Shown: piece after piece, positions 1 to 64,000 of the stretch
How positions within the stretch are numbered: the stretch's first letter is position 1
How the letters are laid out: every line of letters starts with the position of its first letter
NCBI GenBank assembly: GCA_963925895.1
Contig: CAWUVH010000007.1
Span: 7,957 to 71,956 of the forward strand
DNA length: 64,000 nucleotides
Reading direction: 5' to 3'
DNA from: an uncultured Burkholderiales bacterium
GTDB lineage: Bacteria > Pseudomonadota > Gammaproteobacteria > Burkholderiales > Eutrophovitaceae
Position numbers and translations under genes: made by a program
The notes under the pieces: model-generated
What the model saw: the letters and a program-made list of their open reading frames with translations, nothing else
The model's database searches: none
What the model was told of the DNA's origin: nothing

Positions 1-1
1 A

Positions 2-685
2 AATTTTGATCGAGATGAACGGTCGAGTATTTACGATGAATTGAATCGTGTGATCGCGGCGCTACATACCGTTGATCATGCTTCAGTTGGTCTCGAGTCT
101 TTTGGCCGGCCAGGTAATTTTGTTGAGCGACAAATCAGTCGATGGATTAAACAATATCGAGCTTCAGAAACAGAAAAGATTGAAGCGATGGAGAACCTCA
201 TTCAGTGGCTGCCTCATAATGTACCTCAGAGTGAGGAAGTCTCGATCACTCATGGGGACTATCGATTGGATAATGTGATTTTTCATCCTACTGAGCCCAA
301 GGTTTTAGCAGTACTGGACTGGGAGCTATCTACGTTGGGTCATCCTGTGGCTGATCTCGCTTATCACTGCATGTACTGGCGGCTGACTCCAGGTGAGTTT
401 CGGGGTATCGCTGGTGTAGACCATAAGCAAACCGGGATTCCGCATGAGGAAGAGTATGTTGAGCGTTATTGTCAGCGTACCGGAAGGGCCTCAATTGAAA
501 ATTGGGATTTCTATATTGCGTACAACATGTTTCGACTCGCTGGTATTCTTCAAGGAATTATGGGCCGAGTTAAGGATGGGACTGCATCTAGTGCGAATGC
601 GGTGGATCAAGGTAAACGAGCTCGCCCCATGGCAGAGGCGGGTTGGAGGCAGGTTGAGACTATCCTAAGAAAACCCACATCCTAA
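2..685 (+). CDS. Phosphotransferase-fold kinase (APH/ChoK-like family), 5' end outside window
   Basis: Frame is open from base 2 with no stop. Catalytic-loop and metal-binding motifs HGDYRLDNVIF and VLDWELS are typical of aminoglycoside-phosphotransferase-fold kinases. Confidence 0.75.
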   Translation, partial: NFDRDERSSIYDELNRVIAALHTVDHASVGLESFGRPGNFVERQISRWIKQYRASETEKIEAMENLIQWLPHNVPQSEEVSITHGDYRLDNVIFHPTEPKVLAVLDWELSTLGHPVADLAYHCMYWRLTPGEFRGIAGVDHKQTGIPHEEEYVERYCQRTGRASIENWDFYIAYNMFRLAGILQGIMGRVKDGTASSANAVDQGKRARPMAEAGWRQVETILRKPTS

Positions 686-741
686 ATTCTGATCTAGAGG
701 ATTACCTCCGATCTTGGTTGCTGCTTGCATTTGGCACAACT

Positions 742-760
742 CTAAACGATAATCATTCTC
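742..760. promoter_or_regulatory. Candidate Fur box upstream of bfd
   Basis: ctaaacGATAATCATTcTC matches the 3' 16 nt of the consensus GATAATGATAATCATTATC at 14/16 by eye. It lies about 30 nt upstream of the bfd start. bfd genes are classically Fur-repressed. Confidence 0.55.
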
Positions 761-789
761 ATTAATATGATGATTGGGGAAGTGGATAC

Positions 790-990
790 ATGTACTTGTG
801 TGTGTGTCGAGCCGTCCGGGAATCTGAGGTTGATTACGCGATTGACCAAGGGTGCAGGACATTCAAAGACATTTCGGACCAAACCGGATGTTCTAAGGAA
901 TGCGGCCAGTGTGCGCAGGCCGTGAAGGGCTATATCGAGCAACGTTTTGAGTCTTCCGTCGGGGGAGTGAAGCTTCGTTTAGTCGGTTAG
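790..990 (+). CDS. bfd: Bacterioferritin-associated ferredoxin, (2Fe-2S)-binding
   Basis: The 66-aa product starts MYLCVCRAV and carries CSKECGQC. This is the typical Bfd four-Cys pattern and size. Confidence 0.8.
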   Translation: MYLCVCRAVRESEVDYAIDQGCRTFKDISDQTGCSKECGQCAQAVKGYIEQRFESSVGGVKLRLVG

Positions 991-1056
991 ATATTTCATC
1001 GAAGGTATTAGATCTTCCTTAAAAACGCTTAATCTACACAAATAAAGGACCTAAGT

Positions 1057-2037
1057 ATGCGAGCTGTACTGTGCAAAGAACTAGGAATGCCTGATGGTTT
1101 GGTGCTTGAGGAAGTGCCAGGCTTGGTGCCAGATACAGGCCAGGTTTTGATATCAGTTCAGGCTTGCGGGGTAAATTTTCCAGATACCCTCATCATCCAA
1201 GGTAAATATCAATTTAAGCCGGATCTTCCATTCTCCCCAGGTGGAGAGGTTGCTGGAGTGGTCAAGAAATTGGGTCCTGACGTGCACAGCCTGAAGGTTG
1301 GAGATCGAGTCATTGCCTTTTCAACATGGGGGGGGTTTGCTGAGGAGTTGGTTGTTGACCAAAGCAGAACCGTTATGATTTCTGACAAGATGGATTTTGA
1401 AAGAGCTTCTGCATTTATTTTGACGTATGGAACAAGTTATCACGCGTTAAAGGATCGTGCTCTATTGCGTGCCGGTGAAACCCTACTGGTTCTTGGTGCC
1501 TCTGGAGGTGTTGGTATAGCGGCGATTCAATTAGGAAAAGCCCTAGGTGCGACGGTTATTGCGGCGGCATCAAATGCTGAAAAATTATCTGTATGCAAGC
1601 AAAACGGCGCTGACCATTTAATTAATTATTCGGAAAATGATTTGCGGCAGTCTGTTAAAGAAATCACACAAGGTCGTGGTGTTGATGTGGTTTACGATCC
1701 GGTGGGTGGTTCATTTTCTGAGAAAGCGCTCCGAGATATGAGTTGGGGCGGTCGGTTTTTAGTGGTAGGTTTTGCCTCAGGTGAGATTCCAAAAGTGCCG
1801 CTCAATCTACCATTGCTCAAAGGGTGTTCTGTTGTTGGGGTTTTTTGGGGAGAGTTCACTAAGCGTGAGCCAGAGTTAAACAGAAAGAACAATCAGGAAT
1901 TAATGGATTTGTTCGACCAAGGAAAAATATCTCCGCACATCCACAAAGTTTACCCCCTGGAGAGAGCGGGTGAGGCACTCAATGAGCTTCTGCAAAAGCG
2001 CGTTATTGGTAAAGTGGTGCTCTCAACCAGTCGTTAG
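1057..2037 (+). CDS. NADPH:quinone oxidoreductase-like medium-chain dehydrogenase/reductase
   Basis: GroES-like N-terminus plus the Rossmann motif VLGASGGVGIAAIQLGKALGA; 326 aa. Confidence 0.8.
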   Translation: MRAVLCKELGMPDGLVLEEVPGLVPDTGQVLISVQACGVNFPDTLIIQGKYQFKPDLPFSPGGEVAGVVKKLGPDVHSLKVGDRVIAFSTWGGFAEELVVDQSRTVMISDKMDFERASAFILTYGTSYHALKDRALLRAGETLLVLGASGGVGIAAIQLGKALGATVIAAASNAEKLSVCKQNGADHLINYSENDLRQSVKEITQGRGVDVVYDPVGGSFSEKALRDMSWGGRFLVVGFASGEIPKVPLNLPLLKGCSVVGVFWGEFTKREPELNRKNNQELMDLFDQGKISPHIHKVYPLERAGEALNELLQKRVIGKVVLSTSR

Positions 2038-2048
2038 TTTTTATAATC

Positions 2049-2597
2049 ATGAACAACGACTGGTTCAAGCTTATTGGTATTCCCATTGCTACTGTAGCTG
2101 TGTCTGGACACGTTTACGCGGCGGAATATTTAAGTGTGGAACAGGCACAAAAGTTGATGTTTGGTAATTCGGCTGCGTTTGAAAAGTCAGATGTTAAGCT
2201 CGACAGCACCGCAAAAAAAGCAATTAAAAATGCCTCTGGTGTAATCGTTGACCGAGATTCTCTTCCGGCTTGGAAGGTGTTCGATGGTGGCAAATTATCG
2301 GGCTACTTTATTGTGGATGAAGTCATTGGGAAGCATGAATATATAACGTATGCGGTAGCCCTCAGTGCTACAGGTGAAGTGAAGCAAATCGAGATTTTGG
2401 TATACCGAGAGAGTTACGGTTATGAGGTGAGGAATCCTCGCTGGCGAGCACAGTTTGTGGGGCATAAACCTGGATCTCATCTTGATCTTGGAGAGGAAAT
2501 CAAAAACATTTCTGGAGCAACCATGTCTTGCCGGCATATTACTGAAGGGGTAAATCGGGTGTTGGCCACTTATGATCTCTACCTCAAAAGTCAGTAA
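2049..2597 (+). CDS. Periplasmic FMN-binding domain protein (predicted flavinylation substrate)
   Basis: Signal peptide ends VYA/AE. The C-terminal FMN_bind-type motif ISGATMS (nt 2511-2522 encode SGAT) is the ApbE target motif. An apbE gene follows directly. Confidence 0.7.
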   Translation: MNNDWFKLIGIPIATVAVSGHVYAAEYLSVEQAQKLMFGNSAAFEKSDVKLDSTAKKAIKNASGVIVDRDSLPAWKVFDGGKLSGYFIVDEVIGKHEYITYAVALSATGEVKQIEILVYRESYGYEVRNPRWRAQFVGHKPGSHLDLGEEIKNISGATMSCRHITEGVNRVLATYDLYLKSQ

Positions 2598-3411
2598 ACG
2601 GGCACGACCTCTGCTTGGCACAATCGTTGAGATTGGAGTTCAAGATACACATGAAGAAATAGCGCAACAAATCATTTCAGATGCATTTGCTCAGATTGAA
2701 CGGATTCAGCGTTTGATGAGTCGGTTTGACGATTCCAGTGAGGTGACTCAAGTTAATCGCCTCGGGGTTAATGTGGAATTGGTTGTTTCTTCAGATCTGT
2801 GGACCGTGCTTGAATTGGCCCAAGATATTTCGAGACGCAGTGAAGGTGTATTCAGCATCTGCACAGAGGCTGATCCCAATGGGGATTTGTTGCGTCTTTT
2901 GGATGATGGTCGAGTACTTCGATTGAAGACTGGATTGATTGATTTGGGTGGGATTGCTAAAGGTTATGCGGTAGATCAGGCGATTGAATTCATAAAGGGA
3001 CGGGGTACTGAATCGGCTTATGTGAATGCAGGAGGTGATGTTAGGGCATTTGGTGCGCCATACCCAATTCTAGTTCGAAATCCGTTGAGACCCCATGAGT
3101 CGGTGGCCTCGTTGGATTTGTTTAATGCCGCGTTTGCAACCAGTGCAGCGTACCATCAGCATGCTGAATATAACCAGTCGGGCATAATAGTTGACCCTAG
3201 AAGTAACAAGTCTATTCCATCAGGTGCTTCGGCATCAGTGATGGCATCGACTTGTGTCGTGGCGGATGCGCTTACAAAATGTATGTTGATGATGGAAGAG
3301 GAGGTTGAATTGTTGCTCAATCAATTTAATGCCTGTGGTTTTTTAGTGCGAGGCGAGCACTTAACAAGCTTTCCAAAAACGATGGACGTGATGCCAAATG
3401 ATGCCAATTAA
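2572..3411 (+). CDS. apbE: ApbE-family FAD:protein FMN transferase
   Basis: ApbE-like blocks LLGTIVEI, IDLGGIAKGYAVDQA, VNAGGDV and ATSAAY. Overlaps the upstream ORF by 26 nt, so the exact start is uncertain. Confidence 0.75.
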   Translation: MISTSKVSKRARPLLGTIVEIGVQDTHEEIAQQIISDAFAQIERIQRLMSRFDDSSEVTQVNRLGVNVELVVSSDLWTVLELAQDISRRSEGVFSICTEADPNGDLLRLLDDGRVLRLKTGLIDLGGIAKGYAVDQAIEFIKGRGTESAYVNAGGDVRAFGAPYPILVRNPLRPHESVASLDLFNAAFATSAAYHQHAEYNQSGIIVDPRSNKSIPSGASASVMASTCVVADALTKCMLMMEEEVELLLNQFNACGFLVRGEHLTSFPKTMDVMPNDAN

Positions 3412-3835
3412 GTTAGGTCGTAACCACGCACGGTTTCTTTATGTCGTTGGTGGCATCCTGACGTTGTCGGGTGGATTGTGGCTTTATTTGCACTACTTCA
3501 TCCGTGTTGAAGGTGAGTTTGGTCCCATACATCATCCTTTGGAGCGCGACTTGCTGTCAATTCACGGGATATGCGCTGCGTTCATGATGATTGGATTTGG
3601 TAGCGTACTTCCTGGTCACGTCTCACGAGCGTGGTCTATGCGTCGAAATTTGTGGACAGGATTTTTTATGTTTGCCACGATGGTCATCCTCAGTGCATCG
3701 GGGTATTTTCTGTATTATTTGGGCAATGAAAGTATTCGATCAGTGACAGCGATCGTTCACTGGGTGATCGGTTTGGCGCTGCCAATTATGGCTGTTGTTC
3801 ACCTTCAAAGAGGTCTCAAATCTCGTAAGAAGTAG
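3398..3835 (+). CDS. His-rich four-helix membrane protein, possible b-type cytochrome (DUF4405-like)
   Basis: Four hydrophobic segments with conserved-looking His residues (LHYF, SIHG, PGHV, VHWV, VHLQ). Overlaps the apbE stop by 14 nt. Confidence 0.45.
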   Translation: MMPIKLGRNHARFLYVVGGILTLSGGLWLYLHYFIRVEGEFGPIHHPLERDLLSIHGICAAFMMIGFGSVLPGHVSRAWSMRRNLWTGFFMFATMVILSASGYFLYYLGNESIRSVTAIVHWVIGLALPIMAVVHLQRGLKSRKK

Positions 3836-3865
3836 CAATCGATATTTACTAATGGTGCGGAATTC

Positions 3866-5572
3866 ATGGCAGATTCAAAAAATATGAGTCAAGGGATCAC
3901 AAGGAACTTAACGAATTATGGTGATCCAGGATTTGCCGCGTATCTGCGTCGTTCATTTGCTAGATCTATGGGGTACTCCCTGGATAGTTTAAGCCGACCT
4001 ATTATCGGAATAGCCACATCGCCAAGTGGTTTTAATAATTGTCATCGGACAATGCCAGATCTGGTTGAGGCTGTTAAAAGAGGTGTTTTGAAGCGTGGTG
4101 GCTTACCGATTGAATTTCCAACAATCTCGCTGGGTGAAGTATTCCTGTCGCCGACCAGTATGATGTTTCGCAATTTGATGTCGATGGATGTTGAGGAGAT
4201 GTTGAAGGCTCAACCTATTGATGCATGCGTTGTGATCGGTGGTTGCGACAAAACAGTTCCTGCTCAGCTCATGGGCATTGCTTCAGCAAACATTCCTTCC
4301 ATACAACTGGTGACCGGGCCTATGTTAGCCATGCCCTTTGAGGGTGAGCAGTTAGGCGCGTGTACTGATTGCCGCCGATTTTGGGGTAAATACCGTGCTG
4401 GTGAGGTTTCTGATGCCAAGATTAATGAAATAGAAGGTAAGTTGGCAACGACAGCCGGCAGTTGTGCTGTCATGGGTACAGCGAGCACTATGGCCTGCAT
4501 CACCGAGGTTCTTGGAATGAGTTTGCCTGGAAGTGCAGCCATACCGGCAGTTCATGCGGATCGACTTCGTTTGGCGGAGGCTTGTGGTGAACGTGCTATG
4601 GAAATGGCGGTTTCCGGAGCACCGTTGCCTCACGAAATTATCACGCCTAAATCGGTGGAAAATGCGCTAAGAGTTCTACTCGCAATCAGTGGGTCAACCA
4701 ACGCAGTGGTTCACTTGGCTGCGATTGCTGGTAGACGTGGGATTGACCTGCCATTAGAGAATATCAATCGTATTTCTGACGAGACACCTGTGTTGGTTAA
4801 CTTGAAACCAACGGGCGAACATTATATGCAAGATTTGTTCGCCGCCGGAGGTCTAACCGCTGTGTTGCACGAATTAAAACATCAATTGCATCTCGATTGC
4901 CTGACGGTGACGGGTGAGACACTTGGTCAATGGTTGTCGGAAACCCCGAAATGGGTCGACCGGAATGTTATCCGTGCTTTTGACGAGCCGTATCAAAAAG
5001 AGGGCGGATTAATCGCACTGTTTGGTACGCTCGCCCCAACAGGCGCGATACTCAAGCGAGCGGCAGCTGATTCGAATCTTTTTGAGCGAACGGGAAGAGC
5101 TGTAGTGTTCGATTCATTGGAAGATTTAAGTGAACGCATTGATTCTGAAGATTTAGATGTGTCAGAGGATGACTTTTTAGTACTAAAAAATGCGGGGCCG
5201 AAAAGTGAGTCGTGCATGCCTGAGGCTGGATATTTACCAATCCCAAAAAAGCTCGCTGTAAGAGGCGTCAAGGATATGGTGCGCATCTCGGATGCGCGAA
5301 TGAGTGGGACTGCCTTTGGGATGGTAGTGCTGCACGTATCTCCTGATGCTGCCTCAGGAGGGAATCTGGCATTCGTGCAAACGGGCGATAGCATCAGATT
5401 ATCAGTGAAAGAGAAAAGGTTAGATTTGCTGGTGTCTGAGCAAGAATTAGATCGTCGGAAGAAAGGCTGGACGACGCGAGAGTCCCCGCCTAGAGGTTAT
5501 GCTCGGCTCTATTACGAGACGGTCACTCAGGCGCCACTTGGATGCGATTTTGAATTCTTGCGATTCAAATGA
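3866..5572 (+). CDS. IlvD/Edd-family dehydratase (sugar-acid or dihydroxy-acid dehydratase)
   Basis: 568 aa with the family blocks GGCDKTVPAQLMG, ATTAGSCAVMGTAS and SDARMSGTA. Confidence 0.8.
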   Translation: MADSKNMSQGITRNLTNYGDPGFAAYLRRSFARSMGYSLDSLSRPIIGIATSPSGFNNCHRTMPDLVEAVKRGVLKRGGLPIEFPTISLGEVFLSPTSMMFRNLMSMDVEEMLKAQPIDACVVIGGCDKTVPAQLMGIASANIPSIQLVTGPMLAMPFEGEQLGACTDCRRFWGKYRAGEVSDAKINEIEGKLATTAGSCAVMGTASTMACITEVLGMSLPGSAAIPAVHADRLRLAEACGERAMEMAVSGAPLPHEIITPKSVENALRVLLAISGSTNAVVHLAAIAGRRGIDLPLENINRISDETPVLVNLKPTGEHYMQDLFAAGGLTAVLHELKHQLHLDCLTVTGETLGQWLSETPKWVDRNVIRAFDEPYQKEGGLIALFGTLAPTGAILKRAAADSNLFERTGRAVVFDSLEDLSERIDSEDLDVSEDDFLVLKNAGPKSESCMPEAGYLPIPKKLAVRGVKDMVRISDARMSGTAFGMVVLHVSPDAASGGNLAFVQTGDSIRLSVKEKRLDLLVSEQELDRRKKGWTTRESPPRGYARLYYETVTQAPLGCDFEFLRFK

Positions 5573-5604
5573 TGGCTGTTAGGCCTTAACGTATTCTATG
5601 GTAA

Positions 5605-6903
5605 CTAGCGCTTTTCAATGCCGCACCACTGTGTCATGAAGTGACACAGAACTCGACTGACATCAATCGTACTTTGGATCGACACTGATTCGTCAATTCC
5701 GTGAATATTTAATGCTTCTGGTCCATAGCATGTTGCGGGAATGTGTCCATACAATTGAAATGTTCGTACATCAGTTGTCGCTGCACTGGCAAATAATTCT
5801 GTCGGCCGCCCTAAATGAGTTTCGTGAGTGTGACTTAATAGATTAATAAATTTGCTACTGGTGTCGACAACACAGCCGGGTGATTGGAATCCGCGATACG
5901 TTATCACGTGCTTAATATTTTTTAAGCGGGAGTCGTTCTCAATCGCAGCGTTTAAATGATTCTCGATTAACTGCCGTATCTCTTTTGGCGATTGCCCAGG
6001 AAAGAAGCCACAACGAATGTCCATTGCGCATCGCGTCGGAACCGATGAGGCCCATTCTCCACCTGAAATCTTACCAAGGTTGAATTTGACGGGAGCCGCT
6101 ACGTCTCCAAATGCTGCGTGTGAGTGGTTCTTATCGTTCCACAGACATGCTAAACCTTTCAAATGCTCCCAAATACTGAACGCTGCCTCAATAGCATTGT
6201 TTCCCATTGTGTCGTGAAGCACGTGCGCAGGCTTTCCAGTAACTTCTATTTGTAACCACATGACTCCCATCTGGGCCGACATGATTGTTTCGTTAAAGGG
6301 CTCCGGAATGATTGCGGCATCAGCTTTATAACCACGATGAAGGCAGGCAAGTGCCCCATTTCCCGTGCACTCTTCTTCGACTACGGATTGCAAGAAAACA
6401 TCGCTGGCTGGTCGATAACCAATTTTTTGAAGTGTTTTGAAAGCATAAATGTAAGCGGTAATGCCCGCTTTCATATCTCCTCCGCCACGCCCATATATGC
6501 GACCGTCTTTAATGGTCGGGTTGAAAGGAGGAGACGACCATAAATCTTCTGCGCCTACAGGCACTACATCAATGTGACCGTTAAGTATTAGCGATTTTCC
6601 ATATTTAGATTTCGCCCGATGGATCCCAACAATATTGTCATGGCCATCCCATTCTCCGACAGAGGGAGAGTACCCTTCGACATTTTTGAGTGCGTCGTGA
6701 TTGATGCCAAAACGATCAATATCAAGGCCTAAGCTTACAAAAGTTTCCTCCATGAAATTTTGCGCGCTATCCTCTTGGCCAAGTAGACTCGGATGTTTAA
6801 TTAGATTGCAAATGAAAGAAGTGATCTCTTCACGTTGTTCCTCATAGACAGAGTTGATATCTTGAGTTAATCCGTGATCTTGAGTGTTATCAAAAGTTTT
6901 CAT
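5605..6903 (-). CDS. M20-family metallopeptidase/deacylase (ArgE/DapE/CPG2-like)
   Basis: Motifs LNGHIDVVP, GRGGGDMKAG and EEECTGNG; 432 aa. Confidence 0.8.
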   Translation of the reverse strand: MKTFDNTQDHGLTQDINSVYEEQREEITSFICNLIKHPSLLGQEDSAQNFMEETFVSLGLDIDRFGINHDALKNVEGYSPSVGEWDGHDNIVGIHRAKSKYGKSLILNGHIDVVPVGAEDLWSSPPFNPTIKDGRIYGRGGGDMKAGITAYIYAFKTLQKIGYRPASDVFLQSVVEEECTGNGALACLHRGYKADAAIIPEPFNETIMSAQMGVMWLQIEVTGKPAHVLHDTMGNNAIEAAFSIWEHLKGLACLWNDKNHSHAAFGDVAAPVKFNLGKISGGEWASSVPTRCAMDIRCGFFPGQSPKEIRQLIENHLNAAIENDSRLKNIKHVITYRGFQSPGCVVDTSSKFINLLSHTHETHLGRPTELFASAATTDVRTFQLYGHIPATCYGPEALNIHGIDESVSIQSTIDVSRVLCHFMTQWCGIEKR

Positions 6904-8594
6904 TTGTGTATGGTCCTAATCATTTGCGACTGTTGTTGCCATTCGTCTTCTTGTAAGAGACGCCATTGAATTTTTCCAGATGCTGATCGAGGTAATTCGA
7001 TGACAAATTCAACAAGCCTAGGGATCTTATAGGAGGCCATGTGCTCTCGTGACCAATCGATGATCTCTTTTTCTGAAGTACTATTTTTATAAGCCTCTTT
7101 CAGCACAATCATCGCTTTAACCGTTTCTCCCCGTCTGGGGTCTGGCGATGAAATGATCGCTAATTCTTTGATTGCAGGATGCTTGTATAGAGTCGCTTCT
7201 ACTTCTGCGGGCCAGACTTTAAAGCCCGAGGCATTGATCATGCGTTTAATTCGATCAGAGATATAGAAAAACCCATCCTCATCGTAGCGACCAAGGTCGC
7301 CGGTTCTAAAAAATCTATCTCCATTAATTTCAATGAAACTCTCTTTATTAGCATCATCTCTCTCCCAATAACCAAGCATTATTTGAGGCCCAGACGCGAC
7401 AATTTCACCCGTTTCATTGGGACCCAGTTCACGCAAGGTTTCTGGATCAATGATTGTGGCCATTGTGTCAAACGTGGGTATGCCGAGACATTGTTTACGC
7501 AAATCTTGAGGCGGGTTCATGTGCGTTTGTGAGATCGCCTCAGTCATCCCGTACCCTTCCATGTACCTGATGCCGCACCGGTCGAATAGTTCTTGTGCGA
7601 CTGATTCTGGCATGGATGAACCACCACCAAAAATATTCTCTAATGAGCTCAGATCACGCGTTTCGACTGTAGGTTCTGCCAGTAGATCGACCACCATGGT
7701 AGGCACATTGGCCCAATGCGTGCAGGCGTATCTCTCAATTAATTCTCCGGCAATTTTTGGATCCCACCTCGGTAAAATAACTAGTGAGCCAGATGCTGCG
7801 ACTCCAGCATTCATGCTGTGCTGCATGCCGGTGACATGGAATAGTGGTGCGGTAGTGAGTAGAACAGAGGTTGAGCTCATGCCTTCCCATAGTACTGCGC
7901 CTTCTATGTTTCTCATGATGGTTTCATGCGTATGCATACACCCTTTCGGTCGTCCTGTTGTTCCGGATGTATACAAAATTGCAGCAAGGTCACTGAGATT
8001 AATTTCAGTTTGTTTAAGATTTATGTTTTCTTGCGGAATACTTGACCAATCCATCACTTGAGCTATGTTGAAAGCTATTTTTTCTTCAGCAATGTTTGTT
8101 GGGATTTCACCTATAAAATCTTTTGCAATGAAGTCGGAGTATGTTGCGACGATGAGTCGATCTATAAAATTTTGATCGAGCGCATCCTTAAATTCTTTAA
8201 CAACGTCTTGACTGGCGATGGCTACCCGAGCCCCAGAGTCTGTGCAGTAGTGGTTGATTTCGTCTGCGACGTTCATCGGGCTGATTGGAACGACGAGGCC
8301 TCCCAGCGCCAAAATTGCGTAGTAGCCGATAACAAACTGAGGCGACGATTGTAAGTCGAGAATAACTCGATCTCCTTTTTTTACATGGCAATCGTCGCGT
8401 AAGTATGCTGCGAGTGATTCAGTCTGCTTCAGTAGGTCTCGATAAGATATTGTAGTGCCGTAAAAAACAATGGCTGTCTTTTCTGGGAACCGCTCGGCAG
8501 ATACGACCAGGTTTTGGAATATGGTTTTTGTTGGAGGCTCAAGCTTGCGGGGTAAGTGAGTTGGCCAGTGTTTGAAGTGTCTGCTTTGGAACAT
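6900..8594 (-). CDS. AMP-dependent acyl-CoA synthetase/ligase
   Basis: AMP-binding signature LYTSGTTGRPKG, plus GYGMTE and the GDLG...DR.K block. A 4-nt ATGA overlap with the downstream M20 gene. Confidence 0.85.
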   Translation of the reverse strand: MFQSRHFKHWPTHLPRKLEPPTKTIFQNLVVSAERFPEKTAIVFYGTTISYRDLLKQTESLAAYLRDDCHVKKGDRVILDLQSSPQFVIGYYAILALGGLVVPISPMNVADEINHYCTDSGARVAIASQDVVKEFKDALDQNFIDRLIVATYSDFIAKDFIGEIPTNIAEEKIAFNIAQVMDWSSIPQENINLKQTEINLSDLAAILYTSGTTGRPKGCMHTHETIMRNIEGAVLWEGMSSTSVLLTTAPLFHVTGMQHSMNAGVAASGSLVILPRWDPKIAGELIERYACTHWANVPTMVVDLLAEPTVETRDLSSLENIFGGGSSMPESVAQELFDRCGIRYMEGYGMTEAISQTHMNPPQDLRKQCLGIPTFDTMATIIDPETLRELGPNETGEIVASGPQIMLGYWERDDANKESFIEINGDRFFRTGDLGRYDEDGFFYISDRIKRMINASGFKVWPAEVEATLYKHPAIKELAIISSPDPRRGETVKAMIVLKEAYKNSTSEKEIIDWSREHMASYKIPRLVEFVIELPRSASGKIQWRLLQEDEWQQQSQMIRTIHK

Positions 8595-8712
8595 GGGTTT
8601 TTAGAGTATGTGATCTTTGGTTAATGTACTAAACGAAAACTATACCGAAATGTCCGCTCCGTTGTTGACTGTATACTCAAGCTTTAGACAAAAGGTAAGC
8701 GGGGAGAAAGTT

Positions 8713-9471
8713 ATGTCGGATCAACCACTGAAAGGTAAAATTGCCGTTGTCACTGGAGCCAGTCGCGGGCTTGGTCGAGCCATGGCCATTAGCCTCGCAG
8801 AGGCGGGCGCGTCTATTGCCTGCGTTGGAAGGAATGCAGAGAAGCTCTCTGAGACGAAGGCGCTTCTAGACAAGATTGGCGTAGAGTCAGATACGTTTAT
8901 TTGTGATGTTCGTTATGAAGATCAGGTCAACGATCTAGAAAAACAAGTCAGTAAGCGATTTGGGGCCATTCATATCTTAGTTAATAATGCCGGAACAGCC
9001 ATCCGTAAAAACCTCATCGAGTTTTCTTTGGAGGAATGGAACACGGTTTTAGATACTAATTTGACGGGCGTGTTTCTTTGCTCAAGAGCTTTCGTCCCTC
9101 ATATGAAAACGTATAAATGGGGTCGAGTGATCAACATCACTTCCATCATGGCGAACGTGGGCAGCATTGGGCGAGCTGCGTACTGCGCGTCCAAACATGG
9201 GGTCTTAGCCATTACTAAATCTATGGCTTTAGAGCACGCTGATGATGGCATTAATGTCGTGGCGATCAGCCCAGGTTTTTATGCGACAGACCTGACTGCA
9301 CCATTGAGGTCTGATTCGTCCAAAAGTGACGACTTGTTATCAAATGTACCCGCTCGTCGTTGGGGGGATCCGAAGGAGATTGGTGAGATTGCTAGATTTT
9401 TGTGCACTGATGCAGCTTCGTTTATAACCGGGACTGATATTTTGTCCGATGGTGGCTGGGTTGCGCAGTAA
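8713..9471 (+). CDS. Short-chain dehydrogenase/reductase (SDR)
   Basis: TGASRGLG cofactor motif, NNAG and YCASK catalytic motifs. Start moved to ATG 8713, which sits behind the GGGGAG RBS; the ORF-track start at 8617 is unlikely. Confidence 0.8.
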   Translation: MSDQPLKGKIAVVTGASRGLGRAMAISLAEAGASIACVGRNAEKLSETKALLDKIGVESDTFICDVRYEDQVNDLEKQVSKRFGAIHILVNNAGTAIRKNLIEFSLEEWNTVLDTNLTGVFLCSRAFVPHMKTYKWGRVINITSIMANVGSIGRAAYCASKHGVLAITKSMALEHADDGINVVAISPGFYATDLTAPLRSDSSKSDDLLSNVPARRWGDPKEIGEIARFLCTDAASFITGTDILSDGGWVAQ

Positions 9472-9506
9472 TTGTCTAAGGATTGACACGAGGAAGTTCT
9501 CATAAC

Positions 9507-10760
9507 ATGAAGACTGTAGTGGTTGGTGCGGGTGTCGTTGGAATGACCACGGCGTGGTTTCTTGCTAAGCGTGGTCATCAAGTAGAAGTGATCGATCGAG
9601 ACTCTGGGTCCGGGCTAGGTACGAGTTACGCGAATGGTGGACAGATCTCTGTTAGTCAAGCCGAGCCATGGTCCAATCCTGGTGCACCATTTAAAATTCT
9701 TAAATGGTTAGGGCGTGAGGATGCGCCGCTTCTCTTTCGTATGAGGGCGGACTTGAACCAGTGGTCGTGGGGGCTTAGGTTTTTGTTTGAATGTCTACCG
9801 AGTAGAACGCGGCACAATATGCTGGATATTTTGAGGTTGGGTATTTATAGTCGCCAGTGTTTGCAAGAGCTTCGACAGAGTGAGGGTCTTGAGTATCATC
9901 AGGTCACAAAGGGTATTCTGCAGATCCACACTGACGAGTCCGAGTTTGCAGCCGCTAATTTGCGCTTGGCCTCCTTGCTTGAATATGGTTTGGACATGTC
10001 TGTGTGCGCGACTGACGAACTGATTCGAATTGAGCCTGCGTTACGGCAATCGACATTGCCTATTGTAGGAGCAACTTACGCTGCCGACGATGAATCGGGA
10101 GATGCGCATCTTTTTACCCGGCAACTGGAAGAGGCTTGCAAGCGACGGTATGATGTGGCCTTCTCTTATGACACCAAAGTTATTGGTTTTGTTGGCTCGA
10201 ATGATTCAATTGGTGGTCTACGTACAATCGATAAGGAAGGCGAGATAAGGTTAAAGACGGCTGATGCTTACGTGATTGCTACAGGTAGTTTAACGGATGC
10301 TTTATTGCGACCGATAGGCCTTCGCGTTCCTATATTTCCTGTGAAAGGTTATTCCCTGACGGTTCCAGTGGTTGACCCAAGTTTGGCTCCAGAAGTATGC
10401 ATTACAGACGAAAATGGAAAAGTTGCAATGTCACGGCTCGGTGGTTTTTTAAGATTGGCAGGTACCGCTGAGTTGAATGGGTATGATGTGTCGATTAATG
10501 AAGCGCGGTGCGCGGGTATTTTAAATCGAGTCAAGAAATTGTTCCCGTATGGGATGGATTACGACAACGCGCGGAAGTGGGCTGGATTGAGGCCTATGAC
10601 ACCCTCGAGCGTGCCATTAATAGGTCGTACAGGATTTGGTAACTTATTCTTAAATGCAGGGCATGGGACACTTGGTTGGACGTTGTCTTGTGGCTCTGGA
10701 TCTGCAATTGCAGACATGGTGAGCGGTATAAAACCAGAGATCAATTTTTCATTTCTTTAA
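9507..10760 (+). CDS. dadA: D-amino acid dehydrogenase small subunit
   Basis: Collinear with E. coli DadA as remembered: MKTVVVGAGVVG, PVKGYSLTVP, WAGLRPMTP and NAGHGTLGWT. Start taken at ATG 9507. Confidence 0.85.
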   Translation: MKTVVVGAGVVGMTTAWFLAKRGHQVEVIDRDSGSGLGTSYANGGQISVSQAEPWSNPGAPFKILKWLGREDAPLLFRMRADLNQWSWGLRFLFECLPSRTRHNMLDILRLGIYSRQCLQELRQSEGLEYHQVTKGILQIHTDESEFAAANLRLASLLEYGLDMSVCATDELIRIEPALRQSTLPIVGATYAADDESGDAHLFTRQLEEACKRRYDVAFSYDTKVIGFVGSNDSIGGLRTIDKEGEIRLKTADAYVIATGSLTDALLRPIGLRVPIFPVKGYSLTVPVVDPSLAPEVCITDENGKVAMSRLGGFLRLAGTAELNGYDVSINEARCAGILNRVKKLFPYGMDYDNARKWAGLRPMTPSSVPLIGRTGFGNLFLNAGHGTLGWTLSCGSGSAIADMVSGIKPEINFSFL

Positions 10761-10787
10761 ATGTACTTTCAATAAATGATGTTTGAT

Positions 10788-10820
10788 AAAAAAAGCCCAC
10801 ATATATGTGGGCTTTTTTTT
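10788..10820. terminator. Bidirectional rho-independent terminator
   Basis: A7-GCCCACA-tata-TGTGGGC-T8. A perfect 7-bp stem flanked by A and T runs, lying between convergent genes. Confidence 0.85.
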
Positions 10821-10841
10821 AGGACGGTTTGTAGGGGGCTA

Positions 10842-11444
10842 TTACCAGATTAAAGCGCCGCCTCCATTTTGTTGTGCAACCATCATATACAGCATAGGAA
10901 TTGAGAGCATGGTATTAAATCTCGAACCCATCATCGCTATCTTCGCAGCAGCAGCCTTTTGGGCGGCTTCAACAGTTACAATCCCAAGAGCTTTCTTTTG
11001 GGCGGGCCAGATAATGAACCAAACATTAGCCGCCATAACGAGAGCCATCCACATGCCAATGCCGATGGCTAGATATCCATTGCCAAATGATAGGGCAGTT
11101 GTTAAGTAACCCTGCCCTTGAGCTAGTAATACACCGGTAACCACAGTCGCAAGAGCGCCATACCGGAACCAAAATAGTGCGGCTGGTGCAATGACTTTGC
11201 CGATTGCTGGTTTTTGTTCGTCGGGTATCTTTGGCATCGAAGGCATCTGTACAAAATTGAAATACCACAATATGCCTATCCACATCACGCCGGCGAGAAC
11301 ATGCAACCAACGCATGATAAAGATTCCCCAAGCATGTGACATACTGCTGGCGTCTCCCATGCTTGATGCGATGAGCAGCAGAGCTACCAGAATCACTACG
11401 CCAGCAAGAACAGTCTTGCCTAGCGATTGAAATATTGCAGTCAT
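10842..11444 (-). CDS. Integral membrane protein, urate-hydroxylase PuuD N-terminal-domain-like
   Basis: Multi-pass hydrophobic protein with the block RWLHVLAGVMWIGILWYFNFVQ. Start set at ATG 11444 behind the AGGGAG RBS. The family call rests on remembered similarity only. Confidence 0.4.
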   Translation of the reverse strand: MTAIFQSLGKTVLAGVVILVALLLIASSMGDASSMSHAWGIFIMRWLHVLAGVMWIGILWYFNFVQMPSMPKIPDEQKPAIGKVIAPAALFWFRYGALATVVTGVLLAQGQGYLTTALSFGNGYLAIGIGMWMALVMAANVWFIIWPAQKKALGIVTVEAAQKAAAAKIAMMGSRFNTMLSIPMLYMMVAQQNGGGALIW

Positions 11445-11653
11445 AAATATCTCCCTGTATTTAGAATCCACTTTTAGTTTCTCGCTCGCACGTTTAATTT
11501 CGTGTTCACTTGCCAGATTAGTGAGTTTGGACACTATCCAGCTGGCCGAAGTATAGCCTAGAAGTAAACACAATCAAAGAAGCGTGATCCGACTTTGATG
11601 CCTGCCCAAGATCACTTGCCTTTCGTCAGGGACGCTCTAGGATCCAGTTCGGT

Positions 11654-12616
11654 TCAGCTTGTCACTGGAATCTCTAATGCGTGACCTATCCTTGATGCTT
11701 TGAGTGCTTGATTCAGTTTTACCAAGTCTTGGTTGGGGATCTTCACAAGTGGGGGACGGACGTGTGCCTGTTCGATTCGGCCGAGTAAAACGAGCGCTTC
11801 TTTCATTCGATTGTGCATATCGAGAAAGGGTGGGGTATAAAACACCTGAGCCAGAGGGTAAATACGATCGTTGATAGCTTGGGCAAGCTCTAAGTTCTTA
11901 CTTTTCACTGCTTGAAATAGCTGAACTTGCAGATCGACAATCACGCTGCCGGCTCCTGATAGCAATCCATTCGCACCCATGCTGAGTGAGGCCATTAGCC
12001 AGGAGCTATGGGTAGTAAGCACATTGATGGGGTTGGAAAGAGATTGAAACGTCTTGATGTGTTTTTCATGCAACATCGGATCGTTCGACCAGTCTTTGAT
12101 GGCTTTAATGTTAGGTATGGCATCAAATAATTTGAGTAGTGTGTCGAAGGGGTAACCCAGTCCAGTTGACATTGGGTATTGGAAGCAAATTAGGGGCAGA
12201 TCTGTTGCATTCGCTATTTCACTAAAGTGAGCGATCGCCATTTCTGGACGTAGTTGGCCACCCATAGACATGGTATTGGGTGGAAAGACCAGTAAACAGG
12301 AGGCACCTGATGCATCTGCCATTTTCGCGATTCGTGCAGCTTCCAGACTTCCGTCGGCATAGACCCCATTGATGACAGGACATTGGTCCCCAATCTCGTC
12401 CATCGTTGAGCCAAGTATTTGTTGTTGTTCCTCAAAAGAGCAGGCATGTACTTCGGAAGCGTGGCCGTTAACTGTTACCGCAGACACGCCTGGAACCAGT
12501 GCGCAATCTTTGGTGTGTTTGCGCGTAGCAGGATCATTGATACTGAGGTCTTCGTTGAGAATCAATAACGTCGCGGGGATGACCCCATTTGGTACAAATT
12601 TTTTAAACGCAGGCAC
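11654..12616 (-). CDS. Dihydrodipicolinate synthase/N-acetylneuraminate lyase family (class I aldolase) protein
   Basis: DapA-family length of 320 aa, with the GVSAVTVNGHASEV block and the Schiff-base Lys context KAIKDWS. GTG start behind a GGAG RBS. Confidence 0.7.
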   Translation of the reverse strand: MPAFKKFVPNGVIPATLLILNEDLSINDPATRKHTKDCALVPGVSAVTVNGHASEVHACSFEEQQQILGSTMDEIGDQCPVINGVYADGSLEAARIAKMADASGASCLLVFPPNTMSMGGQLRPEMAIAHFSEIANATDLPLICFQYPMSTGLGYPFDTLLKLFDAIPNIKAIKDWSNDPMLHEKHIKTFQSLSNPINVLTTHSSWLMASLSMGANGLLSGAGSVIVDLQVQLFQAVKSKNLELAQAINDRIYPLAQVFYTPPFLDMHNRMKEALVLLGRIEQAHVRPPLVKIPNQDLVKLNQALKASRIGHALEIPVTS

Positions 12617-12826
12617 GAGTTTTTCTCCGATGTGAATTGGTCAAAGACGTTCCTACAGTTGGACGCAGCAACGTGATTCATAACTCTAGCCGACACTATA
12701 TATAAAGGATGCGGTTCTCGTAGAGCAAAAGATCAGTGTGTGTCGTAATATTGTGTCAGTGAAAATATATATATGCTCATATCACTGTTAAAGCGCGCAG
12801 CATAAAAATTGATATAGGAGGTAAAA

Positions 12827-13618
12827 GTGGAATTTGAAACGATGCTATTTAAAGTTGAGGACAACATTGCGAGAATTACGATCAATCGTGAAAGCTCATT
12901 TAATGCCGTCAATGGTCAGGCAGCTAAAGATCTTCACGATATTGTTAATTTTATGGCGAGCAGCAAAGACGTGCGTGCAGTGGTGATTACTGGCAGTGGT
13001 GATAAGGCTTTTTGTGCAGGTGGTGATGTTGCTGAATTCCACGCGAACAAGCATCGTCTAGAAGCGTTGGTGCGCGAAATGACAGGATATCTCCATATCG
13101 CTATTTCGCGTTTAGCCTGGTTAGATGCGCCCGTTATTGCCGCGGTGAATGGTGCTGCGGCTGGAGCTGGATTGAGTCTAGCTGCATGTTGTGACTTAGT
13201 CATAGCCTCTGACACAGCAAAGTTTACCAGTGCGTACACGCGAATTGGCCTCACACCAGATGGAAGTTCTACTTACTTTTTAACTCGAGTTATTGGACGT
13301 CGTCGTGCGCTCGAGTTATATCTAACAAATCGAACACTAACAGCCCAAGAGGCTCTTGATTGGGGGCTCGTTAATCGGATTGTGCCAGCCGCCGACTTGC
13401 AACAGGAAGTGGACAAATTGGCTCGAGATCTTGCTGCGGGCCCTACATTGGCGCATGGAGGCGTAAAAAGACTGGTGCTTATGTCGCCTAACGACACGCT
13501 TGAATCACAAATGGAGCGGGAAACTAGAGAAATTGCGCGGATGGTCGGTACCGAGGATGCTAAGAACGGGATTACTGCGTTCATTAATAAACAAAAGCCC
13601 GCATTCGAAGGGCGATAA
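12827..13618 (+). CDS. Enoyl-CoA hydratase/isomerase (crotonase) family protein
   Basis: Crotonase blocks FCAGGDV and [22 protein letters not shown] start 6 nt after a GGAGG RBS. Confidence 0.85.
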
Positions 13619-13634
13619 CAAAGGAGTGGGTCTT

Positions 13635-14522
13635 ATGCCTAGCGATCAACCGTTTGCAGCAAAGAAGTCGATCCAAGTCAATGGTAAGCAGATGGCCTAT
13701 ATCGATGTGGGCGAAGGTGATTCGATTGTTTTTCAGCATGGAAATCCTACTTCATCATATCTATGGCGCAATATCATGCCTCACTGTGAGGGGTTAGGGC
13801 GACTGATCGCATGTGATCTGATTGGTATGGGTGATTCGGAAAAACTGCCAGAGTCCAATGCGAGTCGTTACTCGTATGCGGAGCAAAGGGAATACCTGTT
13901 TGGGGCTTGGGAGCAATTAGACTTGGGAGATCGAATCATTTTTGTCATCCATGATTGGGGTTCCGCTTTGGCCTTTGAGTGGGCATCAAAGAACGACCAG
14001 CGAGTGCAAGGTATCGTGTACATGGAATCGATTGTTGATGTGCTTACTTGGGATGATTGGCCAGAAAATGCGCGTAAGGTATTCCAAGCATTTCGCTCTC
14101 CCGCTGGAGAAGAAATGATTTTAGACAAAAATGTATTCATTGAGCGTGTGCTCCCAGGGTCTATCTCGCGCACATTGAGTGACAGTGAGATGGCTGAATA
14201 TCGACGGCCTTTCCAAAACCCTGGAGAGGAGAGAAGGCCTACTTTGTCGTGGCCTAGAGAGATCCCCATTGAGGGTGAGCCTGCTGAGGTGGTGAATGTA
14301 GTTAGAGATTATTCCCGGTGGCTTGGGTCGTCCCAGGTTCCCAAACTCTTCATTAATGCGGATCCTGGTTCTATCTTGGTTGGGCGGCAAAGAGATCTGT
14401 GTCGTCATTGGCCGAATCAAACTGAGGTTACGGTATCTGGGTTGCATTTTTTACAGGAAGACAGCCCTGGAGAGATAGGGGCACATATTTCAAGCTTCGT
14501 CCAGCGAATTCGGTTTCAATAA
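13635..14522 (+). CDS. Haloalkane dehalogenase (HLD-II type alpha/beta hydrolase)
   Basis: [16 protein letters not shown], the nucleophile elbow IHDWGS and C-terminal GLHFLQED. Start at ATG 13635 behind an AAGGAG RBS; the longer ORF-track start overlaps the upstream gene. Confidence 0.8.
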
Positions 14523-14552
14523 ATAACGGGCTAAATTTACAATTCTTCTGAT

Positions 14553-16223
14553 ATGTATGATCTTTTAGTTAAAAATGGAATAATCATAGACGGCACCGGA
14601 CTTCCAGCCTATCGCGCTGACGTGGGTGTCAGCGGTGGGGTTATCGTTGAGATTGGAGAGTTAAACACTTCGGGTAAGCGAGTGATTGACGCAGAGGGCC
14701 TCATTGTGTCGCCTGGATTTATTGACCCACATACTCATTATGATGCTCAGATTTGTTGGGATACATTGGTTACGCCATCTTCTTGGCATGGAGTGACTTC
14801 GGTTGTTTTGGGAAATTGTGGTGTTGGCATTGCTCCGTGCCACTCGGATGCACGTGAGGTCGCCATGCGCGACCTTGAAAATGTTGAAGCAATTCCATTC
14901 GAGGTTTTAGAAAAAGGGATCACCTGGGATTGGGAGTCATTTCCAGAATTTATGGACTTCGCGCAGAGACAAAAAATTGGGGTAAATACTGCTTTTTTGG
15001 CCCCATTGAGTCCATTTAGGCATTTTGTGATGGGTCAAGAATCTATCGAAAGAGCTGCGGAGGAGGGTGAAATGTGTGAGATAGCTCGTCTACTTGGTGA
15101 GGCAATGGACCATGGGGCATTTGGGTTCTCCAGCACGATACTTAATCAACATATGGGTTTTGGTGGGAAACCGTTAGCTTGTCGCAATGCCAGTCGAGCG
15201 GAATTAAAAGCATATGCGAACACATTAAAGAAACGCAACAAAGGTGCGATTGAGATTGCGTTGACTCGACAGTTGGGAGTGCTGGAGGAGGATCAATGCG
15301 ACATTCTTGATATGTTGCTTGACGAGAGTGGACGGCCTGTCACGTTTATCGCGATGTTTGATCGAGATGACATTTCAGAGGCGGTTCGAGAGAGCCTTCG
15401 ACGCGCAAAACCAATGATTGAGAAAGGCGCTAGACCGCAGACATCACCCCTACCGCTAACGCGCGAGATGGATATGCGTAACCCTTTTTCATTTGCGTCG
15501 TTCCCCTCTTGGAAGCGTGTTTTCCAAAACAAATCTAAGGAGGCTCAGAAGCTCATTTATGCTGATCCGGAATTCAGAAAGCAGTTTAGGGAGGATTTAA
15601 AAACCCCAACTGGATTTGCTGACTGGGAACGAATTACTTTGCATCATGCGCGCAGTGAGGAGCTTACCCCATTTGTTGATTTGCCCGTTTCGGAAATCGC
15701 GCATGCGCAAGGGAAAGATCCGGTAGACGCTTTTCTCGACATTGCGGTCACCGATGACTTAGCCTGCGAATTTACGATTCAATCATTTAATACCCGAATT
15801 GATCGTATGGCCGAGCTGTTGAACGATCCTTCGATACTGATTGGTTTGGGCGACGGTGGCGCACATGTTGATATGCTGTGTGATTCAGGATATCCAACAT
15901 ATCTATTGGGGACCTGGGTTCGCGAAAGAGGCGTTTTGTCTCTAGAGGAGGGAGTGAGACGTCTGACTTCTGATCCAGCAGATCTGTTTGGGATTAGAGA
16001 TCGCGGACGCCTTCGCCGAGGGTATGCTGCGGATATTACAATATTCGATGCGGCTGAGATCGGCTCTTCGGAGCGGCCTGAGCGTCGTTACGATTTGCCC
16101 GGTGGTGCTAAGCGTATGGTCATGCCTTCGCGAGGTATTAAATACACAATCGTTAATGGCATCATTGCTTGGAAGGATGGTTTTGAGCAGTCAGCAAATA
16201 ATGGAGTGGTTTTAAAATCTTAA
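14553..16223 (+). CDS. N-acyl-D-amino-acid deacylase (D-aminoacylase) family amidohydrolase
   Basis: N-terminus DLLVKNGIIIDGTG...GFIDPHTHYD, with GDGGAH near the C-terminus; 556 aa. Confidence 0.8.
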   Translation: MYDLLVKNGIIIDGTGLPAYRADVGVSGGVIVEIGELNTSGKRVIDAEGLIVSPGFIDPHTHYDAQICWDTLVTPSSWHGVTSVVLGNCGVGIAPCHSDAREVAMRDLENVEAIPFEVLEKGITWDWESFPEFMDFAQRQKIGVNTAFLAPLSPFRHFVMGQESIERAAEEGEMCEIARLLGEAMDHGAFGFSSTILNQHMGFGGKPLACRNASRAELKAYANTLKKRNKGAIEIALTRQLGVLEEDQCDILDMLLDESGRPVTFIAMFDRDDISEAVRESLRRAKPMIEKGARPQTSPLPLTREMDMRNPFSFASFPSWKRVFQNKSKEAQKLIYADPEFRKQFREDLKTPTGFADWERITLHHARSEELTPFVDLPVSEIAHAQGKDPVDAFLDIAVTDDLACEFTIQSFNTRIDRMAELLNDPSILIGLGDGGAHVDMLCDSGYPTYLLGTWVRERGVLSLEEGVRRLTSDPADLFGIRDRGRLRRGYAADITIFDAAEIGSSERPERRYDLPGGAKRMVMPSRGIKYTIVNGIIAWKDGFEQSANNGVVLKS

Positions 16224-16246
16224 GTAGGTTTTAAGCGGGGCAGTTT

Positions 16247-16594
16247 ATGTATATGAATGTAAGACGATTTATGTTGACCCTTTGTGTTTTTGCAGCCGGT
16301 ATTGTGCCATCACATGCAGAGCAAATACAAAAACAATTCATAACGTCACAGGAGGTCCACGAGTGGTCAATGAGCTCTGATGCAGACATCAGAAATAAAT
16401 TTTCTGGTTTTGTTTTCGGTATTCACGATGCGTTTAACGAACTGTTTTTTTGTACACAAAGCAGTGTTTCTCGGTTAGATATAGAGCTCACGGCGCGAGC
16501 GTATTTGAGCGCTAATAGTCAGTTGCGTCATAAATCTGGAGCGGATGTTGTTAGGCAATCTTTGTCTGATGCTTATAAGTGTGGCAAACGTTAA
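16247..16594 (+). CDS. Small secreted protein, Rap1a/Tai4-like (T6SS amidase-immunity-like) fold candidate
   Basis: Signal peptide ends SHA/EQ. The pattern GFVFGIHDAF...FC....V........AYL..N...RH.S.A..V..SL..AYKC resembles the Rap1a/Tai family as remembered. Its stop abuts the next start (TAA-ATG). Confidence 0.4.
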   Translation: MYMNVRRFMLTLCVFAAGIVPSHAEQIQKQFITSQEVHEWSMSSDADIRNKFSGFVFGIHDAFNELFFCTQSSVSRLDIELTARAYLSANSQLRHKSGADVVRQSLSDAYKCGKR

Positions 16595-17695
16595 ATGTCT
16601 CTGAGAAAAAGAAGTCATCCGAGGGGGGAATTAGTGCGGTTGGAGCACGTTTCTAAGGTTCTGAAGAACAACCCTCTGAAGGATCCTTACCGGCGGGAGA
16701 TCTTAGTCTGGTTACCTCCAGGTTATTCGTCTAATACGACACAGCGATACCCGGTTTTCTATGATTTGGCTGGGTTTACGGGGTCAGGTCCCGCACGATT
16801 GAATTGGAAGCCTTTTGGTGAAAATATGGCTGAGCGATTAGAGCGCTTAGTTCACGAGAAAAAGATTGGCCCAGTGATTGTGGTATTTCCAGATTGTTTT
16901 ACATCTCTTGGTGGTAATCAATATATCAATTCCTCCGCGTTGGGTCGTTATGATGACTATTTAAACCTAGAGATTGTTCCTTTTGTGGATGGTATGTTTC
17001 GCACCAAATCATCAGCCAAACATCGCGCCTGTTTTGGCAAATCATCTGGTGGTTACGGGGCAATGGTTCAAGGTATGAATCACCCTGATGTTTGGGGCGC
17101 TGTTGCTAACCTGTCTGGTGACGCTTATTTCGATTTTATTTATCGTCGGGATTGGCCAAACACATTGGATGCATTAGCAAAATATCGTGTTGCTAGTTAC
17201 TCCCCCAAAGAGGGTTCAAAGAGTGAGCAAGGTAGGCGAGAGCTTGTTAAGCATGGGATGGACGACGGGAGAATCAAACGTTTTTTGAAAGCAACTTGGG
17301 CGCGAGAAAAAGTATCGTCTTCAGAGGGGCATTGTTTGATGAACCTTTGTATGGCAGCCACATATGATGCCGATCCAAAAGCGCCACTTGGTTTTCGAGT
17401 GCCATTTGATATGGATACAGGAGAGTTAATTGAGGCGCGTTGGAACTGTTGGTTGGCTCATGACCCTATCAATTTGGTAAAACGTTTCGGCAGTAATTTG
17501 AAGAAGTTACAAGGAGTTTGGATAGAGTGCGGGACGAGAGATCAATACTTCATCCATTATGGATCACGTATTTTGTCAGAACGATTACATGATCTCGGTG
17601 TTGCGCATGTGTACGAAGAATTTGATGACAACCATTCAGATCTTGACTATAGACTCGATAGAAGTTTGCCGTTCTTGTTTAAGGCGATTGGTTAG
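16595..17695 (+). CDS. Esterase-D/enterochelin-esterase-like alpha/beta hydrolase (putative esterase family)
   Basis: GxSxG nucleophile motif FGKSSGGYGA and a C-terminal HS.LDY block. No signal peptide. Confidence 0.7.
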   Translation: MSLRKRSHPRGELVRLEHVSKVLKNNPLKDPYRREILVWLPPGYSSNTTQRYPVFYDLAGFTGSGPARLNWKPFGENMAERLERLVHEKKIGPVIVVFPDCFTSLGGNQYINSSALGRYDDYLNLEIVPFVDGMFRTKSSAKHRACFGKSSGGYGAMVQGMNHPDVWGAVANLSGDAYFDFIYRRDWPNTLDALAKYRVASYSPKEGSKSEQGRRELVKHGMDDGRIKRFLKATWAREKVSSSEGHCLMNLCMAATYDADPKAPLGFRVPFDMDTGELIEARWNCWLAHDPINLVKRFGSNLKKLQGVWIECGTRDQYFIHYGSRILSERLHDLGVAHVYEEFDDNHSDLDYRLDRSLPFLFKAIG

Positions 17696-17700
17696 CACTG

Positions 17701-18462
17701 ATGGGCTTGGAAAAGTTAGATATTCAGAGAGCCAAGGCTATGGTTAATGCTGCTTCCGCAGTGGTGGTTTTGACAGGAGCTGGAGTTTCGACTGATTCAG
17801 GAGTCCCCGATTTTAGAGGGCCTCAGGGTGTGTGGACGAAAAACCCTCTTACTGAAAAGATGTCGGATATTCGATATTACATGTCTGACCCTGACGTAAG
17901 GCGTTTGGCGTGGCAGTCTCGCTTAACGCATCCTGCTCTAAGGGCTATACCGAATGAGGCGCATGATTCTATTGCTGCATTTGAAGAAACAGGAAAATTA
18001 CTGAAATTAATTACCCAAAATATTGATGGACTGCATCAAGCCGCTGGTAGTGACCACAATAAAATCATAGAAATCCATGGGACGATCCATCGTGTGGTGT
18101 GCATGTCATGCCAAAAAAAAACGAATATGCTGGATGAGCTTGAGCGGGTTAAACAGGGTGAGCTTGATCCTCTTTGTTCGAGTTGTTCGGGTATTTTGAA
18201 AAGCGACACGATTTCTTTCGGACAATCTTTGGATGAGATCAAAATTAATGCGGTATTTGATTGTGTTAAAAAAATTGATCTCTTGTTATGTGTTGGCACA
18301 ACGCTTCAGGTGTACCCGATTGCGGGTGTTGTGGATGTCGCGAAAGCTGCTCATGCTGATGTGCTAATAATCAATAACCAGCCAACGCAGTATGACTCAA
18401 TGGCAGATGCGGTTTTGAGAGACTCAATAAAAGTGGTGCTGCCCGTTCTTCTTGGGTCTTGA
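17701..18462 (+). CDS. cobB: NAD-dependent protein deacylase, Sir2 family
   Basis: GAGVSTDSGVPDFRG, QNIDGLH, catalytic HG, and the Zn ribbon CMSC...CSSC; 253 aa. Confidence 0.85.
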   Translation: MGLEKLDIQRAKAMVNAASAVVVLTGAGVSTDSGVPDFRGPQGVWTKNPLTEKMSDIRYYMSDPDVRRLAWQSRLTHPALRAIPNEAHDSIAAFEETGKLLKLITQNIDGLHQAAGSDHNKIIEIHGTIHRVVCMSCQKKTNMLDELERVKQGELDPLCSSCSGILKSDTISFGQSLDEIKINAVFDCVKKIDLLLCVGTTLQVYPIAGVVDVAKAAHADVLIINNQPTQYDSMADAVLRDSIKVVLPVLLGS

Positions 18463-18546
18463 TTGCCATTATCAAATTTTGCCTATAGTGTTGTGGTTAA
18501 ATTTCAGCACCTATTGAGTTGTCCATTTTGAGGAGAGATCGTTCTA

Positions 18547-19971
18547 ATGACTTCGTTTGATCCATTTGCGTCAATTGTAGAGCTCGGTCAACAACTCCGC
18601 TCTGGTCAACTCACCTCGGCATCATTGACTCAAGGCTACTTGGATAGAATCAAGCAGTACGATGAAAAATTCAATGCGTTTGTTGAGGTTCTTGAGTCTC
18701 ATGCGCTTGAACAAGCAAAATTTGCGGATGTGGAGTTCGACGCAGGAGTTGACCGCGGGCCGTTACACGGCATTCCTTATGCGGTCAAAGATTTGTATGA
18801 CATTGCTGGTGTTCCGACTAGAGCGGGTACTGATCTGCTAACCGATAATGTACCGAATGAGAATGCCTTTATAGTCTCCCGTCTCGAAGAACTAGGAGCC
18901 ATTCTTGTTGGTAAGACTCACACCGTCCAATTTGCTTACGGTGGCGTGGGTATAAATAATAAACTCGCTACCCCAGTAAACCCTTGGGCTCGCGATCATT
19001 ATATACCTGGGGGGTCAAGTAGCGGGTCAGGCGTTGCAGTTGGCGCCGGTCTTGTGCCCATGGCTCTTGGGAGCGATACGGGAGGGTCGGTAAGGATTCC
19101 TGCTTCGTTCAATAGTGTGACTGGATTAAAAACCACCGTCGGTCAAATTAGTCGTCGAGGTGTTTTTCCCTTAAGTTGGACTCTTGATTCAGTGGGCCCA
19201 CTAACGAGAGACGCTAGAGATGCAGAGGTCGTGTATCGGTTGATGGCAAAACAGGACCCCGATGATCCTTCTATGCAAGATTTTCGTCCATTAAGCGAAA
19301 TAACCAAGGCTTCGTCACAGGAAACGTTGACGGGACAGCGCTTGGTTTATGCTCAGAATGTATTCTTCGATGACTGTGACCCTGAGGTGGAAAAATCGGT
19401 TTTAGGCACGGCTTCTGTATTTAAAGATTTAGGGGCAAGCATTGAATATCGACCGTTTGATGTGGCAAATGCGGCGCTAAAATTGAATCCAAAAGGCTTA
19501 GTCATTGCTGCGGAGGCATACTATTCAAATAGGTTATTGGTCGATGAGCATTTTGATCAACTTGACCCTATTGTGTCGCATCGTTTGATTAAAGGAAAAG
19601 AAGTTACGGCTGTAGATTATATTGATATTCAAAATGGTATGGCATCGATTAGGAATCAAGCCATTGATTTTTTTGATACTGCAGATGCATTGCTCGTGCC
19701 CACTGTGATGATCCCGCCATGTTCTGTTGCGGCGTGTCAGGCTAGTGTTGAAGCATATTCCAAAACGAATGTGAGCTGTTTGCGTAATACCGCGATCGGT
19801 AACATGCTTAATTTAAGTGCCGTGACAGTTCCGTGTGGCTTTAATGCCATCGGGTTACCAATTGGTCTGATGATATACGGCAGACCATTTGATGAAATTA
19901 AAATTCTAAGGATTGCAAGAGCATTTCAGGATCGGACTCAGTGGCATTCTCAGAGGCCGCACATTGATTAG
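18547..19971 (+). CDS. Amidase-signature family amidase
   Basis: The GGSSSGSGVAVGAG...GSDTGGSVRIPA amidase signature; 474 aa. Confidence 0.85.
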   Translation: MTSFDPFASIVELGQQLRSGQLTSASLTQGYLDRIKQYDEKFNAFVEVLESHALEQAKFADVEFDAGVDRGPLHGIPYAVKDLYDIAGVPTRAGTDLLTDNVPNENAFIVSRLEELGAILVGKTHTVQFAYGGVGINNKLATPVNPWARDHYIPGGSSSGSGVAVGAGLVPMALGSDTGGSVRIPASFNSVTGLKTTVGQISRRGVFPLSWTLDSVGPLTRDARDAEVVYRLMAKQDPDDPSMQDFRPLSEITKASSQETLTGQRLVYAQNVFFDDCDPEVEKSVLGTASVFKDLGASIEYRPFDVANAALKLNPKGLVIAAEAYYSNRLLVDEHFDQLDPIVSHRLIKGKEVTAVDYIDIQNGMASIRNQAIDFFDTADALLVPTVMIPPCSVAACQASVEAYSKTNVSCLRNTAIGNMLNLSAVTVPCGFNAIGLPIGLMIYGRPFDEIKILRIARAFQDRTQWHSQRPHID

Positions 19972-19995
19972 TTTTTTTAGGGGGAGATTATTTGC

Positions 19996-20793
19996 ATGCA
20001 TGGGTTGAAAGGTGTTGTGGCGGTTATTACGGGCTCAGGGCGGGGTATTGGTGAGCAGATTGCGCGTCGTTATGCGTCTGAAGGTGCAAGACTTGTAATA
20101 GCTGATATAAATGAAGACGCGGTCCTGTCTCTTTCTGAAGAACTGCAGAGAGAGGGGGTGGATGTTTTGCCGTTGACAGTTGATGTTGCGGACCCTGGAG
20201 CTGCGACTAGACTCATTGCCGAATCAACTGGGCATTTTGGCCGCATTGATGTTTTGGTGAACAATGCGGGTGTTATTCGAGTAAAACCCTTCTTGGAGAC
20301 AACTCCAGAGGATTGGGATTACATGCAAAATGTAAATGCCAGAGGTTTATTTTTTTGTGTTCAGGCTGGTGCTAAACAAATGTTGAATCAGGCGCCATTA
20401 GCAGACGGTAGGCCGACAGGTAAGATCATTAATATGGCTTCGATCGCTGGTCGAGCAGGCCGAAAATTTATGTGTGCTTATTCGGCGAGTAAAGCTGCAG
20501 TTATTATGATTACCCAATCTGCAGCGTCAGAATGCTCTCCAAAGGTGACAGTCAACAGCATATGTCCGGGTCCGGTTGACACTGACATGTGGATTCAAAT
20601 TGATGCTGAGTGGACGGCGATTGAAAATAAACCGGTTGGAACGGCTTGGAGAGAGCGGGTGGAGGCTGTGCCGATGGCTAGAGCGCAAACGTCGGAGGAT
20701 GTTGCTTCAATGGCCTATTTTTTGGCATCTAAAGATTCTGACTTTATAACAGGTCAGTCCTATCATGTTGATGGAGGTGTTTTAATGCTTTAG
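19996..20793 (+). CDS. Short-chain dehydrogenase/reductase (SDR)
   Basis: TGSGRGIG, NNAG and YSASK motifs. Confidence 0.8.
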   Translation: MHGLKGVVAVITGSGRGIGEQIARRYASEGARLVIADINEDAVLSLSEELQREGVDVLPLTVDVADPGAATRLIAESTGHFGRIDVLVNNAGVIRVKPFLETTPEDWDYMQNVNARGLFFCVQAGAKQMLNQAPLADGRPTGKIINMASIAGRAGRKFMCAYSASKAAVIMITQSAASECSPKVTVNSICPGPVDTDMWIQIDAEWTAIENKPVGTAWRERVEAVPMARAQTSEDVASMAYFLASKDSDFITGQSYHVDGGVLML

Positions 20794-20836
20794 GAAGCAT
20801 CCTAATGACATATTATTATTTTGTGGAGGAATTACA

Positions 20837-21760
20837 TTGAAAGAAATTTGTCGAGGATTGTTATTTCCTGAAGGACCTGTGGCCATGCCCGATGGTTCCG
20901 TCTTGCTCGTGGAAATTGAACGTAAAACGCTCACGCGTGTTGATCCTGAGGGGGGGAAAACTATCGTGGCCGATTGTGGCGGAGGGCCCAATGGAGCGGC
21001 ACTCGGTCCCGATGGGAAAATGTACATCTGTAATAACGGTGGATTTGTTTGGACTAAGACAGGGCCCTTTAATCGGCCGGGGGAAGCGCTGCCGGATGAT
21101 TACGAAGGTGGGTCGATACAGACGGTTGACCTAAAAAGCGGTGAAGTCACTACTCTTTATCGAGAGTGCAATGGAGAATCTCTTAAAGGGCCAAATGATA
21201 TTGTTTTTGACCGCTTAGGTGGATTTTATTTCACGGACTTAGGTAAGCGCCGCGGTAGACAACTAGATCGAGGGTCAGTGTTTTACGCTAAGGTCGACGG
21301 TTCAATGATCGTTGAGTTGATCCATCCTTTTGACACCCCTAATGGAATCGGTCTGTCGCCAGATGAGAAAACACTCTATGTTGCTGAGACGAATGCCGCT
21401 CGACTTTGGGCGTTTGATATAGATTCGCCGGGTGTGTTGAAGAAAAACGGACCACATCTTTTTTGGCCGGGCCGGATACTTCATAAATTTAGTGGTTACG
21501 AGAAACTTGATTCACTCGCGGTCGATGCTGAAGGTAACGTTGTTGTCGCAACACTTGGGACGGGGTGTCTCACAGCTATCGCCCCGACGGGAGAGGTGAG
21601 AGCGCGAGTACCAGTGCCTGAATTTGATCTAATGGTGACAAATGTTTGTTTTGGTGGCCCAGACCTCAGGACTGCCTTTGTCACCTCCTCTGGACTGGGT
21701 CGACTATATTCCTTTGAATGGCATTGTCCGGGGCTGCCTTTGAATTTTTTAAATACCTGA
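20837..21760 (+). CDS. SMP-30/gluconolactonase/LRE-family lactonase
   Basis: Beta-propeller family blocks FPEGPV, PNDIVFD and PNGIGLSPDE. TTG start 6 nt after a GGAGGA RBS. Confidence 0.75.
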   Translation: MKEICRGLLFPEGPVAMPDGSVLLVEIERKTLTRVDPEGGKTIVADCGGGPNGAALGPDGKMYICNNGGFVWTKTGPFNRPGEALPDDYEGGSIQTVDLKSGEVTTLYRECNGESLKGPNDIVFDRLGGFYFTDLGKRRGRQLDRGSVFYAKVDGSMIVELIHPFDTPNGIGLSPDEKTLYVAETNAARLWAFDIDSPGVLKKNGPHLFWPGRILHKFSGYEKLDSLAVDAEGNVVVATLGTGCLTAIAPTGEVRARVPVPEFDLMVTNVCFGGPDLRTAFVTSSGLGRLYSFEWHCPGLPLNFLNT

Positions 21761-21771
21761 CCAAGTTATTA

Positions 21772-22491
21772 CTAATTCGATATTTTTTGAGGGCCTCTAA
21801 GTTTGATATTGATGAGCTCAACCGCGAGCGAAAAGGCCATAGCAAAGTAAATATAAGATTTTGGTATGTGAATTTGAAAACACTCGGCGACCAGTACGAT
21901 GCCGACCAATATTAAGAATGCCAACGCGAGTACCTTGATGGTGGGGTATTTGTCTACGAAGTTGCCAATGCCCTCGGCTGCAAACATCATGACAGCAACG
22001 GCTAAAACGATAGCGATAACCATGATGCTTAGTTGATCCACCAAGCCGACTGCAGTGATTACCGAGTCTAGCGAGAAAACGATATCTAAAATAGATATTT
22101 GAATAAGTATTGAGAGCAGGCTAGCTCTTTTGCTCGATGTTCTCTCAACGCTTGCACCCTTTAGCGCTTCATGAATTTCCTGGATTGCCTTCCCAATTAG
22201 AAATAATCCACCGAAGAATAAAATCAGGTCACGACCTGATATTGGAAAGTTAGCCAATGTGATAATTGGTTCACGGAGTGACATCACCCATGAGAGCGAG
22301 AAAAGGAGTCCTAATCGGGCGACCATCGCGAGTGAGAGTCCAAGACGTCGCGCAAACTTACGTTGTGCTTGTGGTAAACGGTTAACAAGTATTGAGAGGA
22401 AAATAATATTATCGATGCCCAGAACAATTTCTAAAGCTGTTAGTGTTCCAAGTGCGACCCATGCCTCCGGTGAGGCGAACCAATCAAACAT
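21772..22491 (-). CDS. TerC-family integral membrane protein
   Basis: LEIVLGIDNIIFLS and the repeated DSVITAVG block are typical of TerC/Alx-type proteins. Confidence 0.8.
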   Translation of the reverse strand: MFDWFASPEAWVALGTLTALEIVLGIDNIIFLSILVNRLPQAQRKFARRLGLSLAMVARLGLLFSLSWVMSLREPIITLANFPISGRDLILFFGGLFLIGKAIQEIHEALKGASVERTSSKRASLLSILIQISILDIVFSLDSVITAVGLVDQLSIMVIAIVLAVAVMMFAAEGIGNFVDKYPTIKVLALAFLILVGIVLVAECFQIHIPKSYIYFAMAFSLAVELINIKLRGPQKISN

Positions 22492-22593
22492 TTTTATTTC
22501 TCAATTTAGTCAGCATGCTCTTATTATAATTTAGAGCGCAGGCTGAGACCTAAAAAGTATTTTTTGAGTTGTGGCGTTCTGTATCTTGATTAC

Positions 22594-24465
22594 TTATTGA
22601 TGCGATATTTTTTCCCTTCGTAATTGACCAATAAGGGTCAACGTTATGAGTGCCGCTCCAATGATGTCGCTCTCTAGACCTGGTTTAATGAGAACTAATG
22701 CGGCAGTTAATAAGCTTATGCGTTCCCAGACTGAGGTTACTTTAAATAAGTATCCAGAGAGGCCGGACGCAAGGCATATGACGCCAATGACTGCTGTAAT
22801 ACTCGTTTGTACTATTTCCATGCCGGTACCAATGAGCAGCAGAGATGGGCCAAAGACAAACATAAATGGAATGATATACCCCGTCGCGCCAAGTCGTAGT
22901 GCGGTGATGCTGGAGTCCCAAATTGATGCGCGCGAAATACCATTTGCAGCATACACAGCTAATGCAACGGGGGGAGTGATGGCAGATAGAATGGCAAAAT
23001 AAAAAACAAACATATGGGCGGCCTCAACCATAACGCCTAGCTTCACTAGTGCGGGGACCAATAGTGCGGTTTGCATGATGTAAGCGGGTGCGGTTGGCAT
23101 ACCCATACCGAGCAGAATGCCGGCAAAACTAGTTAAAACAAGTGCTAGAAATAGGTGATTATTTGCTGCGGAAAGCACTAAATTCGTGAACTCTAACCCT
23201 AATCCAGTGATGAAGATCACACCGATGACAATGCCAGCACAAGCGCATGCAAGGGCGACAGTAACGGTATTTTTCGCTCCTTCCTCAAGCGCTTTCAGTA
23301 TATTTTTAATGTTTATGTATTCTCGAGTCGTTTTTCGGAGAAGCGCTGTTGGAATGGTGCTCATGATGCCGCACAGCGCTGCAAATGGCGCGCTAAAACC
23401 AAGCATAAGTGTGCCGATAATGATGATTAAGGGAAGGAATAGGTGGCCGCGCTCCTTAAGGACTTTTGATACTTTCGGAAGTTCAGATTTGTCTAGTCCG
23501 TGCATGCCATTTTTTTTAGCTTCAAAATGAATGCTTAGAAATAAAGCAACGTAATAGAGTATCGCCGGTAAGAGGGCGTACATGGCAACAGTAAGGTAAC
23601 TGACTCCAAGAAATTCGGCCATTATGAATGCCGTAGCACCCATGATTGGCGGCATGATTTGCCCACCTGTTGAAGCTACGGCTTCGACGGAGCCTGCAAA
23701 GGCCGGTTTATAACCAAGTCGTTTCATGAGTGGAATCGTGAATGCCCCAGTTGTCATCACATTTGCAACGGCACTGCCCGAAACCGTGCCAAACATTCCG
23801 CTGGTAATGCATGAGACTTTTGCAGGACCTCCGGCTGAATGACCAGCGAGTCCCATTGCGAAATCCATAAATAATGCACCAGTTCCCGTTCTCTCCACGA
23901 GTGCACCAAAGAGGATAAACAACATGACGTATGTGGCAGAGACGTATAACGGAATGCCTAAAATACCTTCTGTCCCCATATACATTTGCTCGATGACACG
24001 TTGAAAATCTACACCGCCAATTGTGAGGGCGTAGGTTAGAAACCCAACAGCCGTGATCGGTAGTGCCCAGCCCACAGCGCGGCGCGTTCCTTCTAATACT
24101 AGGAGTATGGTGATGACGCCGAACGTGAGGTCAATAGGGTTGAGCGGGTCTACATATGTCATACGGCTCACGATATAGTCTTGATAGAGGACTAAATAGG
24201 CGCAAGCGGCAATGCTCAGCACGATCAATATGAAGGATTCAATCTTGACGGTCCGTCGCTGTCCCTCTTTGTTCAAGCTGCCACTCGTTAAAAATACAAG
24301 TATCAACGCGAATGCTAAATGTGTGGCCCTTAAGGTTAGCGCGTCCGGTGGTCCTTGCCATGCGATATATAGGTGAAAGCCAGACATGGACAGTGCAACT
24401 AAAGAAATGATTGTTGCAATCGGACTCATAGTTTTTAGCATCACTTTTTTATCAGTCAACCGCAC
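22594..24465 (-). CDS. TRAP transporter fused permease (TAXI-type DctQM fusion)
   Basis: A 623-aa polytopic protein located directly downstream of the TAXI receptor gene. The start could instead be an internal Met a few codons in. Confidence 0.8.
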   Translation of the reverse strand: MRLTDKKVMLKTMSPIATIISLVALSMSGFHLYIAWQGPPDALTLRATHLAFALILVFLTSGSLNKEGQRRTVKIESFILIVLSIAACAYLVLYQDYIVSRMTYVDPLNPIDLTFGVITILLVLEGTRRAVGWALPITAVGFLTYALTIGGVDFQRVIEQMYMGTEGILGIPLYVSATYVMLFILFGALVERTGTGALFMDFAMGLAGHSAGGPAKVSCITSGMFGTVSGSAVANVMTTGAFTIPLMKRLGYKPAFAGSVEAVASTGGQIMPPIMGATAFIMAEFLGVSYLTVAMYALLPAILYYVALFLSIHFEAKKNGMHGLDKSELPKVSKVLKERGHLFLPLIIIIGTLMLGFSAPFAALCGIMSTIPTALLRKTTREYINIKNILKALEEGAKNTVTVALACACAGIVIGVIFITGLGLEFTNLVLSAANNHLFLALVLTSFAGILLGMGMPTAPAYIMQTALLVPALVKLGVMVEAAHMFVFYFAILSAITPPVALAVYAANGISRASIWDSSITALRLGATGYIIPFMFVFGPSLLLIGTGMEIVQTSITAVIGVICLASGLSGYLFKVTSVWERISLLTAALVLIKPGLESDIIGAALITLTLIGQLRREKISHQ

Positions 24466-24473
24466 GGCTACTG

Positions 24474-25442
24474 TTAGTTTTGTTTTTGGTCTTCATACCA
24501 TTTGCTCGCTCCGGGGTGCATGGGAACACCAATGTCGCGTGTCATGGTTGGTATATCGAGGCCTGCTATGGCTTTGGTTACCGAAACGAGCTCCATTGAT
24601 CCCGATACGATAGAGTCAAGAATGTGTCCTATGACCTGATCTTCTACGTCGCAGCGAGCGGTAAGATGCGTATACCAAAAGATTGTTGGTACATCCTCAT
24701 TTTGTTCAGGGTAAGTCCCCTTGGGGATAACACCTCGTTCGTATTTTGAATTTATTTTTTGCATTCGCTCATGAGCGTCCTCCGACATGGGCATTAATTT
24801 GACGGACCGAGAGCTGGCCAAATCCATAACAGCTCCGGATGGGATGGTCGTTGTTAAGGTAAATACGTCGGCATTTCCATCTTTCATCAGAGTTACTGAA
24901 TCTGTGTACGACCCAAAGCTTACATTTGAGAGGCTTTTATAATCCATGTCATGTGCTTGCAATAAGTGACTGGTAATGGCCTCTCCTGTAGCGCCTCGAG
25001 GTTGGGTTGCTAGAACTTTATCTTTTAGATCAAAGGGTGTGTCTACGCTCGACTCGGCAAGTGTTACTACTTGAAAGTACTGTCGGTAAAATGTGGCGAC
25101 ATTACAAATATTTTGAAGTGGCTCCTGAAATGGAGCTCTACCTTCTATTGCGTCTAAGCTTGTCACACTCTGGGCGAGTGCGATATCTGCTTGTCCGGTA
25201 TGTAGAGCGAGTACGTTAGAAACTCCACCCCCAGGCAATACTTGAATTTTTATATCTGATTGATCTCTTTCTATAAGGCCTTTTAGCGCGCCACCCAGTG
25301 GGTACCAGGCTCCTCCTTGAGGTCCAGTGACAAGTTTGTATGTTTTGGCGTTGGTGTTTTCTTCTGAGCAGCCGAATAAGCTGATTGAACCCAAAGCTAG
25401 GACAATAGTCATTGCTTTTAAAAAATCGAATTTTGTATGCAT
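24474..25442 (-). CDS. TAXI-family TRAP transporter solute-binding lipoprotein
   Basis: Lipobox-like SLFGC after a hydrophobic leader, with the GGAWYPLGGAL and LPGGGVSNV blocks. Start moved to ATG 25442. Confidence 0.8.
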   Translation of the reverse strand: MHTKFDFLKAMTIVLALGSISLFGCSEENTNAKTYKLVTGPQGGAWYPLGGALKGLIERDQSDIKIQVLPGGGVSNVLALHTGQADIALAQSVTSLDAIEGRAPFQEPLQNICNVATFYRQYFQVVTLAESSVDTPFDLKDKVLATQPRGATGEAITSHLLQAHDMDYKSLSNVSFGSYTDSVTLMKDGNADVFTLTTTIPSGAVMDLASSRSVKLMPMSEDAHERMQKINSKYERGVIPKGTYPEQNEDVPTIFWYTHLTARCDVEDQVIGHILDSIVSGSMELVSVTKAIAGLDIPTMTRDIGVPMHPGASKWYEDQKQN

Positions 25443-25491
25443 GGACAAGTTAATTTCCCCCTCAGTAAAATTTTTGATGGCCAATGTGTTT

Positions 25492-26403
25492 TTAGATGCG
25501 TTCAATTCGGTAACCTACTCTTGGAAAATGGACGCAAACGGTGCCGACACGTTCATTCGTATGAAGTAAACCTATACTATTTTTATCTATCGTATGTACT
25601 GCACCATCTACTGTCTTTTCTCCAGTATTCCCGTCAAAAACGATGGAGACGCTATCACCAACTGCGATATCTTGTTTGTCATTGATGTATGATTTTGACT
25701 TGAATGTTGTCTGAGCATTTTGAGCTGTATCCAGCGCTTCCTGCGAGGTCATGTCAGTAGACGTCCCATGTCCAATGTCCTTGATGGATTGTTCCCAGAG
25801 GCAAATATTAGGGAACTCCTCCATAAATTCTTCTCCAATTTCCCAACGCCGCCTAATAAACCAGGTAAGGGCAAATAAAGAGGCATCTGCTATGGTCGCC
25901 TCCTCCCCTAAAAGGAACCCACTATTATCTCCTATGGCTGTTTCTGCCCAAGAAAACTGAGCTCTGATTTGGGCGATAAAATTTGGAATCTGTGTCTTAA
26001 CAGATTCAATGTCTGCGTAGTCTCCTAAGAACAATTTCTTACGGTCTTCTAAAAATTCTTTGGGAAAAACATCTGATGAGCTTGCAATCGCTACAGCAAC
26101 TATAGGGTGAAATAATTGATCACTCCAATGATTAATTATTTGAATCAGCCCCATGCTCATTGATGGTGATGGGTTCTGACGCTCTATCTCAGATAAAATT
26201 CTTTGGCTATCGCAGAAAATATCAGCACCTATCTGCATGATCGGGGTTCGCCTATACCCGCCTGATAGCGGAATAACATCAGGTTTTGGCGGAAGGTTAG
26301 GTATCTCTACGGAGCGCCAAGATATGTTCTTTAAGCCAAAAATAACCCTAATTTTTTCTGAAATGGGAGATGCTGGATAGTGGTGAAGGATAAGTTCAGA
26401 CAT
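25492..26403 (-). CDS. Glutathione S-transferase-family protein with extra C-terminal beta-rich domain
   Basis: Thioredoxin-like GST N-domain (LHHYPASPISEKIR...TPIMQIG) and a helical C-domain. An additional tail of about 65 aa (GDSVSIVFDG...VHFPRVGYRIERI) follows. Confidence 0.65.
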   Translation of the reverse strand: MSELILHHYPASPISEKIRVIFGLKNISWRSVEIPNLPPKPDVIPLSGGYRRTPIMQIGADIFCDSQRILSEIERQNPSPSMSMGLIQIINHWSDQLFHPIVAVAIASSSDVFPKEFLEDRKKLFLGDYADIESVKTQIPNFIAQIRAQFSWAETAIGDNSGFLLGEEATIADASLFALTWFIRRRWEIGEEFMEEFPNICLWEQSIKDIGHGTSTDMTSQEALDTAQNAQTTFKSKSYINDKQDIAVGDSVSIVFDGNTGEKTVDGAVHTIDKNSIGLLHTNERVGTVCVHFPRVGYRIERI

Positions 26404-26468
26404 TTGGCGGATCCTTTTTATAAACCTAGTTGATGATTATTTGGTGCGTGAGGAGACTATGCGGCAGT

Positions 26469-27245
26469 CTAGCCGGCAATTGTGATCCCGCCGTCAGCGA
26501 CAATGGTTTGTCCCGTGATGTACGCGGACGCGTCGGAGGCCAAGAAAAGCGCAACACCAGCAATATCTTCAGGTTCGCCCAATCGTTTGAGCGCCGTTTT
26601 TTCTTCGTAGTGAGCGCGTGTTTTTGAGTCTTCCCATAGGGCTTTTGCGAAGTCGGTTCGGATGAGGCCAGGGGCAATGCCATTCACTTTGATCTTTTTG
26701 TCGCCTAGTTCAATCGCAAGATTTCGAATTAATTGCATATCCGCAGCTTTAGAAATCGCGTAGGCTCCAAGTCCTGGTGTTCCTTTAAGTCCTGCTATTG
26801 AGGAAACGATGAGTATAGAGCCTCCGTTCCTAAGCTCCATATGGGGCGTCACTAAGGACGATAGCCAGTGATTGCTCAAAATATTATTATTTAAGATCTT
26901 TTCAAATGCCGCATCTGGAATATCCTTTAATTGTCCGTAAAAGGGATTGGATGCCGCATTGCATACGAGGATATCAACGCCCCCGTACGTGTCCTTCGAA
27001 AAGCGCACTAAATCTTCAAGACTAGACTTATCAGATATGTTTGCGGCCGTCGCCGTCGCCTCACCGCCGAACGTTCGAATGTGATTGACCACCTCCTGAC
27101 AGGCATCAATTTTTCTGCTCGATACGATAACTTTTGCCCCGTGTTGAGCGTAAGCAATTGCTATGGACTTTCCAATCCCTCGGCTCGCCCCTGTAATAAT
27201 GGCGATCTTATTATCGAGGCGAAAGAAGTTTGTAGTATTGGGCAC
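26469..27245 (-). CDS. Short-chain dehydrogenase/reductase (SDR)
   Basis: TGASRGIG, NAAS and YAISK motifs. Confidence 0.8.
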   Translation of the reverse strand: MPNTTNFFRLDNKIAIITGASRGIGKSIAIAYAQHGAKVIVSSRKIDACQEVVNHIRTFGGEATATAANISDKSSLEDLVRFSKDTYGGVDILVCNAASNPFYGQLKDIPDAAFEKILNNNILSNHWLSSLVTPHMELRNGGSILIVSSIAGLKGTPGLGAYAISKAADMQLIRNLAIELGDKKIKVNGIAPGLIRTDFAKALWEDSKTRAHYEEKTALKRLGEPEDIAGVALFLASDASAYITGQTIVADGGITIAG

Positions 27246-27308
27246 GCGTTTAAATCTCCTGTTATCCCGAATGTTTGCCGCTCATTGGTCTAGCCAAATA
27301 CGCAATGG

Positions 27309-27608
27309 TTATCGCCACATTACTTCACAGTTGCGAGCCTCTGCTCGTTCAAGCAAATCAAAAAGAGGTTTAGCTCTCGTATTCAACGGGATATTAATTT
27401 CATTGTTTTGATTGTTTTCGCTAGTCATGGACGATTGTGAGAGCGATGGATGAGCGCGAGCGCGTCTCAACGCATCTAGAATTTCATTTGGCAATATGGC
27501 GCTTGGGATCGCACCGGTGAGCCCCATTAATTTAAGAAGCGGTATCGCGTGCTCCTTAAACATAATCAGGTTTCCAGTGCGACTTTCAAATTGAACGATC
27601 GTGGGCAT
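27309..27608 (-). CDS. DUF1840-like small protein
   Basis: The 99-aa product has an N-terminus F.S..G.LIMF...A..LL..MG resembling DUF1840 as remembered. Confidence 0.45.
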   Translation of the reverse strand: MPTIVQFESRTGNLIMFKEHAIPLLKLMGLTGAIPSAILPNEILDALRRARAHPSLSQSSMTSENNQNNEINIPLNTRAKPLFDLLERAEARNCEVMWR

Positions 27609-27686
27609 GGGCCATTTTTGAGTTAGATTTTAGATCCATCAAAATCGTTTATCACGATCTTAAATTTTAGTCTCTTGTCAGTATAG

Positions 27687-28232
27687 TTATAAAGCTCCTG
27701 ATTCAATTTTTTTCTTCATTGCATCAAGCCCAACGGAATAGACTTTGTTGTATATTTTTACCAGAGACGCATCATCTTTGCCCGCTGGCGGGGTATCTGT
27801 CCAGTAATGCACGCGTTTAAATGTAGCTTTCCATTCGACTTGTGATTTGCCATTTTTTGTCTCTGTCACTGTCATCGTTGAATAGTAATCACTCGAGAGT
27901 GGTACGCCTTGCACGTAGGTGTAAGAGGCCGTCATGTTGTAAGGATCGTACTCCACGAGTCGCTCTTCGATTTTCGTTCCGTTGCCGCGGGTCAATAATC
28001 GAATTGCACCCAGCTCCCTATTTTTTCCAAGTGTAATTTGAGTATCCTCAATAAAAATTAACCAATGGTGCAAACCACCAAAGTCGCTAACCACATTCCA
28101 GACTTTTTCGGTCGAGGCATCTATCTCAATGGTATGTCGCACGCTTAGCTCTGGCGCGTTCGCAGAATAGGCCGGCTGCGCGAGTATTAGAAAAATGCTG
28201 GTAATGGCGCTAACGGCGTATCGCAAGATCAT
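27687..28232 (-). CDS. Secreted SRPBCC (polyketide cyclase/START-like) family protein
   Basis: Signal peptide ends AYS/AN. The VW.VVSDFGGLH.W block is typical of SRPBCC proteins. Confidence 0.65.
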   Translation of the reverse strand: MILRYAVSAITSIFLILAQPAYSANAPELSVRHTIEIDASTEKVWNVVSDFGGLHHWLIFIEDTQITLGKNRELGAIRLLTRGNGTKIEERLVEYDPYNMTASYTYVQGVPLSSDYYSTMTVTETKNGKSQVEWKATFKRVHYWTDTPPAGKDDASLVKIYNKVYSVGLDAMKKKIESGAL

Positions 28233-28349
28233 TTTTTTCTCCCAGTAATGCGTATTTGATTGTTATTATTATTTACTAAGCGTACAGCGTCATAATGTAA
28301 CACGAGGCTGTAATCATTAAAGATTAATGGGTGATTGATTCTTTTAACA

Positions 28350-29888
28350 ATGAATATTGCACAGATTCTGCTAAAAGCGTATCAATTACATCCTGATCGA
28401 TCTGCGATATCGGTCGGGACGGATACGTTATATACCTATCGTTTGTTCTATGAGCGGGTTCGTTACCTGGCAACCTCCATGAGGGAAGAGTTATACCTTC
28501 AGCCCGGTGATCGGATTGCTATCGCGATGCCAAATCACCCTGAATATCTCGTCATTCGATATGCAGCTTGGTACGCTGGCTTATCAGTTGTGCCAATCAA
28601 CTCAAAGCTCCACGCTTTAGAAATCAGCTTTATGTTGGAACACTCTGGGTCGACCGTATGTTTTGTGTTTAAGAGCTTCTCGGGAGAGTCTTTTTCGGGG
28701 TCATCGCATTCTGCAATTGTCTCTCGTGTGATTGATGTGGGTTCTGATGAATATCGTGCATTGACGAATGCGCGCCAAGCGATTGATATGGAAGCCAGGC
28801 AACCTGATGATCTTGCCTGGTTGTTTTATACCAGCGGAACGACTGGTAAGCCCAAGGGGGTGATGATCTCGCACCACAATATGCTCATGGGGGGGGTGAG
28901 TTACTTGGTGGACGTTGATGATGTACGTGCTTCAGATAGCATTATCCATGCGGCCCCGCTATCCCATGGCTCTGGTTTTTATGATTTGCCTCATGTGATG
29001 AGGTGTGCCAACCAAATCATACCTCGCAGTGGGCAATTTGATCCGAATGAGGTCTTGGATTTAATACAAGGATGGAACGGCGTATCTATGTTCTTGGCGC
29101 CCACGATGGTCAAGAGACTTGTGCAAACTCAAGAGGTTTCTGAATATTCAATGAAAGGATTAAAGACAATTGTATACGGTGGAGGACCCATGTATGTCCA
29201 AGATATTAAGCGAGCGCTGGATATTTTAGGTCCCCGGTTTGTTCAGATCTATGGGCAAGGTGAATCACCTATGACGATCACCGTCTTGTCTAAAGCAGCA
29301 ATCAATGACTCATCACATGAAAGATATGATGAGCGTCTCGCTTCAGTGGGTGTTGCCCAAAGCGTTATGTCGGTAAGTATTCTTAGTGATCGTGGGTCTC
29401 CGGCGCCTGTGGGTCAAATGGGTGAAATTATTGTAAAGGGCGCAGTTGTTGCTTCTGGATATTGGAATGACGAGGAGGCGACTCAAGCCACATGGAAAGA
29501 TGGCTGGTTACACACGGGAGACATTGGTTTTTTTGATGGTGACGGATTTTTGACTTTGATCGACCGATCGAAAGATTTAATTATAAGTGGCGGCTCCAAT
29601 ATTTATCCTCGTGAGATCGAAGAGGTTTTGTTAACTCATCAATCAGTTAGTGAGGTGGCTGTCGTTGGTGAGTTCAGCGAGGAATGGGGTGAGAGCGTTG
29701 TGGCTTTTGTGGTTCTATTGCCTGGTGCTTCTGCGGATGAGCAGGCTTTGGATGAGTTTTGTCTTGATAGAGTCGCTCGATTTAAGCGTCCCAAAAATTA
29801 TCGGTTTATTGATTCTTTGCCTAAAAATAATTATGGTAAAGTGCTTAAAAAAGATCTACGTCAATTGCTGATGCCGAAACGAAATTAG
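28350..29888 (+). CDS. AMP-dependent acyl-CoA synthetase/ligase
   Basis: FYTSGTTGKPKG, YGQGESP, and GD.G..D..G...L.DRSKDLIISGG. ATG 28350 is preferred over TTG 28335. Confidence 0.85.
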   Translation: MNIAQILLKAYQLHPDRSAISVGTDTLYTYRLFYERVRYLATSMREELYLQPGDRIAIAMPNHPEYLVIRYAAWYAGLSVVPINSKLHALEISFMLEHSGSTVCFVFKSFSGESFSGSSHSAIVSRVIDVGSDEYRALTNARQAIDMEARQPDDLAWLFYTSGTTGKPKGVMISHHNMLMGGVSYLVDVDDVRASDSIIHAAPLSHGSGFYDLPHVMRCANQIIPRSGQFDPNEVLDLIQGWNGVSMFLAPTMVKRLVQTQEVSEYSMKGLKTIVYGGGPMYVQDIKRALDILGPRFVQIYGQGESPMTITVLSKAAINDSSHERYDERLASVGVAQSVMSVSILSDRGSPAPVGQMGEIIVKGAVVASGYWNDEEATQATWKDGWLHTGDIGFFDGDGFLTLIDRSKDLIISGGSNIYPREIEEVLLTHQSVSEVAVVGEFSEEWGESVVAFVVLLPGASADEQALDEFCLDRVARFKRPKNYRFIDSLPKNNYGKVLKKDLRQLLMPKRN

Positions 29889-30508
29889 CTTAGTTTCCTA
29901 GCCGAACCTTTGTACAAGTGTCCGACAAGTTTGGGTGCTTGCTTAGCGTATATTGCTTGGTGATCAAACAGTTCAAAGCCGTTGCTGGCGATCAGATCAA
30001 AAATATCTCGTGTGAGGTGACATCCTCCGGCTAAAGGCTTCCATATCGGCTCTATTAGGTGCTGCCATTTCTTGAGATGCGGACTGTCACTGATGCCATG
30101 TTCGCAAAAGTGCAGCACACCATTTGATCTCAGTGTTCGTTTGATTTCTCTAATTGCCTTTTCTGGATTAGGAATAGTGCACAGAGAGAAAGTAACAATT
30201 GCTGAATCAAATTGCTGATCAAGAAATGGAAGTTGCTCAGAAATTCCACCAATTAGGTTTATCTTATATTTTTTCTTGGGATGGCTACGCTGGGCTATTT
30301 TGAGTAGTGATTCGTTGGGGTCGATTCCTGTAATTTCTGTGATTTGATCCAGCTTGTAGAAATCGAGATTCAGAGAGGAGCCAATACCTATTTCAAGAAC
30401 CTTTCCTCTCGCTCGGCTAACAATATCTTCTCGATGCCTTTTCAGTAAAGACAGTCCGCATGCGCAGTTAAGTATCGGAGGAAGGATGTGTTTTTCGTAA
30501 AAATTCAT
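29885..30508 (-). CDS. Class I SAM-dependent methyltransferase
   Basis: Motif I VLEIGIGSS and Methyltransf_11-like length. Its 3' end overlaps the convergent ligase gene by 4 nt. Confidence 0.7.
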   Translation of the reverse strand: MNFYEKHILPPILNCACGLSLLKRHREDIVSRARGKVLEIGIGSSLNLDFYKLDQITEITGIDPNESLLKIAQRSHPKKKYKINLIGGISEQLPFLDQQFDSAIVTFSLCTIPNPEKAIREIKRTLRSNGVLHFCEHGISDSPHLKKWQHLIEPIWKPLAGGCHLTRDIFDLIASNGFELFDHQAIYAKQAPKLVGHLYKGSARKLS

Positions 30509-30697
30509 CAGTTTTTATAAGTAAGTTACCAATAGGTTGCATTATTGGAGCAGGCTAATTGCCGGTAGTACAGAAAATTCGGACTATCAGTATGCCCACT
30601 CTGAGTTGCATTTGAAGTTAGAATAAGCCCTCGCGGACGGAATTGAGCTTTTTTTCGAAGTCGATTCCGAGCACCGTTACATTTAAAAGGGGTTTTA

Positions 30698-30946
30698 ATG
30701 GCGAAGGAAGAATTAATTGAAATGGACGGCACTGTGCAAGAGGTGTTGCCCAATACGACCTTTAGGGTTGAGCTTGAAAACGGCATTGCGGTCATTGCTT
30801 ATGCCTCTGGGAAAATGCGTAAAAATAGAATTCGAATCACTGCGGGTGACCGAGTTTCGGTTGAGATCTCTCCTTATGATTTAACCAAGGCGCGTATTAA
30901 CTTCCGACATCGAGAGGATAGACCTTCGGCGCCTCCCGGAAGGTAA
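30698..30946 (+). CDS. infA: Translation initiation factor IF-1 (paralogue type with C-terminal extension)
   Basis: [29 protein letters not shown]...[21 protein letters not shown]. An extra [11 protein letters not shown] tail follows the S1-like domain. Confidence 0.9.
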
Positions 30947-31040
30947 CTGCCGTTAAAAGCATTAATTGAAATTTTCCAGAAACCTGACGGAATCTTTACC
31001 CAGGTGAAGACTTTAGTCTACGATTGAATGAGGTAGTGTT

Positions 31041-32237
31041 ATGCCAGGCCCTCTTGACGGCGTCAAAATTCTAGATCTAACGTCTGTAGTCATGGGTCCT
31101 TTTGCGACCCAAATACTGGCGGAGTTAGGCGCGGAGGTGGTTAAGGTTGAGTCCTTCTCAGGTGATAATATGAGGGACGTTGGGCCTATGGCAAATCCTC
31201 ATATGGGGCATTTGCACTTACATTTAAATCGTGGGAAAAAGGGTATTGCTGTTGATTTGAAACATCCCTCTGGGATTGACGTCATTAAAAAGTTAATTCT
31301 GCGCAGTGACGTTTTAATTTACAACGTGAGACCAAATGCTATGGAGCGATTGGGTTTGGCTTACGATGATGTGAGTGCGCTGAACCCAAATATTATCTAC
31401 GTTGGTGCTTATGGGTACTCAGAAAATGGCCCTCGAGCGGGTCGGGCGGCTTACGATGACCTGATCCAAGGTAGCACTGGTGTGCCTTGGCTTGTTTCGA
31501 AGGAAGGTCGGGAAACACCTCGTTATGTGCCTCTTAATTTTGCAGACCGTGTGACTGGATTGCATGCTGTTTATGCCGTAACAGCAGCCTTATATCAGCG
31601 GGAGAAGTCGGGTCGAGGTCAATCGGTAGAGGTTCCTATGTTTGAGTCGATATCACACTTCGTGTTAGGGGACCACATGGCTGGCCTGAGTTTTCAACCT
31701 CCGATTGGACCTTCGGGCTATGAACGGCTAAAACACCGACGCGTTTATGAGACGAAAAATGGTTTTATTTGCGCCTTAGTTTATAACGAAGCGCAATGGA
31801 CTAGATTTTGGGCCGCCATGAATCGACCTGAAATGATGAATGATCCAAAGTTTATAACGCATTCTGCTCGAGCCACAAATATTGGTGAGATATATGATCT
31901 TCTATCAGAGATGATTAAAAATGAGGATACGGACTATTGGATGTCATTTTTTCAGGACGTTGATGTCCCTGTGGCTAAAATGAATACGGTAGACGACTTG
32001 TTGTCGGATGAGCATCTCCTAGAGACAGGGTTCTTCATCAATGAAGAACACCCAACTGAAGGCAGTTTGTACGCGACAAAGACGCCCAGCAATTGGTCTC
32101 ATTCGTCACCAGAGAGAGTCACTCCGGCGCCAACCTTGGGTCAACATACGCGAGAGGTGTTGAGCGAGCTCGCGTACAGTGAGGACCAAATTAATGACTT
32201 AATCCGGGCTGGCGCGGTTTCAGACGGATCATCCTGA
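31041..32237 (+). CDS. Family III CoA-transferase (CaiB/BaiF)
   Basis: N-terminus LDGVKILDLTSVVMGPFATQILAELGAEVVKVE is diagnostic for the family; 398 aa. Confidence 0.85.
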   Translation: MPGPLDGVKILDLTSVVMGPFATQILAELGAEVVKVESFSGDNMRDVGPMANPHMGHLHLHLNRGKKGIAVDLKHPSGIDVIKKLILRSDVLIYNVRPNAMERLGLAYDDVSALNPNIIYVGAYGYSENGPRAGRAAYDDLIQGSTGVPWLVSKEGRETPRYVPLNFADRVTGLHAVYAVTAALYQREKSGRGQSVEVPMFESISHFVLGDHMAGLSFQPPIGPSGYERLKHRRVYETKNGFICALVYNEAQWTRFWAAMNRPEMMNDPKFITHSARATNIGEIYDLLSEMIKNEDTDYWMSFFQDVDVPVAKMNTVDDLLSDEHLLETGFFINEEHPTEGSLYATKTPSNWSHSSPERVTPAPTLGQHTREVLSELAYSEDQINDLIRAGAVSDGSS

Positions 32238-32245
32238 CACTTTCT

Positions 32246-32641
32246 TTAGGATAGTTTAAACCCACCACCAGGGCCTCCGCCTGGATTTCCTCCTGGTATA
32301 CTCCCAGGCAAAACGATCGATGAAGCTTGTTCTCGTCGCATTTCTTGGAGCTCCTTAATTGCTTTTTCTACAGCAACTTTTCCAGCGTCACCATATTTTT
32401 CGACAGCTTCTGCTAATGACTTCGCTTCTATTTGAAATGCAATAGGAAGCGCCCCCATCGGCGTCATGATTTGGGTCTCTCCAGCATAAATCGTTTGTCG
32501 CTCAGGATCATCATCTCCGTTCGTGGTAATTGGATTTGATATGCGTATTGTGCCTACTTGCCGATCTGTGACGGTTTCTTCTCGGAACAAATTTGCTTGG
32601 TCCATGGCCAGCTCGTCAATTGATCTTTGTTCGTTAGCCAT
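32246..32641 (-). CDS. Hypothetical cytoplasmic protein with Gly/Pro-rich C-terminus
   Basis: AAGGAG RBS 7 nt upstream of the ATG. The 131-aa product ends PGSIPGGNPGGGPGGGFKLS. I recognise no family. Confidence 0.6.
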   Translation of the reverse strand: MANEQRSIDELAMDQANLFREETVTDRQVGTIRISNPITTNGDDDPERQTIYAGETQIMTPMGALPIAFQIEAKSLAEAVEKYGDAGKVAVEKAIKELQEMRREQASSIVLPGSIPGGNPGGGPGGGFKLS

Positions 32642-32783
32642 TAAATTACTCCTTGCAATAGTGGTTAAATTTTTCTATCAGCCATAAGGATATCAAAGGT
32701 TGGTAAGTTCGACAAAATACAACTTGGGTATCGAATGTTGGAGGGCTGAGTCTCGGGTGTGTGCACTGCATTTTATTAATAAT

Positions 32784-32811
32784 TTGACAGGTTCGTAAAA
32801 AGTGTTACATT
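32784..32811 (+). promoter_or_regulatory. Near-consensus sigma70 promoter with extended -10 and upstream AT-rich tract
   Basis: TTGACA (32784-32789), a 16-nt spacer ending in TGt, then TACATT (32806-32811). It is preceded by attttattaataa. The first downstream ORF start is about 350 nt away. Confidence 0.55.
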
Positions 32812-33168
32812 AATCAATACGAAGTAGAGCAAAGAACCACTTTGGGCTTAAATTCCGAGTCAGGCCCCTCAAAAAGTGATGGAGATTAGTGCTTATAGCG
32901 AGCTCGCTGCGTGACCAAAAAGCCCTCGGGATTACAGAAGACTTGGCAAAGATTTTTCCAGTCGTTCTTAAAATTTAAAAATGAATGAGCTAGGACGGAT
33001 TGTAACCGTAGAGCGGGGTATCAGTTATCAATGGGCTGCGATCGATTATTCAGTACCTCAGCTAGTTAAAGATTTTAAAAAATTTGTATGTTTGTTCATT
33101 GAACGTGGCAGCCCCTAATGTTAGGGACGCTCATGTTCTCCCCAATGTTCCTGTCAGTCGAGGTTTAG

Positions 33169-33924
33169 GTGTCAAGAAACAGCAGAGATTTTCGCTTCAA
33201 GAAAAAAAGTCCCCCTTCTGGGCAATCTGGAATTTCCGGACTCCAAAGTGGCCGATTGAAGATAGTATCGAATGCGCAAACCGGCATTAGTCGTGGTGTG
33301 CTTGATGCTGCGATTGAATTGGGTGCGGAATGCGGCGGAGCGTGTGCCGAGGGTCGAATGGCGGAGGATGGGTTCATCCCTGATAATTATCCGGTGGCCG
33401 AGTTGGTGGGAGAAGACACCAGTGAGAGCATTCGACAAAATGTTAAACAGAGTGACGGGACAGCGATTATTTATTTTCGCGATATTGAAGATGAACCCGA
33501 AGAGGCACTCGATTATTGTGTTCAACTTGGGAAACCATATCGCTTGATAGACGGTGGAGATCTCCAGTCAGGGCAAGCTGCGAAAGTTATTGCTGACTTC
33601 ATTAAAGACAAAGGCTTGATGACGCTTCATATTGTTGGCCCTAAGGCAAGTGCGTCTGATCGTGCTCATCGTTTCGGATATGAAGCGGTAGGTGCACTTC
33701 TTGGTCTGGGTCCAAAGCCGCGTAATCCATCGAGACCGCAAATGAGAAAGACAGGAGATGCTGGTTCGGGTGGTGATGGATCTTCGCGGGCTCCTTCGGG
33801 TGAGCAAGGTGGAAACGTAAGTGGAAAACCGAGTGAATCAAGGCCGTCTGGACAAAGGAGAAGGCGTGGGACAGGAAGACGGTCACCCCGAAAGCCTGCT
33901 GAATCCCAGCCGGATTTGACGTAA
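33169..33924 (+). CDS. SLOG-superfamily protein ('putative molybdenum carrier' family) with Arg/Gly/Ser-rich disordered tail
   Basis: Core is KIVSNAQTGISRGVLDAAIELGAECGGACAEGRMAEDG..P..YP..E......R...NV..SDGTAII. GTG start 5 nt after a GAGG RBS. A TTG at 33257 would give a shorter form. Confidence 0.6.
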   Translation: MSRNSRDFRFKKKSPPSGQSGISGLQSGRLKIVSNAQTGISRGVLDAAIELGAECGGACAEGRMAEDGFIPDNYPVAELVGEDTSESIRQNVKQSDGTAIIYFRDIEDEPEEALDYCVQLGKPYRLIDGGDLQSGQAAKVIADFIKDKGLMTLHIVGPKASASDRAHRFGYEAVGALLGLGPKPRNPSRPQMRKTGDAGSGGDGSSRAPSGEQGGNVSGKPSESRPSGQRRRRGTGRRSPRKPAESQPDLT

Positions 33925-33953
33925 CAACGTATTGAATTCGTTTTATCCCCAGC

Positions 33954-34310
33954 ATGACTAAGACTGGATTAAAAACGTTGGTTCTAGAGCTGAGAAAGTT
34001 CGCAAAGGATCGTGATTGGGAGCAGTTCCATAGTCCTAAGAATCTATCAATGGCATTGTCGGCCGAGGCAGGTGAGTTGCTGGAACATTTTCAGTGGCTC
34101 AGCGAGCCGGAATCCTCCCGACTCGATGAGTCCAAAAAGTTGGACGTATCTTTTGAGATGGCCGATATACTTTTATATCTAGTTCGATTGGCAGATGTGC
34201 TCGAGATTGACCTGATAGATGCTAGCCTTAAAAAAATATCGCTTAATCAAAAAAAATACCCTATAGCTTTGAGTAAGGGGACTAATAAAAAGTATACCGA
34301 GCTCAAGTGA
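33954..34310 (+). CDS. MazG-like nucleoside triphosphate pyrophosphohydrolase (single-domain, DCTPP1/YpjD type)
   Basis: RDWEQFHSPKNL..AL..EAGELLEHFQW and EMADILLYLVRLA...IDL...KI.LN.KKYP. Confidence 0.75.
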   Translation: MTKTGLKTLVLELRKFAKDRDWEQFHSPKNLSMALSAEAGELLEHFQWLSEPESSRLDESKKLDVSFEMADILLYLVRLADVLEIDLIDASLKKISLNQKKYPIALSKGTNKKYTELK

Positions 34311-34332
34311 GTTCAAGGCAGCCTATCTAGAT

Positions 34333-35169
34333 ATGTTCGCGTACAGACATTATTTTCATGCGGGTAACTTTGCTGATGTCTTTAAGCACGCCTTGCTGTC
34401 GCAATTAATCATCAGTTTTCAAAAAAAAGAGCGACCTATCGTATATGTGGATACACATGCAGGTTTGGGACGTTACGATTTGATGCACCCATGGGCAGAT
34501 AAAAACAAAGAGTTTAACCAGGGAGCGAGTCAAGTTTTTGACTCTGTTGATTACCCTACAGCTATGGAGCCTTATCTAAGAATACTTAATCTCAATAATG
34601 AGAATAGATTGCTCAGATGGTATCCAGGGTCTCCGGTTATTGCCCGTAGCTTATTGCGGCCGAAAGACCGTTTGGTCCTTAATGAATTCAATGTTTCAGA
34701 TGCAGAGCAATTGAGAGGGGTAGTCCGAGGATGGCCTAGAACTTCGGTTCGCAGTGAGGATGGGTTTTCTCTGACCAATTCCGTACTGCCGCCTGATGAG
34801 CGTCGAGGTCTGATCTTTATGGATCCTTCCTATGATCGTCCTGCAGAGTTTGATCGTGTTGCATCCTCTTTAGAACTTGGGCTAAAAAAGTTTTCAACCG
34901 GAGTCTTTGCAATTTGGTATCCCGTGATGAACGACGAAGTTACATTTCAGTTAATTCGAAAACTTAAGATGTGTGGGAATAAATTGATACTTCGAGCAGA
35001 GATTTGTCTGTCAAAAACTAAGTTTCCAGGCCTCATGAATGCATGTGGGGTTCTGATAGTTAATCCCCCTTACCAATTTGAAGTGCTTGTGGATGTGATT
35101 GGAGACTGGTTATTGTCAAGATTAGATTCGTCAGGAGAGGGCCGATTAATAAACCAATTAATTGATTGA
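34333..35169 (+). CDS. rlmJ: 23S rRNA (adenine2030-N6)-methyltransferase
   Basis: Collinear with E. coli RlmJ as remembered: YRHYFHAGNFADVFKH, DTHAG.GRY, YPGSP.IA, DPSY, WYPV and VNPPY. Confidence 0.85.
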   Translation: MFAYRHYFHAGNFADVFKHALLSQLIISFQKKERPIVYVDTHAGLGRYDLMHPWADKNKEFNQGASQVFDSVDYPTAMEPYLRILNLNNENRLLRWYPGSPVIARSLLRPKDRLVLNEFNVSDAEQLRGVVRGWPRTSVRSEDGFSLTNSVLPPDERRGLIFMDPSYDRPAEFDRVASSLELGLKKFSTGVFAIWYPVMNDEVTFQLIRKLKMCGNKLILRAEICLSKTKFPGLMNACGVLIVNPPYQFEVLVDVIGDWLLSRLDSSGEGRLINQLID

Positions 35170-35887
35170 GCGCGTGAGTATGAGGGCGTGCGCAAATATT
35201 TCTTCGTTAGTGCTCAAGCCTGGTGAGTGTTTAGCTATTCAGGATACTATTCAAGAGTATCTTTCTCGAACGGATTTTGTGTCTAGTTCTAACCTTAGAA
35301 CTAGATACTATGAAGCAACAGGCGCTCAAAATTCGGCAGATAGGGGAGCTGGGTTAGGCTCCGTTTTTCACCGATTGATGCTAGAAGAATCTGAGGATTT
35401 TGAGCTTGATCTGCCAACACTTAGAGGCGATTGGTTAGCTGGCGCTAAAAGACCTTCAGGTTATTGCTTAGGTCAATCTGACTTACATCGCATTAACGGA
35501 GCTCGAGAGAAACTTAATCATTGGTCCGAACATTTGTTTTCTAAATGGGTCAAGTCTGGGCAAGCGGAGACCTCAATCTATTGGAAAGACGAGTTATGTT
35601 GCCAGTGGCGCGCAAGACCGGACCTTGTTACTCAGGATCTTGTTGTCGATTTGAAAACATTTTCCGGAAAGAACCAAAAACGATTTCTTAAAAGTCGTGA
35701 TCGTAATGGCTATCTTATTCAGGCTGGACTGTACTTAGAGGCTCTTAGGCGTTTAAACGACAGGCCGATTGGGTTTGCTTTTTTGTGTATTGATTTGACT
35801 CCACCGTTTCATATCCGATTAGATGTTTTAGACAAGGCGCAGATCGTTTTGGCTCAGAATTTGATTTGCCAATTGAAAAACCAGTAA
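35162..35887 (+). CDS. PD-(D/E)XK nuclease, RecE/DUF3799-like
   Basis: Core is E.SIYW...RARPDLV...LVVDLKT...YLIQAGLY, which gives the D, (D/E)xK and QxxxY motifs. Start is uncertain: TTG 35162, GTG 35174 or ATG 35180. Confidence 0.6.
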   Translation: MIERVSMRACANISSLVLKPGECLAIQDTIQEYLSRTDFVSSSNLRTRYYEATGAQNSADRGAGLGSVFHRLMLEESEDFELDLPTLRGDWLAGAKRPSGYCLGQSDLHRINGAREKLNHWSEHLFSKWVKSGQAETSIYWKDELCCQWRARPDLVTQDLVVDLKTFSGKNQKRFLKSRDRNGYLIQAGLYLEALRRLNDRPIGFAFLCIDLTPPFHIRLDVLDKAQIVLAQNLICQLKNQ

Positions 35888-35933
35888 CTAGCAGGGGTGA
35901 TGTGGGGGCAGGTTAGTTAATGAGTCGTCTGGG

Positions 35934-37946
35934 TCAGAATTCGAAGTATTGATCTTTGATGGGCCACTGCCCCTTATGGGTCCTCCCCGTTTTGCTGACC
36001 GACAGCCAAGAGTACTTCCCATAATGACGGGCGCGCCTAATGAGCAGTGCTAGCTTCTCTTCCGTCACGGATGCGGTGATGCCAATCATTAAGGTAGGGG
36101 TATCTGAGATGTTTGTCGATACCATGAGAAATTCCGAATCCACCTTGTCGGCTAACTCATCAAAGTCTATTGCGCCACCCAATTTATTAAGGCGTTCAAT
36201 AATTTCATGAACCCCCCCGAAAACGATCGTGATGTTGTTTTCCTGATTGTTAAATTTATAACGATGTTTCTCTTTTATTTGATGCTCAAGGAAATGACTT
36301 GATATTAGTTCTGAGCCATCAATAATATTTGGATCTAATTGGATATAGATGGGGTGTTTTGCAACTACAAAATCACGTAGAGTACTTACTCTCTCATGAG
36401 GGTATAGCTCTCGCCAAACATTAAAATTAGGATCTACTTTGACGCGAAGAGAGTCATGTTTAATATCGGGCAGATTCAGTTTCGTCGACCTGTCGGTTAT
36501 GAGCGACGTGTGGCTGTGTGTCTGCTCTTGTGATGAGATCTCAACATCCAGAGCAAAGATCCACTCCCCGTTTTGACTGGCAGATAGTTGTGGTTTAGAT
36601 GATGCGTCGTGGCCTAACTCTATACGAATCCTTGGTGCGCCCACAGTTGGAATCCATGCGTCGAAAAATGTTGTCAGATCGATTGAGGTGTGTTTTTGAC
36701 AAGTATCTCGAATGTCATGAAAGCCTGCTGAGTCAAATTGGTACTGGAGCCAGAATTCTTGAAGACAGGTTATGAATTGAGAATCTCCGATTAGGTTCCT
36801 CAACATGTGAAAAACCATTGCACTTTTTCCGTAGCCTATAGTTGATGATGCCGTGTGATACCTTGAGGTGAAGTTATGAAGAGATCGTTCATCCTCATTA
36901 GAGATCGATGTGTAGTCCCTGAGCCACCCATAGCGCATCTCCTTGGCAAGTTCTTTATTGGTTAGCTCAGTTTGCCAATAATCCGCTAAATACGTAGTGA
37001 GTCCCTCTGACCAATTGCCTGAAGGGTACGTCGGTTGAATGCCGTTACCCCACCAGTTGTGGACTATCTCATGCGGCAATGAACGATTTTTGATAAACGG
37101 ATACTTTAATATTTTCTCGCTCAAATACGTTAAAGAAGGCATACCTAGTCCTGTTGGAAAGGGGCTGGATACAACAGTAAAGCTGGAGTAAGGATAGGGA
37201 CCAATGAGCTTCTCGTAAAAGTTTATGTAACGTTCACAAAGTGTCAAATATTCCTCGGATAAATTGCGATTTCCTTCGTTAAAGTAGGTTTGAATAGTAA
37301 TTTCTTTGTTCAGCCCAGATATCACTTTTTTGTTGACAACCCAAGCGCCTATCATCAAGTCTATTCCGACGATAGGTTGAGGCATGTCAAATACGCTGAA
37401 TTGATAACGGTCTTGTTCTCTTCGCTCAGCTTGTAAGCCGGGCGCAATTGCTAATAACCCTCGTGCTGTTTTAACTGTCAGATGCGTCGTGCTGGCTTTG
37501 TTGAAAAATGGATACCAAATTCTACTGCCAGGTAAGAAAGCTCCTGAGGCGCTTCCTGACCAATCTACGCGACCAGACATGTCAGCCATTACGCCTGGTT
37601 CGTTTGATTCAGGCAGCATTAAGGAATACTTGATTGTTACAGAGGTTTCTCTCTGTCCGTTATTGAGAGAGAAGATGTGCGTGTCAATTGATTGGGATAC
37701 TGCGACTGCGAGAGGGCGTGCTGTATCTACAGAATGTAGCGTTACATCTTTTGATAAAAAGAATTTTGGTGAGTGTGGTGAAAGGTTGGTTGTGGCTTGG
37801 ATGTGTACTTGTCTCGTATGTTCCTCATATGTGATATCAAGGACTACGTGAGGTACTTCAGTTGCAAGAACTTGTAATGAGCTGCATCCAAGGGTTAAGG
37901 TTAAGAACCAAACGCCTAGGTCTAGGCGAATTCGAGAAAATTTCAT
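35934..37946 (-). CDS. Secreted M1-family zinc metallopeptidase (aminopeptidase N-like)
   Basis: HEIVHNWWGN followed by WSEGLTTY (HExxH-x18-E gluzincin signature). N-terminal signal with possible lipobox LTLGC. Confidence 0.8.
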   Translation of the reverse strand: MKFSRIRLDLGVWFLTLTLGCSSLQVLATEVPHVVLDITYEEHTRQVHIQATTNLSPHSPKFFLSKDVTLHSVDTARPLAVAVSQSIDTHIFSLNNGQRETSVTIKYSLMLPESNEPGVMADMSGRVDWSGSASGAFLPGSRIWYPFFNKASTTHLTVKTARGLLAIAPGLQAERREQDRYQFSVFDMPQPIVGIDLMIGAWVVNKKVISGLNKEITIQTYFNEGNRNLSEEYLTLCERYINFYEKLIGPYPYSSFTVVSSPFPTGLGMPSLTYLSEKILKYPFIKNRSLPHEIVHNWWGNGIQPTYPSGNWSEGLTTYLADYWQTELTNKELAKEMRYGWLRDYTSISNEDERSLHNFTSRYHTASSTIGYGKSAMVFHMLRNLIGDSQFITCLQEFWLQYQFDSAGFHDIRDTCQKHTSIDLTTFFDAWIPTVGAPRIRIELGHDASSKPQLSASQNGEWIFALDVEISSQEQTHSHTSLITDRSTKLNLPDIKHDSLRVKVDPNFNVWRELYPHERVSTLRDFVVAKHPIYIQLDPNIIDGSELISSHFLEHQIKEKHRYKFNNQENNITIVFGGVHEIIERLNKLGGAIDFDELADKVDSEFLMVSTNISDTPTLMIGITASVTEEKLALLIRRARHYGKYSWLSVSKTGRTHKGQWPIKDQYFEF

Positions 37947-39127
37947 TTGATGACTATCAAGGGTATTTTAGCGATGAGATCTAAGGGTTGATCATTACGT
38001 TTGATTCTAATTGGTAACCAGTAACCCGCCGCTTGGTTTTGGATCAGCGCAATCAATTCAGCGCTTGTCGAGACGGCTTGGCCAGCAACTTCAACAATGA
38101 TGTCGTTCGTTTGAAGTCCTGATTGGGCTGCGATACTGTTGACTAGTACATCGCCTACTACTATTCCATTGTCACTATCGATTAATAAAATTCCTAGTTT
38201 ATGTTTTTTACTTTCCATGGAGATCTTTGGCGTTATGAATATGGCATCCGCAATTAAATTGCCATCTTGGTCAGTTAGATCTAACGAAGTACATGGTTCT
38301 CCGGCCGCTGTTGGAATCCAGGTCAAGATGTTAAAGTCATCAATCGAATTCAGTTGGTGTTCTACCCCGTAGCCGTATGTTAAGTGTCCTGATCCGAGAA
38401 TTCCAACGACTACGCGAGAGGTATCTTTCTTCGCCTTTACTAACCTTTCCGCGAAAGCTCGATCCCACGTCAACTGAGCTTCTATGAAGTAATCCAGTTG
38501 TTTTTCATCACTGCCCTCATGTTGGTGAAAAACGTCTGTAAGTGCTGCGCGATACCTTGAAGAGGCAGGAGCGGGCTCTGAGATGCCTCGATCCGTCTTT
38601 GCGCTATTTGCATGCCACCCATTCGTAGATACTTCCGATATAAGTTCTCTCGATATGTTTAGTGCATACAATGGGACTTGGTTGTCCCTAGCGAAGTTTA
38701 ATATTGGCGCATATAGCTCGACATCAAAGCGCCACAAGTCATACCAATTTGACTGTGACAAAAATTCTTTTAATGTTAATTCTCCGTTAACCCAGGCATC
38801 TAACGTGGGTTGGCTCGCGCGCGGCAGCATTTCCAGGCCAATTGCAATGTGATCTTTGTGGGAGAGTAAAGCTGAGAGCATTTGAGTTTGCCAACGATGG
38901 TGCGGGGCTGAGTCATGTTGCTCACCTAACAAAATGAAATCCATGTCTTCGGTGCTGCTGATGACAGATGAATGCTTGACGGGGAATAAATCCGGGTCAT
39001 CTGGAATAACCCAAGTTCCTGGGGTGTTACATGAGACGTCAAGATCAATAGACCAAGCTTCAGATAGAGATAAGGAACTGACGATTAAAACTGTTAATAA
39101 AATCCCTGATATAGAAAAAGCCTGCAT
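37943..39127 (-). CDS. Secreted ChaN/Tiki-superfamily (DUF399, haem-binding-uptake-like) domain fused to a C-terminal PDZ domain
   Basis: Signal peptide. ChaN block ILLGEQHDSAPHHRWQ and ILGSGHLTYGYG. The C-terminal GILLID..NGIVVGDVL.NS.A..SGLQ.NDIIVEVAG is PDZ-like. ATGA overlap with the M1 peptidase gene. Confidence 0.65.
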   Translation of the reverse strand: MQAFSISGILLTVLIVSSLSLSEAWSIDLDVSCNTPGTWVIPDDPDLFPVKHSSVISSTEDMDFILLGEQHDSAPHHRWQTQMLSALLSHKDHIAIGLEMLPRASQPTLDAWVNGELTLKEFLSQSNWYDLWRFDVELYAPILNFARDNQVPLYALNISRELISEVSTNGWHANSAKTDRGISEPAPASSRYRAALTDVFHQHEGSDEKQLDYFIEAQLTWDRAFAERLVKAKKDTSRVVVGILGSGHLTYGYGVEHQLNSIDDFNILTWIPTAAGEPCTSLDLTDQDGNLIADAIFITPKISMESKKHKLGILLIDSDNGIVVGDVLVNSIAAQSGLQTNDIIVEVAGQAVSTSAELIALIQNQAAGYWLPIRIKRNDQPLDLIAKIPLIVIK

Positions 39128-39214
39128 GATGTTATAGCCTTTTTTGCGCGCTAGAAATAGTGGTTTTTGTGTATGCTCTTGTTTTTGAGGTGATTCAGTG
39201 ATTTAAGTTCGCGT

Positions 39215-39709
39215 TTATTCTGTTGGATCAGTTGGGGTTGTTGATTTAAGCACTCCGGACTCCCTAGCATTAATCTTTTCATGTATAAAATCTCGATGAG
39301 CTACATACAATAAATCCGATATTTTTCGAATGATATGGTCCTCATTTGGGTCAACGTAATTATCAGAATGAGCCACTGACCACATGGCTTTTATAAGCGC
39401 GCACTTTTGCCCATACGAGAATTGCTCGTTAATGATTTTTGCAAGTGGATGGTATGCGGTGGGCCGATTTTGGGGTTGTGATGCTTCAATTAAAAGTTGA
39501 TCGGCCTCTGCTTTACTGATTCTAATGAGATGTCGCAGTGATTCTGCAGCTATCTCTAAATCTTTATTTGTTACGTCAGCATCAACTCGAGCGGCTTCGT
39601 AGAGTAGAGAAGCCAGTGCGCGACTAATGTCAGTTGGCGCCAAGTTATCATTGGAGTTCGTTGATCTCGAATCAAGTAATCGAGAAATTCTTTTAATAAA
39701 TTGCATCAT
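39215..39709 (-). CDS. TerB-family (tellurite-resistance TerB/DjlA-N-like) protein
   Basis: The 164-aa helical protein has LLYEAARVDADV...E and MW.VAHSDN.VDP.EDHIIRKISDLL, typical of TerB-domain proteins. Confidence 0.65.
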   Translation of the reverse strand: MMQFIKRISRLLDSRSTNSNDNLAPTDISRALASLLYEAARVDADVTNKDLEIAAESLRHLIRISKAEADQLLIEASQPQNRPTAYHPLAKIINEQFSYGQKCALIKAMWSVAHSDNYVDPNEDHIIRKISDLLYVAHRDFIHEKINARESGVLKSTTPTDPTE

Positions 39710-39818
39710 ATTTAATCAACTTTTTCGTTTGAGTTTTTTAAACCTATTTCTTTAACATTAGTCTATCTTACAGTCTGTTCAATAAATTTAATTTGGAGCT
39801 TCTAGTAAATAATTTAGC

Positions 39819-42800
39819 ATGAAAAAACATATCAAAATTAGAGGGGCAACTCAAAATAATCTTAAGAATATTGATCTAGATTTGCCTCTGGGAGAAGTGA
39901 TTGCGGTCACTGGATTGTCTGGGTCAGGTAAGTCTTCCCTTGTTTTTGATACGCTCTATGCGGAAGGTCAAAGACGGTATGTGGAGACTTTCTCGTCTTA
40001 TGCCAGACAATTTCTCGATCGAATGGATCGTCCGTCGGTTGCGAGTATCGAGGGTATTCCTCCAGCTATCGCTATTCACCAAGTTAACTCAGTTAAGACA
40101 TCGCGTTCTACCGTTGGCACGATGACCGAATTGGCCGATTACTTGAAGTTACTGTTTGCTAAATACGCAAGCCTCTATTGCCGAAGCTGTACGCAACCTA
40201 TTGAGATTGATGATGTCGACAGCATTATTATTGTGCTTCGTGATAAGGGGTGGAGTCGAGTTGTGGTATCCGCGCCAGTTATGGTCCCGGATAATTTTAC
40301 GAGAGAAGAGATAGAGGGGTATCTGAAAGCGCAGGGATATGACCGTTTCATTGAATTGATGGGGCAAACACATGTGATTATTGATCGTTTTGATATCAAT
40401 CGTGTCGAAGATACGAGGGTGAGAGAGGGGCTAGAGGCAGCATTCCGGATAGGACAAGGTAAATGCTCAGCCACACTTCACGCAAAGGGGGAAGCGCCAG
40501 GTGTCCCCTTAACTTTTAGTAATCGTTTTCATTGTGCTGGCTGTGATATCGATTACTCGCCGCCGAGCCCGGGACTTTTCTCGTTCAATTCGCCCGTTGG
40601 TGCTTGCTCGACCTGTCGTGGATTTGGTCGCGTGATTGGTGTGGACATGGATTCTGTTGTTGTAGACCCTAAACTATCTCTTTCTGAGGGCGTGATACGA
40701 CCATGGCAGACAGATAGTTATTCCGGGTCTCAAGATGACCTCATCGAATACGCGCAGCGACAAGGTGTGCCTCTGAATATGCCTTGGTGTGAGATGTCCG
40801 ATACGCACAAACAATGGGTTTTAGAGGGAGAGCCAGAATGGGTCAGTTGGCGCAAGTCGTGGCCCAAATATTGGTATGGGGTCAGACACTTTTTTGATTG
40901 GCTCGAGACAAAAGCATACAAAATGCACATTCGAGTGCTCCTCGCGAAGTACCGTTCATATTCGTCTTGTCCAGCTTGTCATGGGAGTCGTTTAAAACCC
41001 AATGCCCTGCTTTGGCGAATCGGTTTTGCTAAGAGCTCGGTGAATCTTTTTGAACATCCAGAGCTGGATTGGACTCTAGAGCAATTGAAATCAATCAAGG
41101 GGTTATCAATACATCAGTTGAATACCTTACCTATTTGGGATTTAAAGCGATTTATCAATGAAGAAAAAGAAAGCTGGCAAAGAGGCCGCAAAGATGAATC
41201 AAGCCAGTTGGTTCTCGATCAAATCATATCCAGATTAGAGTTCCTTGAAGAGGTGGGTTTGGGTTACTTGACGCTGGATAGACAGTCTAGAACGCTATCA
41301 GGAGGTGAGACCCAACGGCTAAATTTGGCGACAGCGTTAGGCGCGTCTCTGACTCAAACTTTGTTTTTGCTGGATGAGCCGTCCATTGGTTTGCACCCTA
41401 GAGATGTGGATAGAATTATCACTGTAATTCAGAGGCTTAGAAACAATGGCAATACGATCGTAGTTGTTGAGCACGATCCACAAATCATACGATCTGCTGG
41501 TTTTTTGCTCGATATCGGGCCAGGAGCAGGAGAGGGTGGTGGCCATGTTGAGTTTTTTGGACGTAGCCGGGACCTTACGTCAAGCTCTGGGCTTACGGCT
41601 CAATATCTCTTGGGTGAGCGGACAATCGGTGACTCGGTAGAAGGAAAGCCAATTAAATCGTCTCAAACGCAGTGGCTGAGCGTTTTAGGTGCTTGCCGTA
41701 ATAATCTTAAGCATATTGATGTGGATATTCCGCTTGGGCATCTGGTCGCTATTACAGGAGTCTCCGGATCTGGAAAGTCGACTCTCGTAGAGGACACCCT
41801 ATTTAGGGAGATGACCCGAAATTTAACAGGTCGGGGGATTGCTGATGATGGTTTACGCGGTTTTAGTAATTTACATCTCATTGACCGCGTGATCATGCTT
41901 GATCAAAGACCAATTGGTAAATCGTCACGTTCTAATCCATTGAGTTACGTCGGTGCTCTCGATCCTATTCGAGACATCTTCGCAGCCTCCGCAGGCGCAC
42001 GCCAAGGTAAATATGACAAGAGCTATTTCAGTTTTAATGCGGGCAAAGGGCGGTGTCAAACTTGTTTGGGTAGTGGATTCGAACTGGTAGAGATGCAGTT
42101 TCTATCCGATGTATATCTGCGCTGTAACGAATGTGATGGTAAGAGATATGGCTCGGATATTTTGAAGATTGAGATCGATTTACCAACCGTAGGTATGGTG
42201 AATATTGACGATGTTCTAAACCTAACAATATCTGAGGCAATTCAGACCTTTAACCAGGTGCCAAAAGTGTGTCGCAAGTTACAGCCGCTAATTGATGTCG
42301 GCCTGGGCTACCTGAGACTTGGACAACCTGTGCCGACGCTATCTGGGGGGGAGGCTCAGAGGCTAAAACTTGCCAGTTATATCTCTGAAGCTTCAAGCCA
42401 GTCGGTTGATAAAACACTTTTTTTACTCGATGAACCAACAACTGGACTTCACTTTCATGATATCCAAAAATTACTGCTGGCACTGCGAGCACTCGTAAAC
42501 CTTGGGGCTTCGGTAGTTATGGTGGAGCATAATCTCGACTTGATTGCAGCCTCTGATTGGATTGTCGACTTAGGTCCAGAGGGTGGGGATGGGGGTGGTC
42601 AGGTCGTCTCATTCGGTGCGCCTGAGGATGTATGTGCAGATCCATCGTCTTTAACAGGGCGTGAGTTAAGTCGTGAAGATAGCAGAGCAAGCTACGAGCA
42701 GATGAATAGACAGATCACTCTGGATGAAAAAGCTCGCGACTCATTTCCAAGTGCGATCTCAATCAGGAATGCCAGAGAAAATAACTTGAAAAATATTAGC

Positions 42801-45386
42801 TTAGATATTCCTCACGAAAAATTGACAGTGATCACCGGTCTTAGTGGCAGCGGGAAATCCTCTTTAGCGTTTGACATTATTTACGGTGAAGGTCAGAGAC
42901 GTTATTTGGAGTCGTTGAATGCCTACGCTAGGCAATTTATCCAAGTAGGGAAAAAGCCCGATGTGGACGCGGTGTATGGTATTCCTCCAGCAGTAGCCAT
43001 TGAGCAACGTACCAGTCGAGGTGGGATTAAAAGTACTGTGGGAACGGTAACAGAGACGTACCATTATTTACGCTTATTGATGTCCAAGATCGGTGATCAA
43101 TTTTGTCCTGATTGTCAGGTGAAAATCAAGCCGCAAACACGGACCGCAATTGTAGATCGCCTCTTACAAGATTATACCGGTCGCCATATTGGTTTTTTAT
43201 CACCTTTGGTTCGTGCAAGAAAGGGTGTGTATAAGGAGTTGGCTGAGACTTATCGAAAGAAAGGTTTTGCACACCTATTGGTTGATAACGTTTTTGTGGC
43301 GACAGGTGATTTTCCAGCCTTAGATAGATATGTGGAACATACTATTGAGCTTCCAGTCGCTAGTATTAATGTGTCTGATTCTCTGCGTGTTGAGTTGATG
43401 GATATTGTTGAGTCAGCTTTGAATTATGGAGATGGATTTTTTCATGTCATCTCTGATATTGATACCTTGTTAGAAGGTGGTGCTTTTGGCCAGGAAAGTT
43501 TTTCCATTAAGCGCGCCTGCCCTTCTTGCCAAAAATCATTCGATGAGCTTGATCCGCGTCTATTTTCCTTTAATTCAAAATATGGATGGTGTGAGCCTTG
43601 TCAGGGAACAGGTCAGTTCCAAGATGTAAAGATAAGTGTTGTAAGGCATCTCAAGGATGAAATTGAGGCGGAAGCTGAGAGAGCTAAACATACGCACGAC
43701 CCGGCGGGTGTGATCTGCGAATCCTGTGATGGATATCGTTTGAACCAACAAGCGGTGAGTGTTTTTTGGAATGATCTTTCTATCTCGGATTTGGTTTCTA
43801 CTCCTGTGGGTTCGTTGCATCAGATACTTTTAGACATCACGCTTACCTCGCGTGAACAATTGATCGCAAAGGATTTACTTGGCGAAGTTTTGTCCCGATT
43901 AAAATTCATGACTGAGGTTGGTCTGTCTTATCTCACTTTAAATCGATCTGCCCCCACGCTCAGCGGTGGAGAGGCTCAGAGAATGCGGCTGTCAGCCCAA
44001 CTGGGTTCAAACTTAAGAGGTGCTGTCTATGTTCTAGATGAACCTACGATTGGTCTTCACCCGAGAGATAATGAAGCCTTACTGCGCACATTAAAAAATT
44101 TACAAAATAAGGGCAATACTCTTGTTGTTGTTGAGCACGATGAAGATACGATTATTCAGGCAGATTTTGTGGTTGATCTGGGGCCAGGAGCAGGTAGCGA
44201 AGGGGGGCACATCATTGCGTCGGGTTCGCCTGAGGAGATCATGCTTGATGCGTCTTCAATTACGGGCCAATATTTGAAATCGCCCAAGCATTACTCCCCG
44301 ACTGGAGAAAGACGTGTTGATCAATCTTCTGAATTTTTATGTATTAAATCAGCGGTACGTAACAACCTCAAAGGCGTGGATGTACGTATACCGATTGGTT
44401 GTTTGACGGTAGTAACGGGAGTCTCTGGCAGTGGTAAATCTAGTCTGATTAGAGGGGTGTTGCGTGAGAATATGGATAGACTGATGATAGAGGGTGTATC
44501 CGTCAATCATAATGCACCTTTTTCTAATTGTTCAGGTATCACTGGCTTCGAGCGTGTTTCCAAAGTCATAGAAGTAGATCAGAATCCGATCGGTAAAACA
44601 TCACGCTCATGCCCTGCAACTTATACTGGGATTTGGGATGATGTAAGAACACTTTTTGCATCCACAACCGAAGCCCGTATCCGAGGTTTTGGTGCGCCTC
44701 GGTTTTCGTTTAATACAAAGGGTGGACGATGTGAAGGTTGTGAAGGTCAAGGAATACAAAAAATAGAGATGAACTTTTTACCTGATGTGCGATCAATTTG
44801 CGAGGTTTGTGGTGGCGATCGATTTAGTAAAGACACATTACAGATTAGGTATAACAGTCATTCGATAGCCGATGTTTTAAATCTCAGCATTAAAGACGCA
44901 CTGGAGCTTTTCAGCGCTCATCCTCGTATTAAGAAAAAACTTAAATTACTCAACGAGCTTGGTTTGGGGTACTTAACACTGGGGCAGCACAGTAGTACTT
45001 TGTCTGGGGGTGAGGCTCAAAGAATTAAGCTTGTTTCGGAGCTCTCCAAGTTTAGCGTTGATGCAGAGGGCCTATTGGCCAAGAAGAGTCATGAAACAAC
45101 GCTCTTCGTTCTTGATGAACCTACTGTTGGCTTGCATATGGCCGATGTCGAAAAATTAATTGATACACTCACGCGTTTAGCGGACGTGGGTGGTACGGTT
45201 GTGGTTATTGAGCACAATATTGATCTGATCAGCAGTGCAGATTGGGTCATTGACTTAGGCCCGGAAGGGGGAGACAGTGGTGGATACCTTATGTTTGAGG
45301 GGCAGGCTGTTGATTTGGCCCAAAAAGACCATTCGGCTACAGGTCTTGCGTTAAAAAAGTTATATAAGAAATTAAAAAAATCCTAA
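39819..45386 (+). CDS. Tandem-duplicated UvrA-like ABC ATPase (two complete UvrA units in one 1855-aa polypeptide)
   Basis: Four Walker A loops: GLSGSGKS at nt 39912 and 42837, GVSGSGKS at nt 41757 and 44418. There are also four LSGGE(T/A)QR signatures and two CxxC-x19-CxxC zinc modules. Confidence 0.85.
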   Translation: MKKHIKIRGATQNNLKNIDLDLPLGEVIAVTGLSGSGKSSLVFDTLYAEGQRRYVETFSSYARQFLDRMDRPSVASIEGIPPAIAIHQVNSVKTSRSTVGTMTELADYLKLLFAKYASLYCRSCTQPIEIDDVDSIIIVLRDKGWSRVVVSAPVMVPDNFTREEIEGYLKAQGYDRFIELMGQTHVIIDRFDINRVEDTRVREGLEAAFRIGQGKCSATLHAKGEAPGVPLTFSNRFHCAGCDIDYSPPSPGLFSFNSPVGACSTCRGFGRVIGVDMDSVVVDPKLSLSEGVIRPWQTDSYSGSQDDLIEYAQRQGVPLNMPWCEMSDTHKQWVLEGEPEWVSWRKSWPKYWYGVRHFFDWLETKAYKMHIRVLLAKYRSYSSCPACHGSRLKPNALLWRIGFAKSSVNLFEHPELDWTLEQLKSIKGLSIHQLNTLPIWDLKRFINEEKESWQRGRKDESSQLVLDQIISRLEFLEEVGLGYLTLDRQSRTLSGGETQRLNLATALGASLTQTLFLLDEPSIGLHPRDVDRIITVIQRLRNNGNTIVVVEHDPQIIRSAGFLLDIGPGAGEGGGHVEFFGRSRDLTSSSGLTAQYLLGERTIGDSVEGKPIKSSQTQWLSVLGACRNNLKHIDVDIPLGHLVAITGVSGSGKSTLVEDTLFREMTRNLTGRGIADDGLRGFSNLHLIDRVIMLDQRPIGKSSRSNPLSYVGALDPIRDIFAASAGARQGKYDKSYFSFNAGKGRCQTCLGSGFELVEMQFLSDVYLRCNECDGKRYGSDILKIEIDLPTVGMVNIDDVLNLTISEAIQTFNQVPKVCRKLQPLIDVGLGYLRLGQPVPTLSGGEAQRLKLASYISEASSQSVDKTLFLLDEPTTGLHFHDIQKLLLALRALVNLGASVVMVEHNLDLIAASDWIVDLGPEGGDGGGQVVSFGAPEDVCADPSSLTGRELSREDSRASYEQMNRQITLDEKARDSFPSAISIRNARENNLKNISLDIPHEKLTVITGLSGSGKSSLAFDIIYGEGQRRYLESLNAYARQFIQVGKKPDVDAVYGIPPAVAIEQRTSRGGIKSTVGTVTETYHYLRLLMSKIGDQFCPDCQVKIKPQTRTAIVDRLLQDYTGRHIGFLSPLVRARKGVYKELAETYRKKGFAHLLVDNVFVATGDFPALDRYVEHTIELPVASINVSDSLRVELMDIVESALNYGDGFFHVISDIDTLLEGGAFGQESFSIKRACPSCQKSFDELDPRLFSFNSKYGWCEPCQGTGQFQDVKISVVRHLKDEIEAEAERAKHTHDPAGVICESCDGYRLNQQAVSVFWNDLSISDLVSTPVGSLHQILLDITLTSREQLIAKDLLGEVLSRLKFMTEVGLSYLTLNRSAPTLSGGEAQRMRLSAQLGSNLRGAVYVLDEPTIGLHPRDNEALLRTLKNLQNKGNTLVVVEHDEDTIIQADFVVDLGPGAGSEGGHIIASGSPEEIMLDASSITGQYLKSPKHYSPTGERRVDQSSEFLCIKSAVRNNLKGVDVRIPIGCLTVVTGVSGSGKSSLIRGVLRENMDRLMIEGVSVNHNAPFSNCSGITGFERVSKVIEVDQNPIGKTSRSCPATYTGIWDDVRTLFASTTEARIRGFGAPRFSFNTKGGRCEGCEGQGIQKIEMNFLPDVRSICEVCGGDRFSKDTLQIRYNSHSIADVLNLSIKDALELFSAHPRIKKKLKLLNELGLGYLTLGQHSSTLSGGEAQRIKLVSELSKFSVDAEGLLAKKSHETTLFVLDEPTVGLHMADVEKLIDTLTRLADVGGTVVVIEHNIDLISSADWVIDLGPEGGDSGGYLMFEGQAVDLAQKDHSATGLALKKLYKKLKKS

Positions 45387-45505
45387 GTCATCGGCCACTA
45401 CCGATTAACGTGCCAAACGACTTTGGATGGAATCATTTGGCACAAAAACTTGAATATACTTTTCTTACGAAAAAGTCTTAAATAATTTTGGAGAGCACAA
45501 TTGTG

Positions 45506-46102
45506 ATGAAGTTTATCAGTAGAATTTTTTTGACAGGTCTGTTTACTGCATTACCAGTGTTAGCGACTATTTATTTATTGGTTTGGCTTTTCACGACGGC
45601 CGAGTCGTTTATGGTTTACCCCTTACAAATGATTTTGCCTGATGGGACCTACGTTGCAGGTATGGGGCTGGTTGCAGGATGCCTCACGGTGTTTGTCATC
45701 GGTATCTTAATGAGGGCATATTTTATTCGATTCATTTTCAGTTTAACTGAGCGATTTTTCTTAAAAGTGCCTCTCATTAAAACAATTTACAGTGCTTTGA
45801 AGGAGTTTTTCGGACTGTTCGCTGGAGATGATAAAGGCGAGAACTTTCAGGTCGTGATGGTTGACATGCCTAATCTCGACGTGAGGCTATTAGGTTTTTT
45901 AACTCGAGAAGAGTTCTCAGATTTGCCTCCAGATATGGTTCCTGAAGGTCGTGTTGCTGTCTACCTTCCGATGAGTTACCAGATTGGTGGCTACACTATT
46001 TTTGTACCACGCTCTAGACTCACTCATGTTGATATGCCCCGTGAGCAAGCTATGCGGCTTGCAGTGACAGCAGGCATAAAGCAGTCGAAAAAAAATGATT
46101 AA
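45506..46102 (+). CDS. DUF502-family membrane protein
   Basis: N-terminal two-TM region (FLTGLFTALPVLATIYLLVWLF), then the P.IK.IY...K block. ATG 45506 is preferred over TTG 45488. Confidence 0.65.
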   Translation: MKFISRIFLTGLFTALPVLATIYLLVWLFTTAESFMVYPLQMILPDGTYVAGMGLVAGCLTVFVIGILMRAYFIRFIFSLTERFFLKVPLIKTIYSALKEFFGLFAGDDKGENFQVVMVDMPNLDVRLLGFLTREEFSDLPPDMVPEGRVAVYLPMSYQIGGYTIFVPRSRLTHVDMPREQAMRLAVTAGIKQSKKND

Positions 46103-46112
46103 TGTGTGACTC

Positions 46113-46144
46113 AAAAAAAAGGCTCCTATCAGGAGCCTTTTTTT
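46113..46144. terminator. Bidirectional rho-independent terminator
   Basis: A8-GGCTCCT-atc-AGGAGCC-T7, lying between convergent genes. Confidence 0.85.
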
Positions 46145-46158
46145 GTTGTTTATTTTCC

Positions 46159-48192
46159 TTACAAAAGTGGAACCAGTAAAAGAGCCACAATATTAATGAT
46201 TTTGATCAGAGGGTTAACCGCTGGACCTGCCGTGTCTTTATATGGATCACCAACAGTATCTCCGGTTATTGAAGCCTTGTGAGCATCAGAACCTTTCCCA
46301 CCAAAATGACCATCTTCGATGTATTTTTTAGCATTATCCCAAGCGCCACCACCAGTGGTCATCGAAATTGCTATAAAGATACCCGTAATAATAGTCCCGA
46401 TCAGTAATCCACCTAGCGCTTTAATTCCTTCACCTGGCCCCATCAACCAATTCATGCCGAATGCGACAACGACTGGTGCCAAGACCGGCAGCAGTGATGG
46501 GATCATCATTTCTTTGATGGCAGAGCGTGTGAGCAAATCCACAGCCTTAGAGTAATCAGGTTTTCCTGTGCCATCCATGATGCCTGGAATTTCTCGGAAC
46601 TGACGTCTTACTTCGTTTACGACGGATCCGGCAGCGCGACCTACCGCTTCCATGGCCATTGCACTAAAGAGGTAAGGGATCATGCCTCCGAGGAATAATC
46701 CAATAATGACTGAAGGATCTGAGAGTGAGAACTCAAAGATCTTGCCCGCGGCTTCTAGATTGTGTGTGTAATCCGCAAACAGTACTAAAGCAGCTAAACC
46801 GGCAGAGCCGATCGCATAGCCTTTGGTAACTGCTTTAGTCGTATTACCCACAGCGTCTAGTGGATCAGTAATGTCGCGTATTTTAGATGGTAATTCTGCC
46901 ATTTCGGCAATACCACCAGCGTTATCCGTGATCGGACCATATGCATCAAGCGCTACGACCATGCCAGTCATTGAAAGCATCGCAGTCGCAGCTATTGCGA
47001 TCCCATAGATACCCGCCAATGAATGGGATGCCCCTATCGCAACGCATACAGCCAGCACAGGAAGCGCAGTGGATTTCATCGATACGCCTAGGCCTGCAAT
47101 GATATTTGTCGCGTCACCTGTTTGTGAGGCAGCAGCAACGTGCTTAACTGGTGCATATTCAGTCGAGGTGTAGTACTCAGTGATGACAATCATTACCCCC
47201 GTTAATGCTAGCCCGACTAGAGATGCGTAGAAAAGATTGATGGACTCGCTGCCCATCATCCATTCCGTAATGAAATAAAAGGCAATGGCAGCAATCACTC
47301 CAGACACGATCACGCCTTTGTAGAGCGCCCCCATAATGCTGCCACCCTCTGAGGTTTTCACGAAGAAGGTGCCAACAATGGAGGCGATGATCGACGCGCC
47401 ACCCAGTACAAGCGGATACGTTATTGCATTATCACCAAGCTCGGCTATCATCAGCCCACCCAAGAGCATAGTCGCTACAATAGTGACGGCATAGGTCTCG
47501 AATAGGTCAGCAGCCATACCAGCACAATCGCCGACATTATCGCCGACATTATCAGCAATAACCGCTGGGTTCCTTGGATCGTCTTCTGGGATGCCGGCCT
47601 CAACTTTTCCAACCAAGTCAGCTCCGACGTCAGCACCTTTAGTAAAGATGCCGCCACCGAGTCGGGCAAAGATAGAAATGAGTGATCCACCAAAAGCAAG
47701 TCCGATCAGTGCATGTAACGCTTGGTCGGTATCGCCCGTTAGGTTTGAGACAACACCAAAATAACCGGCTACCCCGAGTAGCCCAAGACCTACGACCAGC
47801 ATTCCTGTAATGGCCCCGCCTCTAAATGCGACGTTCAATGCGGCGTTGATGCCATGATTCGCTGCTTCTGCTGTTCGAACGTTTGCACGCACTGAAATGT
47901 ACATGCCGATATAGCCTGCCGCTCCAGAAAGAACGGCACCAACAAGAAACCCGATTGCTGTATACCAATCTAGTCCGAACCCAAGTGCAATAAATAGGAC
48001 AACACCGACAATCGAAATGGCCTGGTATTGTCTGTTGAGATAAGCCTGCGCGCCTTGCTGAATGGCTGTGGCAATCTCTTGCATGCGGCTATTGCCGGCT
48101 GGTTGTCGAAGAATCCATTGGATCGAAAGCGCTCCGTAAATTAAGGCTGCGATCGAACAAACTAACGCAATTATTAGACTTGAAGACATCAA
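46159..48192 (-). CDS. hppA: Membrane-bound proton-translocating pyrophosphatase
   Basis: A 677-aa polytopic protein with [28 protein letters not shown] and GD.VGDP.KDT blocks. Confidence 0.9.
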
Positions 48193-48361
48193 TGTCCCCC
48201 CTTACTTTATGTAGTTAGCTGGCCGATAAGGGTCGGCCAAATACCCTAAAATCATCTGGGAACGGCCCCATAAACTAGTTGGATGGCTCCCTTTTTTAAT
48301 TTTTGTTGCGCGGGATTGTACCTGAAAATGGTGATTAATTTCAGCTATTCATTGAAAATGG

Positions 48362-49627
48362 CTAAATTTTAAAGTCAGAACCCACTTTTTTTGGGACAGA
48401 TTTATTTTTGAGTACGACATATTTTGGTAGGCCATTTTTGTACGGTGGATAGGCCTCACCCTTGATTAAGGGTTGCAGATAGCGTACGCAACTGGGTGTT
48501 ATCCCAAATCCATCACTACTGATGAATTTTTTTGGCATTTTTTTCTCTACATTGGCTACTCTTGTGAGTGGAGTACTGCTGATTTTCCAGCGATAAGGGC
48601 TATCTGATAATCTTTCGATGGTGGGCATAACGGCATTGTGACCCTGGAGTGCGAGTTTGACTGCCGATTCGCCTAATGCATAAGCTTGGTCCACATCTAC
48701 TTGGGATGCGATATGTCTTGCCGCCCTTTGTAAATAGTCCGCTACCCCCCAATGATATTTAAGACCGAGGTCTTCCTTAATGATATTTGCGATGACTGGC
48801 GCCACGCCGCCCAATTGTGCATGCCCGAAGGCATCAGTTAGCCCTTGATCCGATAAAAATTTCCCATTAGACCCTTTGACGCCCTCTGAGACAACGATTG
48901 AACAATAGCCGTATCTTTTGACCTTATCATGCACCTTTTGTGTGAATTTCTTACGATTAAAAACCACCTCTGGAAATAGAATAATAATCGGCAGTGGGCT
49001 TTCTTCGGTGGATGCTAGTCCACCTGCGGCTGCTATCCACCCTGCGTGTCTTCCCATCACCTCGAGAATGAAAACTTTAGTTGATGTTTTAGCCATAGAG
49101 GCGACATCGAAGCTTGCTTCTCGTGTCGAAACGGCAACATATTTCGCTACTGATCCAAACCCTGGACAACAGTCGGTGATTGGTAAATCATTATCTACCG
49201 TCTTAGGGATGTGTATGGCTTGTATAGGAAACCCCAGTGTTTTCGAGATCTGCGATACTTTCAGGCAGGTATCGGCTGAATCTCCGCCTCCGTTATAGAA
49301 GAAGTAATCAATGTTGTGGGCCTTGAAAACAGCTATTAAGCGCTCATATTCGGCTCTGTTTTCTTCCAGCGACTTGAGTTTATATCGACAGGATCCAAAC
49401 GCGCCAGCTGGTGTGTGCTTAAGCGCTGCAATTGCAGATGCTGATTCTTTAGATGTATCAATCAGGTCCTCCGTGAGCGCGCCAATGATGCCATTTCTTC
49501 CGGCAAACACTTTTCCAATTTTATTTTTGTTTTTTCGGGCCGTTTCGATAACCCCAGCGGCTGAAGCGTTAATGACAGCTGTGACGCCGCCAGACTGAGC
49601 ATAGAATGCATTGGATATTTTTTTCAT
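48362..49627 (-). CDS. pfp: 6-phosphofructokinase, probably pyrophosphate-dependent (PPi-PFK, ~420-aa type)
   Basis: NAFYAQSGGVTAVINAS, GGGDS and PKTVDNDL blocks. Length and adjacency to hppA match the methanotroph/nitrifier pfp-hpp arrangement. Phosphoryl-donor specificity was not verified. Confidence 0.7.
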   Translation of the reverse strand: MKKISNAFYAQSGGVTAVINASAAGVIETARKNKNKIGKVFAGRNGIIGALTEDLIDTSKESASAIAALKHTPAGAFGSCRYKLKSLEENRAEYERLIAVFKAHNIDYFFYNGGGDSADTCLKVSQISKTLGFPIQAIHIPKTVDNDLPITDCCPGFGSVAKYVAVSTREASFDVASMAKTSTKVFILEVMGRHAGWIAAAGGLASTEESPLPIIILFPEVVFNRKKFTQKVHDKVKRYGYCSIVVSEGVKGSNGKFLSDQGLTDAFGHAQLGGVAPVIANIIKEDLGLKYHWGVADYLQRAARHIASQVDVDQAYALGESAVKLALQGHNAVMPTIERLSDSPYRWKISSTPLTRVANVEKKMPKKFISSDGFGITPSCVRYLQPLIKGEAYPPYKNGLPKYVVLKNKSVPKKVGSDFKI

Positions 49628-49701
49628 TGTATTAACTAGGCGGTTAGATGAGCCGTCATCCTTATGTTGAGAATAGTGATTCTTGTTTGATTTGGTTCCT
49701 A

Positions 49702-50367
<666 letters not shown>

Positions 50368-50454
50368 TTATTAATTGGTTAGGTCAATCGAGTATTAACG
50401 TGCCTGATTGAGCGACGTGCCCATTGATTCTTTTGGGTAGTAGCAGTAATTAAA

Positions 50455-51216
50455 TTATAACTTGCTGAGGAGCTCTCGTGCTCTTTCGAGATCACCAGGA
50501 GTGTCGATCCCTGGTGCTGGAGGGACTTGAGTGTGTGTCACAACCATTCGTCGCCCTGCTTGCAGCATCCTGAGTTGCTCTAGTTTTTCAAAAGCCTCTA
50601 GGGGACTAAAAGGTAAGTTTGAATATTCGCTTAAGAATTTTGCTCGGTAACCGTAAATGCCGATATGACCAAACCCTGGGTAATCATGTGGAAGATTGTT
50701 GTGTTCGTCAGAAAAGGTGTCTCTCGACCAAGGTATCGGGGCTCTAGAAAAATAGAGCGCATAATTTTGATGATTTAAAACAACTTTGACTAGGTTGGGG
50801 TTGAACAGATCTTCTCGATCTGAAACCGGGAAGCATGCAGTAGACGCCGACGCGTCTGGTGTGTCCCACAGTTTATGGGCAACGGAGTTGATTAATGCAG
50901 GTGGAATAAATGGCTCATCACCTTGCACATTAACAACTAGGGTTTCTGGAGACCAATTTTGTCTCAATGCTACCTCAGCAATACGGTCGGTACCGCTGGC
51001 GTGAGTTTTGCTGGTCATGATGACGTGGCAGTCGGACGTTGCTACGGACTCGGCAATACGTTGGTCGTCAGTCGCCACGACGACCTCTTCGGCGCCAGAC
51101 TTTTTTGCCAAATCGACAACATGGCTGATGATGGTTTGCCCGTTGATCGTGGATAGTAGCTTGCCTGGGAATCGCGTGGATTCGTAGCGGGCTGGGATGA
51201 CAACTTTAAAATGCAT
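50455..51216 (-). CDS. kdsB: 3-deoxy-manno-octulosonate cytidylyltransferase
   Basis: VVIPARYESTRFPGK...NVQGDEP. Confidence 0.9.
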   Translation of the reverse strand: MHFKVVIPARYESTRFPGKLLSTINGQTIISHVVDLAKKSGAEEVVVATDDQRIAESVATSDCHVIMTSKTHASGTDRIAEVALRQNWSPETLVVNVQGDEPFIPPALINSVAHKLWDTPDASASTACFPVSDREDLFNPNLVKVVLNHQNYALYFSRAPIPWSRDTFSDEHNNLPHDYPGFGHIGIYGYRAKFLSEYSNLPFSPLEAFEKLEQLRMLQAGRRMVVTHTQVPPAPGIDTPGDLERARELLSKL

Positions 51217-51240
51217 TACGCAATATAAGCTGATAAAAAG

Positions 51241-51411
51241 CTAATCGGTTTGAGTCGGGCGAGCTTCTTCTTCCAACATAATCGGAATGCCATTTTTGAT
51301 TGGAAATGCGAGTTTACACGCATTGCAGGCTAGTTCGGTATTTTTAGGCAATAGATTAAGTTCGCTTTTGCAAATAGGGCAGACCAATATATCAAGAAGT
51401 TTTTTATCCAC
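51241..51411 (-). CDS. Trm112/YcaR (UPF0434) family small zinc-ribbon protein
   Basis: My own translation gives (GTG)[56 protein letters not shown], 56 aa. It is below the ORF-track cutoff. It sits in the conserved position between lpxK and kdsB and overlaps the lpxK stop by 8 nt. Confidence 0.8.
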
Positions 51412-52384
51412 GGTATGTTTTAATTTTTTCTATGATTTTTGTGATTAGATTGCCATCGAATTCGGCATGCACCGGAAGAAACCAACATTCCTTGCCGGAA
51501 ACTATAGGGCATTTTACCGCATCTTTTTCAGTCATTAGAATGACATCTTGTTCGATCGAGGTAATGTCTGAGATTGTGTACCCGTGGTGATCGGGGAAAG
51601 AGTGGGTTTTTGGCTTTAGGCCTAAGGATTCAAGATGCAGAAAAAAACGTTCCGGATTGCCAATGCCGGCAATCGCAGCGACGTCACGACCCCATAATTC
51701 ATTGACATTGCATGTGTGGCCGGGGTTGGAAAGGTTGTGAAAGATTTCACCAACAAGGGTCATATTGATGGTTGGAATCGATAGGTCTAGCTTTTCTGAG
51801 CCGTTTATGACTGCGAAATCGCATTCGTGAATTCTTTTTTTAGATTCTCTTAGTGGCCCCGAAGGTAAAGGTAATCCGTTTCCAAATTTTCGACTGCCAT
51901 CGATTACGATAACTTCAATATCTCTCTTGAGGGCATAGTGCTGGAGCCCATCGTCGCTGATGAGGACATTTACGTTTGGGTGTTTTGTGAGTAGATGCTG
52001 CGCTGCCTTAATTCGGCTAGGTCCAACCCATACGGGGCTAAGCGTTTTTTTTGAAATGAGGATGGGTTCATCCCCGACCTGTGATGGCACGCTATTCGCA
52101 AGGACCTCTTGTTCTTGTCCGTCACCTCGGTAGCCTCTGCTGATGATTCCCGGGGTATATCCGTATGCTTTAAGCGCGTTTGCAATTGCAATAACAGTTG
52201 GTGTTTTCCCTGTGCCGCCAACCGTGATGTTGCCAACTACGATTACGGGCACTTCTATTTTGGTTGACTTGAGGAGCTCATAACGAAACAGTTGTCTTCT
52301 GATATGACTCCCCAGTAAAAAAAAGAGGGTCGCCGGCAATAATATTAACGATAGTACGTTGAAACTCTTCCAGGAGCGTGGCAC
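51404..52384 (-). CDS. lpxK: Tetraacyldisaccharide 4'-kinase
   Basis: [17 protein letters not shown]-loop and the DDG.QH block; 326 aa. Confidence 0.9.
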
Positions 52385-52489
52385 TTAAACTTATCCTTTC
52401 GAACAGTTTTTGGGATTCGTACAAATCTAGGGTAATTCAATTTTCACCAAAGCCTAGTGGTATCGTCGCTAATTCTTGCTCTGTCCTAT

Positions 52490-52903
52490 TTAATTTTTTT
52501 GTGTCGTGAATGTAATGCGCCCATAGCCAGCAATTCTCGCCGCTTCCATTGTGTAAATGACTGATTGGTGGGTCGCATTAGAGTCCGCACTGATAATGAT
52601 AACGGGGTCGGCATCCGCGCCAGCAATTTGACGAAGTGTATTCGCGAAAAGAACAGGGCTTTCCATGGAAACCTCCCTGCCGTTTATGAAGTATTGTCCA
52701 GATTGAGAAATCGCAATTTCTAGTTTATCAATGGGCTGCTCGACATTGTTTGCGTCAGCAACCGGTAGGTTTATCTTCAACTCTGCATATTGTGAATATG
52801 TTGTAGTCACAGCTAAGAAAATGACGATTACAATCAATACGTCAATAAATGGCACCAGATTGATCTCTGGTTCTTCTCGAAAAGAGTTCCGTCGGAAATT
52901 CAT
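52490..52903 (-). CDS. exbD: ExbD/TolR-family biopolymer transport protein
   Basis: EINLVPFIDVLIVIVIF single-TM motif; 137 aa. Confidence 0.85.
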   Translation of the reverse strand: MNFRRNSFREEPEINLVPFIDVLIVIVIFLAVTTTYSQYAELKINLPVADANNVEQPIDKLEIAISQSGQYFINGREVSMESPVLFANTLRQIAGADADPVIIISADSNATHQSVIYTMEAARIAGYGRITFTTQKN

Positions 52904-52911
52904 GTTTGGTA

Positions 52912-53523
52912 TTAATTCGTCCTATTGCCGTGGATCATCTCTACAAGTTTTACAGCTTGAATCTCCATCTGGACGATAAGAGAATCTACCGTTGACCTGA
53001 AGTGCCGGTAAAAAACGAGACTTGGGACGGCGACAATGATTCCAAATGCTGCGTTGTAGAGAGCAATGGATATTCCGTGTGCGAGTTGGGCTGGGTCCGT
53101 GACACCGCTTGAGGTAGATACTCCAAAAATCTCAATCATCCCGATTATTGTGCCTAATAGTCCAAGTAGAGGGGCCAAGGTGGCGATTGTCCCTAGGGTC
53201 GTTAGGTAACGTTCCATTTCTTGAGCGACTTCAAGCCCAGCCTCTTCAATGGCCTCTTTCATCGTTTCCTTAGAATTCTCTAAATTTTTTAATCCCGCTA
53301 CGAACACCTGCCCCAGAGGGGAGGATTTTTCGGTAGCTGACATAAGATCTTGGCTCGCGCCAACAGTTTTGAGCTTGTTTATTGTTTCTGCTAATAGGTG
53401 TTTTGGGACTACGGCCTCTCTTCGGAGTGAATAGAAACGCTCCACGATGATTGCTAAAGAAACAATAGAACAAAAGATTATGGGCCAAATTGGCCACCCA
53501 GCAGCTTTGATAATTTCGATCAC
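52912..53523 (-). CDS. exbB: MotA/TolQ/ExbB-family proton channel
   Basis: LLGLLGTIIGMI and AL..AAFGI.VA.P blocks. GTG 53523, behind an AAGGG RBS, is preferred to the ORF-track TTG at 53592. Confidence 0.8.
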   Translation of the reverse strand: MIEIIKAAGWPIWPIIFCSIVSLAIIVERFYSLRREAVVPKHLLAETINKLKTVGASQDLMSATEKSSPLGQVFVAGLKNLENSKETMKEAIEEAGLEVAQEMERYLTTLGTIATLAPLLGLLGTIIGMIEIFGVSTSSGVTDPAQLAHGISIALYNAAFGIIVAVPSLVFYRHFRSTVDSLIVQMEIQAVKLVEMIHGNRTN

Positions 53524-53664
53524 GATAAACCCTTGAGTACTAGTTACGTATGGTCCCACTTTAAACGTCGGGGGAATTGCCAGCAAGTTCAACGTTGCAT
53601 ATTTTAGTAATATGTACGCGTTACCCTATAGCCGTTAACTTCCGTATTGCTTTTAAATTCGCTC

Positions 53665-53685
53665 TGTGGATAAGTTTGTGGGTAA
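53665..53685. promoter_or_regulatory. Two tandem DnaA-box-like 9-mers
   Basis: TGTGGATAA (53665-53673) is the exact complement of TTATCCACA. TGTGGGTAA (53677-53685) has one mismatch, with the same orientation and 12-bp phasing. Confidence 0.5.
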
Positions 53686-53971
53686 TTCTACTCGCTAATT
53701 AGTTATAACCTGGTGTTGAATCAATCGTTTTCGAAATATATAGAGTTCATAGCAATTAATTCCCATAAAAATCATATATTTATGGATTTTTCATTGTTAA
53801 GGCTGTGTTTATTAATGATTTTTTACAGAAACATGACCGTTGTGGACTACTTGACAGGAAAAAATTCTTTGGTTGTCAATGGGTTAACAAACCCAGTGGT
53901 TTTTTGTCCATAGAATTTTCCGTTACGATATGTCCTTTAAATTTTCAAAATGAAATGTTTTAGGCCTCCAA

Positions 53972-55315
53972 ATGAGTGAGTTGCATAGCCAATCTGAAGT
54001 ATTGTCCGTGTCTCAAGTCACGAGAACGATTAAATCTCTGATTGAAAGACATTTTCCAGAGATATGGGTAAGAGGAGAAATATCGAATTTTGTTCGAGCA
54101 GCCTCTGGCCACTGTTACTTTTCCCTGAAGGACGATTCGAGCCAAGCTCGTTGCGTGTTATTCCGCTCTCGAATGGTTCAGGCTGATTTTGAAATTACGG
54201 ATGGTATTGAGGTTGAATTGTTAGCGACTCCTTCGATGTTTGAGAAGCGAGGAGAGTTTCAATTAATTGCCCAATCTATTCGCAAGTCTGGTTTAGGTAG
54301 ATTATTTGCTCTCTATGAAGAACAAAAAAGAAAACTCTCGGCCGAGGGGTTATTTGACGCGAGTAAGAAGAAGCCATTGCCACGTTTCCCAAGAAAAATT
54401 GGAGTTGTTACTTCTAAAGACGCAGCTGCCCTTCGTGATGTTTGTAAAACGTTGGCTGATCGTGCGCCCGGTGTGCCGGTGATCATCTATCACTCCCCAG
54501 TGCAAGGTGTCGGCGCAGGCAAGAAACTCGCAGATGCTGTGTCATCAGCTGTTGAGCGATTGGAAGTTGATGTGCTGATTATCTGTCGAGGAGGAGGTAG
54601 TCTCGAAGACTTATGGGAGTTCAATTCTGAAGAATTGGTTCGAGCAATTGCCTGTTGCCCTATTCCTGTTGTTTCAGGCGTGGGACACGAAACTGATACA
54701 ACTCTGGTTGATTTCGTTTCTGACTATCGTGCTCCCACTCCAACCGCGGCCGCCAGTGCTGTGGTTTATTCTGTTAATGATGTAAATCGTGAGCTAAAAA
54801 GGCTTCTGGGTGGGTTGGTTAAAAAGATCAGAGGAAAAATTGACGTCAGACAGCAACAACTTGATTACTTGAACCGTCGACTCATTCATCCAGGAAAACG
54901 GAACGCTCTTTACGCGATAGAGCTCAATCGCATCGCAACAAGAATGAACGGGCTTGTTCATCGTTTGTTGCGCCACCAAAAATTTCGTGTAACGACGGTT
55001 GGGGTGGAGTTGCGTCGAGCGCGACCCGATGGGGCACACTCATTGGAGTTGATTCAGGATTGGCAAAAACGCATCCATCGAGGAATGGTCGCTACCCTTA
55101 ATCAGTTCCAAGGTCGCTTGTCAGGATTGAATAGTAGCCTGTCTCACCTCGATCCTGAGCACGTCTTATCAAGAGGTTACGCAATCGTTAGAAACAAGAA
55201 AGGTGACATTCTGCGCAGTACCAAACTCATAGCAATTGACGATCAGATGACTGTGCAACTACAGGATGGTGAACTGGAGGCCTGGGTTGCGGCAAAGCGT
55301 TCGCGTGATTCGTGA
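53972..55315 (+). CDS. xseA: Exodeoxyribonuclease VII large subunit
   Basis: SVSQVTR.IK.LIE..F...WV.GEISNF...ASGH.YF.LKD and RGGGS.EDLW.FN.E. Confidence 0.9.
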   Translation: MSELHSQSEVLSVSQVTRTIKSLIERHFPEIWVRGEISNFVRAASGHCYFSLKDDSSQARCVLFRSRMVQADFEITDGIEVELLATPSMFEKRGEFQLIAQSIRKSGLGRLFALYEEQKRKLSAEGLFDASKKKPLPRFPRKIGVVTSKDAAALRDVCKTLADRAPGVPVIIYHSPVQGVGAGKKLADAVSSAVERLEVDVLIICRGGGSLEDLWEFNSEELVRAIACCPIPVVSGVGHETDTTLVDFVSDYRAPTPTAAASAVVYSVNDVNRELKRLLGGLVKKIRGKIDVRQQQLDYLNRRLIHPGKRNALYAIELNRIATRMNGLVHRLLRHQKFRVTTVGVELRRARPDGAHSLELIQDWQKRIHRGMVATLNQFQGRLSGLNSSLSHLDPEHVLSRGYAIVRNKKGDILRSTKLIAIDDQMTVQLQDGELEAWVAAKRSRDS

Positions 55316-55316
55316 T

Positions 55317-56258
55317 TCAACTTGTGAGAGTTTCAACCAGTCTTTTAATTTGAGGCCTGGTGTTTTGTGAGTATGGGTCGAGTACATGTTTGATTGAAAA
55401 GCTGCGTAGCCAAGTGAGCTGTCTTTTAGCCAGCTGACGCGTGGCAGCACTACCTTTATCGATCAGGGCTTGTTCGTCATACTTGCCCTCTAGGAACTCC
55501 CACACTTGACGATAGCCAACGCAGCGCATCGAAGGCATCTCTAGTGATAAATCCCAGGTTTTCTTGAGTTGAACGACTTCTTCGATGAGGCCCATAGTAA
55601 TCATTTTCTTAAATCGAAGACCAATATGTTCATGCAATCTTGATCTTGATTCAGGCACAAGGGCAATATCGATTGTTTTGATAGTTGTTTGGTTTGAAAT
55701 AGTGGCGTCAAGCAACTTGCTCATTGGTTCACCCGTTATATTGAATACCTCCATCGCACGTTGAATTCTTTGTGAATCGTTTGGATTGAGTCGCTTTGCT
55801 GTCTCAGGATCTATTTTTTTTAATTTTTCATGGATGTGAGGCCATCCATGCTGCTTAGCCTCTAGGTCTATCTCTTTACGAATGTCGGCATCTCGGACAG
55901 GTAATTGGTTTAATCCGTCCTTGAGGGCCTTGTAATACATCATGGTGCCACCAGCAAAAACTGGGATTGCTCCACGACTTTTGATTTTCTTCGCTAAGTT
56001 TTCTGCGTCGACCTTGAATTGTGCGGCCGAATAGTACTCATTTGGATCAATAATGTTTATTAAGTGGTGCGGGCATTGCGATAGTGCATCCAACTCTGGT
56101 TTTGCTGTGCCGATATTCATATCGCGATAAACGAGGGCTGAGTCCACGCTGATGACCTCGATTGGTAAGTGTTGGGCAAGCTCGAGACATATGTCTGTTT
56201 TTCCTGTCGCTGTAGGACCTAAGAGACAAATTGCGTGGGTTAAGCTTTCCTCATTCAT
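55317..56258 (-). CDS. miaA: tRNA dimethylallyltransferase
   Basis: LLGPTATGKT...DSALVYRDMNIGTAKP. Start taken at the Met preceding the P-loop (56258); the longer ORF would overlap mutL. Confidence 0.9.
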   Translation of the reverse strand: MNEESLTHAICLLGPTATGKTDICLELAQHLPIEVISVDSALVYRDMNIGTAKPELDALSQCPHHLINIIDPNEYYSAAQFKVDAENLAKKIKSRGAIPVFAGGTMMYYKALKDGLNQLPVRDADIRKEIDLEAKQHGWPHIHEKLKKIDPETAKRLNPNDSQRIQRAMEVFNITGEPMSKLLDATISNQTTIKTIDIALVPESRSRLHEHIGLRFKKMITMGLIEEVVQLKKTWDLSLEMPSMRCVGYRQVWEFLEGKYDEQALIDKGSAATRQLAKRQLTWLRSFSIKHVLDPYSQNTRPQIKRLVETLTS

Positions 56259-56295
56259 CTTGAAGTATTTGCTGAGCGGTTCTGAAATGAGCCGA

Positions 56296-58104
56296 CTATT
56301 GGCCGCGCATGAATCGATGGTCGAGTTCAGATAATGAAATCTGAAACCAAGTAGGTCGGCCATGATTGCATTGATCTGATCGTTCAGTCTGCTCCATATC
56401 TCGCAGTAAGTGATTCATTTCCTCATTCGTAAGTTTTCGATTGGCACGAACCGCTGAGTGACATGCGAGTGTCGATAAAATTTCGTTGCGATGTTCCTCT
56501 AATACGCGTGAGCCTCCGTAATCAACGATGTCTTTAATGACGTTGAGCATCAACTCTGAAACCTTTCCTTGCTCCAGAAAGGATGGAATAGATCTTATGG
56601 CTACGCTCTCTGGGCCAGATGTCGAAAATTCAAAACCAAGTGTATTCAGTAGGGCCTCATTTTCATGGAGTACTGCCATTTGGGCGAGGCTAACAGTTAC
56701 ATTGATAGGGATTAGAAGGGATTGCTTGGGTATTTGTTTCAATTCTAGTGCTGTTTTAAGGTGTTCGTATACGATGCGTTCGTGAGCCGCATGCATATCA
56801 ACAATGATTAAGCCATCTTGGTTTTGCGCAAGAATGTATACGCCACTCAGTTGTGCGAGGGCAAAACCTAAGGGGTATTTGTTTTCAATGTTTTCGTCGG
56901 ATTGACTCCAGTTAGATATATCCTTTGGATCGTGCTGTTTCGGGGCATCTGGTCCTTCGATACCACCAAGCGTCAGTTCTGAGCCGCTAAACCCAGAAGC
57001 CGGGCTCTGGGCATACCTCTCGGACAATCTCAGATTGGTTTGGGAGAATGACTGTTGAGAGCCTTCTGGCCCCGCATTATCTGTAAAGAATGAGTGTATA
57101 TTTTTATGCGGTAGCCGTTCGCCAGATGACAATTTTTTTTCGATTGCGTGAAAAACAAATTGGTGCATCGCTTGAGACTCGCGAAATCGTACTTCTGTTT
57201 TTCTTGGATGTACGTTTACGTCCACTAAGCTTGGGTCGATTTGGACAAATAAAACGTAAGAGATTGATTTCCCATGGTGTAGAACGTCATTAAACGCTTG
57301 TCTTATAGCATGGGATATCACTCGGTCTCGAACGAATCGTCCGTTTATAAAGAGATATTGTGTGTCTTTATTTTTGGCGTCATAAGCGGGCTGTTGGATC
57401 AATCCTTTTATGGATAAGGCTTCGCTTCCTTCATTGATCCAAATGCTGGTATCTGTTAACTCGGACCCCAATGTTTCTTGAATTCGCATGTCAACCACGT
57501 CAGCCTGGGCTCTTCGTCGAGGCTTGCCATTGTGTGTGATGGAGAAGCGGATTGTTGGGTTTGCTAGTGCTGCTTGTTTGTAAACCTCATCACAGTGCCC
57601 ATATTCAGTGTTTGGTGAGCGAAGAAACTTCTTCCTTGCTGGCGTATTGAAGTAGAGGTTTGATACCGTTACAACGCTTCCAATAGCTAGTGCTGATGGT
57701 TTGGGCTCTGATACGCGCCCCCCGTCAGCACTTATTTCCCAAGCATGGTCGTCACTTGAGTGTTTGCTAGAGAGGTTAAGCTGAGACACTGACGCTATCG
57801 ACGCCAATGCCTCTCCTCGGAATCCAAGGCTACAAATCGATTCTAAATCGGTTAGTTCACTAATTTTGCTGGTGGCATGTCGAGACAATGCCAGCTTGAT
57901 TTCACTCAGTGGGATGCCCGGGCCATTATCTGAAACTCTAATTTCTCTTATCCCTCCTTCGACGATCGAAATATTAATTTCTTCAGCGCCTGAGTCAATA
58001 CTATTCTCAATCAGTTCTTTTAATGCAGATGAGGGACGTTCTACGACTTCGCCAGCGGCTATTTGGCTGATCAGAATGTCAGGTAATGGTTTGATGTTGG
58101 GCAT
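56296..58104 (-). CDS. mutL: DNA mismatch repair endonuclease MutL
   Basis: IKPLPDILISQIAAGEVVERPSSALKELIENSIDSGA, and C-terminal CNHGRPT. Start taken at MPNIKPL (58104). Confidence 0.9.
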   Translation of the reverse strand: MPNIKPLPDILISQIAAGEVVERPSSALKELIENSIDSGAEEINISIVEGGIREIRVSDNGPGIPLSEIKLALSRHATSKISELTDLESICSLGFRGEALASIASVSQLNLSSKHSSDDHAWEISADGGRVSEPKPSALAIGSVVTVSNLYFNTPARKKFLRSPNTEYGHCDEVYKQAALANPTIRFSITHNGKPRRRAQADVVDMRIQETLGSELTDTSIWINEGSEALSIKGLIQQPAYDAKNKDTQYLFINGRFVRDRVISHAIRQAFNDVLHHGKSISYVLFVQIDPSLVDVNVHPRKTEVRFRESQAMHQFVFHAIEKKLSSGERLPHKNIHSFFTDNAGPEGSQQSFSQTNLRLSERYAQSPASGFSGSELTLGGIEGPDAPKQHDPKDISNWSQSDENIENKYPLGFALAQLSGVYILAQNQDGLIIVDMHAAHERIVYEHLKTALELKQIPKQSLLIPINVTVSLAQMAVLHENEALLNTLGFEFSTSGPESVAIRSIPSFLEQGKVSELMLNVIKDIVDYGGSRVLEEHRNEILSTLACHSAVRANRKLTNEEMNHLLRDMEQTERSDQCNHGRPTWFQISLSELDHRFMRGQ

Positions 58105-58278
58105 GGTGTCTGATGGTACAGATTTTGAACGACTAATTTTCCCTTCATGTAGAATTTGAATCAAATTGATTGGATGAATTATAATGTTTACTTCCCAGAG
58201 ATATCTCTTGCACTCATTCCATTCTGGCTTAAGTTTTAAGTAATTTCATCCCAATGACAATAGGAAGGATGTTTATTG

Positions 58279-59391
58279 ATGTTAATTGGAATTCCAGCTG
58301 AGATACTAGACGGTGAGAACCGTGTTGCCGCAACACCTGAGACGGTCAAAAAATTTGTATCCAAAGGTCTTCATCAAGTCTTAGTTCAAAAGGGGGCCGG
58401 TCTAAATTCGTTCTTCCCAGACGGTGATTACGAGGCAGCCGGCGCGACATTGATTGCTGGTGCGGCGGAGATCTATGAACGTGCAGAGATCGTACTTAAG
58501 GTTCAAAGTCCGAATGAGGGCGAGGCCGCAATGTTAAAAAGAGGCCAAGTTTTGATTGGGCTCTTACAGCCTCACAGCGAATCTGCGATTCGGCGTCTGA
58601 AAGACGCTGGGGTCATAGGCTTTGCTATGGAACGGTTGCCGCGAATTTCACGAGCTCAGTCAATGGACGTACTATCGTCACAGGCCAACTTGGCGGGATA
58701 TAAAGCCGTTTTGATGGCTGCGAACGCTTATCAAAAGATTATGCCTATGTTAATGACTGCGGCCGGAACCATCAAAGCGGCGCGAGTGGTTGTTATGGGT
58801 GTGGGTGTTGCCGGCCTTCAGGCTATTGCCACTGCAAAACGTTTGGGTGCGGTTGTTGAGGCGACTGATGTCAGGCCTGAAACAAAAGAACAAGTGGAAT
58901 CGCTGGGTGCGAAGTTTATTGAGGTTCCGTTAACTGAAGAGGAACAGGATCTCGCGAAAGGTGAAGGCGGGTACGCCAAAGAGATGAGTGATGATTATAA
59001 AAAGCGCCAGGCAGAGTTAATCGCTAAAAGATTAGAGCAGGCGGATATTGTGATCACAACAGCTCTTATACCCGGCAGGCCAGCACCGATTCTTGTCACT
59101 GAGGAGATGGTTAAGTCTATGAAAACCGGGTCGGTGATTGTAGATATGGCAGCAGAGCAAGGGGGGAACTGCCCCCTAACGCGCTCTAACGAAACAACGG
59201 AGCAGCATGGCGTGATCTTAATTGGATCGGTTAATATTCCATCGGGCGTGGCGTCAGATGCAAGCGCCTTATACTCGAGAAACTTGCTGAATTTTATGGA
59301 GTTAGTTGTCAACAAAGACACTGGAGCCTTCGAATTGAATTTGGAAGATGAAGTTGTATCCGGCACTTTGGTGTCGTCGCATTCTAGTTAA
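58279..59391 (+). CDS. pntA: NAD(P) transhydrogenase subunit alpha, part 1
   Basis: IGIPAE...ENRVA.TPE, with the Rossmann motif [20 protein letters not shown]. Confidence 0.9.
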
Positions 59392-59417
59392 AATATTTTT
59401 TGATAGGGAGTCACCAG

Positions 59418-59735
59418 ATGGAGTTAATTAATCCGACCATTATCAATCTCATTATTTTTGTGCTCGCCATATATGTCGGATATCACGTGGTGTGGAATGT
59501 CACCCCAGCGCTGCATACCCCTTTGATGTCAGTGACTAATGCAATATCAGCCATAGTGATTGTCGGGGCTATGCTGGCCGCAGCGATGACTGAAACTTTG
59601 CTAGGGCAGGTAATGGGTGTAGCTGCAGTTGCTCTGGCTTCTGTTAACGTCGTTGGTGGATTTTTAGTCACGAAACGTATGCTCGAAATGTTCAAAAAGA
59701 AACCAAAGAAACTTGCTGATGGAGCTGCAAAATGA
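59418..59735 (+). CDS. pntA: NAD(P) transhydrogenase subunit alpha, part 2 (membrane)
   Basis: A small three-to-four-helix membrane protein between pntAA and pntB. ATG 59418 sits behind an AGGGAG RBS. Confidence 0.85.
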
Positions 59736-61153
59736 GTATGAATATCGTTGTGCTTTTGTATTTGCTTGCCTCGGTTTGTTTTATTCAGGCGCTTAAAGGT
59801 CTGTCTCATCCAAATACATCACGAATGGGTAACGCATTCGGGATGATCGGCATGGCGATCGCAGTAGTAACCACGGTTGCGCTTATTGTGAAGCTGTCTG
59901 TTGGGTCCGAGTCTGGTTTGGTCAATGTTTTTGGAGGTATGGTTGTTGGTGGTGGGCTGGGTGCGTTTATGGCTAAACGTGTCGAGATGACTAAGATGCC
60001 GGAACTGGTTGCATTCATGCACTCTATGATAGGTATGTCTGCTGTGTTCATTGCGGTAGCGGCAGTCGCGGAACCTACTGCATTAGGTATTGAGTTAGTT
60101 AATGGACTCATCCCTGGAGGCAATCGGTTCGAGCTTTTTGTCGGTACATTTATCGGTGCGATTACCTTTTCTGGTTCGGTCATCGCGTACGGAAAACTAT
60201 CCGGTAGCTACAAGCTGCGGATTTTTCAAGGTGCGCCTATTGTCTTCAAAGGGCAGCACCTCATAAATCTAGTGCTGGCGATTTTAATGGTGGCATGCGG
60301 CGTATGGTTCTTCCTCACGCAGGAGTGGCTACCCTTTGTCCTCATGATGGCGATTGCATTTGTTCTAGGAGTGCTGATTATTATCCCCATCGGCGGGGCC
60401 GATATGCCGGTTGTCGTGTCAATGTTGAACAGCTACTCTGGCTGGGCTGCTGCAGGTATTGGGTTCTCGTTAAATAATTCAATGTTGATAATCGCCGGAT
60501 CTTTGGTTGGATCTTCCGGCGCGATTCTTTCTTACATTATGTGTAAGGCCATGAATCGTTCATTTTTTAGTGTGATTCTAGGCGGCTTTGGTGCCCAAGA
60601 GGGTGTGCAATCTGGAGCTGCAGAGGCGCGACCTGTTAAATCGGGTAGTGCTGATGATGTCGCGTTTCTGTTGGGAAATTCAGACTCTGTTGTAATCGTT
60701 CCTGGTTATGGGCTCGCGGTCGCCCGTGCCCAGCACATAGTAAAAGAGATGGCTGAAAAGTTGATTGCTAAGGGTATTGACGTTCGTTATGCGATTCATC
60801 CAGTGGCGGGTCGAATGCCAGGACATATGAACGTGTTGCTGGCCGAGGCGGAAGTGGATTATGACCAAGTATTTGAAATGGATGATATCAACAGTGACTT
60901 TGGTCAGACTGATGTGGTTTTCGTATTGGGAGCGAATGATGTGGTAAATCCCGCAGCCCGAACACCTGGCAGCGCTATTTATGGGATGCCAATTTTAGAA
61001 GCTCACAAAGCCCGCAATGTCATTGTGAATAAAAGATCAATGGCGGCCGGTTACGCAGGTCTGGATAATGAATTGTTTTACATGGACAAGACTATGATGG
61101 TGTTTGGTGACGCTAAAAAAGTAGTGGAGGATATCGTCAAGGCATTAGATTAG
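59732..61153 (+). CDS. pntB: NAD(P) transhydrogenase subunit beta
   Basis: C-terminal dIII blocks [30 protein letters not shown] and [14 protein letters not shown] overlap with pntAB. Confidence 0.9.
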
Positions 61154-61186
61154 ATTTGATTTTTTTCGGCTCGAGGTAAATCGCAT

Positions 61187-61858
61187 ATGTTCTACGAAAC
61201 TAACGTAAATAATCATGGCCTTGAGCATGACCCGTTCAAAGCTCTCGTAGCTCCTCGACCGGTTGGGTGGGTATCCACTCTCTCCAAGAACAACAAAGTT
61301 AATCTCGCGCCTTACAGTTATTTTAATGCTGTGAGTGATGCCCCACCGATGGTGATGATTTCCTCTAACCAACGCAAAGATACTTTGACTAACATCGAAG
61401 AAACTGGAGAGTTCGTGTGTTCTCTAGCGACTTATCGTTTGCGTGATGCTATGAACATGAGTTCAGCCGTAGTTGATAAAAATGTCAGTGAGTTTGATTT
61501 GGCTACCCTTGCATCTGCAGATTCCCAGTTAGTAGCGCCACCGCGGGTGGCTGATAGTCCAGCGGCTCTTGAGTGCAAACTTTGGAAAGTGCTTCCAATT
61601 CCCAAAGGGCTTAGCGATGATGGGGCGTCTAAACATAACCTAATCCTGGGTTTTGTCGTGGGGGTGTATATTAATGATGAATATCTATCTGGGGGTTTAT
61701 TTGATAGCGCAAAGGCGGGATTGATCGCTCGAATGGGCTACATGGATTACTGCCACGTTACCCCAGAGAACACTTTTTCGCTTAATAGGCCTAAAGTGAC
61801 GGAGAATGGCCGAAGTGCCTCCCTAACGCCGGGGCCATGGGATGGCAAGTACCGTTAG
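61187..61858 (+). CDS. Flavin reductase-like FMN-binding split-barrel protein
   Basis: PRPVGWVST......NLAPYSYFNAVS..PP.V. Confidence 0.75.
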   Translation: MFYETNVNNHGLEHDPFKALVAPRPVGWVSTLSKNNKVNLAPYSYFNAVSDAPPMVMISSNQRKDTLTNIEETGEFVCSLATYRLRDAMNMSSAVVDKNVSEFDLATLASADSQLVAPPRVADSPAALECKLWKVLPIPKGLSDDGASKHNLILGFVVGVYINDEYLSGGLFDSAKAGLIARMGYMDYCHVTPENTFSLNRPKVTENGRSASLTPGPWDGKYR

Positions 61859-62448
61859 TTTTTTTTGGTACTGATTGTTTCTAAATCCTGTTGCGTATCG
61901 ATATCTTTAATAATGCCTTCGTCCTCAACAGGAATGAAATGGGTGTCGCTTATGTGGCTTTTGATGATTTGACGCGCTCCTTCGTCTCCTTGGAGCCCCA
62001 TTAATTCGTCGAGTAGTGTTGAGCGTAAGCCTACTGGATTGCCTGGTTTTTTATGAAAGGTTGGGCGAAACACTAATTTGCGGATCTCTTGGTCTGACGT
62101 GGCTTTCGCGATTATTTTTATTGTTTCAGGGTCTATCAATGGCATGTCACCTAAGGCGATAATCCAGCCGTCTGAATTAAGAGTATTTTGAATTCCGGTT
62201 AATAGACTGCGAGCCATACCCAAATGTGCATCCTGGCATATGAGGAATGGAATTTTTTCGCTTTCAAAGATGGTTTTTAATATTGCGTCATCATGTCGAA
62301 TGACGGCAATAGAGTTGTCGTGAGCTTCTTTAAGTGCTCTCCATGAGGCTACGGCTATTGGTAATCCTGATGGTAGTGTAGCAATTAATTTTTGAGAGCC
62401 AAATCGACTACTTAAGCCTGCTGCTAGAAGTATTCCGGTAATCATCAT
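61855..62448 (-). CDS. MobA-like NTP transferase (molybdenum cofactor cytidylyl/guanylyltransferase family)
   Basis: ILLAAGLSSRFG..KL and LGDMP blocks; 197 aa. Confidence 0.7.
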   Translation of the reverse strand: MMITGILLAAGLSSRFGSQKLIATLPSGLPIAVASWRALKEAHDNSIAVIRHDDAILKTIFESEKIPFLICQDAHLGMARSLLTGIQNTLNSDGWIIALGDMPLIDPETIKIIAKATSDQEIRKLVFRPTFHKKPGNPVGLRSTLLDELMGLQGDEGARQIIKSHISDTHFIPVEDEGIIKDIDTQQDLETISTKKN

Positions 62449-62465
62449 TCGGTTTTTCTGGATCT

Positions 62466-63665
62466 TTAGTGTTGGGATATTTTGACACCAAGTTGTTCCG
62501 GCGGTGTATTTTTTAGGAATTCTTTAATGCCTTGCAGGATGGCTAGGGCCAAACGGTCTTGATACTCAGCCGTCTTTAGTTGCTTCTCTTCCTGACTGTT
62601 ACTTAAGAATGCAGTTTCGACCAAGATTGAACACACATCGATCGATTTCAGTACAGCAAAATTCGCTTTTTCAACTTTCTTTTTATGTAGGTTGTTAACT
62701 TTCCCCAGGTGTCGAAGTACACCTGTGCCGAGTTGTTCGCTGAGATACCGTGTGACGTTCTGGGATAAGTCCAATATTGTTTTTTGCGTGTCTTTGTCTC
62801 GATTGTCTATGTCTGGATCAAACAAAAGATCCATTTCATTCTCTTTCTCTGCTATGAGCTTGGCGTAACGAGAGCTTGCGACCTCATCTTTACGTGGAAG
62901 TATAAATACTGAAGACCCGCTGGCCTTTCGGTTTTCTGCGGCATCGGCATGAATGGAAATGAAAATAGTCGGTTGATATTTCCTAATTTTTTTGATTCGG
63001 TCAGAAAGTTTGACGTAGACGTCATTATTACGAGTCAGGACAGCTTGCATATTTTTTTCTTTATCGATGAGTTTTTTTAATCTCCTAGCAATAGACAGGT
63101 TAACGCTTTTTTCTGTTGTTCCTTTGCGGCCTACCGCCCCGGGATCTTTGCCGCCATGCCCTGCATCAATGGCAATTACATACTTTTCTTTTTCCCAAAT
63201 TTTATTTTTGGTTTGAGTAGCTTCAGCTTGATAGAAGTTATCTATAAGGTCTGGTATTTCACTTTGTGAGGCGATTATTTTAATGCCTTTATTATCTCCG
63301 CTGATGCGGGTATTCGTACCTCGCGTGAATTGAAAAACGATGCGAACGATGTCGGGTTTGTTTTTTGCGATCACAGCTTTTGTTATAAGCCCTGTCTGTT
63401 TGTTGATGGCATCTATGAGTGCAATTAGTTTTTTGTCAATGTCTTTGACCTCCATGTCGAAATAGATCCGATAAGGATTTTGAAGCTGGTCGTGCTTGTA
63501 ATTGGTTCTTTGTGAGAATGTGATTTCAATCAGGGATTTATTTTTTATGACTTGATAGTTGGTGGACTCGACGTAATTGCCTGACTCGTCTGCCGATAGT
63601 GTCGTGCTAATAAGTGTGTTGCATAGCAAGATTGATGCCAGCAGTTGTAATAACGTGTGACGCAT
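62466..63665 (-). CDS. N-acetylmuramoyl-L-alanine amidase with N-terminal AMIN domain (AmiC/AmiB type)
   Basis: IAIDAGHGGKDPGA, SIHADA and E..F.SN blocks. The start at 63665 shares one base with the tsaE stop (TGATG). Confidence 0.85.
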   Translation of the reverse strand: MRHTLLQLLASILLCNTLISTTLSADESGNYVESTNYQVIKNKSLIEITFSQRTNYKHDQLQNPYRIYFDMEVKDIDKKLIALIDAINKQTGLITKAVIAKNKPDIVRIVFQFTRGTNTRISGDNKGIKIIASQSEIPDLIDNFYQAEATQTKNKIWEKEKYVIAIDAGHGGKDPGAVGRKGTTEKSVNLSIARRLKKLIDKEKNMQAVLTRNNDVYVKLSDRIKKIRKYQPTIFISIHADAAENRKASGSSVFILPRKDEVASSRYAKLIAEKENEMDLLFDPDIDNRDKDTQKTILDLSQNVTRYLSEQLGTGVLRHLGKVNNLHKKKVEKANFAVLKSIDVCSILVETAFLSNSQEEKQLKTAEYQDRLALAILQGIKEFLKNTPPEQLGVKISQH

Positions 63666-64000
63666 CACTGAAGCCCCTCCAAGCACTGTTTCCCAAGTTC
63701 GCTCGCTGCTGTTACAGAAATATCTCTGGAATCTGTGTTAAAGATAATCGATATCGTAATGTCAGGGACGCGCAGAACGCTTTCCGCATTCTCTGGCCAT
63801 TCGACAAGGCATATGTTTGTATTGATAAAGACCTCTCTAAAACCCGCCTCAATGACTTCCATTGGATTTGTGATGCGATAAAAGTCAAAGTGATAGATTG
63901 TTGAGGACTCTAAGCTGTAAATTTCCACGAGCGGATATGTTGGACTTTTCACGTGACCCGTATGGCCCAATCCGCTCAAAATTCCTCGACAAAGACAGGT
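63665..64000 (-). CDS. tsaE: tRNA t6A37 biosynthesis ATPase TsaE, N-terminus outside window
   Basis: Frame is open to the window edge. V.SPTY.LVE.Y......YHFDFYR and CLVEWPE blocks. Confidence 0.8.
   Translation of the reverse strand, partial: TCLCRGILSGLGHTGHVKSPTYPLVEIYSLESSTIYHFDFYRITNPMEVIEAGFREVFINTNICLVEWPENAESVLRVPDITISIIFNTDSRDISVTAASELGKQCLEGLQ

What the first reader, a model, noticed from the sequence alone, without database searches (positions are those of the whole stretch)
33169..35887. Compact four-gene cassette: SLOG/MoCo-carrier-like protein, MazG-like pyrophosphohydrolase, RlmJ and a RecE-type PD-(D/E)XK nuclease
Seen: four same-strand ORFs separated by 29 nt, 22 nt and an 8-nt overlap (a 10-nt gap if ATG 35180 is the true start). 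Upstream lies a 527-bp ORF-free gap and downstream a convergent gene, so they look like one transcription unit. ORF1 has the 'putative molybdenum carrier'/SLOG Rossmann core (KIVSNAQTGISRG...GGACAEGRMAEDG...SDGTAII). ORF2 is a single-domain MazG (EAGELLEHFQW...EMADILLYLVRLA). ORF3 is collinear with E. coli RlmJ as remembered. ORF4 has the D...(D/E)xK...QxxxY nuclease core (RPD, VVDLKT, QAGLY). Established: SLOG/LOG domains bind or cleave nucleotides (LOG N-glycosidases, the ThsA SLOG sensor). MazG enzymes hydrolyse non-canonical (d)NTPs. RlmJ writes m6A2030 in 23S rRNA. Inference: this is a nucleotide-centred module. One option is sanitation of modified (for example N6-methyl) nucleotides released by rRNA turnover. 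Another is a nucleic-acid surveillance or conflict cassette built around a housekeeping methyltransferase. I know of no described system with this composition.
Basis: partly seen in the sequence, partly recalled or inferred. Interest (0 to 1): 0.6.

Follow-up and report, generated by a model that had tools for sequence, protein, structure and literature searches.

The report
Housekeeping operon around a mazG–rlmJ pair
Four tightly packed genes (a SLOG nucleotide-binding protein, a dCTP-pyrophosphatase-like enzyme, the ribosomal-RNA methylase RlmJ and a RecE-like nuclease) form a real operon-like unit in one group of uncultured Burkholderiales, but only the pyrophosphatase–RlmJ pair is conserved widely, and nothing marks the unit as an immune system.

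Summary
The four same-strand ORFs lie at the stated coordinates, with gaps of 29 nt and 22 nt and an 8-nt overlap (or a 10-nt gap). All four family assignments hold: cpYpsA SLOG, DCTPP1-type MazG, RlmJ and a RecE/DUF3799 nuclease.

The four-gene set occurs in only one Burkholderiales lineage (UBA3031, TMED22, 'Ca. Eutrophovita'). In that lineage the whole ~16-kb neighbourhood is equally syntenic.
- None of 16 distant cpYpsA loci has any of the three partner genes nearby.
- Of 85 non-lineage RlmJ loci, none has cpYpsA and one has DUF3799.

The tight spacing is ordinary for this genome, where the median same-strand gap is 24 nt.

The mazG-like→rlmJ pair is widely conserved. It occurs in 22 of 31 non-lineage metagenomic or MAG loci whose RlmJ is ≥40% identical to the window's, and the flanking genes differ between them. 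Some of these loci also carry an Mrr-type PD-(D/E)XK gene or a NUDIX gene.

PADLOC finds nothing. A near-invariant σ70-type promoter and a ~350-nt leader precede ORF1.

Verdict: a housekeeping operon built up around an old mazG–rlmJ pair. A role in nucleotide or nucleic-acid clean-up is plausible but unproven. Interest is moderate.

The parts
32784..32811 (+). Sigma-70-type promoter: TTGACA, 16-nt spacer, TACATT with an extended-10 TG
   Evidence: Predicted (10 of 12 matches, TG present). Most positions of the -35/-10 block are invariant across 8 lineage members, including the most divergent ones, L013 and L030. It is the only + strand promoter-like site found in 32200-36200.
32818..33168 (+). 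Inferred ~350-nt 5' leader with conserved sequence blocks. One block, GACCAAAAAGCCCTCGGGA at 32913-32931, is complementary to the ORF1 Shine-Dalgarno and start region (33155-33171).
   Evidence: Conserved blocks appear in alignment A3. RNAalifold pairs the box with the SD and start. nhmmer finds the leader only in the cassette lineage. The structural evidence is weak: no Rfam match, MFE z = +0.71, and a duplex no better than shuffled leaders.
33169..33924 (+). ORF1: a cpYpsA-family SLOG protein. The core is residues ~24-180. It has a lineage-specific basic N-terminal extension and a ~70-aa disordered tail that ends in a conserved Arg-rich motif (GxRRRxxxGRRxxRxKP).
   Evidence: PF12694 at 8e-31. 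Profile match to PDB 3IMK at 2.5e-44. AF2 core against 3IMK: TM 0.86, rmsd 2.1 A. The tails have pLDDT below 50. The start and tails are conserved down to 53% identity. The SD GAGG lies at 33160-33163. The canonical GGQTG(A)D loop reads NAQTGIS.
33954..34310 (+). ORF2: a single-domain all-alpha NTP pyrophosphatase of the DCTPP1/RS21-C6 type
   Evidence: PF12643 at 4e-11. PDB 2A3Q/6SQW at 1.3e-23. The metal ligands, the Trp47/Trp73 sandwich, His51, Asp98 and Tyr129 are conserved, while His38 is Leu (pocket residues from PMC13291643).
34333..35169 (+). ORF3: an orthologue of the 23S rRNA m6A2030 methyltransferase RlmJ
   Evidence: PF04378 at 3e-61. Collinear with E. coli RlmJ 4BLU over residues 1-271 at 1e-62. 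Y4, H6, K18, H19, H42, S100, E118, D143, D164 and W195 are invariant (residue roles from PMC3814359). Motif IV reads DPSY.
35162..35887 (+). ORF4: a RecE/DUF3799-type PD-(D/E)XK exonuclease. The likely true start is ATG 35180.
   Evidence: PF12684 at 2e-12. phrog_412 'exonuclease VIII' at 6e-25. The AF2 model (pLDDT 79.6) matches 3L0A and RecE 3H4R at E 5e-7. H64, E130, D148, (D/E)-L-K159, Q181 and Y185 are invariant.
32246..32641 (-). Divergent 131-aa neighbour with no known family. It shares the 527-nt control region with the cassette. Whether it belongs to the unit is uncertain.
   Evidence: No Pfam, NCBIfam, PADLOC or PHROGs hit. It is conserved in every lineage locus. Homologues also sit directly upstream of RlmJ, divergently oriented, in outgroup loci L037 and L038.

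Best explanation
This is a chromosomal housekeeping operon, not a mobile or defence module. It grew by accretion around an old two-gene unit, mazG-like then rlmJ.

Shown:
- One conserved sigma-70-type promoter (32784-32811) sits about 360 nt upstream of four closely spaced same-strand genes.
- RlmJ keeps every residue known to be needed for m6A2030 formation.
- The MazG-like protein has the catalytic and deoxyribose-binding residues of DCTPP1 but a changed base filter (His38 to Leu).
- The mazG-like then rlmJ pair is kept in most Burkholderiales-like loci despite unrelated flanks.
- cpYpsA (upstream) and the RecE-type nuclease (downstream) are joined to the pair only in the UBA3031/TMED22/Eutrophovita lineage.

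Inferred mechanism:
- The operon co-expresses the rRNA m6A writer with enzymes that clean up nucleotide and nucleic-acid turnover products.
- The RecE-like 5'-3' exonuclease degrades nucleic acid to mononucleotides.
- The DCTPP1-like enzyme hydrolyses non-canonical, probably base-methylated, dNTPs to dNMPs so that they are not re-incorporated.
- The SLOG protein binds or cleaves a nucleotide derivative. Its disordered Arg-rich tails may tether it to RNA or to ribosomes.
- Expression may be set post-transcriptionally through the long leader.
For: Operon architecture:
- Spacers are 29, 22 and -8/+10 nt in the window. They stay small in relatives, between a 29-nt overlap and a 40-nt gap.
- The promoter is near-invariant in 8 lineage members.

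Housekeeping nature:
- The flanks carry infA, a CoA-transferase, ChaN and a UvrA-like gene, and are syntenic throughout the lineage.
- The cassette proteins diverge at rates similar to their neighbours.
- PADLOC returns no hit.
- The same cassette is seen in contigs from many metagenomes.

The pair:
- 22 of 31 non-lineage loci with RlmJ at 40% identity or more have the pair. Only 1 of 46 loci below 40% does.
- RlmJ proteins from pair-bearing loci are diverse, with a median pairwise identity of 61%.
- The 64 flank ORFs of 20 pair-bearing loci match 55 different Pfam families.
- Two named Burkholderiales MAGs carry both genes on one strand: L115 with a 3-nt spacer, and L114 with pqiABC inserted between them.
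- ORF2 is 52% identical to an outgroup MazG.

Nucleotide and nucleic-acid theme around the pair:
- DUF3799 lies near RlmJ in L031.
- An Mrr_cat PD-(D/E)XK gene lies upstream of the pair in 5 loci, and a NUDIX gene lies downstream in 5 loci.
- DeoC lies upstream of the pair in L032.

Enzyme integrity.

Precedent for sanitising methylated nucleotides: DCTPP1 acting on 5-methyl-dCTP (PMC13291643, PMC7162842) and MTH1 acting on N6-methyl-dATP (PMC7152754).
Against: - No transcript data exist, and no biochemical activity has been shown for any of the four proteins.
- Within the lineage, synteny of the cassette cannot be separated from synteny of the whole region.
- Tight spacing is typical of this 93%-coding genome.
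- cpYpsA has no recurrent partner anywhere else, so its functional tie to the others rests on one lineage.
- The loci carrying Mrr_cat and NUDIX form one RlmJ subgroup (64-89% identical), so these may be a single evolutionary event.
- 9 of 31 close outgroup loci lack the pair.
- The leader shows no thermodynamic or clear covariation signal.
- I could not check whether these genomes hold a second rlmJ copy.
Confidence: 0.6

Rival explanations
1. Synteny without function. The four genes are unrelated housekeeping genes that happen to sit together in a streamlined genome. Even the mazG-like-rlmJ pair would be only inherited gene order plus convenient co-transcription, with no shared pathway.
For: - The whole ~16-kb region is as syntenic as the cassette.
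- The median same-strand gap in the window is 24 nt.
- Traces of ancestral Burkholderiales gene order persist around rlmJ: the acyl-CoA synthetase C0, the up131 homologue C1 and TerB.
- cpYpsA is unlinked to the other genes elsewhere.
- rRNA-modification genes often share operons with unrelated genes (general knowledge).
Against: - The pair survives in 22 of 31 diverse loci whose flanks are otherwise unrelated (55 Pfam families among 64 flank ORFs).
- Two different PD-(D/E)XK nuclease families and a NUDIX gene recur beside it.
- An adjacent gene (the M1 peptidase) has been lost in L001 and L002 while the cassette stayed intact.
Confidence: 0.22
2. One reading: a system that sanitises N6-methyl-adenine nucleotides. 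RlmJ-made m6A is released by rRNA turnover. The MazG-like enzyme removes N6-methyl-(d)ATP. The SLOG protein and the nuclease process the products.
For: - An m6A writer and a house-cleaning NTP pyrophosphatase are conserved as an adjacent pair.
- The cytosine-selective His38 of DCTPP1 is replaced by Leu or Ile in every rlmJ-linked MazG, so base preference may differ from cytosine.
- Mrr-type (methyl-DNA-dependent family) nuclease genes lie beside the pair in 5 loci.
- There are eukaryotic precedents: MTH1 on N6-methyl-dATP and the N6-mAMP deaminase.
Against: - The rest of the pocket (Trp sandwich, His51, Phe41, Phe50, Tyr129) and the deoxyribose-contacting Asp98 are DCTPP1-like. That favours pyrimidine dNTPs.
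- RlmJ makes one m6A per 23S rRNA, a small flux.
- Most Gammaproteobacteria-like RlmJ loci lack the pair.
- There are no biochemical data.
Confidence: 0.12
3. An anti-phage or nucleic-acid conflict cassette, with the SLOG protein as sensor or signal processor, the PD-(D/E)XK protein as nuclease effector, and MazG depleting nucleotides.
For: - SLOG domains of the YpsA clade, MazG-like enzymes and PD-(D/E)XK nucleases all occur in described conflict systems (PMC9503650, PMC6459960).
- The ORF2 and ORF4 families are also found in phages (PHROGs).
Against: - None of the four proteins has a PADLOC hit.
- The unit has a fixed position in a conserved core-genome context across the lineage. The cassette itself shows no presence/absence variation.
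- Base composition is not anomalous.
- RlmJ is a catalytically intact housekeeping orthologue.
- cpYpsA elsewhere shows no such partners.
Confidence: 0.04
4. A DNA-catabolism or deoxynucleotide-salvage module related to the old YhiR 'use of DNA as a nutrient' phenotype. The exonuclease would release dNMPs, and MazG, SLOG and (elsewhere) DeoC would feed deoxyribose and bases into metabolism.
For: - The RlmJ homologue 2OO3 was deposited as 'protein involved in catabolism of external DNA'. The yhiR/DNA-nutrient link is cited in PMC3814359.
- DeoC lies immediately upstream of mazG-rlmJ in L032.
- A RecE-type exonuclease is present.
Against: - PMC3814359 calls the 2OO3 annotation a mis-annotation and shows that RlmJ is inactive on ssDNA.
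- DeoC adjacency was seen once.
- No uptake or competence genes lie nearby.
Confidence: 0.06

Closest known systems
E. coli RlmJ (YhiR), the 23S rRNA m6A2030 methyltransferase (PDB 4BLU)
   Same: ORF3 is collinear over residues 1-271 (E 1e-62). All of the mutationally defined residues Y4, H6, K18 and D164 are present, as are the cofactor ligands.
   Different: - It is about 39% identical to the E. coli enzyme.
- Motif IV reads DPSY rather than DPPY. Most of the Burkholderiales RlmJ proteins retrieved read DSSF.
- It sits in an operon with a DCTPP1-like gene, which E. coli-type loci lack.
Mammalian DCTPP1 / RS21-C6 (PDB 2A3Q, 2OIG, 6SQW)
   Same: ORF2 is a single all-alpha MazG domain (E 1e-23). 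The EExxE...ExxD metal ligands, the Trp47/Trp73 sandwich, His51, Asp98 and Tyr129 are conserved.
   Different: - The selectivity-filter residue His38 is Leu or Ile in ORF2 and in every rlmJ-linked homologue.
- The protein is bacterial and 118 aa long, without the eukaryotic N- and C-terminal extensions.
- The substrate is unknown.
RecE exonuclease VIII C-terminal domain and DUF3799 (PDB 3H4R, 3L0A)
   Same: ORF4 has the same fold (Foldseek E 5e-7, TM about 0.6) and the H...E...D...(D/E)xK...QxxxY active-site constellation.
   Different: - It is a stand-alone protein of 235-241 aa.
- It has no RecT/ERF annealase partner and no prophage context.
- It is chromosomal and vertically inherited in this lineage.
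cpYpsA SLOG family (PF12694; PDB 3IMK 'putative molybdenum carrier'), together with B. subtilis YpsA and the Thoeris ThsA SLOG domain
   Same: ORF1 has the same Rossmannoid SLOG core (TM 0.86 to 3IMK). The conserved GR..E.G and N..DGT motifs are retained.
   Different: - The Gly-rich loop GGQTGAD reads NAQTGIS.
- ORF1 has a basic N-terminal extension and a ~70-aa disordered Arg-rich tail that the two distant family members in the alignment lack.
- It has no SIR2, TIR or PRTase partner.
- No function is known for any cpYpsA protein.
Eukaryotic sanitation of epigenetically modified nucleotides (DCTPP1 on 5-methyl-dCTP; MTH1 on N6-methyl-dATP; the N6-mAMP deaminase)
   Same: The concept is the same: a house-cleaning NTP pyrophosphatase handles methylated nucleotides released by nucleic-acid turnover.
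   Different: Here the link is only genomic, namely adjacency to an m6A writer. No activity has been shown, and the enzymes are encoded in one bacterial operon.

Membership tests
RlmJ (PF04378) | Full-length collinear similarity to characterised RlmJ | tested here: met
   PF04378 at 3e-61. E. coli RlmJ 4BLU aligns over residues 1-271 at E 1e-62.
RlmJ (PF04378) | Catalytic and motif X residues Y4, H6, K18 and D164 (required in vitro; PMC3814359) | tested here: met
   All are invariant columns in alignment A2, which includes the window protein.
RlmJ (PF04378) | Canonical motif IV, DPPY | tested here: inconclusive
   The window protein reads DPSY. Of 120 RlmJ hits, 97 read DSSF. The catalytic Asp is kept, so this is normal family variation.
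RlmJ (PF04378) | Methylates A2030 of 23S rRNA | not testable with these tools
   Needs an in vitro assay on helix 72 RNA, or mass spectrometry of rRNA.
DCTPP1/RS21-C6-type all-alpha NTP pyrophosphatase (PF12643) | MazG metal-binding motif EExxE...ExxD | tested here: met
   The equivalents of E63, E66, E95 and D98 are conserved in ORF2 and in all linked homologues.
DCTPP1/RS21-C6-type all-alpha NTP pyrophosphatase (PF12643) | Cytosine pocket: the Trp47/Trp73 sandwich plus the His38/His51 selectivity dyad | tested here: not met
   W47, W73 and H51 are conserved, but H38 is Leu or Ile in the window protein, in 9 of 9 lineage sequences and in 23 of 24 outgroup sequences (the last has a gap at that column). 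Pocket definition from PMC13291643. Substrate identity with DCTPP1 therefore cannot be assumed.
RecE/DUF3799 PD-(D/E)XK exonuclease (PF12684) | Family profile match and fold | tested here: met
   PF12684 at 2e-12. phrog_412 at 6e-25. Foldseek matches 3L0A and 3H4R at E 5e-7.
RecE/DUF3799 PD-(D/E)XK exonuclease (PF12684) | Active-site motif D...(D/E)xK...QxxxY | tested here: met
   D148, K159, Q181 and Y185 are invariant, and the residue at position 157 is D or E. The motif aligns to the RecE motif.
RecET-type phage recombination module | An adjacent single-strand annealing protein (RecT, ERF or Red-beta) and a prophage context | tested here: not met
   The neighbours are RlmJ and an M1 peptidase. 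No annealase or phage genes appear in the annotated loci.
cpYpsA SLOG (PF12694) | Family profile match and SLOG Rossmannoid fold | tested here: met
   PF12694 at 8e-31. 3IMK at 2.5e-44 by profile and TM 0.86 by structure.
cpYpsA SLOG (PF12694) | Canonical Gly-rich nucleotide loop, S-G-G-Q-T-G-A-D | tested here: not met
   The lineage reads S/T-N-A-Q-T-G-I/V-S/G/T (one member, P0023, reads A-N-G-Q-S-G-I-A). The distant members and 3IMK read GGQTGAD/E. Ligand specificity may therefore differ.
Known anti-phage defence systems (PADLOC; Thoeris-like SLOG systems) | A match to defence-system protein models, with partner effectors (SIR2, TIR and others) | tested here: not met
   No PADLOC hit for ORF1-4 or for up131. 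No SIR2 or TIR genes are nearby.
Known anti-phage defence systems (PADLOC; Thoeris-like SLOG systems) | Location in a variable or mobile island, with patchy presence among relatives | tested here: not met
   The cassette is present at the same locus in every lineage contig examined. There is no compositional anomaly.
Single operon | Same strand, with short spacers conserved among relatives | tested here: met
   Such spacing is also the genome's norm.
Single operon | A single upstream promoter and one continuous transcript | not testable with these tools
   A conserved promoter-like site lies at 32784-32811. Transcript data are needed.

The most novel reading that the evidence does not exclude
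The widely conserved mazG-like-rlmJ pair may be a bacterial counterpart of eukaryotic sanitation of modified nucleotides. In this reading, a DCTPP1-derived pyrophosphatase with a re-tuned base filter (His38 to Leu) removes methylated (deoxy)nucleotide triphosphates that arise from turnover of methylated rRNA or DNA. In this lineage the unit would have expanded into a complete turnover pathway, made of a RecE-like exonuclease, the pyrophosphatase and a SLOG nucleotide N-glycosidase or sensor tethered to RNA. A new leader RNA would control it.
Probability: 0.12. Interest if true: 0.7.

Novelty: new variant of a known kind. Interest (0 to 1): 0.35.

Why it matters
If the mazG-like–rlmJ linkage is functional, it would be the first indication that bacteria couple an rRNA base-methyltransferase with a dedicated nucleotide-pool sanitiser. 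The fate of modified nucleotides after RNA turnover has only recently been addressed in eukaryotes.

The finding also gives the uncharacterised cpYpsA SLOG family a concrete genomic context, although only in one lineage. It flags an undescribed conserved leader upstream of the operon.

If the linkage is not functional, the finding is an ordinary housekeeping gene cluster in a streamlined genome.

Tried and rejected
- Rfam (gathering thresholds on the whole window; E ≤ 1 on the gap) and tRNA scans found nothing relevant.
- PADLOC found no defence models.
- I looked for Rosetta-stone fusions. The long RlmJ hits P0108 and P0090 carry only the RlmJ domain. The long MazG-containing ORFs in L041, L042 and L061 carry only a C-terminal MazG domain.
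- I suspected that the DPSY motif IV marked an aberrant RlmJ. I rejected this because most Burkholderiales RlmJ proteins read DSSF.
- Structured-leader or riboswitch idea:
  - The RNAalifold covariation term is unfavourable.
  - The MFE z-score is +0.71.
  - In 46-175 of 200 shuffles, the shuffled leader gave an anti-SD duplex at least as stable.
  - What remains is sequence conservation, a duplex at the same relative position in 5 of 9 members, and a few coordinated changes.
- The 45-aa ORF in the leader (32981-33118) is not conserved in frame. L009 has a 1-nt indel there.
- Neighbours of the 16 distant cpYpsA genes showed only taxon-limited synteny.
- tblastn of RlmJ against PLSDB returned only hits below 40% identity (listed rows: Alpha- and Gammaproteobacteria); none was useful for context.
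- I noticed a partial resemblance between the leader (CTCGCTGYG) and the E. coli 23S sequence just 5' of A2030, recalled from memory. I did not pursue it. The stretch is poorly conserved in the lineage, and no 23S sequence of this organism was available.

Full report
**Observation**

The spacers are 29 nt, 22 nt and an 8-nt overlap. If ATG 35180 is the ORF4 start, the overlap becomes a 10-nt gap. Gene callers and all relatives use that start.

The 527-nt gap upstream holds only short, unconserved ORFs. It is the largest intergenic gap in the window. The downstream gene is a convergent M1 peptidase.

The compactness is not distinctive. The window is about 93% coding, its median same-strand gap is 24 nt, and 59% of such gaps are 30 nt or less.

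**What the four proteins are**

*ORF1*
- It is a cpYpsA-family SLOG protein: PF12694 at 8e-31, and a profile match to PDB 3IMK at 2.5e-44.
- The AF2 core superposes on 3IMK with TM 0.86 and rmsd 2.1 Å.
- Relative to the two distant cpYpsA members in alignment A1 it has a basic 30-residue N-terminal extension. It also has a ~70-residue tail of low predicted confidence that ends in a conserved Arg-rich motif.
- The canonical GGQTGAD loop reads NAQTGIS.

*ORF2*
- It is a DCTPP1/RS21-C6-type all-α pyrophosphatase, with E 1.3e-23 to the mouse enzyme.
- I mapped the pocket described for DCTPP1 (PMC13291643) onto ORF2. The metal ligands, the Trp47/Trp73 sandwich, His51, Phe41, Phe50, Tyr129 and the deoxyribose-contacting Asp98 are all conserved.
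- The selectivity-filter residue His38 is Leu or Ile in ORF2 and in every rlmJ-linked homologue.

*ORF3*
- It is collinear with E. coli RlmJ over residues 1-271 (E 1e-62).
- It keeps Y4, H6, K18 and D164, the residues shown to be essential (PMC3814359).
- Its DPSY motif IV falls within normal family variation. Of the 120 RlmJ hits examined, 97 read DSSF.

*ORF4*
- It is a RecE/DUF3799 PD-(D/E)XK nuclease: PF12684 at 2e-12 and phrog_412 'exonuclease VIII' at 6e-25.
- The AF2 model (pLDDT 79.6) matches 3L0A and RecE 3H4R at E 5e-7.
- The motif H…E…D…(D/E)xK…QxxxY is invariant.

**Is the four-gene set a recurrent module?**

No.
- Word-indexed searches over 5.8 billion proteins found only 27 ORF1 relatives and 11 ORF4 relatives, nearly all from one lineage.
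- Contigs carrying ORF1 homologues of 53-93% identity all keep the four genes. They also keep the entire ~16-kb neighbourhood: acyl-CoA synthetase, methyltransferase, infA, CoA-transferase, a 131-aa protein, then the cassette, then M1 peptidase, ChaN-PDZ, TerB and a UvrA-like gene.
- These contigs come from MAGs named Betaproteobacteria UBA3031 and TMED22, 'Burkholderiales bacterium' and 'Candidatus Eutrophovita brisbanensis'.
- Across this lineage the cassette proteins diverge at rates similar to their neighbours. ORF4 diverges fastest.
- Within-lineage synteny therefore says nothing specific about the cassette.

Outside the lineage the set falls apart.
- A scan of one genome per species with a cpYpsA alignment returned 16 distant cpYpsA loci from Verrucomicrobia, Planctomycetes, Desulfobacterota and Gamma- and Betaproteobacteria. 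None has a detectable relative of ORF2, ORF3 or ORF4 within ±6 kb.
- Their neighbours share nothing beyond taxon-limited synteny.

**The conserved core**

I then used RlmJ as the anchor. RlmJ identity drops from at least 52% inside the lineage to about 46% in other Burkholderiales. Three outgroup contigs showed different arrangements:
- RlmJ, then a CBS enzyme, then DUF3799 (L031)
- DeoC, then MazG-like, then RlmJ (L032)
- RlmJ alone (L033)

A metagenome scan then gave 80 more RlmJ loci. I scanned all their ORFs with HMMs built from the cassette proteins.
- A MazG-like gene lies immediately upstream of rlmJ on the same strand in 22 of 31 non-lineage loci that have RlmJ at 40% identity or more and enough upstream sequence. 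The spacers are mostly 0-211 nt.
- Below 40% identity the pair occurs in 1 of 46 loci.
- DUF3799 occurs in none of the 80 metagenome loci.
- cpYpsA occurs in only one of them, which belongs to the lineage itself.

The pair-bearing loci are diverse, and the pair persists through rearrangement.
- RlmJ pairwise identity among them has a median of 61%. Only one of 276 pairs exceeds 90%.
- GC content ranges from 0.44 to 0.70.
- The 64 flank ORFs match 55 different Pfam families.
- Two named Burkholderiales MAGs carry both genes on one strand. L115 has a 3-nt spacer. In L114 (Pelomicrobium) a pqiABC block is inserted between them.
- ORF2 is 52% identical to an outgroup rlmJ-linked MazG. ORF4 is 28% identical (E 3e-26) to the L031 DUF3799.
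- No paper in the searchable library mentions both RlmJ and MazG.

**Other recurrent neighbours**

Two neighbours recur beside outgroup pairs:
- An Mrr_cat protein lies upstream on the same strand in 5 loci. This is a different PD-(D/E)XK nuclease family.
- A NUDIX hydrolase lies downstream in 5 loci.

The Mrr_cat loci form one RlmJ subgroup of 64-89% identity, so they may record a single event. Even so, nucleases and nucleotide hydrolases are the only functionally themed neighbours that recur. The acyl-CoA synthetase, TerB and the 131-aa protein also recur. That shows an old Burkholderiales gene order around rlmJ.

**Control region**

- The gap contains a σ70-type promoter, TTGACA-16-TGtTACATT, at 32784-32811.
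- Most positions of the promoter are invariant in all eight lineage members aligned, including the most divergent ones. This implies a leader of about 350 nt.
- The leader has conserved blocks. One of them, 32913-32931, is complementary to the ORF1 SD and start.
- Support for a structured RNA is weak:
  - There is no Rfam match.
  - The MFE z-score is +0.71.
  - The duplex is no stronger than in shuffled leaders.
  - In its favour, the best duplex falls at the same relative position in 5 of 9 members, with a few coordinated changes.
- The leader is confined to the lineage.

**Interpretation**

The best-supported reading is a housekeeping operon assembled by accretion around an ancient mazG-like–rlmJ pair. 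Evidence for housekeeping status:
- a fixed core-genome position
- no PADLOC hits
- no compositional anomaly
- a catalytically intact RlmJ
- presence of the cassette in many metagenomes

What the operon does is inference. I propose that it co-expresses the rRNA m6A writer with clean-up of nucleotide and nucleic-acid turnover products.
- The exonuclease would produce mononucleotides.
- The DCTPP1-like enzyme would remove non-canonical dNTPs.
- The SLOG protein would bind or cleave a nucleotide derivative.

It is not favoured, because the rest of the pocket is cytosine-type. The conflict-system option is not supported.

The main rival is that adjacency here carries no shared function beyond co-transcription.

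**Scores**

The components all belong to known families, and the four-gene composition is specific to one lineage. The mazG-like–rlmJ pairing appears to be undescribed and is moderately interesting. I rate the finding a new variant of a known kind, with interest 0.35.

Noticed in passing
window 32784-33168 (+): A near-invariant sigma-70-type promoter is followed by a ~350-nt leader with conserved blocks. One block (32913-32931) is complementary to the ORF1 SD and start. The leader has no Rfam match and no thermodynamic signal, and it is confined to the cassette lineage. It may be an undescribed cis-regulatory leader.
   Followed up: partly
window 32246-32641 (-); L037:4482-4913, L038:4044-4472: A 131-aa protein with no family match in Pfam, NCBIfam, PADLOC or PHROGs is transcribed divergently from the cassette. 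Homologues also sit directly upstream of rlmJ in two outgroup loci that lack mazG. An invariant AAGGATATCAAA (32686-32697) lies in its upstream region.
   Followed up: partly
L034, L048, L054, L055, L056 (upstream of mazG-rlmJ); L047, L048, L054, L055, L063 (downstream): In one subgroup of outgroup loci, an Mrr_cat PD-(D/E)XK protein of roughly 300 aa precedes the mazG-rlmJ pair on the same strand. In an overlapping set of outgroup loci a NUDIX hydrolase lies downstream. This parallels the nuclease association seen in the window.
   Followed up: partly
RlmJ hits P0039-P0158; window 34822-34833: Motif IV of RlmJ is DSSF in most (97 of 120) of the RlmJ hits examined and DPSY in the cassette lineage, against DPPY in E. 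coli. The 'DPPY' signature is therefore not conserved in the family.
   Followed up: yes
L114:5-4843: In a Pelomicrobium MAG, a pqiA-pqiA-pqiB-pqiC block has been inserted between mazG-like and rlmJ, all on one strand.
   Followed up: no
L038:4473-5000: The gap between the up131 homologue and rlmJ is filled by two long inverted arrays of short repeats (GTGCGAGGTACGAGG... and its complement). They would form a very long hairpin.
   Followed up: no
L001:10774-10982, L002:9625-9833: The M1 peptidase that lies convergent to the cassette in the window is reduced to short remnants in the relative whose ORF1 is 85% identical. The cassette next to it is intact.
   Followed up: no
L007:5929-7138 and 9164-10001: In one 'Ca. 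Eutrophovita'-like MAG, both the CoA-transferase and rlmJ are split into two ORFs. These are frameshifts caused either by assembly error or by pseudogenisation.
   Followed up: no
window 39819-45386 (+) and 39215-39709 (-): A 1855-aa UvrA-like protein with duplicated ABC ATPase and UvrA domains lies next to a TerB-domain gene. Both are conserved throughout the lineage.
   Followed up: no
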